Assembly (NCBI RefSeq): GCF_025526975.1
Contig: NW_026515698.1
Coordinates: 1 to 64,000 of the forward strand
Reading direction: 5' to 3'
DNA from: Fimicolochytrium jonesii
Lineage: Eukaryota
Length of the DNA: 64,000 nt
Positions within the stretch are counted from its first letter, which is position 1, and each line of letters starts with the position of its first letter. The notes below the pieces were generated by a model that was given only the letters and a program-made list of their open reading frames with translations, had not been told where the DNA came from and made no database searches. Of the stretch, positions 1-64,000 are shown piece by piece. Position numbers and translations under genes: made by a program.

Positions 1-154
1 ACTGAAGAACAGCTCCAGGTTGCCTTTGGCCAGACTTTTATAAAAGGAGAGGGCTGTTCAGATTCCCTCCCTCCAAAAGCACGCACCACCACCACGTTTC
101 AGCACCTACGCCAATACCGACACCAATACCATCGCCAACACCAGGGCCAACACC

Positions 155-1723
155 ATGCCTTTCACCGCATTCACCAACAACACCCTTTCGCCGTCGAGCC
201 TTACCTCATCCATGTCGAACACCAGCCTTCAGGTCGAAATCTCCCAGACCTCATCCAGCATCGGCAGTTTGGATGTGGAGTTGTCCATTTCTGGTTCAAA
301 CGGCTCCAACTTTCATCATCATAGTGATGAGGGGCGTGAGGACATCGAGTTGCCAACTTCTCGCTCAAGCTCTTCAGATGAGGAACACCATCACTCTCCT
401 GCCCCTCAGGATGAGCAGTTTGGGGTCTTTCGCAGTACTGGCTACTTTGATGTGGACTGGATGGCCTTTACGCTCCCTACCACAAAGCTGACCACCCTCT
501 TTGGTGCCTTCACCTTGGTTGAACTGTCTGGAGTGATGCAGCATATCAAGGACAGTGAAGCTTTCGCCGGTTGGATGCGGATCGCTAGCAGACCTTGTGT
601 CATTAGCATTCCATTCAATCCAGAGTCAAAGGCAAGGATTCTTGAGTTACTTCACAATGAACATTCGATCATCGTGAGGGAAAGCACGGATCACTCACGA
701 TTGATTGCTGGGCGGCAAAATCTGTTGATGTCTGGGTTCCAGGACATCATTGGTGCTGTGTCACCCTCTGTACGCATTGTGCAGTATGGAATGAAGCAAC
801 GCATTCGGACTTTGCCAGCTTATTCCTTTGATCAGGAAGTGAGCAACCATCCCGATGCTGCACTGAACACATGGGACATTGGTCAGACGTTGAACACTCA
901 TGGGGTCATTCCTTTGGTTCGCTACAATGGACGTGGAGTTGGCGCCACCTTTCCCATGCTCACCATCCTTGGTGAGGGATTTGGGTCCACCCGCTTTGAC
1001 ATTGCGGGTCACGCCAATGTTTGGGTTACTTGCTATCCAAAGCTTGTTCATGCGCTCAAAGCCTACTCTTCGACTTTGTCTTCGCGAATGCCCCAAACCA
1101 AGTCCAGCCTTGGGGATCGCAGTGAGACACTGAGAGGTTTACGTCAATGGCTCAACAGTCACCCGCTCCACATTACTGGCATGCGAGTTGAAGTGCGAGT
1201 TCAGTGCGCCAGGTTGGAATCAGCGGAACAGATGGTTTTGAATCTCCATTTGGACCAGATCGAGACCATTTTCCAGCACATGGGCGCAAACTCCTTGAAG
1301 CTTGTGCCGGTGGAAGAGTACTACAGTCTCATCAATGGCATCATGGACGCTGCCACCAGAGTTCTATTCAGAGGAGATCGCAATAGACAGACTACTGTGA
1401 CAGACTGTCAGCGCTTCCGAGATGTTCTCAACTCTTTTGGTTTCAATCCCGGATGGTTCAAAGGCATTGCACCCGTCATTGATCCTGCTCGTGCTTGGTG
1501 GGGTCATGGGGATGGGGAAGTGCCTGATGCTGCTCCCATTGGCAATATCCGTGAACTCTTCCATCAGCATCGTGATCAGCTTCAATGTCCCAACTGTGGA
1601 GGCTCAGCTTTTCATAGCATTGGCGGTCAGCATCGTTTCCGTCTCCGCTGCGCCAGGTACCCTGAGTGCCATACGACTTTTGGACAGAACCAAGTCCGTG
1701 ACATGCTTGCGGAAGTCCTTTAG
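155..1723 (+). CDS. Intronless 522-aa orphan protein of a telomere-associated unit; low-complexity N-terminus, C-terminal C4 zinc ribbon
   Basis: Long ORF with TATAAAA at ~39-45 and AATAAA at ~1799; CPNC...CARYPEC at the C-terminus; a diverged paralogue at 2799-3282 supports real coding. Confidence 0.8.
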   Translation: MPFTAFTNNTLSPSSLTSSMSNTSLQVEISQTSSSIGSLDVELSISGSNGSNFHHHSDEGREDIELPTSRSSSSDEEHHHSPAPQDEQFGVFRSTGYFDVDWMAFTLPTTKLTTLFGAFTLVELSGVMQHIKDSEAFAGWMRIASRPCVISIPFNPESKARILELLHNEHSIIVRESTDHSRLIAGRQNLLMSGFQDIIGAVSPSVRIVQYGMKQRIRTLPAYSFDQEVSNHPDAALNTWDIGQTLNTHGVIPLVRYNGRGVGATFPMLTILGEGFGSTRFDIAGHANVWVTCYPKLVHALKAYSSTLSSRMPQTKSSLGDRSETLRGLRQWLNSHPLHITGMRVEVRVQCARLESAEQMVLNLHLDQIETIFQHMGANSLKLVPVEEYYSLINGIMDAATRVLFRGDRNRQTTVTDCQRFRDVLNSFGFNPGWFKGIAPVIDPARAWWGHGDGEVPDAAPIGNIRELFHQHRDQLQCPNCGGSAFHSIGGQHRFRLRCARYPECHTTFGQNQVRDMLAEVL

Positions 1724-2705
1724 TACTGTTGAATGTCGTTGATAACTTTACACCAAAACCCTTTTCTGAATGTGCGCTTTTCCAATGTACTCTAAATCAA
1801 TAAATGCAATACTACTTTCCACCATTTTAAATGTTCCATGACAGAGACAGTTTGGCTGAATTTAATAAGTGATCTGGGAAATCTCTAACCCCAACCCTCT
1901 CACTCTGCGTACCCTGCAAGCAAGCCCAGGTCACGTGCTCTAACCTGCATGGACAAACTGTAGAACACTGCTTTAACCGGAAAATGTTCAACAGTTTTGG
2001 TAAATGACATTCCGCAACGGTCCTACAAACAGTCTACGATGCACAGCGGAATCACAAAATATTTACTGGAGAACACAGCCAAACCCCTTTGCCTGCACAT
2101 ACGTACTCGTGTCTTTTGTTAGGAGATCTTGGGGGTCACTACTTGAGAATTGAAAAGGGGCCCTGTTCTTCAGCCAAAAGCAAGGTTACACAAGATTTGC
2201 TACCACATCAGCTATGCAAACCATAGGCTACAATCAACTTTCATTAAGTGCTCTACACTGGATAGTCAGCCAGATGTTGAGATATCACCACATTTTCCAA
2301 CTTTTTACCCCCCGTTGCGTGAAAATTTCGTTTTTCTAAGTTTCTGAAGCCGTTTCCGCACGGATTGCCAATCCGAGAGTACTTCAATTAGAGAATATGA
2401 TATGGGGCCAACTTTTCAATTAGGACGCCAACTCCGGATCGGCACTAGAAAAATCCCAATTTGCGCAAGTCCTATAACGTATATATAACATATATGTGCC
2501 CTTTATATCAACCCCCCCCCCCCCCCTATTGGCACCCCTGCCGCCCCCCGTACCTGCACCACCGCCCATATGACCCATCACTTGCCCTTGCACACCTAGT
2601 CCTCCCCGACTTGCCTAGGTGCGCAACACCCCCCGCCACTACATCCCTCAGAGTCAAAAATTCGAACTGTAGAACACACCCAAAAGCCAGAAAACTCGAA
2701 AATTT

Positions 2706-2761
2706 CTAAGTCCCTAGGGTTCCAGGCAACCCAATAATAAAACCCAACCCAGGGGGTCTTG
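2706..2761. repeat. 56-bp telomere-adjacent cassette, copy 1 (copy 2 at 6283-6338)
   Basis: ctaagtccctagggttccaggcaacccaataataaaacccaacccagggggtcttg versus ctaagtccttagggttacaggcaacccagtaataaaacccaacccagggggccttg; both are followed directly by (TAACCC)n. Confidence 0.9.
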
Positions 2762-2798
2762 TAACCCTAACCCTAACCCTAACCCTAACCCTAACCCT
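2762..2798 (-). repeat. Interstitial telomeric tract (TTAGGG)6, G-strand on minus
   Basis: Perfect taaccc x6. Confidence 0.95.
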
Positions 2799-3282
2799 GA
2801 ACTCTTGTAGACCGCATCCTTTGCTGCCATGGTCTCCCAGTAAGCCTTCATCCCATACTGCACTATCCTAACCATTCCCCCTTCAACGCATTCCGACAAG
2901 GTCCCAATCAGGGTATCCAACGCCACATGCTGTCTGCCCTGAATCGTGCTATTAGGGCTGTCACTCCCCCGCACAATTATTCCATGGTCCCTATATAATC
3001 CCTCAATGATCCCCTCTCTAACACCCCGACTCGGCGGGATGCTCAGTATGAACGGTTGGCTCACAACCGTAATCCATTCCTTATAGAATGGGTCGTCCTT
3101 GAACGGCGGACAGCGCCCGCCATTTGGACGATGGTGGACCTATCGAACAGCTGGTTAAGATCAGTTAAACTGATCGTAACCGCCATCCAGTCCACATCGT
3201 ATTGATATGGGTGCATGGTGATATTTATTTTACCCCCGGAAAAATCCCTCTGTTGTTGTGTCGAACGCAAGGTTTGAACCAT
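2799..3282 (-). pseudogene. Frameshifted, 3'-truncated paralogue of the 155-1723 ORF
   Basis: YDVDWMAVT / HGIIVR / GRQ / VRIVQYGMK match FDVDWMAFT / HSIIVR / GRQ / VRIVQYGMK; frameshift at ~3062; the frame runs straight into telomeric repeats. Confidence 0.85.
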
Positions 3283-3823
3283 GCACCCTCGGTTGTGAAT
3301 TGAGTATCTTATGCAACTGCGCTATTTGCCATCGATGAAATGCATTGAAAACGTATTCGCCAGATGGGGCGCAGGCTAACCCTAACCAGTATGCGTGCAT
3401 AGTAGAGTTGTATAGAGTGCGCTATGGGTGTCCGGGGACTATGGGAATTCATCTGTAGGGGGTTCCTAGGTAAAGGACATGTGTATGGACTGGCTTTAAT
3501 GCATTCCAGGTGGTGTTGGATTTTGAGAAAAGCGTCAATCCTATTTTGTTTTTTGCATTTTCTGCAGCCGTTTACAGCTTAATTGCGCATCTGAGATGAC
3601 TTTAACTATGAAAACATATATCTGGCTACAACTTTCGTTACGCCCACATCGTGTTTTGGGTGGCGCAGGAAAAAGAAAAAAAAAAGTATCCCCAGCAAAA
3701 CCGGTGTTGGAACTTGGGGCACTAGTTCAAATAACATAAGCACTTGCCACTATGCCAATGTTTGTCGATAGAATGTTACCTGTGTTTGGTCGTATCCACC
3801 AGATGGCGCAAAATGCAAAATTT

Positions 3824-4420
3824 TCGAAAATTCTCTAAGTCCCACCCATTGGAGCTTGCGGGTGCCATAGCTCTGTCAATAGTGATTGAATCTCCCTGGT
3901 TTCACTTCCGTACCTATACTCTCTTTTGAATCCGCACCATTGCCCTGGATGGCCAAGGTGGTACGGATGATGTAGTGCATGCGAATGGACACGCACCGCC
4001 GGTTTTTCGCATATTTTGCTTGTTGATCGGCCAAAAACACTTTTTACCTGCACTTCTCAGCTTTTTGATTGTTTCCCTGACACTGTCAAGCAATGCTAGA
4101 CGTATTTGAAGACATTTTGAAGGAGGAAGAAAAGAAAAGAAGGCCTGGCCCCCTCTGAGAATCGAACCTGCGCCATGAGTCACCAAAATCTTTGAAAATT
4201 CTCTAAGTCCCACTCCTGGGAACTTACGTGTGCCACAGCTCCTTCAATAGTCATTGAATCTCCCTGGTTCCACTTCCGTAACTATATTATCTTTCAAATC
4301 CGCACAACTTTCCTCAGGTGTCCAAGGTGGTGCGGATGACATAGTGCATGCAAACGGACATGCACTGCATGCTTTTTGCATGATTTGCTGGTTGACAAAC
4401 ACCCTGTCATATCCATGTAT
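3824..4420. repeat. Diverged direct repeat, two copies ~370 bp apart (starting ~3826 and ~4194)
   Basis: Shared gaaaattctctaagtcccac ... tcaatagt(g/c)attgaatctccctggtt(t/c)cacttccgta ... ccaaggtggt; a similar gaaaatttctaagtccc motif precedes the cassette at 2698. Confidence 0.8.
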
Positions 4421-4488
4421 TGCAATGCAAAAAGGCATTTGCCATCCTCCACCATCAGGAGGAGCAGTGGAAGAAAAGAAAGTATTTG

Positions 4489-4823
4489 GGCCTCAAAAGG
4501 ATTTGAACATGTAGCAAATTGAGAGCAAACCAAAATGAGTCATTCGCCGCCAAGATGAAGGTTCCTAGATGTTTTTGGGGATGTTTTCTGAGACATATTC
4601 CACTTTAAGCAAATTCCATCCACTCAGAGTTTCAGAAAATGCGTTTTGGTGACATTTTAATAGTAAAAAATCTGAAAAACGGATTTTCCGGGAGCATTGC
4701 GTGGAAAACATGCCCCAAGGTTTTATGTACAGTACAGTAAGACGCCCCTGAACATTGCTAGCAACTTTATTTGACACTTTCCGGACCACCAAAAATAACC
4801 CATAACCCGGAACAGTCCTGTAA
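4489..4823. repeat. Subtelomeric segment duplicated at 5821-6218 (second copy has a ~65-bp insertion)
   Basis: ggatttgaacatg.agcaaattgagagcaaaccaaaatgagtcattcgccgccaa ... aaaaataacccataacc.ggaacagtcctgtaa in both. Confidence 0.9.
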
Positions 4824-4830
4824 GACCCTA

Positions 4831-5490
4831 ATGCCAGTTGGCACTTTTCTCAAGTTACGTGCAAAATGGGTTCCCAGATTTTTGCCTATCTCCTCGATCT
4901 GCATTCCAAAACATTCTCCATTATCAGTCAAACACTCATACGCAAGTCCTTCACATACGTCCATAGGTCATATGTGCAATATCACTAAGTCGGAAATGCA
5001 AGTTGGCACTTTTCTCAAGTTACATGCAAAATGGGTTCCCAGATTTTTGCCTATCTCCTCGATCTGCATTCCAAAACATTCTCCATTATCAGTCAAACAC
5101 TCATACGCAAGTCCTTCACATACGTCCATAGGTCATATGTGCAATATCACTAAGTCGGAAATGCAAGTTGGCACTTTTCCCAAGTTACATGCAAAATGGG
5201 TTCCCAGATTTTTGCCTATCTCCTTGAACTGCATTTCAATACATTCCCCATTATCATTCAAACACTCATCCGCAAGTCCTTCACATACGTCTATAGGTCA
5301 TATGTGTAATATCACTAAGTCGGAAATGCAAGTTGGCACTTTTCTCAAGTTACGTGCAAAATGGGTTCCCACATCTTCGCCTGTCTCCCAGATTGGCATT
5401 CCCACACATTCCCAATTATCGCTCAGATCCCTGTACATAAGTCTCTCGTATATGCTGATAAGTCCAACTTATTCTATTACTAAGTGGAGA
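4831..5490. repeat. 165-bp tandem repeat, 3 near-identical units plus a degenerate fourth
   Basis: Unit starts (atgc.agttggcac) at 4831, 4996, 5161 and 5326. Confidence 0.95.
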
Positions 5491-5579
5491 TCAGACACCA
5501 ATCATAAAGCTACCTGATGGACTCGCGTTAGGGTCCTTTGACTTTAATAAGAAAGGTAGATACATTGTTTTCGGAGGTC

Positions 5580-5712
5580 TGGACAGAAATTTAGGAACCC
5601 ATTTTGCGTGTAACTTGAGTAAAGTCAGATTTCGCCCCACTTTACCAAGGAAAAAAGTTTGTTTTGCATTTCATTCAAGTTACATGCAAAATGGGTTCCC
5701 AAATTTCTGTCT
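5580..5712. repeat. ~39-bp imperfect inverted repeat built from the 165-bp unit core
   Basis: gacagaaatttaggaacccattttgcgtgtaacttga versus tcaagttacatgcaaaatgggttcccaaatttctgtc. Confidence 0.85.
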
Positions 5713-5805
5713 AGGGGCTCGAAAGCCCTCAAACTATAACTTTAATTATCAGCTGTAGCCTGTCTGAGATGATCACCTCAAAACCCTGAACCCAGACCCC
5801 CTTTG

Positions 5806-5820
5806 TAACCCTAACCCTAA
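5806..5820 (-). repeat. Short interstitial telomeric tract at a unit junction
   Basis: taaccctaaccctaa immediately followed by the start of the 5821-6218 duplicate. Confidence 0.85.
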
Positions 5821-6215
5821 GGCCTTAAAGGGATTTGAACATGGAGCAAATTGAGAGCAAACCAAAATGAGTCATTCGCCGCCAACTGGAGAACACCCCC
5901 ATATTGCCTGGAAACAAAAAGTACCAGGAGTTGATGAATACTAGAGTAGATGAAGGTTCCTAGATGTTTTTGGGGTTGTTTTCCAAGACATATTCCACTT
6001 TAAGCGAAATCCATCCACTCAGAGTTTCAGAAAATGCATTTTGGCAATAGTTTCATAGTAAAAAATCGGAAAAACAGATTTTCCCGGGGCATTGAGTGGA
6101 AAACATGCCCCAAAATTTGAAGCACATTACAGTAAGATGCCCCTGAACATTGCTAGCAACTTTGTTTGACACTTTTTGGATGGCCAAAAATAACCCATAA
6201 CCGGGAACAGTCCTG

Positions 6216-6378
6216 TAACCCTAACCCTAACCCTAACCCTAAAGGTTTTATTACTGGGTTGCCTGTAACCCTAACCCTAACCCTAAGTCCTTAGGGTTAC
6301 AGGCAACCCAGTAATAAAACCCAACCCAGGGGGCCTTGTAACCCTAAGCCCTAACCCTAACCCTAACCCTAACCCTAA
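6216..6378 (-). repeat. Three telomeric tracts (6216-6242, 6266-6286, 6339-6378) with cassette copy 2 and a 31-bp perfect inverted repeat
   Basis: Arms 6244-6274 and 6291-6321 are exact reverse complements. Confidence 0.95.
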
Positions 6379-7933
6379 ACCAGTTTGAATACCGATACTG
6401 CTGATCCCGACCGCACGGAACTCAGTCTCGCGGGTGGTCCCGAGATTTCTATTGTCCCGGAGCAATCCTGAAAGGTACAGATGCTACAGTGCAACGAAGC
6501 TGACCATAGCGGAATGGGGTTCATCCACGCTTTCCTGCACATGTAGTATACCGAATAAGTTATATGGGATATCCCCACCTATGTGACATCCGCACCGGTA
6601 TATGGATGGGACTGCCGCCGCTCTTGGCGGTAATGCAGATCAGATGATTCTTATTACAGTACGTTATCTGGCAGAAAGCTTCAAATATGAGTTGCACGTT
6701 GGTTGGGCGCCGTGCTATGATTCGCCCTGCTCAATTTGCCCTTAGACAATGCAAATAGCGCGGTACCCAATTGCTCATATGGGTTGATTGTACTGGTCAT
6801 CCTGCTCCTGACGGACAAATGAGGGAAGTCTAAAAGTTTGTTACGGAGGGAGGAGAGCCTTGTTCCCCTCAGGTCCACCCTGGCTAAGCCACTGACAGTT
6901 TTTTGACGACTTTTGGACTTAACAAGGTTTTCGCAGAACCAAAGTTGCTGCACATGTTGAGCAGTATCTTGACAGCCAGACATGCTAGCAGAAAGATTGA
7001 TTAGGCAGTTTGGTGAAGAAGGCACTGGTTCAGGGTTTGACAACCTCTAACTGGCAAGTTTTACCCAAAAACGGCCAAGGAAAGACAGTTTTACTACTCA
7101 GACTTTTGGGCCTCTGTGTTAAGTTTGTTGCAACAGCTACCCCCACAGACACTTAGAGGGGATTGGCCAAAGTAGGCAACTGGAGCCGTATGCAAAGGGA
7201 ATAGGTCGTCCTGCATGTCTGTGGGATGGTATGGCTGCTCAAAAAAGAGGGTTTTGTGAGGAAACTGCTTTAATTTCCCTAATTGTGCCTTAAGGTAACG
7301 CGTAGAGCGTTTGGGGGTGGCGCAGTGAGGGTGGACCTGAGTTGTTCCCGCCGCTCTCTTTCGTTGGGTGCGTCCGAAAGCGCGTTCCTTCCGCCAGACA
7401 CACAACGGTCCCAGACAGTGCTTCTGTCGCTCGCGCCACTCTCACAAGGATTGGATGGCGACGGCCCATACCGCTCCGTCTAACGGGGCCGGTAAACAAT
7501 TTTTCGCCAGTTTGGCAGTCATTGTGGTCTTGTGATTTGTAGATGGACCAAATTGTTTAATCTCGGCCCTAACCAAGCCGGACCCCTCCGTCCCGGCCCC
7601 CGGTTATGAATGACCTTGGAAAAATGGCCATTGAAGGACCAAGCGCAGCGTTCGCCATTGGGAATTGTCTTCAGACAAGCGACCGGCCAAAATTCCGTAC
7701 TCACTCTACTCCTACTACCAAATTCTCCAAGGCCGACGGCTCACGCTCCTTCGGGTAGGCTCCAATAGATGTTGTGCATGAGGGGTCGCAAGATGAAAAA
7801 ATATCTAGGCAAGCGCCTTGAAGGGCGGAGAGGGAACTTAAAAAGCCGGCGTGGGATATGAACGTCGCGAGCAGAACCAGCCTCATTTCTCGTCTCCGGT
7901 GCCTGTCGTAGTGCACGTTTCACCAATTTAAAG

Positions 7934-9072
7934 ATGAAGCTGTCGTTTGCCACATTGGCGGCCGTCGCCGCGGTTGCCCTTCCGCCCACCGTCGTCGCGA
8001 AAGAATGTCTTGACTGGCCATTGGACAACGTATGCGGTCTTGTGAAGAACAACGCGGGCCAGTCGCTGAAGGTTGCAAACGGATGGGGAAGAAGCAACAA
8101 GGACAGTTACGACGAGTTCGATGGGGAAACCACGTTCAAGAAAGTCACAGTGAACCCCAACCAAAGTAGCAAGGACCAGGGGGTAAGAGAGAAGAGTAGG
8201 GAAAGGGACTTGTGTGTGTGTGAGGGAACTAATCATATATCAATCTTCCAGGTCAAGGATGCGGACGGTGTTTTCGTCCCCAAGGGCTGCAGGTTCACGT
8301 ACGACCAAGAAACGCTGAAAGCAAAATCGTACGACCACGAATGGAGTCGGGAGGGTCGCGATTCCGGCCTGTGGATCAAGATTCAAAGCATCGATATCAT
8401 CACGGTGACGAGGATCTCATGTGCTTCTTCTGGCCCTACACAAGATGCCAAATGTACCAATATCGGTGGAAAGTGCCAGTACACCGCGAATGCCTGCAGC
8501 GCTGGATACTTGACAGGCTATTGCCCTAGTTCCCAGGCCAACGTTAAGTGCTGGTGAGTACCGACTGTTGTTGAAATGAGTAAGCCGTGGGCAACGCTCG
8601 CTGCAGGAACCCGGTTCGGAGGGGGCTCGCTCCTGCCCATATCTCCCGATGATGCTTCGGTTGGAAAACCTTGGTTCAGATCTAATCAGGATCCGTTTTT
8701 GCTTCGCAACAGCCCAAGCAAACCAAGCGGACCGGTCCAGGACACCCAGTGCAAAAACTGGAACGGTGTCTGTCAGAATAGTTCCCAGGGTTGCAGCGGC
8801 GGTTACCGAGTCGGCTTGTGCCCCAGCTCCGGCAACAGCATCAAATGCTGGTAAGGAACAACAAGCGTACAAAACGCATCGCACTTGTGGGCCCTCTTCT
8901 CACCCATTCCTATCGGAAATGTAGCCTTTCCATCAAGCAGGACAATGCATGCCTCGACGCCGGCGGTTTGTGCCAAGACATCAACAAGAAGTCTTGTAAG
9001 AAGGGGTATATGACCGGCAAATGCCCCAGCAGCGGCAACAACATCAAGTGCTGGTACGAGGCTTGCCGATGA
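7934..9072 (+). CDS. Secreted protein: Cys-containing N-domain plus three defensin-like Cys-rich repeats; predicted introns 8183-8251, 8554-8712, 8851-8924
   Basis: Signal peptide MKLSFATLAAVAAVA; repeats C-x3-(G/N)G-x-CQ...C-x2-GY-x2-G-x-CPSS-x4-KC(C); GT-AG introns restore the frame. Confidence 0.85.
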
Positions 9073-9847
9073 GCGTGCGACAGCAATTTTCTTGTCCCTA
9101 ATTCCTTTCCTTCCCCAGCCCTACGACCTTCATCAACACCTAAGTCGTTTAGGACAAGAATAGTGAGCAAGAAGCCGCCACTTGAACCGAGTCATATATT
9201 CTTGCATCTATTTATGTTCAGAGCGCTGATTATCCCGTTATATATTTTCACTTTGAATTTATAATTACTCTTTATAGAATTAATCTCCATAGAATTACTC
9301 TCCGTAGAATCTTTTATTGTTCCATTCAAGCTGGTTCCATTCGAACCTTCCATTAATTTTCAGATCTTTTAACGTTTGACACGCTGTCCACCGGGCAGAA
9401 GACTGGAACCAAAGTCAAGGGCAAAGCAGCAGCAGATGCTGGCGAAGAGACAAGGCGGGCTTCTTGCGGCGGATGCGGAGGTGTATGTGAGGCTTGTCAT
9501 TCGCCATCTTATTGTCGTTGACGATGGCACCGATGCCACTATCTTAAGACTTGGGGTAATTGACTTCAATAACCGATCCATACGGTTTTCAAACGTCGTT
9601 GAGCATGTATTTTCGGAGGTCGCGGAGCGTGATCTCCCTACTCACTGAAGACAGCTGCGTGACTACTTTGAAAGGCCGGGCTGTGATTCTGAGAGCTTTC
9701 AGCCAAACCAGTCCCAATGATAGCAGGATCGCCGAGCCCATGCAAAGATGTTCGGGCGTCTACATATACACTCATCTCCCATTAGATCGCTGTCAGCGAT
9801 AGTTTTCATGTGAAAGAGACTACATATACAGAAAGCAAGCGACTTCC

Positions 9848-10738
9848 TCACAGGCCCTCAAACGTCTGCGACACCCGGGATCGAACCCCATGTTCCAAGA
9901 TATGCACGTTCTTTTCCCAGAACAGTTCCCAAGGCTTCTCGGTTTTGTATATCGCGATCAGCCTGAACTTGACCGTCGTTTTCAGCGCCCAAAACATTGG
10001 CAGGAAAATCAGCCACAGGCACGAGATGACACAGAGGCATCTGACGGCGGTGTTATGGGCAAAGCTCGACAGGCCGCTGGACGAGCGCGCAACAATCGTG
10101 TTGTTGTCGAAAGTAATGACCACGTCGAGGTTATCCCGAAACCCAAGTTCTCTGATGCGCGCACGGGCCAACGCGGTCAGCTGCTCGAGCGGCCAGTCAA
10201 TCTGCTTGACCAGTTTCATCTCCTTTAGCGAGCTGCTGTCGCCCGTGTACATGTTGATTGCAGTTTTGACTGGGATGCATTGACCATTCTTGTCCCTGGC
10301 GCACAAGTATGCCCATTGGCGTGGGATGTAATTGGTCAAGGTGATACTGATATCGAAAACGGTATGGTTCGTCGTAGTGGTGGTGGTTGATGTGCTTGTG
10401 GTCCCGTCAGCGTTTGTTGTGGTGTGGGTCGTGTGGTGCTGAGTGTCGTAATGACCATGGCATCTCATAGTTCCCTTTGGCGGGCTGTTGGTCAAGTGGG
10501 TCAGGAAAAAGCGCCAGAGCTCGTCTTGATCGCTGTCCAGGCGACGGTCGTAGGAGACAACGCCGTGCCCTGAACGCTCAATCTCGGCGGTCGACGGGCC
10601 CGGCACAGCGGGAAGGAGGCCATCCGAGTTGACAACGAACAGTTCTCGTTCCGCTTCCGGTGGGAGTGGAACCGCAACGTAAGTCGGTGGCGAGCCCTTC
10701 GCTGGGGACACTGGAGGGTGCGCTGAAGAGCTGGCCAT
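9848..10738 (-). CDS. Hypothetical membrane protein with Thr-rich loop and C-terminal TM segment
   Basis: Intronless ~296-aa ORF from the ATG at 10738; hydrophobic CLCVISCLWLIFLPMFWAL. Confidence 0.75.
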   Translation of the reverse strand: MASSSAHPPVSPAKGSPPTYVAVPLPPEAERELFVVNSDGLLPAVPGPSTAEIERSGHGVVSYDRRLDSDQDELWRFFLTHLTNSPPKGTMRCHGHYDTQHHTTHTTTNADGTTSTSTTTTTTNHTVFDISITLTNYIPRQWAYLCARDKNGQCIPVKTAINMYTGDSSSLKEMKLVKQIDWPLEQLTALARARIRELGFRDNLDVVITFDNNTIVARSSSGLSSFAHNTAVRCLCVISCLWLIFLPMFWALKTTVKFRLIAIYKTEKPWELFWEKNVHILEHGVRSRVSQTFEGL

Positions 10739-11195
10739 GACGCTGTCGCCCACCACAGTTCAGAACACTATCCGCCACAGAAGTGGTTGCAGTGGGCGAA
10801 AGTCTGAGCGAGTTCGATGGAGGTTGCTCGCTCTAGATCTAGGTTGCTGTCCTCAGTGTCCTCTCGGTGCGCGTCCTACGCGTGTGGTTGTGCGCCGCTT
10901 GGCCGCCGAACGCAACACAACCGTGGCTTGAGCCAGCTGCTCTGAAAAGTCACTACTGTACGGGCTGCCTCTGTATCTACTGTATACTAGGCGTGGGTTG
11001 GGTTAGGTTGGTACAGCATAAGGAAACCGACTGATTGCGGGTGTATTCAGCTGCCCTGCCGCGATCCAGCCTGCCACCTGTTCCACTGAGGACGTCCTTG
11101 CGCATCCCCGCGCATCCGTCGCATCTGTTGCAGCTTGCGCAGGGCAAGCTGTGGGCTTCGGCGTTCTCCGTTGAGAGTAAAATAAATTTCAGGCC

Positions 11196-12311
11196 ATGAC
11201 GGTCCCACCGCCGCTCCCGCCCCGGCGGTCCACAGGCTTTGCACCAAGAGCATCGTCTTCTGGAAGCCCTCCGCCGCCGCCCCCGCGGCCATCGCAGCCG
11301 GCGCAACAACAACACCAGCAAGAGCAGCAGCTGGAGCAATTAAAGTATCAGCAGCTGGAACAGCGATATCAGCTGCTAGAGCAGAAATATCAGCAACTGG
11401 AGCAGAAATATCAGCAGCTGCAGGCGCAACAGCAGCAGCAGCGACAACCGCAACAGCAACCACACGGCACGCCACCGACCCCTCCTCAGCAGGTCCAGCA
11501 GGAGTCTTTTCAGCAAGAGCAAACAGTTCTTGGGACGCAGAATGCGGGTGCCGCGAGCATCACGGCGGTGAAGAACCAACCACCTTTGACGAGTTCCACC
11601 GCCTGGACGGAGCCGCTTTTCTATACCGATGGTCGCGGAACACCGACGTTTGATGCGATGATGAAGGAGTTTTTCAGCAGATTGGACACGCAAGGCACGG
11701 GGTACATCACGCCCGAGCAGTATTCGAGCTTCCTGGACGCAAACGAGTTCTTGACCGAATGGAATGCCTGTAAGAATCTCTTCTGAAAGGCGAAAGGAGA
11801 AAAGCGACGCAGAGACTAAATTTTCGATTTTTCTGCAGGGAAGAAGTGCCTCAAGGCCGATTGGCTCTACACAGCCGAGGACATGGCTGACTACGAGCTG
11901 AAATCCGTCTTCGAAGGCTTCAACTTTGACCACAAAGTCGTCGTCCGCAACGCGGCCAACAAGCAGCTACCCGGGGGCGGAATGCCCTTGCTCAGCCTCG
12001 CTGGGTTCACCGACCACATGGCGCTTGAGTACGCCAGCTCGGCAGACGAGCATCTCCGAGGCCTCAACAGCGCGCTGCTCCACTACGGCGTCTGGCCGGA
12101 GAGGGGACCCATCCCTAGACACGTTCTCCCGCCGTCTTGTCCGCCCCAGCTGCAGAGCCGCATTGATGAAGCTACGCTCAGGTGCACCGCGAATGCAAAG
12201 TCGAAGCTAAACGCGTTGAAGGTGCAGGCTTCGCTGACGGCGATGGGGGAGCAGAACGCTGTGGAGCTCGCGGACAGCCGTCGCTGGGTCACTACTACGA
12301 CGTACTACTAG
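11196..12311 (+). CDS. Pro/Gln-rich protein with EF-hand-like loop; intron 11770-11838
   Basis: PPPLPPR motif, LEQ(K/R)YQ(Q/L) heptad repeats, DTQGTGYITPEQY; the splice joins the two ORFs in frame. Confidence 0.8.
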
Positions 12312-12728
12312 CTTAGGCCGTACTACTAGGGCATGAAGCGTATCTCCTTGACCGTTGACAGTCTACATAGTCTACACTACCTACTGTACATGTATATACA
12401 TACTGCATTACGATAGCTGAATCTTCTTTACCCATCCGTCCCGCGCCTCCTCGAACTGCCTTGTAGGCCTTACGGCTTACATGGATGAGAGTAACCCACG
12501 ACGTCTCGGAGAGAGTACCCTCCGACGTCTCGGATGCAGACGAGTTTGTGTTCATTTACTGAAGACGCCTAGAGCGAATGGTATACAAAAAGAAAAGAAG
12601 GAACCGCAATTGCGAATGCAGTCCAGTCCCGGTCCAGGGGATGACGGAAAACGAAGCAAGGAGAAACAGAACAGAAGACACGCACAGCCATCGATAGCCC
12701 GAATCGGGACGAACAGGGTTGGGGAACA

Positions 12729-14618
12729 CTACCTCAGCAGCTGCACAGTGGCTGCCACGGACGGCGCTCCATTCTGCCCGATTGCAAAAAGGTAATAGTA
12801 GCCGGACATGATGAAGGGGTGGTCCGTAACCCAAACCGCCATAACGTCTCCGGCGGGCGCCCTAGTCTTGACCTGTAGCGGGACTCGGAGTTGATCGTTG
12901 TTGGTCGAGTGGGTGACGGACGCGATCCTGATGAGCTCGTAGGTGCATTTTCCGGAACAGTCTGTCGCTTGCACCGTGAGGTCGGTGCCGAGTTTGTAGA
13001 GTTTGCCGTAAGGTGCGTCCACGCCCGACACGCCGCGGATGACGGGGCGGATCTGGCCCTGGGAGAGGTAGGGAGGGGTGAAGACCTCTCCGTTGAAGTG
13101 AACGTTGGGACTACAAGGTGCTTGACCGGGTACGGTACAGGCCTGTTGTAGGAGAAAGTTTGAGTGTTGAGAGACACATGAGATGGCACCCGTGAAGGCT
13201 GACTTACGTTAGGGAAAGCACCACCACCACCGACCCAGATGGTTCCATATTTCGTCAACAACGCGACGCTGTGGTAGTTCCTCGCCACCTTCATAGGCGC
13301 CAGAACCTGATAACTGTTGGTGGCCGGATTGTAAAGCTCGGGAGCAAGGACGCCATTTGTGTCCTCGAACAGATGCAGGTTGGTCTGTCCCCCGACGATA
13401 AAGATTTGTCCGCCAGGCAATGCGATACTATGAGCGAACGCTCTCGGGTTGACCATGTTGGCAAGTGGCCTCACGAACGGAAGTCCGCCGGTAGGCAACT
13501 TGTCAATCCTGATTTGATATGCCTCCCGCTTTGTAGGAAGTCCGACGCTGCTGGCAAGGTCGCCGTACGCGATAGCGCCTCCGCTCTTGAAAATTCGACT
13601 GGGGGAGTAGTGGACAGCGTTTCCGTTCATGCTGTACGTGTCCGTCCCGCGGGCTCCGATCGGCACCATCGTGTTTCTGTTGGTGTTGATGAGATGCATC
13701 TTTGTCACTGGACCCGCATGGAAGACCATGTCTTCACCGACGTTGTTTTTGTAACTGAAGAGCCAAGCGTGCTGGGAGGGAGAGGATTTGAGCTTGAGAT
13801 AGCAATAGGATGACGCATCAAGATTCACTCACGTTGTCCGACCGGTAGATTCCTTGAGGATCCGGGTTCGGCGAACCATTCTCCATTCCGCCAATTATAT
13901 CGCCTTTCACGGCGGGGAGAACAGTCCATTGGAAGTTGGCGTCCTTTAAGATAAAGAAAGACATGAGTTGGCCCGATATCGCGGGGAACCGACGGCGTGC
14001 GGCGAAGAAAGGTCGGAAACGCACCATAAGTTCACCATCCCTGTTACCTAACCAGTAGTCACCGTACAACCTTGGAAACGAACCCCCGACGGTAAACACT
14101 TTATCCCCGGTCGTGACCACATTAGCCTGGTAGCCTCTCGCAATCTTCATCATGGGAGTGTTCCTGAACGTCTTGGTCCGCGGGTCGAACACGATAGTGG
14201 CGAAAGGTCCCGAACCTCCGTTGACGAGAATTTCTCCATTGGGGAGGTTACTCGTCCCAGGGCAGAACATCTCTGTCGTGAAGGCAACTTGAAGAGCGAT
14301 GGGTCTCCTCCCAAGGAAGTCATCCACGCTGAAGACGGAGTAGTATGTACGGTTTCCGTTTGGGTCCTTGAAATTGTGGATCCACCCGCCGGGGGCGTTG
14401 CCGCTCCACATGAGGAGTTCGCCTGTAGGACTAACGGCGCCTGAGATTGGAGAGAGGGGAAGGGGGATCACATCGGACCAGACTCCGTCAGCCTACGAAA
14501 ACAGGAAGTGAGTAAAGAGCGGGATGCCTTCAGACAGACATTATGCGAGACTTACGGGAGCGGCGGACACGAGACCGGCGAAGGTCCATAGAGAGAGGAG
14601 TACGGACTTGATCTTCAT
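12729..14618 (-). CDS. Secreted copper radical oxidase, AA5_2 (galactose/alcohol oxidase type) without CBM32; 4 predicted introns
   Basis: Signal peptide MKIKSVLLSLWTFAGLVSA; MFCPG (Cys), RGYQ (Tyr), RNYHS (Tyr-His), VTHS (His); FTPPYL and a C-terminal Ig-like domain. Confidence 0.92.
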
Positions 14619-15874
14619 GACGATGCGACGATGTTGATTGTTCGGCGAAGGGACAGTCCTGGATGTCGAGGACCTTGAAGCCTTCCCCTGCTTTATATAC
14701 CCGTCACCGGTTGATGCGATGACCGGCCGCAATCCTGGGGCCCGGCGTGTCGGCGATTCGGCGCCACGCTACCTTCCGGCCTGCGCGCATGCCAACGAGA
14801 TCTCTATGCTGAAAAAGTGTACGAAAGCTAGGCACCAGCGCAGGCAAGTCGCTGCGTTCCGGCACCACCGTTGGGAAGAGATACAAACGCGATTGGCGAT
14901 CAAGAAAGGAGAAGCCATAAAACGAAAGCGAAAACGAAAACGAGGAAGATAGTCTCCTTTTTCGTCTCAAGCCTCCGTCATTTGTCTCTCGGGTTTGGGT
15001 CGGCACGGTGTACTAGGCCAGCGCACGTCCTCCGAAGGCGCATGATTACAAACGCTGGAGGTACTGTACGCTGCTCGTAGACGGAGGCCTCGAATCGGGA
15101 GCGATTGGACCGCATGGTCGAGAAAACTTGAATCCAGGCTTTTCAATTATACTAAGGCGGTGGTTTGGTGGAACGGACTTCCACGACGGCGCTTGGTGTA
15201 GATCGATGGGCAAGCGGCGAAACACTATTCCTACAGTACGTAACATCCTCCTTCCCAGTCCATCTCTCACGCTACGCACATCAGCGAGACGCGTTTGGAG
15301 CTCGTTTGCGACCATGCCGGCTATCGGGCCTTCTCTTGATAGATAGTAGTTTTAGTGATCACGGATTCACGGAAAACGTTTACGCAACGTTGAAATCACA
15401 AGTGAGGCTTGATCGTCGAAAATCTGAGCAAACTTTCCGAGAAGCAGCTGCAGATCATGCTGGTTATTCCATCTCCGAGTCCATGGTTGTTCCGAACTTG
15501 CGGATGTTTTTCGTGCCCGCCACTTAGGACCACTACTACTAGAAACTTTTAAGTAGGAGTGGCACAAATGAGAAATGCGTCAACAAAGCTGAAAGCCACG
15601 ATGATGGTTGCAAGTTTGCGGTCGACGATCTGCGAAAGCCCCGGACGATATTGCACATGCTATTCGAACATGCGCATCACGTGACGGCCAAGCGAAACTG
15701 TATGTATAGAAATGGTAGATATGTTTATTGATCTAGCGGCGGCCGGGTGGCAGGAAGGGGAGCTGGGAATGAGCGAAGTACGATAGGAAAGCCGCACGGA
15801 CGTAAAGGGGCTGAGGCTAAATCAGAAGTGAAACTCTCACAGGCTTCGCTATTCCTCCAAACAGTGTCAAGGCC

Positions 15875-17265
15875 CTAATTTCGTACAGCACGAACTATAT
15901 CTCCCCAATCCGGACGATGCTCAAGATCATCATCAAAGGACGTGTGCTTGAAGTGAAGCTGAGCATCTCCGTAAACACTTGAGATAAATGCGGAGTCGGT
16001 CACAACGTCGCCAATGTGCTCACTCGTTGGAAGACTCTCAGGGTGGTACTCGGTGGCAGGGTTGTATGGCTGGAGAGGCTCAGGAATCGCCCAAATGTGA
16101 TAGAGCACCGTTCCCTGCTGGATGACTTCAAATGAGAAGCGAAGTTGGCGGACGCGGTCTCGGGAGTCTGCAAGCGCAAAGGAAAACGCATAAGTCCTTC
16201 ATCCTGCATCCTCTGTGATGAGAACAGAAGCCCACCACCCGATGGGCTTTTCCAAGGCGTACCATTTGCGGTGGATTTGCCTTGATCTCCGCGCTGGGGA
16301 CAAGCCAGACTTGGAACGGGCCTTTCGGGTTGGACACAACTTGTCCGTTCGCCGTGAAAGTGGCCATACCGGAGGTGCCGGTCATTTCCTGCATTTGTAG
16401 ATATGTCAGCTTCAGTCAAGATAGGCACCTCGTTTCCGGGTGACTTACCGAGTAGTGCCTCACGCGCTGATTCAACTGTCGATGTTCAAGGGTGGAAGTC
16501 AGCAAAAGTCTCAACAAATGTACAATGCCGTCTGACAGACCTTCTTGGCAACCTTGGTGCTCAAGTCTTTGGGTGGCCCCAGATGGTTGCTCAGCGGATT
16601 CATGAAGTAGTTCCAGCTTCCTTTCTGACCGTCCAAGGTGTAAATAAAGAACAGGTTTGCTGAGGGGGATCCATCTCTCAGGAGTTTCAAGCTGCCGCCG
16701 GGGGCGATCAAGACATCATCTGCTTTCAGGCTCTTGGGAGGTTCAGAGACGGTGGTGAGCCGTAGAATGCCCCGGCCGTCCACTTTCCAGAATCCCGTGT
16801 AATTGTGGATTGACGGGTAACTCTCAAAGCAGACGCGGCTGTGAGCGCCACGGCTTGTGACAAGAAGTTGTTACGTGGTGTCAGTTCGTTAATGGTCAAA
16901 GGGTCCAACATCTGATATCAATCACTTGGAGTCCCTTACTTGCGAATGAACTTCTTCCTTCCCGGGATCATCTCAATGTTCCGATGTCCAAATGGTGGCC
17001 GCGGCGGAAGCGTCACAAGCAGCGCTCCCATATCAATGTCTGAGTTCCAGGCCTGTGAGGAGTTGGCCGACGCTGAGAGCTTCTCCCACAGCAGTTCTTC
17101 TTTTCGCACAGCGCTGAAAGTTTCGTAATCGGCCGGCAATGGTGGGAACGCGGGCTTGGGATTCAGCGAAAGGCTTGAGGCGCTTCGGTTGTTGGCATTG
17201 CTACGGGGCGCTGCCGAGGCTGCGTTCCCCGATAATACGAGCCATAGAACGGGGATGATGCGCAT
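15875..17265 (-). CDS. Secreted catalase-like (catalase-fold) protein, multi-exon
   Basis: Signal peptide; GRKKFI, YTGFW, GILRL, APGGSLKLLRDGSPSAN, WNYF..PLSNH and GDAQLHFKH resemble short catalase-related heme proteins. Confidence 0.7.
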
Positions 17266-17810
17266 ACCAGCTTGTAGAGACTGCTCAAACTGAGACTTTA
17301 CGAGAATGGAACAAATCTGACCTCCTGCTCTTCCTTTTTGCCCTCCCCCCTTTTATGGCGGACAGCGTTTGCCCCTCGAAAAGTGAGCCGTTGTCGGCCC
17401 CGGCATGGAGGCATTCTGGACTACAGGGAGTGTGTCTTACGACAGCATGAGGGCTTGAGACATGGGCGCCGGCTCGCGTAATTTGGCACAGTCCGCATGT
17501 ACATATGTAGGAGGTTCAACCATTTTTCAGAAGCGCATGAAATATCCATAGTGGCACAAGGTCAAGGAACCTACTACCACGAAAAAATCGAGCCAAAGTG
17601 GTACATAGATCATAATAAAGTTGCTAACAACGGGTCACAAGCCCTTCCACATGCCTCGGAGCCTATTTTGAAAGTAATCCTTGGAGCGCTCATTATTGTC
17701 TCAATACGAAGAAGCCATTTAGGGCAGTCACAATCTTTGCTGATGGATACTACAAGACTCATTATCGTCTCAATAGAAGAAGTGGTTTAGGGCAGTCACA
17801 ATCTTCGCTG

Positions 17811-18097
17811 GATGGATACCGTAATATATTCCAAGATCAAGCAATGATCTCCACGTGGGCTGGTAGACGTATGTTATTATGCGGGCCGAGTCGGGACAGA
17901 CACAGCAGTGGAGCCTATGGGTGTTTTCTGATACCGACAAGGTCCACTCACGATCTTTTCTGGATGGATACCGTAAGATATTCCAAGATCAAGCGATGAT
18001 CTCCACGTGGGCTGGCAGATGTATGTTATTATGCAGGCTGAGTCGGGACAGACACAGCAGTGGAGCCTATGGGCGTTTTCTGATATCCACAAGGTCC
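17811..18097. repeat. 152-bp-period tandem duplication in a divergent intergenic region
   Basis: gatggataccgtaa.atattccaagatcaagc starts at 17811 and 17963. Confidence 0.9.
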
Positions 18098-19044
18098 TTG
18101 AGGTACCTCGACGGGGCCGTATGAAGACGGTGAAAGTGAAAGCGCATCAATTGGGGGCGGACTCACGCGTAACCTGTCAAATTGTGCTGCGTTTTGACAT
18201 TGCACTGACGGGCACGTGAGGATAAGGGCCTCGCACAGGAACAATCAACTCTGTGGAGATACTTCGGCGGTGGGCGTCGGCATGCCCATGTGCGGTTTGG
18301 AGATGTCCGCTTCACATGAATTTTAGGTTTAGAGATATCCGGCCACCCACATGACATGTAGCTCTAGCTCTGCGTACACGTACGACATGAAGCCGCATGA
18401 TTTTCTGACATGTGGGTCTGGGAACAAGACTCTTTCTTCTGCCTGAGGCATGCAGGCGGCTCACTTTCTTCGATGAATCAAAGACCTTGCTAACCCAACT
18501 CAGCAGGACAAGCCAGCGGCAGGTTGCCCTGTAATACATCGTTCACCAAGCGCCGGCGTTATCCGATCTCCAACTCGATGGGATCGCAAGCCGCTGGATC
18601 CGACCCATGGCGTTACAGAGAAAACGCCCGACGAGGTGTGCACAATTTGTTGTGGAGAAAGCTAAAACGCTTCTCCAGGATGCCACCGCATTCCACCAAT
18701 AGACGCATCGAAGAGAAGCGAGATGGATGGGTCAAAGCAGGGCAAATCCATGGACATCATGGGCTTCTCGCCCACATCTTTGCTTCTTGGGGATGTCAGG
18801 GGTATCATATGCCATGTGAGCTATTCTCATAGAGATCGGTTGGAGCTTCGGGTCCGGTAGAGCAGGTGGCCTCGTCGTTGAATCAGATCCAGCATATAAA
18901 TGGCTCGAGGGGTGGCTGGCAAGTCGGCTCAATCCCATCAGCTGGCGGAAGTCGACAAGTGCGTCAAGAAGACATCGATACATCCCGAAACAAAGGCTGG
19001 AATTTTCAGTCCCATTCGCTCCGCCTGGCTCTTTTCTCGCTGGG

Positions 19045-21269
19045 ATGCCTGTCATCGCATTCGCTCGCGCAGTGGCTGCGGCCCTCGGAAGGTAACATTT
19101 GATTGCCTGTCCATGGACGTCATATTTTCATTGTCGGCATTCTCACCACTTCCTCAACATCACTTCCTCCACATCACATCTCCAGCCGATGGTGGCAGAA
19201 GGGTATGCTAGCCGGACTCATCTACCTGTCTGCCACCCGTGACAGCATGGAGAAGAACAACCTTCACGACTCCTACACGGCCGTTGACTATCCACAAGCC
19301 AACTGCAGCAGTGCGGCGCGATTCGCCCGCTCACTGGATGGAACCTGTAATGATCTACAGAAACCAGCAATGGGATCTGTGGGTTATAGATTCGGGCGCA
19401 ACGTTCGGCTCGAGAATGTCCCGCAAGGCAATGTGGGATTATTCGAACCCAACCCGAGGCAGATTGGACAGAAACTTTTGCTACGAGATACATTCAAGCC
19501 GGCTACTTCAATTAACCTGTTCGTCCTGGCATGGATCCAGTTTCAAGTCCATGACTGGATGGTACGGTCGTAGGGCATCAATTTGGCGTCCAGCATTGGA
19601 ATCCATTGCTTATCATCTTTTCCACTAGGATCACGAACGAGCATGGGGTTCTCCGGTGAATGTACCCCTCCCTGAAGGTGACCCGCTCGAAGGCACCGGA
19701 CAGAGGATTTATCTTCCTCGATCCGTAGCCGATCCTGACATGAAGACTCCGGGTCGACCGAAAGCTTTCAAGAACCAGGTGACTCACTGGTGGGATATGA
19801 GCCAGATCTATGGGACTACCGCGGAGATCAACCGCCGAATACGGGGAACCGACGGAAAACTGAAGGTTGACGCCGACGGTCTACTGCCATTGGATTCTGA
19901 TGGGATGGAAGTAACCGGCTTCAAGGACAACTGGTGAGGAACATTAATCGCTTCGCAGTGTGCCCCCGATGATTGACTGACGTCTCATTGGATGTTTGCA
20001 GGTGGAGTGGGCTTGCTTTGTTGCACACGATCTGGACGCGGGAGCACAACAGTATTTGCGACATGTTCAAAGCCAAACATCCCGAGTGGACGGACCAGAA
20101 ACTCTTCGATATGGCACGTTTGGTCACTACCGCGATCAATGCCAAGATACACACTGTGGAATGGACGCCCGGAATCCTTCAAAACGAGATCCTGAGGACT
20201 GCGATGCAAACCAACTGGGACGGCATCCTACCGGATCTGTTGGATAATTGGCCTGGCGGGCCTATTCTGACCGGTATCGTTGGCGGGAAGAAGGACCTGA
20301 AAGGAGTGGTATGCTAATCATCAGTACACCTGTGAGTGGCGCGCAAGCATGAGGCTCTAGCACTAATTGAACCTTTCTTCCCGTGCAGCCTTTCTCACTG
20401 ACGGAAGAGTTCACCGCCGTGTACCGTCTACATTCTTTGCTACCGGATACCATTGAGATTTGGGATGCGCAATCCAAGAAGTTGTCTGGTCGTGTGTACG
20501 AGTTGCCGTCCATCACTTTCAAAGGAAGCCGCCGAATGATCGCCGAAAATAAGCTGGCCGATGTTGTTTACACGTTTGGGACAGCCAATCCCGGTGCTCT
20601 TACGCTCAATAACTACCCGGTGAGTGAACAAACGCAGATGAAAGTAGTAACTTTCGGATGTTGACAAAGCCATGGATTGTAAATTTCCTTCCCTCAGGCG
20701 TGGTTGATGAATCTTACCAAGCCAAATGAACCCCATGTCGTCGATATGGCGACCACCGAAATCTACCGCGATCGCGAGCGTGGAATACCCCGGTACTTGC
20801 AATGTAAGAAAATAGCTTGAAAGCCAATAGCTCTTTCCGGACGGGAACTAACGTCTCGAATTATCTCGATTTTTTGATGGTCCCAGTCCGTCGCGAGATC
20901 GGGCTCAAACCAGACTTCAAGACCTTCGCGGACATTAACCCGGACAAGAAGGTCCAAGCCCTCCTGCAGTCCGTTTACCGAGTTCCCGAAGACGTGGACC
21001 TTCTTGTCGGCACACTGGCAGAGGAACCGAGACCAGACGGTTACGGGTTCGGTGACACCGCATTTCACATCTTTATCCTCATGGCTTCCCGCCGATTGTT
21101 CACGGATCGTTTCTTGACTGACGACTACAAGCCCGAGATATACACCGCAGAGGGGATCAAGTACATCGAGACACAGGGCAACTTCAAGGGGCTGATCTCA
21201 CGGCACTTCCCAGAGCTGGCCTCTGCTGTGAACTCCGTTGACAACCCTTTCAAGCCGTGGAAGCTTTAG
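19045..21269 (+). CDS. Alpha-dioxygenase-like heme peroxidase (peroxidase-cyclooxygenase superfamily); ~6 introns
   Basis: RSLDGTCND, WIQFQVHDW, THWWD.SQIYG, AKIHTVEWTP, EEFTAVYRLHSLLPD (catalytic Tyr and proximal His), RDRERG.PRY, FILMASRRL..DRF. Confidence 0.92.
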
Positions 21270-22085
21270 CGTAGCACATTCTTGGACGGAGACTTCCGCA
21301 GAGTAGTATAGCAGATTTCTTGACCTTTTGACCGATTCGCGGGTCGCATAGGCATTGTGAAACTGATTACCTAGCACTTTGTCCATCAAATTGTCTTTCC
21401 CTTTCTGAGATGTCTTCCCACGTGCATAGTGGGAATATAATGGATCGTCTCAATAATGCATCAAAAGCACAAATCCTGATGGGAGTCGTCTCTTTTCTTT
21501 TGAGTCCCTCCCCGGTTGACGCGTCGAGGCCGTTGTGCTTCCAACATCGTACCGGGTCTCCCGAAATCCACAATCCAGAACCCGGCGGACCTATCTTCAG
21601 CTCTTCCGTGGTGTATCTCCTGAGTTTCTCCTGCCTCGCCGTTCTAACGCCTCCTTCTTCGTTTTGTGGAATATGAACGCCGGAATATTGAAGCCGTTGG
21701 CTCCGGCCGACAAACCGACTTGGCCCCCCGTTTGGCGCCACAGCGGTAGCCCGAGTTCAATCGAGCGTTGATATCTCGAGAGACGTTTGCGGTGGCAGCG
21801 CTTGAAACGAGATGGATTGGATGCGTTTGACTCCTATTATTCATTTCTGTTTCAGAAATTGTTGTAGTTCCCGTTCTTTTTGTGTTTTCATCGTTCGTGG
21901 GCCTGCTATAGACCCTTTGTGTGAAAGCAATTGAATTAACGGATGGCGTTGTATCTACCTACATATCTCCAGTTATGTTATCAAATAACACCTCGGCTAG
22001 TGAACAAGAGTAGTATCTACAGCAGATGCAATTTGAGCTTTGTTGTGATGATGAACAGCAAACACGCCCTACGCTACGAGCTACA

Positions 22086-24538
22086 CTACAAGATAACACA
22101 ATTCACCTTTACCCGCGGCGGTGAGGGGGGTATTGGATGTCTAACACTCTCAAACCTCTCAACCACAACCCCAACAACAGCCAACAGCCCCAAACACACC
22201 ACCGCGACCAGCAACCCGCCCATGAAATCCACGATCCGCTGATCTCGCCATATCAACAGGTACATCTCCCCCACGGTGCGGCCGAGGATCCAGTACTGCA
22301 CTGCAAAGTAAAGGAGGTAGACGCCCACAATGCTTGTGGTCAAGACGTCGAAGGCGCGGCGTATTCGCGGCCGAAGCCACAGCACCGCCACACGTGCCTC
22401 AACCTTGAGCCAGATAAGCGCGTTCCTGCATTGTCGGTAGTTGCGTTTCGAGTCGTGGTGCAGGAAGAGGGCTGAGGCGATCGCGGCACCTGTTGCGAGC
22501 AGTTTGCCGTAGTGGGTGCGTATGAAATCGTAGAGGGGTTCAAGGGGACTCGGGCATTGGGCGCGGCGGTGGCTGATGCGGCGGCGGAGGTTTTCGATGA
22601 TGGCGCCTGACGTAGCATCTCTGACCTCCTTTGAAGTGGCTTCCCGGTTGTACTTCACATTGAGTATCAGAGACCGCGGATCGTCCGAGCGTGGTAGGAT
22701 TCTGCGCGCGGTTTCCAGGGCTGGTGCGAGTGCACTTTCGACGAGCGTGTCCATTTCTTTCCTCAACGCTGACTTGGACATCATGCACAAGTCTTCGTCG
22801 CTGGCTAGGAGGGTGCGCAGGGAACGAATGATGACCGTGGTAGCAGGGCGTCCTAGGGTCGCTACGTGACTCCGTGCCCAGTCCACATATCTGACAAGAC
22901 GCACAAAAAGTGTCAGCCATCGGAAGGAGAGTGCGTCCTCAACAGTTCTCGCGCGCAAAGTGCTTTTACCTTTCGATGTAAAGACTCTTCTTATCAGCGA
23001 GCTGTTTCCCCAACAGCACAACACCAGCGCTCTGCTCCGGTTCCTGCCCCACTCTCGCCGCCGAAATCCGCATCGCTTCCGATATCTTCTTCACCTTGCT
23101 ATCCAAGTTATCGATAAAAGCGTCGTACGTGATGGTTCGCGGATCCGGTGGAAGGAGCTGCGAGACCTGGCGGTCGAATATTTCCAGCAGGTGTTTGCGC
23201 TCGTGGTCCAGTTTCAACTCGACGGCCGAGTCCCAGGATGTGCGCTCCGGGATCTGGATGGGGGCGTTCTCGAACCACCGTTTTATCAGATCGGCCAACA
23301 CGGAGCCCGCGATAGGGGCTGAGTTGAGTCGTTTGGAGTCGTGGTTGCTCGCCACACTGGAGACCAGTGACAGAATATCGTTTCTGTATTCCTGGTGACA
23401 ATGAATGAGTCGGGCATGCAGGGATTCATGGCTAAACCTGCCAACTCACCTTGTTCCAGTCGTTCCAGCTAACTGCTCCATTCATACCCGCCATCTTGGC
23501 ATCGTCATCTAGTGGGCGCGATATCGGCATCATCTTCAACGACCCAAATTGCTGCTTTACAAATTTATAATCCACGTTCGCGTCCTTCAAAAGCGAGTCT
23601 TTCCTAATGATTTGATCCAAGAATTCTGCTGGCGTCCATCCTTGCAATTGCAGGGAGTATTTATTGAAGTTCTGGATCGTCCAATGCAGATTTGGAGGCG
23701 ACAAATCATCTGGTATTGGGTCCGTTATGGTTTCTGTCGCCGCTGCTGCGTCCATCATGAATAGGCGCGAGAAGGCTACGAAGAGCTCTTGTAAGTGATA
23801 CGGTTAAAGTGGCCCCAAAAGCTCTTCGTCGCCAAACCTGCAAGGCGTTTCAAAGTGCGTACATCCTCTGCATGCACAGGATACCACGTATTGTAGAGCC
23901 TACATAATGTATGATGTGAGCGTTGGGTAGGTTCGACTACCGGACGTTGACAACCTACACATTAGAGCTTATCATGCATGCAGCTATAAACAGCTCGACT
24001 TCATATGCAGAGGACTGATCAATCGAAAAAAGAAAGCAAGTTAGCGCACTCGTCCGCAGCGTGAACTTGCGGAAAAGCTGTGACCCACCTGCACGCTTTC
24101 CACGCCATGGAGCCCTTCGACATCGACCAGATAAGTATCCTTGCCATTCAACCGAATCGGCTCTGGCCATATCCACAACCCTTGCGTTGCACTGGTGACA
24201 CCTTTGCTGACCACAAAGGGTTTGTTATCGTTCCCGAAAGACGGTCGGTCGTTTGAGTATGATGAGAGGGCGGTTTGGTGTGCACGGACAAAGTTATTCA
24301 TCAAGAGGCTTTTCCCTGTTCTGGTCGGCCCCACGACAGAGATGATGGCAAAGTCGCTTGGGAGAGAGCGTAGGAAGGTCTCTCCTTTTGGGGTGAGACT
24401 GAGGTGGGGATCGTGTGACCCCTTTTGGGTGACATTTCGTCCGAACAAGAGGATTGGGTCTGTGGCGAGGGCGAAGGACGAGAAGCCGACGAGCAGGAGA
24501 GCCAGTAGCGGCTGAAGCCGAAGTGAGAAGTGGCGCAT
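22086..24538 (-). CDS. Guanylate-binding protein / atlastin-family GTPase with signal peptide and C-terminal TM helices, multi-exon
   Basis: IISVVGPTRTGKS (G1), SATQGLW (G2), LVDVEG (G3); helical middle region; hydrophobic C-terminal segments; intron at ~22891-22970 joins ORFs. Confidence 0.8.
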
Positions 24539-25109
24539 GATTGGGTGGGTATGCAGCAAAGAGGGGAAAGCAGTGGAGATGCCTCGTTTCTCGTCGCTTG
24601 GCTTTCCTTTCGCAGGGGGGAACGCGACGACGTAAGGCGCTCAGAGAGAAACTCCGCCCGGTCGCCCATCCCAGAGGGGGCACTACCGCAAAGGACCTCG
24701 AGATACCAGCGCCCACATTATTGCCCTGGATCCTCTTCCTCATTTTCAGCATAACCTCGGGCTCTTTAAGATCTTCGACAGAAGAGACCACAGACTCAGG
24801 AATGTAGTCGGGGACTCCCCAGATACATTAGGATGAGTAAACGGCGTTGGGAAGGACAAGGGCGTTCGTGCGGTGTGTCTCTAACTATTTGCCTACGCAA
24901 TATGAGGGTGCAATTATGACGGGAAGAGCAGTGTCTTGGCAGCCGGGGCACATGCATGTACTCCATACTCCGAAAACCAGAAAGGACCGGATTCTCGAAG
25001 ATGGGATACTCACCATTGGACCCCTCCAACCACCCCATTAGAAGATCAATCTCTCCCTCTCGCTGCTTGGCAAACATATCTTCATGCGGAGCGGCCTCTA
25101 CCTGCGGAA

Positions 25110-25165
25110 GGAGTCTTCATGTCAGGATCGGCTACGGATTGAGGAAGATAGATCCTCTGTGCCGG
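25110..25165 (-). pseudogene. ~56-bp inverted fragment of the alpha-dioxygenase-like gene (19696-19750)
   Basis: Reverse complement ccggcacagaggatctatcttcctcaatccgtagccgatcctgacatgaagactcc versus ccggacagaggatttatcttcctcgatccgtagccgatcctgacatgaagactcc. Confidence 0.8.
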
Positions 25166-27362
25166 AAGAGGTGGAAGGAGAGGTCTTGGGAATGATGGGA
25201 CGGGCTACGGGTTCGGCTAACATTTTGTTGCTTGCGGGATGGTTGTGGGATGTGCTTTGCTTTCAAGTGCAGTTGTCGTTGAAAGATGTTCCGGAGGACG
25301 CTGGGATGGATGGTGGCATTTGTAGAGCCGTAGTCCCTATGCCGGACATTCCAAACCAAATTTATCGCTCTCGGTGTGATTGGAAATGAATTGATGGGCC
25401 TTGATACTGCACATCAAAGATCGATTGCCTCGCCGCTTCTCTACCGATACCGTTGCCAACGGAATGCCGCGGTTTGCTACACGAACGAAAGGCATGTCTG
25501 GCTCGCCCGACGCCCTACCTCAGGCTCCGTGGATGGCATTTGTCATCCAGCAGCACTTCCGCTGTACAGCAGGTGCGGCGAGCTTGGAGACTTTGGAATA
25601 TACCGCCAAATGCTGTTCTCCTATGCCGACTACCGGACACATCGTTCACGCCCGGGCCCTTTAGGATATCGCGGAGGTAACTCTACTGGTAGGTGCCTCG
25701 CGGTTACGCGTCGTCCGAAGCATCTGTCCTTTCGTCACGGCGCAAGTGTACTGTACAGTACCAACCATCACAGCACAGCGGCTATCAATCGGTCATGAAC
25801 GGCACTCAATGCCGGAGATTCGCCTCATTTCCATGTATTCCATGTATTGATGAGTTACGAGCCTCGAGTGTATCTTAAGAAAGCACATAGTCGCCGCTGG
25901 TAGACCTCAGACCGCCGCTAAGCATCAATGTTTAAGTAGTCGGACAATGGCTGCCCAGGTCAAACTACAGTAGTATAACTCGTGCTCGCGTGGAATTCTC
26001 ATGACAGCCTGCCGCTTAACTACTTCCTACTGTACATTGGAGCGGCAGATGCCAGATCATGGCGAGGTCAAGACGTGAGTATTACTAACTGTTCCCTTCG
26101 CGATAAACAGCAAGTGCTTACGAGAGACACACGCGACGCGTTGCTCTGTTGCTGCCCCCTGCCAAGGCGCCTGCGAAAGAAAGGGTGTGCCAAGGCAAAC
26201 ATCCCACCCGCTCCCCGTGGGGACTCGGATCCCTCCCCTCCGTTCACACCGCTCCGCATAAAAGAAACGTATGCGTCCGGTGCACCCTCCATTTCAACCC
26301 CAACCTCCCCAAGTGCACTTCCTGTCCCTATAATCCTTGGACGTCACCCGCCCGCTCTTCCCGTCGCTGCTGCACCTGGTGCATCTCCATACCAAACTCA
26401 CCTTCCAGTGTACAGGCGGGAAAAAAAATCCGGATTCGCCAAGCCTCCTGGCCAACGCCCATTTTCTTGTTGTCCGACCAGTGGCCGGATCCATGTCTAT
26501 GGGAATGTCTCCTTATCTTGATCTGGAGGGTTGCTTCTCGCGCCGCAACACATCCTTTTCTTTCCTTGCCATCCTTGCGAGAGAAAGGTTCGAGATCAGT
26601 GACGCCAACCAGAATTCGGTTGGAGAAGGGTGTGTTGAGGCGCGAGAAGTCAGAGCGGAGCTTGAACTCTGCATCCCGATCTGCGAGCCCAGCCATGTAG
26701 TGGGTCTGACACCGCTTTCTCCCTTGGGTGACAGAACATTGCCAAGGCTAATGGCGACGTCTCCCACCTAGAAAAGAATATTCTGCGGCGGCAAATAATC
26801 TTGCTGACCGCTCGAACCTCCGGTCACGTCATCGATGCTCATCCGCGTCCTTCAAAGTTTGTGGGATGTCAGTTGGGCGAACGAAGAGCGCTAGAGGACG
26901 CCCGACTTTTTTTTGCGGGGGGTGTCTGTATCAGAGCGTATGGAATACACAGATATGCTCCTCATCCCCCCATTCTTTTCGCTTGCATTGGGCGACAGAA
27001 GATCGCCAAGGCTGCAGGCAAGCGGTGCCCGCTCGTCTCATTGTGTCTTCGGCTGTTGGAAGCAGAAGTCGCACGGGCGCCGTCCACTCCCATCGATGTC
27101 TGTTTTTTCTCATTTTTTCGATGTGGGGAACGACACGCAGAGGATACGCAAGGCATGCGCCTACAGCGTACTTTGCGGAAGTCGAATGGCTGCTTCGCGC
27201 ACGCATATAAAACCTGATGGGCTCGGCTCTTCCTTTACTTTCAAACTCGTCCCCGCCTCATCTTCCAATAAACCGATCATCATCAGCTAGAGCCTTCAAG
27301 TGAGCCTGTCCTCGCCATCTCAAGTTCTCCGTTTGATTCTTCTCGTCTCAGAGCATCAAGCG

Positions 27363-30300
27363 ATGACAGCCAAAGACAAGCACAACACCTTCGAGGCCTC
27401 CACCGGCATCATGTCCAACCCAAGCACCGACATCCCCGCCCCCTTCCTCTCCAACGACCTCCGCATCACCTACCGCACCCTCTCGGTACAAATCGATCAC
27501 CCTAACCCCACAACCTCATCAGAAACCGCCGTCAAACTCCGCGACATTGATGTTCACACCTGGCCCGTTGCCGACGTCTTCTCCCGTTTCGCCACGCACC
27601 CTACAGGCGGTCTCGCGGCCGAGATTGTTGAACGTCGCAGTTTGACGGGCAAGAACAAGATCTCCCCCCCGCCGACGCGGTATGCGCGGCAAGCTGCTGG
27701 ATATGTGTTTGGTGGATTCAATTTCTTAATGTGGATTGCGTTCGTGGTGATTTTGTTGTCGTGGCGGCCGTTGGGGAATGAGAGTGCTGCTGGGCCGCAG
27801 GTCTTCAACCTGGGCGTTGCTGTGTTGCTGGTATGTGCACAACATCTGAATCATCATCGGATGCAAGGGAAGCTAAATGTAGCTTTCTCCCGTGATTGCA
27901 GTTTGCAGTGATCGTCGTCTCTTCCATCTTCTACGCCTGGGTCGACTACAACGCCTCCCGCATCATGCGCTCCATTCGTTCCCTCATCGCGCAAGAAGCG
28001 TACGTGATCCGGTCCTCCCTCACGCAGCTCGTCTCCTCCGAATCTATTGTCGTCGGCGACCTCGTTACGCTGAGCGCCGGTCAACGTGTGCCAGCCGATA
28101 TACGCATCGTGGAAGCGTCGTCGGATTTGAGCTTTGATCGGATGCTGTTGACGGGCGAGGGGGAGAGCGTGGAGGGGTGTGTAGACATGACGGATGCGAA
28201 TGTGCTTGAGACGAGGAATTTGGCGTTCGCGAGCACTTTTGTGGTGCAGGGGAGTGCTAAGGGGGTGGTTTTCGCGATTGGTGAGTCGACCATGGGCCTT
28301 ATTTCCTCGCAATGATACATTCTGACGTATTGAAATGTGCAGGCGACAAGACAGTAATGGGCCGCATCGTGCACCTCTCCGGGCAGCACAAACCCGGCAT
28401 GACGACCATGCAGCGTGAGATCTGGTACTTCACGCGTATCATTTCTACACTGGCATTTTCCCTGTTTGCCTTGTCGATGATCTTTTGGGCCGCGTATACG
28501 CGCCAGGTCCATCCCGGGTTTGCCGGGCCTGCAGATGCGATTATCAACTCGATTGGCTGTTTGACTGCTTTTGTGCCGCAAGGTGTGTGCTCTTTTGTTG
28601 ATGTTAGGAGGGGTGTTTTCGAGAATGCTTCACTGACCATCCATTATATTCTGCAGGTCTGCCAGTCTGTGTCGCCCTGTCGCTGACTATCATCGCCAAA
28701 CGCATGGCCGCACACCACGTCCTCGTCAAAAACCTATCTACAATCGAGACCCTCGGGTGCATGTCCATCCTCTGCTCCGACAAAACCGGAACGCTAACAC
28801 AGGGCCGAATGACCGTCGAAGCTTGTGCCGTTGCCGATGTCGTTGTAGATGCTGATGATGCACAGAAGTCGAAACACGCTGCTATGTCTTCGCTGTATGC
28901 TGTTGCTACCTTAGGAAACGGCGCCACGTTTGACCAGACCACCATGGAGTTGCCCATTGATGAGCGCACGGTCAAGGGCGACGCCACCGACGCAGCCATT
29001 CTCCGCTTTGCCACTGCCCATCCAGATGCCGGCAGTCTCGTCGCCTCACACCAAGAGCTCTTCGAAATCCCGTTCAACTCCAAGAACAAGTGGATGATGA
29101 CCGTCCAGCGCCACCTGGACGACCCGACCACGAACCCGACGACGATGTACGTCAAAGGTGCCCCCGATGTGCTGTACCCGCTGTGCAGCACCATGCTCAC
29201 CCCCGACGGTAAAGTCGTCCCTTTCGAAGGGGCCAACTATGATGCGGTGCTCGCCACGCAAGCCAAATGGAGCGCGCTCGGACAGCGTGTGCTTGCCCTC
29301 TGCCTGCGTCCCGTCACCAGCCCGGAGAAAATTGACTACACCGTTACCGCCAACGCGCAGAACAAACTCAAAGCGCAAATGATGAACGGTCTCACACTCG
29401 TAGGCCTGGTAGCAATCCGCGACCCGCCCCGCCCGGACGTCCCCGCCGCTATCACAGCCATGCGCCGCGCCCACGTCCGCGTCTTGATGGTCACTGGCGA
29501 TTTCCAGGTCACCGCCACAGCTATCGGGAAGCAGATAGGGCTCATCACCAACGAGCATATCGACACACTCGCCGAGCTCCGTGCTAACGCTGAAGCGCGT
29601 GAACGATTTGCGCAGGCCGAGATGAGCGAGATCAAGCCTGCAGATAGCGACCCCGTGCGCTCGTTGGTGCTGACGGGGCAGGAAGTCGAGGGGTTGAATT
29701 CGGAGGAGTGGAATATGGCGTTTGGGTTTTACACCGAAATTGTCTTTGCACGCACCACGCCGGATCAGAAGCTGCAGATTGTCGAGGAGGCCAAGAAACG
29801 CGGCGATAATGTCGTCGGCGTCACTGGCGACGGCGTCAACGATGCCGCGGCGCTCAAAGCGGCCGACGTCGGCGTCGCGATGGGATCGGGATCGGACGTG
29901 GCGAAGGAGGCCGCGGCGATGGTGCTCCTCAACAACGAATTCTCGTCGATCCTCGTCGGCATCGAGAACGGCCGCTTGGTTTTTGACAACATCAAGAAGG
30001 TGATTCTGTACCTCATGCCCGCAGGTACCTACACGGAGTTCATCGCGGTGCTTTCCAACGTCTTCTTCGGGATGCAGTTACCGCTCTCGTCGTTCCTGCA
30101 GCTACTCTTCTGCATCGGCAACGACGTCGCCATGTCCGCATCGCTCATGTTTGAGAAACCCGAAGCGGATCTGATGAACCGCAAGCCTCGTAACGCACGC
30201 ACCGATCGGCTCGCTAATCGGAACTTCTTTGTTCAGATTTATCTGTTCATCGGGCCTATGATGTGGCTGTCAGCAATGGGTATGTGGTTCCTGTGGATGT

Positions 30301-30800
30301 CGACGCGCGATATCTACTTCAATGACTTGGTGCTCGCCTTCGAACGCTGGGGGAAACTCAACGACGACGGGTCGATCGCACCGGACGCATTGCCTGCGCA
30401 CCACGATGGCATTGATATCAGAGACGGCAGCGGGTTCCACGCCGCATTGGTCTACGATGTGAATGTCGGCAACTGCATCTACTACGTGACCATGCTATTC
30501 CTGCAATTCGGCGGGCTGATGGCCGCGCGCAACCGGCGGATGTCCACCTTCCACGCCAACCCCTTCTCGGGCCCGCGGCGTAACGGGGCGATTGGCGTCA
30601 GCATGCTCGTGTCGCTGTCCATCGCGCTGGTGGTGCTGTACGTTCCCGCCTTCAATAACGTGTTTGCGACGACCCCAATTCCAGTTATGTACTGGTTCAT
30701 ACCAATGGCGCTGGGAGTGGGCGTGCTGAGCATGGATGAGGCGAGAAAGGCAGTGGTGAGGGCGTACCCGCGCAGTGTTGTTGCCAGATTGGCTTGGTAG
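27363..30800 (+). CDS. P-type ATPase, type IIC-like (Na+/K+ or H+/K+ alpha-subunit-like); 3 predicted introns
   Basis: VPADIR, LTGE, CSDKTGTLT, FNSKNK, KGAP, DPPR, MVTGD, TGDGVND; multiple TM segments. Confidence 0.93.
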
Positions 30801-31042
30801 GCCGCGCCATCCCTCTCTTTAGAATTTACATAGCCCACATAGACATATGTGCCTTCAATGGCAGCTGCCCGTTCCACTTGTATGATGCACTCGTTTACAT
30901 GAAATAATGAGAAAACTCCGTTGAGTGGATATTGTAACATTGAAAACACTATTCAACCTACGTGCGCTTCTCTACGGCCTACTCTTCTATGTTGATCTTC
31001 AGTGCGCATCCTAGGCTTTGATCGCAACGACAATGTTGGCCT
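30728..31042. repeat. 315-bp direct repeat, left copy (right copy 56582-56896)
   Basis: Covers the ATPase 3' end, the intergenic region and the last codons (ANIVVAIKA*) of the methyltransferase; a few substitutions between copies. Confidence 0.95.
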
Positions 31043-31765
31043 CCTTCTCTCCCGCTCCGAGCTGGTCATATAGATGTTTTCGTCGGGCGTTTACCCACCA
31101 GATACGGCTTGTGTCGCAATTGTTGTGGCATATTCCTCCGCGGATTCGACGTTGAGATTAAAGCGTGAGATGATTCCGACTCCATCTTGCTTCAGAAGTG
31201 TATTAAAACGACTGAATCCGTGTACCGCTGTCGCCCGCGTTGTCCGTTTCCCCTCCTCTTCAGATTCGTTTCGTCGCTTAGTCTGTAAAACAAGAGCCAT
31301 AAAAGCGTGAGGATGTGCGTGAGCATGTGCGAGTGGGAGTGTTCTGCAAGTGGGGGAGTCCTGGAGTCCCGGCACGACCTGCCAGCTACCTACCTCTCCT
31401 CTCCTCCACCATCACTCCTCTCCTCCCCTTTCCATCCAACCATCCCGTTACCGTGCAACCATCCTGTTTCCGTTCCATCTCCGGTTTGTCGCAAAGCCTC
31501 ATCAGTGATCACCCACCATATCTCATCTCCGGTTTGAACACGAATACTGCACATGTACGTCTATCGGTATCTGCATAAGCGGAAGAGGAGAGTTGAGTGC
31601 CCTATGTTGCAGGACTCGGGCCATGATTCGTTTTATGGATGATGAGTATTTGTGGGAAATGAATGCTGGGGTAGTAGTGCCTACCTACGTACCAGCCCTA
31701 CCAAATGGCAAACCACGGCGCTGAGAGCGTGAAGCTGTAAGGCCGAGCGTGAAGGCTGTAAGGCC

Positions 31766-31808
31766 AACCCTAACGGCGAAACCCGACCCTAACCCTGGCC
31801 CTAATCCT
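31766..31808. repeat. Degenerate telomere-like repeats (C-strand on +)
   Basis: aaccctaacggcgaaacccgaccctaaccctggccctaatcc. Confidence 0.55.
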
Positions 31809-33003
31809 TCTTGCGGTATTGAACACCACCAGGTATTAATAGCACCAACGATCGTGGAATTTCTACACCCGCAAGCTGGAAGCCGTTGCAGAAGGATCAC
31901 CCGATTGGACTACCTTTGTGTGTAAACAGAAAGACCACATAAAGCGTTATTTCAAAGACGATCTGAGCAAGCAAGAGCAATATTTGACACTCGTAAAGTC
32001 CCTGCGTTTCCTCCTGCCTACCGATACGTCCGCGGCACTGTACGTCAACGGGTTCCGATTCGTGCCGTTGGAGGTCTCGCACCTGGGCAAGTGGTCTACG
32101 CCCCAGTCCCCGTGGCTCGGGAGCTCATGGAGGCGCCTACTGTTATCCTGGATATGCAAGCGATTACCTATCTTCTCACGCTCGACCGGTGCGCTGACCC
32201 TCTCCTCGACGACGAGGAGGACGAGAACTCCGTAGATTTGCAGAACCTAGCCGACACGCAGCGTTGTCGTCAGGAAGTTCTGACAAACGCGCACTACGAG
32301 GAGGGGAGCTGCTTTGACGAGTGGCCATCGTGGGTCCAGAGATGGGGCAAGGATTGGAGGAAGGATCGCGGGCCATTTTTGTCTGTTTACCGGCGGAAGC
32401 GTAAGGTGTTTGAGGTGCAGGCACCATGGCCATGGGGGGGTCTTGGGCCGAAAGTTTTTCACAACTGCATACCCGGCAAGGGACGGGAGTATGAGGGAGC
32501 CTATTCAGCGTATTACGTAGACGGCTCCCTCCAGTTCTTCGTTTTGATCGCAATTCAACTTGTTGAAAGAGTGGGAAGAGCGAGCCATGAGCGTAAGTGG
32601 CGGGCACGTGACTAATTATAACTATGGCCGAGTCCGCCCCGGACGACCCCTTCCTACTCTTCCTTCCCTTCCTCTTTCCCTTTTCCCTTTTCTTCTTCCT
32701 TACCTTCCCTCATACCCTCTGAGCACGATTCTTTGAAACCCACCCACCCTCTCCTATGTATTTGTTTGTATAACCTTCGGAGAACGTGCAGCGTTCCCCT
32801 CTTCTTCGCAAATATTCCCCTCGTCTTCGCAAATACACCTTCTACTCTCCAAACATCACAACCTTCTACTCTCCAAACATCACGGGGTGGGATCAGCGGG
32901 CGAGCGTTCCCAAACGCTAACTGTTCGCAATCTAATTGGGATGGGCTTACCATATGCAAAATAGCCTGATTACCCTACTATAAATTCCTTCTGTCGATCG
33001 CTA

Positions 33004-34535
33004 TTGTTTGTCCGATGCGGGTTCCTTGCGTTCACCATGTCCGAATGCGTAGACTTTGTCGTCAACGCGCTCACTGGACCAGCTCTCCAGTGGTGGAAAA
33101 GCCTTCCTGAAAACGAACGCTTCTCCATAATTTCATGGCACGATATTCAAGACGTCTATGGACTGCCCCCGCCACTCGGACTACGCTCCGCAATGTTGAG
33201 GTGCTTCATTCCCCGGACTCATCTGCCGCAAGTTCTTCACAGACTGCGCGCTCTGAAGCCCAAGTCAATTAACCATCAAGGTTTAACCGAATTCGTCGCC
33301 CAGTTCAACCTTTTGGCTGGACAACTCCCCGGGCTCCCGGAATACGTGCTCTGCGCCGACTTCCTTCAAGCCCTTCCTAAGAATGTTGGTACCCTGATCA
33401 CTGCTCAGGCTCAGTACAATGATAGACTTAGTCCTTCTCAAGAAGCCGCGATTCGCATAGCCGCGCAGCTCAACAAGAAGACCCCGAGTACGCCTCAGTC
33501 GGGCGCATCCGCTGCCCACGTTACTTCCACTCTACCTCAGAAGAAGAAGAACAAATCCAAGACTGGCGGCTCTAGAAGCTCCTCCTCTACCCAATCCTCA
33601 TCTTCTGACGCAACCAAGAAGCCTCCCCAGTGCAAATACTGCAATAGGGACGGCCACAAGTCGGATAACTGCTTTACTTACAAAGCTGTCAAGGATATCA
33701 TGGACAAGAACGCGAAAACCAAGCAGGACGCACCCGCTGCAGCCTCCATGGCTTATGCCATGCACGTTCAAGTCCAACCAGCCAACCACGACGTCCACCT
33801 CTTCAAGGCGAACGTGGATTCCGGTTGTACGGATCATATGACCCCTTATATCAAGGATCTAGATCCATCTTCTCTTCAAGACTACCACCGCCTTATTGGA
33901 CTCGCGGATTCGACTACCATTACCTCGCAAAAGAAGGGTACCGGACTTATCCAACCTACGTCCGGCGGCGAAGTTCTCGCTCTTCGCGATGTTCTATTGG
34001 TTCCCAGTCTTGCCCAGCCGCTTATATCTGTTGCTAAATGCACTGATAACGGCGTTACCGTCTCCTTTCACCCCACCGACGTCGTTACGTTCAACACCGA
34101 CCGACATTTACTCGCAATGGGGATGCGCGAAGGCGACGCGTACTATTTAGAAGGACGGGTTACTACCTACAAGCCCAATGCCCAGGCACTGGTCGCTTCC
34201 ATAACCCCCCAACTTCTGCATCAACGTCTTGGACACCCTGGAAACCACATTCTCCCGGTTATGCCTAAGATAGTAGAGGATTAGCCTTCAGTGGGGGCTA
34301 CGCCGGACTCCGGCGCACGCTGCGATCCATGCGCTCTCGGCAAAGCTACCCGCCTTACCTTCCCTAAATGGACATCCCCGCCACATAAACCCGGCGAGCT
34401 GATTCACAGCGATTTACAAGGTCCATTTCGGATCCACGGCATCAACGGAGAGCGCTACAGTCTCGCGTTCCTCGACGACGGCTCCGATTTTGCCCGTACC
34501 TACTCCATCAAGGACAAGGAGGCATCCACTATTAC
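33004..34535 (+). mobile_element. Ty1/copia retrotransposon, gag-protease-5' integrase; in-frame stop at 34282-34284; truncated by a Ty3 LTR
   Basis: CKYCNRDGHKSDNC knuckle, VDSGCTDHM, LHQRLGH, CDPCALGK, IHSDLQGP. Confidence 0.92.
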
Positions 34536-35074
34536 TGTTATGATCTCGAGGACGGGGGCGGAAGCGAAGTAGAGAAGACAGGGCGAGTGTGATAGGCGAC
34601 CAGAGATTGTATTGGCGAAACAAGAAACAAGGACTAGAACAGGAGATGAGAAGAACTGGTGTTGATCTGCTGGGGAGGAAGGGAATGGACGAAGAGAGGC
34701 CGGCTATTTATAGATAGGCAACCCAGCAGATCAGAGAACAACAACAACAAGAGGGGACTGGGGGGGGCGCCAGCTATGCTCCTAGAGCGTGCGTGGCGAG
34801 CGTAGAGAGCATTGCTACAGCTGCTGGCTATGGTAAAGTAGTGGGGGGTGTGGAGAAGCCGAGGGGGATTGGCGAAATGAGAGGAGAGAGGAGGAGTGGC
34901 AATATTGCAAGAGGATTGGCGAAATGAGAGGAGAGAGGGGGAGTGGCATTGACATTGTCATTGACACTGACATTGACACTGACATTGACATTGACATTGG
35001 CGTTTGACATTTGGCGGTTGACATTGGCGGCTGTCAGTAGGTAAGCTTATGGTATGGGCGCGTCGTCCATAACA
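34536..35074 (-). mobile_element. 3' LTR of a Ty3/gypsy chromovirus
   Basis: TGTTATG...CATAACA termini; adjacent PPT aaagagaggggtga on minus; TATA on minus at ~34704-34712; (TGACA[T/C])n microsatellite. Confidence 0.92.
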
Positions 35075-38000
35075 TCACCCCTCTCTTTAGCGGCGGCAGC
35101 GGCGGCGTCGAGTTTGGTGTGGCCGCAGAGGAGGTGCTACCGGGACAGAGGAAGGCTTGTTGGGGTACGCGTTGTGGAAGTCCTGGAGGAGTGCGTCGGT
35201 ATGGGTGAGGTGTTCCACGGGCTCCCAGGTGTTCTCGGAGTCAGGCCAGCCCTGCCATTTGACCAAGTACTGAAGGCGACGATAATGGATGCGAGAGTCA
35301 AGGATGGCTTCGACAACCCACTCTTCTTGACCCTCAACGGTCTCTGGGGGCGCGGGTTTGGGTTCGTGTCGTTCGGGGATGGTGAAGCGGGGTTCGAGGA
35401 GCGAGACACGAAGACATCGTGGATTTTGTACGTAGGCGGGAGCTTGAGCCGGTAGGCTACGGAATTGATTTTTTCAACGATGGGGAATGGCCCAATCTTG
35501 CGATGGTCGAGTTTCTGAGAGGGCCGGGTTGTCTGGAGGTTTTTGCGGAGAAGCCAGACGTGGTCGCCAGGCTTGAAGTCCGGTCCAGGAATTCGTTTGG
35601 CGTCGGCGTAGCGCTTCATTTGATCTTGGGCTTCCTTGAGCTCGAGGGCCAGCTGTTCATGGACTTCCCTGATTTGTTTAGCGCGGGCTTCAGCGGCGGG
35701 GTTGACGGATTCGGAGGTAGCAGAGGCCGCAAAACTGAAGCGGGGGTGGAGACCTTTGTTGGCGTAGAAGGGGGTGGTCTGGGAGGCGGACTGGTGGGTG
35801 TTGTTGTAGGCGAACTCGGCGGACGACAGAAGCTGTTTCCAGTTGTCCTGTTGGTGGTTGCAAAAGCATCGGAGATACTGCTCCAGGATCTGGTTGGTGC
35901 GTTCCGTCTGGCCATCGCTCTGGGGGTGGAAGGCCGAGGAGAGATTGGCTTTTGCCCCAAGGAGTTCGAGAAGTCGACGCCAGAACCGGGACTTAAACTG
36001 GGGTCCTCGGTCAGAGATGACGTCGTCTGGGAGGCTGTGGAGACGGATGATGTTGTGGAAGACTAGGTCGGCGGTGGATTCGGCGGATTCTGACTCACTG
36101 CAGGCGATGAAGTGGGCCATCTTGGTGAGGCGACAGTTGACATTCAGGATGGAGTCGTACCCGTCCACGGGAGGCAGACCGGTGATAAAGCCCAGGGACC
36201 AGGATCCCCAAGGGCGTGTAAGGATAAGGTTGGGCTGGAGAAGATTGTACGGTGTGTGTCGACTGGATTTCGCTTGGCAACAGATATCGCAGGACTTGAC
36301 GTAGGCTTTTGGCGAAGCGCCACTGACTGGGCCACCAGTAGTTGCAGGAGACGAGTTCAAGGGTCTTGGCCATGCCAAAGTGACCAGCAAAGGGGCGTGT
36401 TGTGCATGTCGTGGCAGATTTGGGCCCTGAGGTCGTTCATAGGGACGTAGCCTAGATTCTGGTGCAGGAGGATGCCATCTTCTTTGGTGAAGTGCTTGAG
36501 TCGCCTTGATTCTCTTTGGTCGTTCCGCTGGGTTGGCCTGGAGCTGGGATTGGATGGTCTTGGCAAATGGATCGTTTACTAAGGTAGCGCGGATGCGATC
36601 GAGGAGGGGGGAACCCATCGGAGTCAGGTACGCGGCGGAGAGGTGAAGGCAATTTGGGGTCAGAGTTGGTGTTTCTTGGGAGTCGAAGGCGAAGGCTCTT
36701 TTGGTTCAAATTCCGACCAACGAGAGAGGGCGTCGGCCTGGTGGTGCAGGGTTCCGGGTTGGTAGGTGATGACGAAGTTGAAGTCGGCGAAGAACAAGGC
36801 CCAGCGGGACTGGCGACAATTCAGCTTACGGGTGGTCGCCTGGGAGCGGAATGCTTCTTCCCTCTCCTTTAGTTGATGTTCGGAGCGGCGGGAGAGGGCA
36901 TTGGCTTGGCGCTGCTGGGAGCCGGGACGATAGGTGATGACAAAGTTAAAATCCGAGAAGAATATGAACCAGGGGGCTTGGCGAGGCTTCAGGATGCGTG
37001 TGGTCATGAAGTATTGAAGGTTTTTGTGGTTGGAGTAAACGGTGATCGGGTGACGGGCGCCAATGAGATGGTGTCGCCACTGGGCAAAGGAGTCTTGAAT
37101 GGCCAGAAGTTCCTTGTCGTAGATTGCGTAGTTGATTTTTTCGGCCGTGAATATGCGGGAGTGGAAGGCAACAGGGTGGAGCTGATTGTCCTTGTCGGGT
37201 TGGAGGAGAACTGCCCCAAGAGCAAAGTCGGAGGCATCCGTTTCAACGACAGAAGGTTTTGCTGGGTCGGGGTGGGCAAGAATGGGAGCAGAGGTGAACG
37301 CGGCTTTGAGTTGGTTGAAGGTTGCATTGGTGGCGGGCGTCCATTGGAACAGGATGTCATTGCGGGGCAGAGATGTCAGGGGGGTGACGATACGGGAGTA
37401 GTGGTAGGTAACGCGTCGGTAGAAGTTGGCAAATCCTAGGAAGCGCTGGATGCCTTGGACATTGGTCGGAGGTTCCCACTCAGTAATAGCAGAGATCTTC
37501 TTGGGGTCCATAGCGATGTTTTCTTCGAGGTCGATCGGGCAGGCGTAAGGTGGGTCTTCCGGGAGAGTATCTGCATGCTTCTTCTCAAAGACATCAGCGA
37601 AGTCCTGGTATCCTTCGGGCAGGAGTTCCTTCAGGGTAGGCTTGGGGGCATCAGGCTTCTGGGTACTAGGCCTGGGCGAGGCATGGTCAGGGGCTGGAAT
37701 CTCGATGTTGTCTTGGGGGACCCCGATCAACGGGTTCCGTGCCTTGGGCTCAGGGCCAGGTGTCGTGGCAGGTAAGGGATCCCAGCGTGCGCAGCTGGCG
37801 GAGTCGCAATGGCAACAGAATCCCAGAGCGGGTCTTCCATTGCAGGTCCATATCATGTAACTCCAACCACGGCCGGCCCAGGATAATGGGAGCGTGCGGT
37901 GAGCGAGTGATGTGGAATGTGACTTCCTCGAAGTGGTCGTTAACCCACATTCCTAAGGGTTGGGTGTGATGAGTTATTTCACCAGCGCTGCTGGGACGGC

Positions 38001-39266
38001 CATCGACGAGTTCGAGCGTGAGCGGGATTTCCCGGGTGACCCGAGGGGTGCAATGTTCGCGAGCGTAGGCTTCCTCCATGAAACAGGATATCGCACAGAG
38101 GTCTGGGAGGGCGGAACGCTGGAGTGGGGCTTGGCGAGAGGAGATCTGGAGGGTGACTGGGTGTTCGAAGGGTGCTGAAGGTGCCAGGACTGGTAGTGCG
38201 AGCGGGTTGGTACTGGGTGACTCAAAGGTCTTGGTAGCTAGAAGTAGGGTGTTGCTGGTGGCTTGGAAACCGAGACAGGAGGCGGGCATTCCCTTTTGGG
38301 AACCCCGCGGAGACTGGGACAGGAGGCGAGCATTCCTTTGGGAACCTCGCGGACACTGGGACGGGAGGCGAGCGTTCTTTTGGGAACCTCGCGGAAAGAG
38401 ACCATGGGAGGGTGGCCCCCGCCGTTGCAATTGCTGCGTGGTGAGGTGGCCCAAGAAAACAGGGTACTGCGGATCGTAGGGAGGCGGTGGCTGGCTTCGC
38501 CGTTGCAGATGGTGCAGGGTAAGAAGGCCAGGGAAGTTGGGGTCGGGAAATGTCGGACGTGCGGAAGACGGAACGGAGGTGGAGGCTGTATTCAGCTGCC
38601 ACATGACAAGACGGGTGGCGTTGACAACGGTCCTTGAAGTGGTTGTTTGCCCACATGCCCTCGGGTAATGGGTGTGATGGGTTATTGAGATTCTTCAGGG
38701 TGTCGTCTTCGTGCCTGCGACTGGGATACGGGACTCGGATTGGGATGACCGGAAACAGGGGTGTCGAGCAGGAACGAGAGGGTTGGCTTCTTCCGTTGCA
38801 GTAGATGCTGAGGTGAGCAAGCCCAAGGAAAACACACGGGCAGAGCGGGTGGAGTGTTGAGGGTTCCAGGGTGTCGGAGGTGGGGTGTCGGGGTCCGGGG
38901 TTTAGTTACAGGGTGACCGGGTTACAGCAGGTGCCAAGCCGAGCTGGAGTTGGGTGCTAGGACGACTAGGGCTGGTTCAGGATGCTGAGGTTGCCTGGAC
39001 TTGCGCCGATCTTTGGCTCCAGAGCTTCAGGCGCAGGGTAGGTGACTTGGGGACGGGTGTACGCATCGGCTTGAGCCTGGGCGGCAATGTTCTGAGCAGC
39101 TTGTGCGTTGGCTTGGGCTTGGGCTACGTTGGGGTTGACTTTGGCACATATCATTCCATTGCTTTGGCGGTGAAAGGTACAGATTCGGATTGGGACATGG
39201 CGAACAGGTTTGGCAGATGCAAGGCTTGACGGGTTCTGAACTTCGCAGTGTTGGAGCAGATCAAAC
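35075..39266 (-). mobile_element. Decayed Ty3/gypsy chromovirus internal region (gag remnant, protease, RT with core deleted, RNase H, integrase, chromodomain)
   Basis: ETDASD, YDKELLAI, VISDRGPQF, HPQSDGQTERTNQ, GPF; chromodomain-like QYLVKW..TWEP after a frameshift; multiple frameshifts. Confidence 0.92.
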
Positions 39267-39809
39267 TGTTATGATCTCGACGACTGAGGCGGAAGCGAAG
39301 TAGAGAAGACAAGGCGAGAGTGATAGGCGGCAAGAGATTGTATTGGCGAAACAAGAAACAAGGACTAGAACAGGAGATGAGAAGAACTGGTGTTGATCTG
39401 CTGGGGGATCAGGAAGTGGGGAGCTCAGGGGAGGCGGCTATTTATGTTTTTCTGGGAAGGCTGGGGAAGCGTGGGGAAGCAGAAGGGTACGGAATGAGAG
39501 GGAAGCCAAGAGAAGCGCCAAGGGTGGGGAAGCATAGAAACAGAAGACTGGGGATGGGGTGGCTACGCTGAGGCTGTGGGCGGGTACGTGGGGAAGTATG
39601 GAGAAGGGTTTGTAAGCGCCGAGTGTTGGGAGGTGTGGCTACGTGCGGCTGCGTGGAGAAATGAAGGCAGTGGCAGGTGTGGGGTAGCGCGGCTGCGTGC
39701 GGCTGCGAGGTTTGGCAGATGTCAGGTTTTGACAGGGAATTGACATTGACTGACTGTTTGGGATGCTGTCATGAGGTAAGCGCATGGTATGGACGCGTCG
39801 TCCATAACA
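39267..39809 (-). mobile_element. LTR of a related subfamily (shared R-U5 and termini, different U3)
   Basis: TGTTATG...CATAACA; the first ~140 bp match the 34536 LTR, the middle does not. Confidence 0.9.
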
Positions 39810-40980
39810 GGTAGCAATCAGGGCCTGGTCATTCCAGGAGACATCGCATTGTAGCTGGCGGAACTCAGCGACGTACTCGGTTGCTGCACGGGTTTGGCGA
39901 AGGTTCTGGAGCTTGTTTTCAGAGGTGCGGACCCTGTCGCTGTCTCCGAAGACCGATTGCATCTGACTGATAAAACTATTGAAGTCCTGAAGGCTGTGAT
40001 CTTGGCGTTCGACTAGGGGCGCCATCCAGGCTTGCGCAGTGCCGGTGAGGTAGGTGCCAATAGTTTGGATCTTGATGATGTCGCTGGGGTAGCGGTCGGG
40101 CTGGAGAGCAAACATCAACCGGATGTTGTTCCACCACCCACGGAATTTGCTGCGGGTACCATCAAACTTCTGGGGCGAGCTGATTCTTGGCTCCAGAGCA
40201 GGGTTGGCGACTTGGGGACGGGTGTACGTATCGGCTTGAACCTGGGCGGCGATGCTCTGGGCAGCTTGTGCGTCGGCTTGGGCTTGCACTAGGTTGGCCT
40301 GCAAGTTGGCGTTTTGGCTTTGCAAGGCGGCGATGGCTTGGCACATATCGTTCCATTGCTTGGCGGTGAAAGGTACGGATTCGGGTTGGGACATGGCGAA
40401 AAAGGTTTGTCGGATGCAGGGCTGGACAGGTTCTGAACTTTGCAGTGTTGGAGCAGATCAAACTGTTATGATCTCGACGACGGGGCGGAAGCGAAGTAGG
40501 GAAGGCAGGGCGAGTGTGATAGGCGACCAGAGATTGTATTGGCGAAACAAGAAACAAGGACTAGAACAGGAGATGAGAAGAACTGGTGTTGATCTGCTGG
40601 GGAGGAAGGGAATGGACGAAGAGAGGCCAGCTATTTATAGATAGGCAACCCAGCAGATCAGAGAACAACAACAACAAGAGGGGACTGGGGGGGCGCCAGC
40701 TATGCTCCTAGAGCGTGCGTGGCGAGCGTAGAGAGCATTGCTACAGCTGCTGGCTATGGGGAAGTAGTGGGGGGTGTGGAGAAGCCGAGGGGGGATTGGC
40801 GAAATGAGAGGAGAGAGGAGGAGTGGCGATATTGCAAGAGGATTGACGAAATGAGAGGAGAGAGGGGGAGTGGCATTGACATTGTCATTGACACTGACAT
40901 TGACACTGACATTGACATTGACATTGGCGTTTGACATTTGGCGGTTGACATTGGCGGCTGTCAGTAGGTAAGCTTATGGT
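39810..40980 (-). mobile_element. Ty3 gag (truncated by the 39267 LTR) plus 5' LTR 40464-40980, near-identical to 34536-35052 but lacking its last ~22 bp
   Basis: PQKFDG..., YLTGTAQAW, L.Q...ATEY..EF retrotransposon gag; LTR alignment. Confidence 0.9.
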
Positions 40981-43900
40981 TTTGGGATGACCCCATCGTT
41001 TTGATGTCTTCAAGTACGTGTCCAGAGGTTGAATCTCATACTTGGCTGGTGCGGCGAGGAATTGGGCGCTTTTGGCAGATTCTGGGTCGAATATACGACA
41101 CCATACACTTCCATCATCGCAATTCTTCTCTTCTAATCGAGTAATTTGGCGGTACGGTCTTCCCAAAATCAAATCGTGACTGAGGGACTCGGAACTGACA
41201 AAACAGGCGGTCGAGCAACTGATGGATCCAATAGAAATCTTGACATCGTAGACGACACTATTAATTCGACTGGGTCTTCCATCCATATTCTTCAACGTCG
41301 TGTTTGCGGGAATGGTTGTTTCGATCGGGATGTTCAGTGCTTCGAATAAACGTAGTGACATTAGATTCACTTCGGCTCCGGAATCTGATAGTGCAACGAT
41401 CGAGTTCGAGTACTGGTTGATTTTAACGTTCGCGTGCGGACTGATTCCACTTAGAGTTGGGGTCTTATATTGTTCCATCGCAATTTGTCGAAACATCATC
41501 ACCTCTCCCTCATCCATCTCTTCAGACTGAATGTTGTACACATTTTTGAGGTACTGCTGAGGGCGTGCTGCATGTTGGATGGCGTTCACGTTGAACGACA
41601 TTTCGGCGATTCGTTCATCACAGGCTTTCTTCTGCTTTTCTCGATCACTTTGTTTCTTGATTCTTTCTTCATGCTGGTCGATTGGTACACGGTGTTGTCG
41701 TAGGTCGGATGCAACAGATTTTCGAAATTTGGGACTGAGCGTCATCAGTTCCGGGAAGGTAATGCCAATGTTGACGTTCTTGTAGAGTCTGCGTTTGATC
41801 GCGTCAACAGGATGATTGCCTTGGTCTGCAATGTCAGGATAAAACTTGAACTTTGGCTGTCTTCGTTTGGGTCGTTCTTCATTCGTCTTGGTCTCAGTAT
41901 CAGTCTCCATCAGCGTAACAGGTTGATCGTCAATTGGTCGGTCTCCAATCGGACGGCGTTTCTTTTTCTCTCCTGGTTTCAGGATATCTCTTCCAGCGAA
42001 TCTTTCTCGGACGGCTCGGGTAGGTAATTTTCTCTTTCGGCCGGTGTCATCTGCATCTTCCGTATCGGTTCCAGCTCTGGCGGGTGCTTGTCCACTTCGG
42101 GGTCGGTTTCTGTCATCTGGGTCAGCAACAGCAGGTCGTTTCGGATCGCGGGCTTGGGCAATAGTCGTATCGAAATGAATGGGATCATCCCAGTTCGTAA
42201 TGTTCCGAATCGTATAGGTCAAATCTTTGGCATGTTCTTCAAGATAATCTCGGATTTCGGATGAGCATTCGGATGTTTCACGGGTCTTTTTCTTATCATC
42301 GTTTCGCAACATGAACGAATTGATTGAATGACTGTAGGATCTCTGATTGGCGGAAGTGTTGCGGTTGCGGAGTACGGCAGCTTTGGAATCTTCGAAAACT
42401 TTCTTGATCCCTCCTCGTCCAATATTCAAAGGGATTTCTTGTCCGGGTACTCCACTCGTCATATTGTCAGGGTACGCAATTCGTCCTTGTCCGTTAAGAA
42501 CTAGCTCTCCTCGGTTCTGAACCTCGGAAAAGTCTCTGCAAAATCTGCGCTGGTGTCTTTCTTGATCGCAGTAAACGCATCGCAAGGGTCGCACATTCGC
42601 ATTGCCGGTGTTTGTTGAGCTACTGCCTTGCAAATCGTTTGCAGGCGGAAGTCGGGTCGCAGGAGTCAAGCTCTGCAGGATTCGGTTCTGGTTAGTCTGC
42701 AACTGTGCCATTCGTTTGGTCATTTCGCGTACTGCTCGGTCAAGTTTGCTCTCGGTCTGTTATACTTGTCCTTGTACGAAGTTCAGCTGGCCGCTAACAG
42801 TCGGGTTGGTAATACCGGGGATCATAAGAATCGGTTTCTGGACGGTCATAGATCGCACGTCGGAATCGGGTTGCTTAATAACTGTCGTAAGTTGAGAAAG
42901 CGCGGCATCTTCATTGGTTGCTTCGGTGATGGCTTCCATAATTCGGCTAACGGAGGGTAACTGAGTCGGTTGCAAGTGGTTCCACGCTCAGCACCGAGTC
43001 TTCTGGCTCGTTGGAGAACTCGTTTGTCGAAGCCGGGTTCATCTTTCCACGGGGTCAGAAGCAGATTGATCTTTTCTTTGTCGGCGACCCCATCGATTCT
43101 TGCATATCGATAGGCCATTTCGTTGATCAATTCAGCAACGTTGGCAGTGTTCTGTTTGACATGGTCTCGTCGACTGAGAGCCCATTGTTCGAGGTCGTTG
43201 AAGGTATGGCGAGTTTGAAACGCATCAAAGTGGAATATCACTTCTTCAGTAAATGTTGCCCAGGTTGGTTCTTGTCTCCATCGAGTATTTTCGGTTATGT
43301 CGAGCGATTGGAAACTAGGCATACTACGAAGCAGCGGTCGAATGCTTGGTTTCGAATACTGGATGAATGGCTGCATACATCGTTTGTGTTTCAATTCCAC
43401 GATTTGTCGTTCTCGGTGATTAGCAATAGCGGGATCTCGCGGGTTATACGGACTGCAAAGTGTGGTGTGCGGAGGGTTTAGGACAATGCTCGGGCACTCG
43501 GCGTCAGGTTCATATCCAGCGTCGTTAAGTGGAGCATAGAATAGGTCGATTTTCTCTTGTACATCTCTTCCATCGAAATCTATAGCTCCAGGTTGTCCTA
43601 TCATAGGTAAACCTTTCGAACTAGCAACTCAAAGTAGTACCGCAAACTGGTCGGCAGTCACAGTAAAAAAAGGGTTATTTGCCCCATAATTGGGAGGTGG
43701 GTTAGGCGGATTGTTCGGGTCCGGGTTCGGATCGGGATTTGGGTTGTCAGGCAGTGGATTAGCGTCGGCCATTTTGGCGAGAAAGTTGCTATTACTCCAA
43801 AAATGCGAAGGTGTTTAAAATAGACGGTCGAAGGTCGTCTCTAAAAACGAGTCGGTTGTTGGAGTACAAAAGTGCTGACGTCAAAGAGTGGCGCAGCAGG

Positions 43901-45240
43901 ATGCACGTGTGAAAACGCGCTTTGGCGTGTCGAAACAAGGGGTAGGCTGTCGAAAAGTCGGGCGGAGACGTGCTGTCGAGCTGTCGAAAAGCGGCTGTTT
44001 TTGGTAGATAGCGAGTCGAATAACCAGCGTATCGTTTTTCGTCGATTTTTATTGTACGGTAGGTACGAAGTCTATACAGATAAGCGGGTCGAAAGAAAGT
44101 CTGAGCGATAGAATCGCTTTTCGTCGAAGAAGAGGACTCCTGGTAAGGTCGCCAGTAAATGTGGTGGTGGCCGGCAGAAACGAGGGTCTGTCGAATACGG
44201 GGTTACGGTCGGGTCTCGGGAAAAATAAGCTGCCGGTCTCTCAATAGCACAAGAAGAGATCTCAAGTGAGAGCGTTGTCTTGCCACCTTAATATCCAGGT
44301 GCTTTGAAAGGAGTCCTTCTTCTAATATGGGGTCGGGATTTACGGGTACGGGTACGAAGTACAAAATCGGGAATATCTGTAGGTTTGACTACAAACCAAA
44401 ACAACGGGGTTATCCAATCTCACTCTCAGCTCTTCTTACAAGATTCCTGAACTATCAAGTCCTCGGCAACGTCAGCAAAGTACAAGTCACGACACTCGGG
44501 GTCGTCTTGTCTAAGCTCTCCGGGTCTATGAGCGCGCCTTGAAAGTCTATCTGAAACTGAAAGAAGTCGTCGGTAGTAGAGAAGTAGAAAGCTCTGTTGT
44601 TGATCGTGATCTGTGTTCTGCGTATTGTACAAAGGTCTGGGGAAAACAGGCGGGTTTTTATATGGATTTTTCTAGGCTATGGAATTTTGTCGAAGTCCAA
44701 ATTCTCTACTAGTCGTCTCTAGAGGATTTAGCTACGTCGGGGTCTTTTTCTCTTTTCCTGCGGCGGTCTATGTAGTTTTTCCTTTTTCCATTCGCAATTT
44801 TGGCGTTGATACAGTCTTATTGCTAAACTTTTCTCGGGGTTTTCTGCAACGTTCGGCATATACAGCCACCGGAAATTGGTTTTCTCGTTTCGCACGTGAT
44901 TTCTTCAGCGTTTCGGGCGTCGTGGGAGCTTCCGGTTGGTTGAGAGTCGGGTCGGGGGGTGCTTTCATGTGTGAGATCCTCTCCTACGCCTACATTTTTT
45001 GCATGACAGTCATATCCGAGGACAAAACGTCGTTGTGAAGCAAGGTTTTGGTAAAGGTAGCTGTATTTGGTAATCGCCGGAGTGTCGGGAACGCGAGTGT
45101 GTCGATTTATTGTCGGAAGTTTTGACGGTATTTTGACGTTGTCGTATAAAGGTGATTTCATTCGCTCGTCGAAGATTCTAGGCGTATAATCGGCGTCGGA
45201 ATATGATCGATTTTATGCGCAGTTCGAAGCGCAATACTAT
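40981..45240 (-). mobile_element. Second Ty3/gypsy family: partial 5' LTR (from 44160), tRNA-type PBS, gag-protease, truncated before RT
   Basis: CA end at 44160 followed by TGGCGACCTTACC on minus; CVYCDQERHQRRFC knuckle; ALSDSGAEVNLM and LILGRP protease. Confidence 0.8.
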
Positions 45241-45249
45241 AACGGGACC

Positions 45250-45800
45250 GTGCGCCCAATCCCGCGCCCAAAACCAGCGCAACGTCCATTTTTCAACGGA
45301 CATAAGCGAGTGCATGCGCTGAAATATCAGTCAGTTACCGCCCCCGACGGGTTGATCATTCATTTGAGCGGCCCATTTTTGGAGAAACGGCACGATGTGC
45401 GGATTCTGGCTGAGAGTGGCCTCGAGGAAGCAGTCCTGCAGCATCCCCCCTTCACCGAGCAGAAGTGCGTCATATATGGCGATCCAGCATATTCGCGGAA
45501 ATCCTGGCTGATATCAGGGTTCAAAGGGGCCGCGCTAACTCCCGCGCAAAGGGACTTCAATGCTCGCATGAGCTCTGTGCGGGTTTCCGCCGAGTGGGTT
45601 TTGGCAAGATCGTTCAGTTCTGGGCGTTTATCGACTTCAAGAAGAACGACAAGATTCTGTTGCAGCCCGTGGCGAAATACTATCTGGTGGCCGCCCTTCT
45701 TACCAACATCCACTCCTGTTTGTACAGAAGTTGCGCTGAGAGCTCCTTTTTAGTTGACCCCCCATCCGTAGAAGAATATTTGAGAACTGCTCATGAATGA
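45250..45800 (+). mobile_element. PIF/Harbinger DDE transposase, 5'-truncated and frameshifted (~45600)
   Basis: FNGHKRVHALKYQSV..PDG, RHD, IYGDPAY, FNARMSSVRVS.EW. Confidence 0.9.
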
Positions 45801-45802
45801 TA

Positions 45803-46663
45803 TTAAGTCAGTTTACTGATTAACAACTGTAATATCTGGTCCATTTGGTCACAGCGCCGGTGATCCACCGCAATCCGCTGCTGTTCCATTGCAAAGCGTC
45901 GATCATAGGCCTCCTTTCGTGACGCCGCATCCTCCTTCAACCATGCCTCAATGTCCCATTCACCTGTATCCCGTCGTGCACGCTGACGGGGGGCATCCGA
46001 GCCATCCACCGAGACACTGGCAGATCGAGAGCCCTGACGGTGTGCACTCAAGCCCTCCAGCGCTTCCAAACGCAGCTGCTCCCCCTGAGCCTCCTCCCTC
46101 GCCCGCCTCTCAGCATCTGCAGCCCGAGTGAGGTCCCCAGTATCAATCATCTCTGTTAAATCAGTGAGAAGCTGCTCGCGCTCACTGTATTCCTCGTTGG
46201 TACCAGACGCCCTCAGCGAGAGAAGGTCATCTGCGCGGTGGGCCTCAACCAGTGTTTTGCACCGCTCCCGTGCCCGCCGCTCATCAAAAATATCTGCCCC
46301 AACTGCGGTGTTGGCGTTGCAAGCCATCTGCATCCACGCCTCCGCTTTTGCTGCCCGTGGTTTGCCGTAAGGGAAGATTGCGATGGCCTCCTTCAAAAGA
46401 GCGATGTCGTGAACAGGACGAATGCTTGGGCGCTGGCGTCGCTTTGCTGAAGCAGCTGGTGTGAGTGGCAGGCTTTCTGCGTTGCTGTCTGTGTCGTTAC
46501 CGCCAAGCATTTCGAGATTGAGGTTGGGATTGGGAATCAGGATGGGAATGGGAATGAGATTGCGAGATGGGCTGCGACGATGCTGTAGACGATGCTTCTG
46601 TCTGCTCTGCTCATTGCAAGCTGCAGCGGGTTGTATAAACGGTACGACGAGGAGGAGTACCAA
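45803..46663 (-). mobile_element. Harbinger-associated Myb/SANT-like ORF, convergent with the transposase (true start uncertain)
   Basis: DIALLKE...PY...W..MA, RASGTNEEYSEREQLL, coiled-coil tail; typical partner ORF position. Confidence 0.8.
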
Positions 46664-46956
46664 AGTCCCGGGCTACTTGTTCTAAGGGCGAACTCGTTGT
46701 CGTTGCGGGTTGTATAAACTGTCTATTTTTGGTTCCATCCCTTCCGCTGCTGCATCCCCACAGTTCTGCGGTAATAAGATTTCTGTTTCACAGCCCTTCC
46801 CCCGCACGAAATGACCCGCCCCGAAGGCGGGGGGCGCCAGCCCTCGTACAATAGAAAGGAAGTACGAAAGGATACAATACAAAGGAAGTTCGAAAATAGG
46901 AGGTTTCCCCGACATCACTCACACGCTTTCCCATCACCCACTCAAGCAACTCCGCA

Positions 46957-47702
46957 ATGTCAACAGAGAAAGACTTAGCGAAAACCGGTAGTTCCGAGCA
47001 TGAGAACGTGAAGAAGCACAAAGAGAAAGCCAAGGGGCAGGCTGTTTTCCCGATTGACCACTGGCGCCCGATTTTGAACTATTTACCATTCAAAACGCTC
47101 ATCACATTCCGAGCGGTATCACGTGCTTGCTCGGCAGAGGCTAACATGGTTCTGGAGAAGCAGTTCGGATGGCAGGCTGGATACCGCCTAAGTCCTATAG
47201 CGATATTTCTTGCCGAGGAAGGAATTCTGAAGCTACATCCTGGGAAGATGAGGAGTTTGATGAATCTCTATAAGGTATGTATTGTGCAACGTCTTTTCCT
47301 TGGGTGCTACCTTTAACATTATGGCAGACCCCTGTAGTAGTGCGAAAAAAGAAAAGCCCTTTGTTGAAAGAGTTTCACTGGAACCAAAACTGTCCCAAGA
47401 TGTATTCGACATCGGCCCGCGGGCAGCGACTGCCATCTGTGGAGATGAGTCTGTATAAAGCCAGAGAGCGGGGCTTCACATCTTGTGAGGACCCATGTCG
47501 CGGTAGCGAGTTTTATGAGGCTGGACTCCAAAGTTTGGAATATGACTGCCGGCGTTGCTCTGAAGGCATGGTTGCTTTAACCACGTCGCCAGGTGAGCAG
47601 TCGAGTTCGCAAACGCCATTGCGTGGACAGCCCTCATTGCGGAATGAACCATTGCAGCCTCCTATTACAAGTGCTTATGTTGGGAGTGCACCCGAAGCCT
47701 GA
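46957..47702 (+). CDS. F-box-like protein; intron ~47275-47337
   Basis: FPIDHWRPILNYLPFKTLITFRAVSRAC matches the F-box pattern; AATAAA downstream. Confidence 0.6.
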
Positions 47703-48605
47703 CCAGTGGAGTTTTAAAATGCGACAGGCCCGATTGTGACGGGCCAATAAAAGAATCAATACTCCCTGTGCTTCTTACAGGTAAGGCAAAGGGGCTCATT
47801 TTTCCCAGATGTGTTTCCTTCAAGTAACTCCGTCACTCACTATCACATATAGGATATCAATGGGAATGCAGCAAGTGCCGAAAATGTTTCCCGACAAACA
47901 CGGACACCACTTGCAAATATGGATTACCCACCAATTTGTGCGACATGTGGTGTACAAACATACGTCGGGACGCGAGCGACGAGCAGCGGAGGTGCAACCA
48001 CCGCTAACCCGACGTCCGAGCATCATTTTTACAAACGGCACCATGTGCAATACCACGTTTGGTGCGGGTTACCCCGTGACATTCACGTTCCGTATGGTGC
48101 CATTCCTATCTGAGATCTCACTCTATTTCACTCCACGCTTCTCAGCAAGTCACGAGTTGGAGGGGGTTGTTTGGTCCGGTTCTCTTGGTTTACGCAGTGA
48201 GGTTTCGAAAGTTCAAAGAAGGCAAGATGTTATAACGGGCATATGTGCTTCGATTAGTGGTTGTAGTTGTATCTTTCCTAGCATTAGTTCTATATTGCTT
48301 TCCGCAACCCCTACGATGGCCTGTAAATATGCACAAATGTTCGCATCTGGCTGCGATCTGTGCAGCAGCTCGCCTCCATTTGCGATTGCCATCAGTCATA
48401 GCCATCAGTCACAAACCGTCGTATTGTTGAGTCGCGACGGGTTAGGGTCAAGGTGGTCGCGACGTAGTAACTTCTGTGGGTCGAGAGTTTATCGATAAAC
48501 GTGTTGCTATAAGAACCACTGCTGCGGCTGTACCGCCGTAAGAGGCAGATCAGTAACAGCGACAGTGGAGTAACCGTAAGATAGCCCTACTGACGTTTCT
48601 GGAAG

Positions 48606-49589
48606 GTGCAACGCGGCTGGCCCGGCACCGAACACACGCACACGGCGTTCAGCCTCGGTTTGAAGGGGAAGGTGACGAAAACGCTGAACATTGCAGACAC
48701 GGGCAAGCTACAGAATGAGTTGCTTGATCACGTTCAAACAAGCGTGGACCTCTCCGTGGGTCCCAACGCGTTGACTGAGAAGATTCGGCCGATCTTCAAG
48801 CTCTTCATTGACGTCGACTTCCAATATGAAAGAGTCGAACATTTCATGCAAAATCAAAGCGGAGATGACTGGCGGGAAAGGTTACACGAGCAGCTGCAGT
48901 TGATCCCGATAGCAGCGACGACGATCCTTTCAAGGGCGCTGAGCAGGGCGCCACGGCTGATTCTAGCGACTCGCATGCCGTACAAGATGCACCTCCACTT
49001 TCCGGACGTAGTTGTGGACGAAAGGGGGGCTAAAAAGTTCTGTGCGGATATGAAAGTAGCACTTGCAACGCATCCTCTGATGGACAAGGCGTCGATAGAT
49101 ACGTCGGTCTATCGGACTGGTCTGCGACTGCTCTGGTGCCACAAAGGGGGGATGACGAAGAATCCGGATGCAACCCGAGTGGAGAAACAGCGGTACGAGC
49201 AGCTGTTTGGTGCGGGGACGTGGTCAGCGGTCTACGAGATCACCGACCCATTGACATGGGAAAAGAAAACGGAAAGAACGCTAGAGGATCTTCAAGCGAC
49301 GTCGATCATGGCGGAGGAAGGAGCGGAGCTGACGCCCTTCGCCCTGAGTGCGGAAGAAATAGAGGAGATGGAATCAAGCGGAGAGCCATCGTCGTCGTTG
49401 TCACCAATAAGGAAGAGAAAGCGAAGCGCCAAAGGCAAAGGAAAAGAAGCCGTCAAAGATACCCAGTCAAGTGATGACTCCTCGCTTGTAAAGACGAGAC
49501 TACGAGAAATCCCGAGCAATTTGCGGACGTATGTACTCATTTTGACAGCAAGGTTGGGCAACCCTAACCCGCAGGCGGCGAGCTGCTGA
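48606..49589 (+). CDS. Archaeo-eukaryotic primase domain of large-DNA-virus type, probably truncated
   Basis: THT, LTEK...FKLFIDVD (DxD), KMHLHFP (motif II), IDTSVY..GLRL...K (motif III). Confidence 0.75.
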   Translation: MQRGWPGTEHTHTAFSLGLKGKVTKTLNIADTGKLQNELLDHVQTSVDLSVGPNALTEKIRPIFKLFIDVDFQYERVEHFMQNQSGDDWRERLHEQLQLIPIAATTILSRALSRAPRLILATRMPYKMHLHFPDVVVDERGAKKFCADMKVALATHPLMDKASIDTSVYRTGLRLLWCHKGGMTKNPDATRVEKQRYEQLFGAGTWSAVYEITDPLTWEKKTERTLEDLQATSIMAEEGAELTPFALSAEEIEEMESSGEPSSSLSPIRKRKRSAKGKGKEAVKDTQSSDDSSLVKTRLREIPSNLRTYVLILTARLGNPNPQAASC

Positions 49590-49708
49590 GAGACGCGACG
49601 AGTTGCGGCCTCCCCCCCCCCCTCCCAAAGTGGCTTTCGGCGCCGGTCCCACTGCACACGCAGGCATATTCAGCACTTACTTGGGCTCATCGTTGCACTC
49701 TCTCCGAT

Positions 49709-51601
49709 ATGAACGAACTCGGTAAGCGTCTGTTCCGCTCCCTTTCCCGTGGCTCCAGGCGCAATGTTTGCGGGAAGCGCCATCGCGGAGCAATCTTATA
49801 GCTCACCGGCGGAGCCTGGACACGGGGGTTTTCACTGTACACTTGGGTTTTCACGGGGTTGAGGTTGGTGTATGGTGTCGCTGACGGTTTCCCTCTCTTG
49901 ATTCCCTATCACAGACCGACTGCTCAAGGAGCTAGACAAGGCTGGCTCCTCTAGAGGGAGCGTAGTGCCAAAGTCTGTGTCGGGGCTAGGACCAGCGCAA
50001 CCGCCACCTCCACCTTCCCAGCAGCCAGGACAACACCAACAGTTCCAGCAACCCTCCCAGCACAACCCCGCCACCGCTGGTTCGGCGCTCGGTTCTAGCG
50101 GCCGGGGGGGCTCTTCCACCAACCTAGCCGCCCCCACCCAATCCAACAGCGAGCTCAACGGCCTCCTCAAAGACCTCACGGACCTGAAAGGCCTAGTGGT
50201 TAGTGGCCAAAATGCCTCTTCCGACGAAGATGACACCCGCCACCACCCACCACCGCGTGCATCAGTCGGTGCCCCCGGCAGCGGCAGATCCAGCGTAGGC
50301 GGCTCCGGCGGTCCTGGCGGAATTCGCAACGCTAACCTCGATTTCGGCGCCTTGGGCAGTTCGGGTGGTGGTCCAGGGAGCAGCGGCGGGTCCGCGCGTT
50401 CATCCAACACCGTGCGTCCAGCCGTTACGCCTAAGCCCTGCGCCACGTGCGCAAAACCCGTTATTGGACCCACTGTTAATGCGATGGGACGCACGTATCA
50501 CCCGGAACATTTTACGTGCAGAGGGTGTGACCGGCAGCTGGGCCAAGGGAGGTTTTATGAGAAGGATGGGTTTGCTTTTTGTGAAGGGTGTTGGCAGAAG
50601 GATTTGCCGAGTTGTGCGTACTGTAGTGGTGTCGTTATGGAGGTGGGCATCATCAATTATTTTATGCCGCAGAGATCTCTGCATCTCCCTACCCTTTGCA
50701 CTAACGTCTACCAACAACAGCGCTGTGTCGAAGCTCTAGGCAGATCATGGCACCCACACCACTTCTTCTGCGCACAGTGCGGCAAGCTGTTTCCGCCCGG
50801 TGCGGCATTCCTCGAAAAGGACGGCATGGCCTACTGCGAAGACGATTATTTCGCCCTCTTTGCGACGCGATGCGGTGGATGCGAGAAGGTTATCTTTGGC
50901 GAATTCGTGTCGGCTTGTGGGAAGGAGTGGCATATGGATTGCTTCGTTTGTGGGGTGAGTTCTGGGAGTGGATATGGATGGTGAATGTGAAGGGAGTGGA
51001 CGCAGCGGTTTCTGATGATTGTGGAAATCAGGACTGCAAACAACCATTCCCGACCGGCACATTCTACGAGCACCAAGGCCGGCCTTACTGCGCGACACAC
51101 CATTCCATCCGCCGAACCCAAAACATGACGTCTTTCGACGGCAGCGGTTCCCAACAAAGAGTCCAGGGCCGACTCGACACCCACAGCCCTCAGAAAGGAG
51201 CCCAGCAACAAAACCAACCAAATTCCGGGTCCGCCCTCGGCTCCGGCTCCGATTCCGACCCCTCCCCATCCGCGACCGCCAACCTCGACCTTCCGTCCCT
51301 CCCAGGCCCCTCAATCTCGCACGCCCTCCCACCGTCAACGCCTTTCTGCTCCGGCTGCCAAAAGCACGTCGCGTCCCGCGGCGGGGGCACAGCTGAAGTC
51401 GTATCGATTGCGGGCAAAGTGTGGCATATGGAGTGTTTTACGTGCAGTTATTGTGGGAAGAAGCTGAACCCGAAGGCTGCGGGTGGTGGAGCTGCGGGGG
51501 ACGGGAAGGCGGGAGTGAGTGGGGGTGGGGGCGAGGGAGCGCCGTGGAGGGAGCGGGAGGGACGGTGTTATTGTTATGGGTGTTTTAATTATGTTGGGTG
51601 A
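49709..51601 (+). CDS. PXL1: Paxillin-like protein: LD motifs plus four LIM domains; introns 49722-49914, 50643-50720, ~50955-51031
   Basis: Spliced N-terminus MNELDRLLKELD; ELNGLLKDL; LIM C-x2-C...H-x2-[HC]F-x-C-x2-C repeats. Confidence 0.88.
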
Positions 51602-51839
51602 GGTGGTGGGGTGGAGACGTTTTCACATTCTTTCGGTTGTTGTTGCCTCTACTTTGTAACTCGAATAGCGCCCCAGTGGTCTCGAATAGCGCCCCAGTGG
51701 ACCTCCATCAAGTACGGCTTGGCCCCATTGTAAATCTGCCGAAGAAGTGGTGTTGTGCAGGTGCATATTGACCGCTTGATTGGAAGCCTTCTGACTTGTT
51801 TGCACATCGTTACCCAGTTCAACTGGTCCAACCACCATC

Positions 51840-52269
51840 CCCTGGTCGGCGTTTGATGGTGCTCGCGGCCTCCCTCACCCGCACGCACCCGGTGTCTATG
51901 AGGATACGGCAGAAGATGCCGCCGACACGCCCATGGACCATGAACGTGTGCTTGTCGATGACGGTATTCCGGAATGGTGTCCTGCAGTCGGGGTCCGGTA
52001 GGCCCATCGGGTTGTCTGGACGCTGAGGCGCTGCAGGCGGTCAGGCCCTGGGGAGAAAATCCTGACTGTCGACGGAGTGCGGGGCTCGGGGGCTCCTCCG
52101 CGGCCGAATGGAACTCCTCGTCGCCGTCATCGAAAGCTTCGGCGGGCGCCGCCGAGATCTTGGGGCGGTCCGGGTTCTTAGGGCACGCTCGGGCATAGTA
52201 GTCCTTGCTGTCGCGGGGGGCTACTGACAGGTGCGGTCAGTGTGGTGACGCCTGCAGCACCTCATCACA
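51840..52269 (-). mobile_element. Ty3 relic: short LTR start joined to knuckle and protease fragments
   Basis: PPT aagggggg|TGTGATGAGG on minus; YARACPKN; ILIDTGC. Confidence 0.65.
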
Positions 52270-53160
52270 CCCCCCTTAGAGCCAAGCGTCACTCCTATGT
52301 CGACCGCACCTGTCAGTAGCCCCCCGCGTTGCTTGATGTGGAGAGCTAACACGAGCGTCGACCGTGGAGAGAGGGCGCATGGCTCTACCGGAGCGGTTGG
52401 CGTCACTCTGTGGAGCGTCACCATGATGGCACTCAGATCCACATCGATATAGTGTGGAGATAGGTCGGCCTGGTTGCGGCTGACGATAATGAATGGCACC
52501 GACGTGCACCGGTCCTTGTCCCTGCGGATATAAAAGGAAGGCAGTAGTCCCCTCAGCACCTTCCCGCCAGTCCTCGGACCTCACATCTTTTGCTCTTAAC
52601 CTTGCAACCTCTCCTCGTCTTCCTCTCCGCCATGGCCAGTACAGCTGCTCCCGCCACGTCCTCCACTGCCGGCCCAGCCCCGGCCAAGAAACGAGCTGGT
52701 CAGGGTCCCACCCGAGGGGACGACCTCAAAAAGGCTCTCAAGAAACAACGAGTGGTGAGTTCACGGATGGTACCCAGTTGATCGGACTTACATGGTTCTG
52801 ACCGACCCCATCTCAGGACACCCCGGAGGTGCACTCCGCCAGCACCCCGGAGCCTCCTGCCCCGCCGGCCCTGCAACCGGTACCGGCCTGGCCAGATGCT
52901 TCTCTCCGCATGCCAGCATATTATATGCCGGCCCTGCATTATTCCCCTCTGTGACGACACCGTAAGGACCCACATGTTATGGGTAATCCCCGCGAGTTGA
53001 CGAGGTGACTGACGGTTCCCGTCCCTTTCCGACAGACTGACCGTCGGCGAGTTCCCGTGCGGCTTCGCGCCTGCTTCCTCGGCACGGACGTGATGTGCGG
53101 ACGCCTCGACGCGAAGCCGTCACCGATATGTACCACAACTATCCAGCGGGGCAGAACATG
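52245..53160 (+). mobile_element. Inverted, diverged copy of the Ty3 3' region at ~63100-64000, with a decayed RING-finger ORF (ATG 52632)
   Basis: Colinear similarity to the reverse complement of 63100-64000; TATAAAAGG at ~52529; CQHIICRPCIIPLCDDT. Confidence 0.85.
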
Positions 53161-53689
53161 ACCAAGGCGTGTCAGACAGCGGGACGGATGTCTGACGCAT
53201 GCGAACGCCAAACTCAAGGTGTGGCGATTATTGATGAATAAGGATGTCTATCAGGACAGCCTGTTCATGCAGAGCCTGACTGACAATGTTATCAGTCCTA
53301 TCCCCAACGACGACGACGACACCCAAGCAGAACATGTGTGAAGCAACGGGCCGGGTGTGCGGGGTCGTCACCCATGCGTACGCCAAACTCAAGGTGTCGC
53401 GGCGAGCTCTACGGTCGACGAGCTACGGCCGATGAGCGTGGGCAGGGATTCTTGAACGTAATCAAGTAACTAGTCTTCTTCACTTCTCAATACATCGTAT
53501 CTCCAGCCCATTATCGATCAAGCTTCCTTTGACGTTTGTACATAGTAGATACAGTACAGTGTACTGAGTAGTAGGTGTGATGGAAACCTCCCTGTATTCA
53601 ACGTAGTTCTAGAAAACGTAACTATCGAGGACCAAGTCCGACGGCAAAGAGTAGGGTTATGCAACGAATATATGGGCACGTGAGGGCAC

Positions 53690-53742
53690 GGTTAGGGTTA
53701 GGATTCGGGTTCGGGTTAGGGTTCGGGCTAGGGCTAGGGTTA
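53690..53742. repeat. Degenerate telomere-like repeats (G-strand on +)
   Basis: ggttagggttaggattcgggttcgggttagggttcgggctagggctagggtta. Confidence 0.75.
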
Positions 53743-53985
53743 TATAGGACACGGTTCCGTAACAAGGTGCCAGGTGGGGCTCGCCTCCGTCCACACTCGG
53801 ACTTACATCCTTCACCCTCTGACTTACATCGCGCTACCTTACCTGACGCACGGCCTTACACACGACTTCCTACCGCGCTATTCGCAACCGTCTTGGGAGA
53901 TCTATCTCCTTTACCTTGGCATTGAACACCGCCCACCTGACACCTACTTTCAGGGCCCTCCTCCGCTCTCTCTCTCCACTCAGTC

Positions 53986-56058
53986 ATGGAGGGCGCTCTC
54001 CTCCACTCCCCTCCTCCTACCGCACCAACACTGACACCAAACACACCAAATACTGAGGAACGACCACCTAACCTGGAACAGATACTCGCACCGGGAGCTG
54101 ATATAGACGCGGATACAACAGATATCTCGTTTGAGACGTTGGACACTGGGTCAACGAGTGGTCCGCCGCAAGGTAGGGAGGCATGAGGATGGTTGGGCGA
54201 GGGATGGGGATGAGGAACGGTTGCGGATGAGGGGTGGGATGAGGGTTGAGGTTGTGTAAGTGATGGCAGCCGCAAGATGGTGGTTCTCTGCAACGAGCAA
54301 AGCCATGCGAGTTGCGAGCGGAGCGAGTTCCTTGCGCAAAGGGCGCAATACCTATGACCATTGATAGCTTCGTGAGCGGACGCTTGACATTTGAAGATTC
54401 TAACTCTCCTCCTTGAACTCCGTAGCAGGTATCTGGAGCAAAGTCCACTCCGGCCTCACCCACTTCTTCTACACCACCTCCTCCGCCTTCCGATCCCCCT
54501 CCTCCGATCCCACCACCCTCCTGTCCCGGCTCACCTCCCCCATGCACCCAACAGGCCCCATAACCTTCCTCGCCGCCCACACCTACCCCTCCTTCACCGA
54601 CCCAGCCTTTCTAGACGACTTCAGAAGCAGGCCATGGATGACGTACCGGAGCGGGTTTGAAGGGATCGAGGGCACGGCGTTTACGAGTGATGTTGGCTGG
54701 GGGTGTATGTTGAGGAGTGGGCAGATGTTGTTAAGTGGGGTGCTGTTGAGGCATTTACTCGGAAAAGGTGCGTGTATCTCTTCTTCAGAGTCGGTTGAAC
54801 CGATTTCCTAACGCTCTATCTGTGTTACCTAGACTGGAGACTCTCTCAAACCACCACGGACTCTACGACATCCCACACCCACGCCCGCATCATATCAATG
54901 TTCGCAGATACACCACTCGCCCCCTTCTCGCTACACAACATCGCCCTGCTTGGCGCACGGAAGTTTGGAAAGAGTGTTGGGGAGTGGTTTGGGCCTAGTA
55001 CCATTTCGCAGTGTCTCAAGTATGCTTTCGCCCTCATATTCACATCGTATCCCTGTTTCTGCTTTATTCCGGCCCTTTTCTGACCAAGTTCTGTTTGGAT
55101 CAGGGAACTAGTGGAACAGACACCAAACCTTAACCTCACAGTCCACATTGCGACGGACAACACGTTATATACCTCCAGCGTCATCAGACAGTGCACGAGT
55201 GCGGGCGACGACACGACAGGGGACTGGACGCCGGTACTCATATTAGTGCCCTTGATGTTGGGCGTGAGGGAGACAAATCCGGTTTATTTTGCGGGGCTGA
55301 AGGTGGGTTGAGTCTCGAGGAAAGGGAGGGTAAAATCGGGGTGGGGGGGGGGGGGGGGAAGAGAGCTGATGAAGGTTCGGTTCTAGGCGTGTTTTGGAAT
55401 CGAGGCCTGTGTCGGTGTTGCCGGGTACGTCAAACACAAAACCTCATACCGGTGCTGCTCACGTGGAAAGGTTACTCACCTCACCACTCATGTAGGGGCC
55501 GACCCAACTCCTCGCTGTTCTTCGTCGGGACGGCAGGTAACGACTTTCCCTCCATGGGTCTCACGCGATGACGAATGTTCGCTTACCCCCTTTCTGTCGT
55601 ATAGGGGACAACGTTCTTTATCTGGACCCACACACCGTCCGTCCCGCTGTCTCCCTCCCTGATCCAACAGACGAGGTGGGTGTTTACGTTCAACGCCTTA
55701 TCACCCCACATGCACATGTGAATCACATTGACACCTTGATACCGTAGGACCTAGCGACTTACACACCCCCGCAAATCCGCACAATCTCCCTCACCTCCCT
55801 CGATCCCTCCCTCGTGCTCGGATTCTACTGCCCCACGCCTCAATCCTTCACCGCCTTCACTTCTGCATGTCTCGGTTCACAGGTAAGGGCATCATCAAAG
55901 ATCTGTTTTATGTTGGAGGGGGATGGAGTGTTGATTAACTTTGGGTGGTTTAGGTGTCGAGTGGAGGAACGCCGTTGTTTGCGATCATGGAGAAAGAGCC
56001 GGAGTTCAGGGATCGGGGGGCGGATGTGGATGTTTTAGGGGATGATGATGATTTTTGA
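53986..56058 (+). CDS. ATG4: Autophagy cysteine protease Atg4 (peptidase C54), multi-exon
   Basis: W.TYRSGF, SDVGWGCMLRSGQM (catalytic Cys), GEWFGP, GGRPNSS.FF.G, YLDPH, LDPS...GFYC. Confidence 0.93.
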
Positions 56059-56534
56059 ACCGCCCCTTCCCCTTGTCACTCACAGAGAATTCGGGAAGGG
56101 GCCGATTGTTTTGGGACGGTAAAGGGGAGGTTATCCGTCTCTGTGCACGGCTTCTTCAAGGAGGGCTCAGGTCGAACAAGACTGGCTGTAGATATGTTTT
56201 TGGAGGGGAGATTGATGGATTTGTACATACAGAAACGGGTTTTTTGTTCATCGGGAATTCTAATTGACGGTTCTGTTTTTTGCAGCCCATACCGGGCTTT
56301 GATGTCTGGGGTTCTTACGATCGTCCCCAATCGTTCTGAAACGTCGCCCATTGCGAACTGACCCGTCCCCAGTCGTTCTGAAACGTCGAGAGGACTTAAA
56401 GCAAGGTCAGAGCAACTGAAGGTGGGTGAACCTATACGCTCTCAATTGTTGGCCGGAAAGCGCGGCGGGCATCCGGGCATGCTCAGTGGGCGGTGGCGTG
56501 AATGCCAGACGAACGCTGACGAATGACGATTTTC

Positions 56535-56604
56535 CGGGCCGGTGCGAGCATGGATGAGGCGAGGAAGGTTCGGGCCGGTGCGAGCATGGATGAGGCGAGG
56601 AAGG
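56535..56604. repeat. 36-bp tandem duplication at the right junction of the inserted block
   Basis: cgggccggtgcgagcatggatgaggcgaggaagg at 56535 and 56571. Confidence 0.9.
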
Positions 56605-56896
56605 CAGTGGTGAGGGCGTACCCGCGCAGTGTTGTTGCCAGATTGGCTTGGTAGGCCGCGCCATCCCTCTCTTTAGAATTTACATAGCCCACATAGACAT
56701 ATGTGCCTTCAATGGCAGCTGCCCGTTCCACTTGTATGATGCACTCGTTTACGTGAAATAATGAGAAAACTCCTTTGAGTGGATTGTGTAACATGGAAAC
56801 CACTATTCAACCTACGTGCGCTTCTCTACGGCCTACTCTTCTATGTTGATCTTCAGTGCGCATCCTAGGCTTTGATCGCAACGACAATGTTGGCCT
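56582..56896. repeat. 315-bp direct repeat, right copy
   Basis: Matches 30728-31042. Confidence 0.95.
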
Positions 56897-57846
56897 TCCA
56901 AGTCAGTTTCCAGTTTCCCTCCCGCCGCACAACCTCCCTGACATGGTCAGAATACTCCTGCTTAAACTCAGCCGACATCGGCAACAAGAAAAACAGATTC
57001 TCAAGGTATTCATCTGCGTCCTTCTCCTCGGTGTCGAACTGGAACGCTACAATCTGCACGGAGTGGAACCCAATGTTCTCAAGTTTGGTGTGGATCTCGG
57101 TGGGGTCGGTCCAGGCGTGCAGCGGCGGCGGTTTTTGGAAATCGGGTTTGATGGATTCGATGCTTGTTTGCCAGCCGGGCTTGGTCCAGACGCTGAATGC
57201 GAGGGTGCCGCCGGATTGGAGGGTGCGGTGGATCTCTGTGAGAACCTCACCCCATCAATGGTCTGCTTTCGGCAACTGACGCCGCGCGGGACTATGTTGA
57301 TCACCCACCTGTAAACGCTTTGATACTATCGCCTTTGATCGTCTGCGGGCCAAAGTTCCACACAGCATGCGTGAACTCCCCATCTGAGTACGGGAGGGTC
57401 TGCAACCGCCAAATTCCATGTCAGTGGCGACGGGCGGGGAGATTGCTGACCGGCAATGCCACCATACCTGAATGTCGCCCTTCTTAATCTCCACATTGCC
57501 AGCCTGCAGCTCCGGCTTCGCAAGCGCTGTCTCAGTCATCTTATCATCATAATCCAAACACTTTGCATGCCAATCGCAGTTCTCCAACCCGTGAGCCCCG
57601 TTCAGCGAAATGAACTTGCTGGTTACCACACCGCCGCCGCTTGCAACATCTAGGAAGCGGACGGTTGGGGGAAGCGTGGAGTTGATGAGATGAGCTTGCT
57701 CGAGAACGCCGACGGCGACCCGGCCGGTGGTGAACTCCATAGCCGCAATCGCGGTGCCTATAGGATCCGGTATTCATCGTTAGGGACCTAACCTTTTATC
57801 AAACCCGCTCAAAACCACACAATCACTTACTGCTTTTCGATGGCAT
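56865..57846 (-). CDS. Class I SAM-dependent methyltransferase, multi-exon
   Basis: FLDVASGGG (motif I), GDIQ.LPY, EIHRTLQSGG..AFSVW. Confidence 0.85.
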
Positions 57847-58797
57847 CTTGTCGACAGGTATGTATCTCGTTGGCTTGGACGAGGTGCGGTGGGAGCCAAG
57901 GATGATATAGGTCCGTTGTGGATTGCCGGCGATGAGTGGTTGGAGGACTCACAAGTCTGGGGGGACCTTTATGACATACACTTTCTATTCTTTTTGAGCT
58001 GGCGGTGCTGCTGGCTCTACACACATGGACGGGATGCTATGAAAGGCATTGCTCAGCAGCCTTCAGCCTCATCGGGTAGTTGTTCAACGTGTAGGGAACC
58101 CAAAAAGCGCATTGATTTGTGTTCCAAATCCACGATGTGCGAAATGCAGCGAAACGCGTCCGCAAGTCCGACGCCTATTATTTCACGCGTCGGAGAACGC
58201 ACAAGCCGTTTTACGAGGTCCGTCGAAGAAATACGATTTGCACAAGGCTGCACAGATTGAATCACGGAATTTCATTTCCCACCTTCAAATGTGCAAGATC
58301 CCACGTTGATCCGGAGTCCGGACCCAGATCATGTGAAATTCATGGAAGGATCGTCGATGCAGCCGGAACTCGGAGCCGTCTTGAGTCTTGCCGCGTACGA
58401 CCAGATAGATCTGACAGGATCGACTGATACGGACGGAAACCGTGAAAAGCAGATGACTTTGCGATAGCTGAGCTTTGAAGGTGCGGTACGGCTTTTTTGG
58501 AGTTTGTCAGACCATCCACGACATGCCAGTGCATTTGCCACGTTCGCCGAATTCGCGAAACGGGCTACAGTGTAAGATGAGACATACAGTATATCCCCAA
58601 GATTTGTCAAGGACCCAGGCAATGGGTCGACGGTGGTTCAGCCTGCCGCAATGTGGTCTTCTCCTTGCTATAAAAGAGCCACTGCACGAGCGCATCCTGC
58701 TGTCCTTTATTCAGCCATTCAACCATCACTGACAACAAACGCAACTTCCGACACACCCGACTTTCCCATCCCAAGACAGTTGCCTGAAACTTTAGTC

Positions 58798-59889
58798 ATG
58801 ACACAAACATCAACCATGGATGCATTCCTCGTCACAACTCCCAACAAGTGGGCTGTCCAGCAGGCTGAGGTCCCGACCGCCAAAGATGGCGAGGTCGTCA
58901 TTCGAGTTAAGGCCTCGGCCGTAAAGTAAATTTCATTTTCATTCAGACTGGCTCGCCCAGCTTCTTTCGGCATATTTTCCTTACTCATCAACCCTCCCTC
59001 CCCATCCAGCCCACTCGACGCGAAAATGGCCAAAGAAGGCTTCATGATCCGCGCCTTCCCCTCCCCTCTCGGCGTCGAGATCAGCGGCATCGTCTCCGCC
59101 ACCGGTCCCAGCGTTACCACCTTCAAAGTCGGCGACGCCGTCATCGCTCGCGCTCAACTGAACGGTTTTGCCGAATACGCCACCGCTACCGTCCGCCACA
59201 CATGGCACAAGCCCGCTAACCTCTCCTACACCGAGGCCGCTACCATACCCGTTGGCACCCTCACCGCCGTCATTGGCCTGTTTTCCGAGAAGGGACTCAA
59301 GATCTCCCGGCCACGGGACGCGAAGCCGCAGACACCAAAGGAATACCTACTTGTGTGGGGAGGCAGCTCCACCGTCGGATCGTACGCTGTGCAGCTCGCG
59401 ACCGCGGCAGGCTACAAAGTGATCGCCACGGCGAGCCCCAAGCAGCACAAGACGGTCCTCGCCCTCGGCGCCGCGCACGTCGTCGATTACAACGCCCCTG
59501 ACGCCGTCGAGCAGATTCGTAAGCTCACAGGTGGAGAGGCCAAGCTAGCGTTCGATGCCGTCGGTGGTCCCGCGACCGCCCAAGCTGCCGCGGCCCTGCG
59601 TGCCGATGTAGCCCACCCGTCAACAATCGTGACAACAGCCGTCGGCGCCCCCGAGATCCCTGCGGGCGTGACGCTGTTGCCTACGATCATGGGGTTCGAC
59701 CCGACGCTAGCTGGTTTCGTGCATGAGGTGATTGGAGATGAGCTGTTGGGGTATTTTGCCGAGGGAAAGCTTAAGCCCAGCAGGGTGAGGGTTGTGGATG
59801 GAGGGTTGGAGGGGCTTGGCGAGGCGCTGGAGTTGTTGGCTGCCAAGAAGGTTAGCGGAGAGAAGTTAGTGCTTACTCATCCCGAGTAG
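58798..59889 (+). CDS. MDR-family NAD(P)-dependent oxidoreductase (enoyl-reductase-like); intron 58926-59009
   Basis: VNP.D.K, LGVEISG.V, GFAEYA, EAATIP, VWGGSSTVGSYAVQLA, SGEKLV. Confidence 0.92.
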
Positions 59890-59989
59890 ATTCCCGTACA
59901 TCTATATTATTTCTTATGTGGAATAGACATTTTGTGATGATCGTCCTGTGAACTCTGGCGACAATGTTGAATGGAGGCTCGGATGGAGC

Positions 59990-62417
59990 TAGTCTGCATG
60001 TGCACTTGTCCGTCCGATTTCCCTGGCACAGCGGCGACCGATCGATCGGCGGCACACGGAGGAAGACCGTGAGAAGACTGCCTTCCGGACGCGCTTCGGC
60101 CACTTCCAGTACAACGTATTACCCTTCGGGCTGACGAACGCGCCCGCGACATTCCAACGCCTCACGAACAAACTCCTGGGCGACAAGTACGATTCATACC
60201 TCATCTCTTACCTCGATGACATCCTTATTTTCAGCCCCGACATGGACTCACACATCGGGCATGTCACCGAAGTGCTCAAGACCCTCTCGGCTCATTGCCT
60301 CCACGTGAAACCGTCCAAATGTCAGTGGGCAGTGGACCAGGTCGAGTTCTGCGGGCACATGGTTGGTAAGGACGGCCTTTCCATCGCCCCGTCCAAGGTC
60401 AAGGCTGTCCGCGCTCGACCCAAACCCACCAGCGCCCTCGAGCTCCTCTCCTTCATGGGGCTAGTCAACTATGTCAAGGAATACATTCCGCATTATGCTG
60501 ACCCAGCCCTCCCACTGACCAACCTTCAATCCCCCACCCACCCGTGGCAGTAGGGCGCCGAGGAACAAGCAGCATTTGACACCATCAAGGCGCGCGTCGC
60601 CGACGCCCCTTGCCTGGCGTTCTTTGACCCTGATAAGTTCCCCTACATCTTCTCTGACGCGTCGGGCTTCGCCGTAGGGGGCTGGATCGGTCAGGGCACA
60701 GACGGCAACTTTCCCATGCCGAATCAACTGCCCACCACGAAAAAAGGACCTCAATAACCTTCCGCGCCTCTGCGTCATCTCATATTACTCACGCAAGATG
60801 GCTCCGGCCGAAACCCGATACCCCGTGCACAAACAGGAGCTCCTCGCATTGGTCCTAACCGCCACTACCGCATTGGTCGCCAATTCCGTGCATTCGTCGA
60901 CCACGAATCCCTCATATACCTCCAGAATCAGCCTCATCTCTCCCGGCGCCAGGCCGGATGGGTGGAGTTCCTTCAGGACTACGACTTCACTATCAAATAC
61001 CTCCCCGGTGAGTTCAATCCCATCGCCGACATACTCAGCCGCACCCCGCTGTACGCCCCAAAGTGCGTCAGCTGTCAGATGAAGGTCGAAGTGTTCTCCA
61101 TTGTCACCGGGACACCTCTACCGGACATCACCGGCCGCCTCCCTACCGACGCCGAGTGGCTCACTGCGCTCAACGATGACAAGTTCTGCAAGGACACCTT
61201 CGCCCACCTGCAGACCACCGCGACGAACCCCGACGACCCCTCTACCCTCTCGGGTTTTGCCCGGCGCCTCACGCGCGACAACCGCAGCTTCCTTTTGTGA
61301 CCATGGCCCCCGCTACGTCCCCGAGGGCCTTCGGGGCCCCCTCCTCAGGTTCTATCACGACTCCCTGGCCAACGGCGGCCACTCAGGTGTCCAGCGCACC
61401 GTTGCCAAACTCCTCGCGCTCTACTACTGGCTCCACCTCAAGCGCGAGGTCCACCAGTTCGTCCGGACTTGTCCCGACTGCCAACGCAACAAGCAGGCTT
61501 CCAACTTCGGGCTCCTACGCAGCATTCCGGTCCCCGACGAGCGCTGGTGTTGCGTCGGCTTGGACATCTACTTCCCCACGACAAACTCTAAGGTGGGGGA
61601 AGCGGGAGACGAGTCCGTCATGGACAAGGGAGCCGTCCTCATCCCGGTGGAATACTTATCCAGCCGCATAATCCTCCTCGAGACCCACGCCAAGGCAACG
61701 GCAAAAGAACTCGCCCAGTTGTTCTTTGACCAGGCCTTCCGCATCACAGGCATGCCCCACACGATCATCAGCGATCGGGACACCAAATGGACCGGCGCCT
61801 TTGGGAAGCACCTCCTGAAGTGCGCCGGCGTATAGCAGGAACTCTCGTCGGCACGCCACCAACAGACCGACGGCAAGACGGAGAACGTCATCAAGACAAT
61901 CAAGAAGATGATGGTCCCCTACCTGAACTACACCGGCTCGAACTGGCGCGAGATGCTTCCCCTCCTCGAGTACAACTACAACAGGATGCCCCAGACCTCC
62001 ACGGGCATGTCCCCGTATGAGATCAACATCAGGTACATCCCGAAGGTACCAGACCAATGGGGTACCAGCGACCCAACAGAGCAACTGAAACAGGCTGATC
62101 GAGAGTCCATTGAGGAACGCATGCAGCAACTGACCCAGGTGAGCCGCATCGTTCAGCACAGACTCCGAGAGGCCCAGGACAGGCAGGCAAGATACTACGA
62201 CAGGAACAAGAATACGGACGCGTTCGTAGTAGGCGACCAGGTCCTGCTGAACCGCGAAGGCGACGTGTCCCAGAACACCTGGGAGCCACTCCGACACGTC
62301 CGTGACACCTTGGCACACAAGCGATATGTCCGAAAGCAAGCCGCCAAGCGCCAGGAGACTCGGGAGACCAAGGCGAAGGAGAGAGCGGCAGTCTCTCGTC
62401 GCCGTAAACGTATCTGA
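59990..62417 (+). mobile_element. Decayed, 5'-truncated Ty3/gypsy pol (RT, RNase H, integrase)
   Basis: KTAF, PFGLTNAPATFQ, YLDDILI, SDASGFA.G, GHSG..RT, IISDRD, HQQTDGKTE; stops and frameshifts. Confidence 0.93.
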
Positions 62418-62479
62418 ACCTTGTACATACATCAAAACAGAGTTTCTACTGTCCAAAATGATCGATACCATTACAGACT

Positions 62480-62792
62480 CATGCGGGCGGGTACTAGTAC
62501 CAAGGCCTATGATGCGGGCGGGTACATAGTACCAGGGCCTATGATGCGGGCGGGTACGTAGTACCAGGGCCTACAATGCGGGCGGGTACGAGGTACCAGG
62601 GCCTATGCGAGCGGGCAAGCGAGGTGTCAGGGCTCATGCGGGCGGGTATGCAATACCAAGGCCTAGGATGCGGGCGGGTACAGGGTACCAGGGCCTATGC
62701 GAGCGGGCAAGCAAGGTGTCAGGGCTCATGCGGGCGGGTATGCAATACCAAGGCTCAGGATGCGAGCGGGTGCGAGGCACCAGGGCTCAGGA
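62480..62792. repeat. Tandem minisatellite (~30-bp atgcgggcgggta...ccagggcct units with higher-order ~90-bp structure) in the retroelement 3' region
   Basis: About ten visible units. Confidence 0.9.
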
Positions 62793-63038
62793 CAATCGGT
62801 GAAGTACCAAAGGGAAACGCTCCGAAGAGATAAAATTCAACAAAATATATACAAGAATGAAGAACGACGACGCCAGGCTAAATACCAACCTGTTTGGCGA
62901 AAGACCATTGGCAACGTGAGCCGTGGCAGGCGGTCCCCATGCCACAACGCAGCGGGACGAACTGCTGGATGTTCATCTGGCTAGAGGGAGCGCGTCACAT
63001 CAGTGGCGGGACCTGTCGAAAATTCACGACTGTTGTAC

Positions 63039-63635
63039 TTACGCGCGGACATGCCCCATACACTGGATGTGGTCGCAGGGGAAGACCCGCACGTCCTTGG
63101 CCAGACAATCGCAGTCGGGCCACACACAGGTGCAGGGTAGCTCCTGGCAGATGAGCGGCACTTCACACTCCTCCCCGAAACCGTCCACGTAGCCGCACGT
63201 GAACTCTCGACGGGCATGTCGGTCTGTCGGGAAGAGACGTGAGCTGTCAGTCACCCCACGGCAACCACCCATGACATGCGGTTCCTTACGGTGTCATCAC
63301 AGAGCGGGAGGATGCAAGGCCGGCATATAACGTGCTGGCACGTCGAGAGGAACATTTTGCGGGGGCGGTACGTGTTGCAGTTCCAACACGTAGGTCGGGC
63401 CGGTGGAGCCGGGGGCTCCGGGGTACTGTCCGAGTGCACCTCGGGGGTGTCCTGAGATAGAATTGGTCAAACCACGTAAGCTCAGTCAATTGGGCAACCT
63501 CCGTGGACTCACCACTCGCTGTCGCTTGATAGCCTTCTTCAGGCTTTCCCCTGTGGCGGGGCCCTTGCCTACATTCTTCTTGCCCGATGACGGGCCGGCG
63601 GCAGTGGGCTTGGCAGGAGGTGCTACGCTGGCCAT
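63039..63635 (-). CDS. Spliced RING-finger ORF antisense to Ty3 pol (3' exon boundary unresolved)
   Basis: ATG at 63635; intron ~63452-63512 joins in frame; CWNC-x11-CQH-x2-CRPC followed by further Cys. Confidence 0.65.
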
Positions 63636-63974
63636 AGTGAAGAGGGGAACGGCGACGGTGAGAGGTTACGAGATTGGGAGCAAGAAATGTAAGTCCAGGG
63701 ACTGGCGGGAAGGTGCCGAGGGGATTACTGCCTTCTTTTTATATGCCACAGACAAGGACCATAGCGCCCCACGACCAGCTGCGGCCGAATCATCTCTACC
63801 TCATATCGGCGTGGATCTGATTGCCATCGTGGTGACCACCGGTGACGCCAGCCGCTCCAGTAGAGCCATGCGCACTCCTCATGGCCGACACCTGTGTCAG
63901 CTCCACATCAAGTAACAGCGGGGAGCGACTGACAGGTGCGGTCGGTGTCGGAGTGAACTTGGCTCTAAGGGGGG

Positions 63975-64000
63975 TGTAATGAGGTGCTGCAGGTGTCACT
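63975..64000 (+). mobile_element. Start of the 3' LTR, preceded by a polypurine tract
   Basis: aagggggg|TGTAATGAGG. Confidence 0.7.

Follow-up and report, generated by a model that had tools for sequence, protein, structure and literature searches.

The first 6,378 nt of the 64,000-nt stretch of Fimicolochytrium jonesii DNA analyzed here (the window) hold a chain of related DNA units with short telomeric tracts between them; the right end of the units is fixed (…TGTAACCC), and their left ends are variable. Two units of the chain carry a Rep-like gene. Neither the first unit's left end nor the chromosome end is visible in the window, and host-type genes start at ~7.9 kb, beyond the innermost tract (tract 5). 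The chain comprises the following features:

155..1723, + strand: intact Rep-like ORF of 522 aa (frame open from 44), with an acidic N-terminus, a predicted TBP-like Rep_trans-type catalytic domain, a helical region and a C-terminal C4 zinc ribbon; conserved residues at nt 449/455 and 875 (Asp), 1034 (Tyr) and 1184-1192 (Arg-x-Glu)
2339..2453, + strand: non-coding module homologous to 3557-3674, common to the two Rep-bearing units (z 8.2 versus 40 base shuffles)
2698..2767, + strand: right end of unit 1, with the GAAAATT..CTAAGT motif, cassette copy 1 and the end TGTAACCC
2762..2798, + strand: telomeric tract 1, (TAACCC)6
2799..3216, - strand: first (5') third of a Rep paralogue, directed toward position 1
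3376..3388, + strand: degenerate two-unit telomeric piece
3557..3674, + strand: copy 2 of the non-coding module at 2339-2453
3816..4560, + strand: pair of diverged ~368-bp units arranged head to tail; both contain the GAAAATT..CTAAGT motif and, on the - strand, a piece resembling a tRNA B box
4489..4829, + strand: end module that contains an imperfect palindrome (~220 nt) and terminates in one degenerate telomeric unit; paralogous to 5821-6218
4830..5491, + strand: 165-bp tandem array of ~4 copies, with CTAAGT in every copy
5579..5714, no strand assigned: fold-back made of the array's 45-nt motif (z -11.5)
5780..5820, + strand: conserved end motif and telomeric tract 2
5821..6242, + strand: left-truncated copy of the 4489-4823 unit, with the conserved end motif and telomeric tract 3 (6216-6242)
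6243..6286, + strand: inverted piece of the adjoining cassette and tract 4, forming a perfect 31-bp palindrome with 6291-6321
6283..6378, + strand: cassette copy 2 and innermost tract 5 (6339-6378), with the CTAAGT start in register with the telomere repeat

A strict scan (at least two perfect TAACCC or GGGTTA units) found five tracts in 1-6400 and none in 6401-64000, which confirms the five tracts of one polarity reported in the first-pass annotation. These (TAACCC)n tracts (2762-2798, 5806-5820, 6216-6242, 6266-6286, and 6339-6378) are C-rich on the + strand in every case and are confined to 2762-6378, leaving the remaining 57.6 kb without any; TG directly precedes all five. Two degenerate telomeric pieces also occur, at 3376-3388 and 4821-4830. 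At 53690-53742 there is a G-rich run of degenerate sequence; it was dropped as a candidate part of the telomeric-unit system, being degenerate, of reverse polarity, and without the common ends.

The blocks between the tracts had been described as partial copies of one another, and this held for the ORF and its paralogue (155-1723 and 2799-3216) as well as for 4489-4823 and 5821-6218, which share 95% identity over 65 nt and 88.5% over 279 nt, the second copy being ~62 nt longer. The proposed 56-bp cassette is indeed present twice, but it is slightly longer than stated, with 58 of 62 nt identical between 2706-2767 and 6283-6344. Overall, the paralogous blocks are 81-95% identical and differ by indels, and the 165-bp copies are not identical to each other. 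Three diverged end families place the same terminal motif directly against telomere repeats, and tandem units and hairpins lie near the unit ends. No true tRNA genes were found. As for the left ends, the arbitrary cut that had been proposed is seen at 2799, 5821, and 6243, but not at 6283, where cassette copy 2 begins exactly at the recurrent CTAAGT motif; the homology of the two cassette copies starts exactly at CTAA. The junction at 2799 falls mid-gene and reads CT/GA, with the paralogue severed around codons 139-141, where repeats cap it at a microhomology of AGG.

In a non-redundant 2.8 kb, CTAAGT occurs four times on the + strand and never on the - strand, against 0.5 expected (P 0.001, for a hexamer picked post hoc), and it shows no enrichment across the whole window (16 versus 17.4 expected). 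The pattern GAAAATTYN{0,8}CTAAGT, itself taken from the same data, was seen four times versus 0.03 expected. CTAA is found at junctions with hairpins close by, and no G/C-rich hairpin with a CTAA loop was defined. The block at 6244-6286 matches the neighboring cassette in inverted orientation at 31 of 31 positions, versus 28 of 31 for the distant copy. The 6243-6286 block is likely a product of local fold-back extension that required no element enzyme, and the palindrome at 6244-6321 implies that telomere-primed copying is possible without one.

The paralogue at 2799-3216 is 96-100% identical to residues 1-141 of the F. jonesii protein KAI8817892, with one frameshift near 3115, and an identical protein is encoded by two consecutive F. 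jonesii locus tags. The ORF at 155-1723 and this truncated paralogue belong to a family that numbers 380 mostly unnamed proteins at E<=1e-3 (191 of them at E<=1e-10), with members from Cryptococcus neoformans; word-based searches returned only 2, 2, and 3 relatives. Among 97 aligned sequences, D4 and D6 are conserved in 73 of the 73 rows with a residue, D146 and H204 in all 97, Y199 and E251 in 96, and R249 in 95, so that the Asp/Asp/Tyr/Arg-x-Glu set is 98-100% conserved among rows with a residue. The order of D4/D6, D146, Y199, and R249-x-E251 is that of the Rep_trans motifs N'-I-III-IV (Asp/Asp/Glu plus Tyr), matched by order and strand only; this motif order is given in PMC5714925. Motifs I-III differ from the bacterial consensus, with N-x-W-D instead of RxD and Y-P-x-x-x-H instead of YxKxxE. 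Neither the window ORF nor any of 148 relatives has a Pfam match to Rep_trans (PF02486), and comparing profiles by hhalign gave no match to a RepC fragment (probability 2%). Judged from its sequences, the family is a putative distant sister group of PF02486 that lies outside PF02486 proper.

Searches for other domains gave no HUH or helicase Pfam match in the window ORF or the 148 relatives and nothing significant in PDB sequence searches. An HxH pair is absent among the conserved columns, and the catalytic-candidate Tyr lies on a strand, not a helix. An OTU protease match was found in 23 of 148 relatives; OTU domains also occur in Helentrons. A telomere-binding Myb domain was dropped as a family trait, with one weak Myb_Rap1 match (P0137, E 0.0019) in 148, and translated telomere repeats were found at the ends of none of 156 proteins. 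The identical tandem locus tags, the OTU domain in relatives, and the tandem units and hairpins near the ends suggest that the family belongs to a mobile element.

An AlphaFold model of the Rep-like ORF (pLDDT 93) places the whole conserved Asp/Asp/Tyr/Arg-x-Glu set on beta-strands. An earlier model built from three sequences reached pLDDT 43.5, and its Foldseek run was uninformative. In the Foldseek comparison with the PDB, the top four rows are Rep_trans initiators (4cwe at E 1.2e-3 and probability 0.97; 4cwc; 4cij), although no match reaches E<=0.001 and TM by query is 0.24. VIA-align ranked RepSTK1 first among 48,161 chains (186 residues aligned, rmsd 4.6), at a Z of 6.1 that is tied with unrelated helical bundles and under the tool's caution level of 8. 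Upon re-alignment, the top 12 rows were all Rep_trans or TBP. The top rows of these three PDB comparisons span model residues 1-289, at modest scores (E 1.2e-3, Z 6.1-6.4). A viral library returned Inoviridae Rep proteins, and an Atlas feature search gave no usable match. For a Cryptococcus member with a weak model, Atlas structure rows 1 and 3 were Phage_CRI and Rep_trans clusters, under the naming bar. The protein of ORF 155-1723, taken as cargo in the first-pass annotation, is predicted to be a TBP-like, Rep_trans-type, non-HUH DNA nickase and is the likely mobilizer; its gene is present in two copies of opposite direction.

The sole relative retrieved with flanking DNA was a marine metagenome locus (L001; 26% identity). 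Its gene is severed just past the RxE motif and followed by TTTAGGG repeats to the contig end, with CTAA on the C-strand at the junction, so that one of one outside loci with DNA is telomere-capped. In locus scans, the family was found in 0 of 153 and then 1 of 128 metagenome stretches, in 0 of 22, 0 of 42, 0 of 8, and 0 of 24 viral stretches, and in 0 of 2 prokaryotic genome stretches. Plasmids and phages gave weak unrelated matches only, one of them a phage tail-region gene; end-motif scans of viral contigs gave one microsatellite-like and 11 scattered matches, none close to a family gene.

The fixed proximal ends, truncated distal ends, and telomerase-type caps bear out a mobile-element system tied to telomeric repeats, and our data also support its being an undescribed family. 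From the unit anatomy, gene family, and invariant residues that we observed, together with the predicted fold, we infer that the chain was probably built by an undescribed telomere-specialized rolling-circle DNA transposon with a tyrosine nickase of predicted TBP fold, and that healing by telomerase and local copying by fold-back contributed as well. This assessment covers Rep-driven mobility on either strand. In the G-strand version, which we hold tentatively, the conserved right end, rich in hairpins, would serve as the binding site of Rep; the enzyme would then nick the G-rich strand where the junction resembles telomere sequence and remain on the 5' end via its tyrosine. At a short chromosome end, the free 3'-OH would attack the Rep-bound 5' end, the donor strand would be displaced by host polymerase, and copying would halt at a variable point; the end so formed would be capped by telomerase and its C-strand completed by fill-in. 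Recurring cycles would leave the units with a fixed inner and a ragged outer end, all in one polarity, without any reverse transcriptase (RT), and non-coding units would be mobilized in trans. According to PMC9371924, binding sites of Rep_trans and MOB_T lie downstream of the nick; this geometry fits the G-strand here. Rolling-circle transposases frequently overrun their terminator. Against the G-strand version, the conserved bacterial nick CT'AA is on the C-strand here; against Rep-driven mobility in general, the telomere link outside the window comes from one locus, L001, none of the 156 proteins ends in translated telomere repeats, and the 6244-6321 palindrome shows telomere-primed copying in which no element enzyme is needed.

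The same Rep-driven element might instead be nicked on the C-strand at CT'AA, with a 5' end AAGTCC, a 3' end TGTAACCCT, and insertion within telomeric tracts at CCCT'AA, the ragged left ends reflecting later breakage and telomerase healing. We regard this version as rather unlikely. Rep_trans and MOB_T enzymes nick at a conserved CT'AA (PMC9371924), a sequence that each CCCTAA repeat contains, and such insertion has been proposed for Paramecium Helitrons (PMC13085455); the strand bias of CTAAGT and its composite pattern (a post hoc hexamer and a data-derived pattern), the exact CTAA start of cassette copy 2 and of the inter-cassette homology, and the C-strand CTAA at the L001 junction point the same way. 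However, CTAA complements TTAG, which is a natural seed for telomerase, and healing would therefore be expected to give the same coincidence. Moreover, of the left junctions at 2799, 5821, 6243, and 6283, the motif is found only at 6283, with 2799 lying mid-gene; none of the large units is seen complete with its two ends; and CTAAGT is not enriched window-wide. A passive origin, in which break-induced replication or fold-back lets eroded ends invade short telomere-like sequences, at other ends or on their own strand, before telomerase heals them, the Rep-like genes being ordinary transposons accumulating in subtelomeres, appears unlikely. It gives the best account of the perfect local palindrome at 6244-6321, is compatible through healing with the AGG and TTAG junction microhomologies, and yields the fixed right end from any donor ending in telomere repeats, but it leaves unexplained why three diverged end families carry the same terminal motif against repeats and why both Rep-bearing units and the distant relative L001 abut telomere repeats.

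The first-pass annotation implied an RNA route of the Athena/Coprina, Terminon, or MoTeR kind, which our searches do not support. No RT-like motif was detected in frames of at least 100 aa left of 54 kb, the RT-linked Pfam matches in the window are ordinary LTR elements only (33-44 and 61 kb), and neither a Penelope-type RT nor an ORF combining RT and restriction-like endonuclease (MoTeR/FoTeR/CNL1 type) was found in the window. A Rfam search of 1-8000 at E<=5 found no hammerhead, though a divergent one could escape it; its seven matches were all miRNA- or sRNA-type chance matches on hairpins. Terminon- or Athena/Coprina-like elements whose RT is encoded elsewhere, and for which the telomeric 3' end primes on RNAs ending UGUAACCC with the Rep-like gene as an accessory, are thus a distinctly improbable source. 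Their anatomy does match (5'-truncated copies, short-repeat caps, head-to-tail chains), including the fixed 3' end with C-rich repeats and the telomere-capped truncated ends of Terminons and endonuclease-less Penelope-like elements. Rep ORFs can occur in Terminons, as PMC6431247 indicates, ORF 155-1723 has the sense expected of such an RNA, and the DNA left of position 1 is outside the window. Nevertheless, besides the missing RT and hammerhead, none of 148 relatives has a fused RT domain, and the paralogue and L001 lie in the orientation opposite to such an RNA; Rep-like gene copies in opposite directions are more in keeping with a DNA element than with a single RNA template. As for an assembly artefact from chimeric or fold-back long reads joined at telomere repeats, a perfect palindrome, like a 1-nt frameshift, is something that reads can produce falsely. 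Such an origin is nonetheless highly improbable, given blocks that are 81-95% identical with indels, 165-bp copies that differ from each other, and the same gene-plus-telomere geometry in the unrelated assembly of L001.

The closest known enzymes are the Rep_trans/MOB_T initiators (PF02486: pT181 RepC, RepDE 4CWC, RepSTK1 4CIJ, RelSt3), inovirus Phage_CRI Reps, and archaeal Rep-Arvir. Rep_trans/MOB_T initiators share with our family the predicted TBP-like fold, the equal order of Asp, Asp, Tyr, and RxE on beta-strands, and the junction CTAA. Rep_trans enzymes work as homodimers, cut CT'AA in the loop of a hairpin and become joined to the 5' end as a phosphotyrosine. In contrast, the family is eukaryotic and chromosomal, shows 7-12% identity in structural alignments and no Pfam match, and has altered motifs I-III, an extra invariant Lys/His, a C-terminal zinc ribbon, and an OTU protease in many relatives. 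Helitron transposases combine HUH with a helicase. The closest working analogue is the telomeric Helitrons of Paramecium (PMC13085455), rolling-circle DNA transposons in telomeric repeats with absolute polarity, short repeats past the inner end, internal satellites, ORF-less derivatives, and either ORF orientation; their transposase ORFs are 9-10 kb, whereas here we find a 520-aa predicted TBP-fold protein and no helicase in the window. Terminons, Athena, and Coprina likewise form chains with a fixed inner end on telomere repeats and a truncated, capped outer end, but are defined by RT and a terminal hammerhead, neither of which was found here. MoTeR, FoTeR, and CNL1 non-LTR elements encode an RT with a restriction-like endonuclease. 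They resemble our chain in being fungal, at chromosome ends, and with internal tandem repeats, and they differ in that enzyme, which is absent from the window. Replitrons (PMC10288648) are also small single-gene eukaryotic transposons, rolling-circle Rep-derived and without a helicase, but have an HUH endonuclease and short terminal direct repeats; their paper mentions neither Rep_trans nor telomeres.

As of April 2026, PMC13107129 treats Rep_trans as a bacterial family with an archaeal sister group, and the literature searched (main texts, largely of open-access papers) contained no eukaryotic Rep_trans transposon. The chances are about even that we are dealing with a eukaryotic DNA transposon class undescribed in that literature, present in chytrid and basidiomycete fungi (including C. 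neoformans) as well as in a eukaryote whose telomeres are TTTAGGG, in which a Rep_trans tyrosine nickase of bacterial-plasmid type splices single-stranded copies onto telomeres. What the window offers is a gene that is intact, a model of high confidence, and junctions that can be read, and a small single protein with a short defined end is directly testable with oligonucleotides. The eukaryotic rolling-circle transposons described in the literature covered, Helitrons and Replitrons, use HUH enzymes; a Rep_trans-based transposon, if true, would be a new transposase chemistry for eukaryotes. Hundreds of unnamed proteins, among them those of repeated hypothetical genes in C. neoformans, would also gain a function. 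Finally, such a transposon would represent a purely DNA-based counterpart of telomere-extending retroelements, lengthening and remodeling chromosome ends, and thus an RT-free route for their extension and shuffling.

The left part of the window (1-6378) holds a chain of related DNA units set between short telomeric tracts, and this chain is a real feature. A strict tract scan returned five tracts in 1-6400 versus none in 6401-64000. All five are C-rich on the + strand, which upholds the single polarity reported in the first-pass annotation, and comparison of the window with itself likewise bore out the block homologies described there. Host-type genes occur from ~7.9 kb, so the chromosome interior is likely on the right-hand side of the chain.

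Features of the chain
155-1723 (+): intact gene of 522 aa (the window ORF), predicted Rep_trans-like
2339-2453 and 3557-3674: module common to two places
2706-2767 and 6283-6344: two copies of a ~60-nt right-end cassette, first end family
2762-2798: telomeric tract
2799-3216 (-): truncated paralogue of the window ORF
3816-4560: tandem pair, 368-bp
4790/6190: second end family
4830-5491: 165-bp array
5780-5805: third end family
5806-5820, 6216-6242, 6266-6286 and 6339-6378: telomeric tracts

Each of the five tracts is directly preceded by TG, and the three diverged end families have a common layout (A-run, AACCC, AACC, 7-13 nt, TGTAA), with a fold-back immediately inside every one. A strict version of this layout, drawn from the same data, matched 3 ends versus 0.01 expected. 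The left junctions of the units are all unlike each other. Inner ends are fixed and outer ends ragged, with a single polarity across the chain. The two Rep-bearing units hold modules in common, and their genes run opposite ways. In addition, tRNA B-box-like motifs lie within units at 4167, 4508 and 5840 (-), with T-rich runs after 4167 and 4508, and the 5821 unit is cut right after its tRNA-like piece; ARAGORN called no tRNA.

Several other features were recorded to the right of the chain. The product of the 7862-9060 (+) gene is likely secreted: its N-terminus is signal-like, and it has three short repeats rich in cysteine; the first exon had no Pfam match. Nested LTR retrotransposon remains occupy 32965-44000: a gag-protease is copia-like, fragments of gag, protease, RNase H and integrase are of Ty3/gypsy type, and two LTR-like repeats (34534-35053 and 40462-40980) match at 98%. 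A 320-bp direct repeat (30723-31042 and 56578-56896; 97.5%) may consist of solo LTRs or of a short non-autonomous element. The 45803-46672 (-) ORF (289 aa) had a weak DUF1287 match only and by eye looks like the small ORF for a DNA-binding protein in Harbinger-type transposons, and the 48594-49589 (+) ORF, with an AEP primase domain match (AEP_C962R, E 1.9e-5), may be left over from a giant virus or a Polinton. A pair of 850-bp inverted repeats, 73% identical (52245-53067 and 63188-63999, ~10 kb between), encloses an integrase zinc-finger ORF (61083-61835) as well as genes of host type. A perfect 27-bp inverted pair lies at 52212-52328, and a degenerate GGGTTA/GGGTTC run at 53690-53742 has polarity opposite to the chain's tracts.

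The window ORF is 41% identical to an F. jonesii protein, to which the 2799-3216 fragment is far closer (100% over residues 1-35, 96% over residues 33-141); this closeness would place the window in F. jonesii or a near relative. Two consecutive locus tags encode this protein identically, which suggests a putative recent tandem copy. Pfam gave only sub-threshold zinc-ribbon matches for the window ORF, and a profile search retrieved 380 relatives at E<=1e-3. We aligned the window ORF with 96 relatives, chosen by length and coverage from the 150 listed of those 380. D4 and D6 are kept in all 73 rows long enough to reach them, and the 97 rows conserve K119 (97), D146 (97), G182 (96), Y199 (96), H204 (97), K207 (94), R249 (95) and E251 (96); the window ORF retains every one of these positions. 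Among 20 relatives looked up, two sources are named, C. neoformans (14 of the 15 members listed for a cluster of 41) and Phlyctochytrium arcticum, a chytrid; all others are unnamed or "hypothetical". The cluster of the relative P0041 places the family in many C. neoformans strains, often in fragments on small contigs; one locus tag, C356_00003, hints at a contig start. The available text of a 2026 C. neoformans transposon paper (PMC12810828) does not mention the family. An OTU protease match was found in 23 of 148 relatives, a domain also carried by Helentrons (PMC6431247). In a quick tree of 95 rows, the window ORF, the F. jonesii protein and four unnamed sequences fall together, separate from a group with the OTU-bearing and Cryptococcus sequences. 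No family member turned up when prokaryotic genomes, plasmids, phages and viral contigs were scanned by pattern, an insensitive method.

Rep_trans enzymes are described in the sections available of PMC5714925 as having motifs N' (D), RxD, T/SxY/ExG, YxKxxE and W/LxRxE and a tyrosine placed on a beta-sheet; RelSt3 needs D, D, E and Y (PMC6499999, in excerpt). Ahead of any fold search, motif order suggested a candidate Rep_trans identity, although the residues flanking motifs I-III are not the same. In a model of a family protein (pLDDT 93.3, pTM 0.82), the conserved residues sit on strands E4-13, E144-151, E191-200 and E248-255, preserving the Rep_trans motif order. The best four Foldseek rows against PDB were Rep_trans initiators (4cwe, E 1.2e-3, probability 0.97; 4cwc, 1.8e-3, 0.98; 4cij, 0.4-0.5), with TBP at rank 8 and no row at E<=0.001; when the candidates were re-aligned, 12 of 12 best rows were Rep_trans or TBP. 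In VIA-align, RepSTK1 came first among 48,161 chains (Z 6.1; 186 aligned, rmsd 4.6), within 1 Z of helical bundles that match the helical region alone. Named rows of a viral structure library included Inoviridae replication proteins, and its rank 9 is an entry termed an inovirus Rep_trans initiator in the part of PMC13107129 available. PF02486 matched none of 148 relatives, and the family profile did not match a RepC fragment. We consider it very probable that the family is distantly Rep_trans-like, a predicted tyrosine nickase.

A metagenome pattern scan recovered one family locus (1 of 128 pattern matches), L001, whose gene runs slightly beyond the RxE motif and then into TTTAGGG repeats. 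This single case has the geometry of 2799-3216 in a host with another telomere repeat. L004, an IMG/VR contig, starts with perfect and degenerate TAACCC repeats (32-265), before a 1360-aa ORF, and has no family gene.

A Rep_trans enzyme cuts a single strand and keeps its 5' end bound to the tyrosine, a bond that a free 3'-OH can undo (PMC5714925, sections available); the nick is CT'AA, with the binding site downstream (PMC9371924, in excerpt). We consider Rep-driven mobility at telomeres somewhat probable. In the version that we favor, tentatively, the fixed end would serve as the G-strand origin, and its nick would lie upstream of both hairpin and end motif; the telomere's own 3'-OH would act as acceptor, and loose termination would be followed by a telomerase cap. 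Rolling-circle transposases often miss their terminator. A C-strand nick at CT'AA with insertion inside tracts is a doubtful second version: cassette copy 2 begins at CTAA, and CTAAGT, a hexamer chosen after the fact, is strand-biased (4 versus 0.5 expected in a non-redundant 2.8 kb, P 0.001), but TTAG doubles as a telomerase seed. The 2799 junction, which falls mid-gene with AGG microhomology, calls for healing in both versions.

A Terminon-like retroelement, with its reverse transcriptase (RT) elsewhere in the genome, would match the anatomy of the chain, and Terminons can bear Rep ORFs (PMC6431247, section 8, as available). However, the RT-linked Pfam matches among 16 other long ORFs are LTR elements, Rfam found no hammerhead in 1-8000 and none of 148 relatives carries an RT fusion. 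The earlier remark that no RT was visible agrees with the absence of RT-like motifs in frames >= 100 aa left of 54 kb. We regard this origin as improbable; of the first-pass proposal, a mobile-element system linked to telomeric repeats is supported, and the implied retroelement route is not. A wholly passive origin is unlikely, if less so, and keeps that standing because block 6243-6286 shows that passive copying adds to the chain's make-up. This block matches its neighbor at 31/31 and the distant copy at 28/31, and since the neighbor is the closer match, it is likely, on sequence grounds, that a new G-tail folded onto the cassette-internal TAACCCTAA.

Compared with known systems, Rep-driven mobility would be closest in its way of working to the telomeric Helitrons of Paramecium (PMC13085455, in part), whereas the chain has no HUH motif or helicase; its element is also neither a Replitron (PMC10288648) nor one of the MoTeR, FoTeR and CNL1 type (PMC12857005, PMC12810828), as far as the available text describes these. 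A eukaryotic Rep_trans transposon appeared neither in the literature searched (excluding Repbase, Dfam, most subscription journals and supplements) nor in the accessible portion of PMC12477816. According to the available part of PMC13107129, Rep_trans enzymes seem confined to bacteria, their sister family being archaeal. The chain likely represents an undescribed class of rolling-circle DNA transposons that are associated with telomeres and use a predicted Rep_trans-like enzyme.
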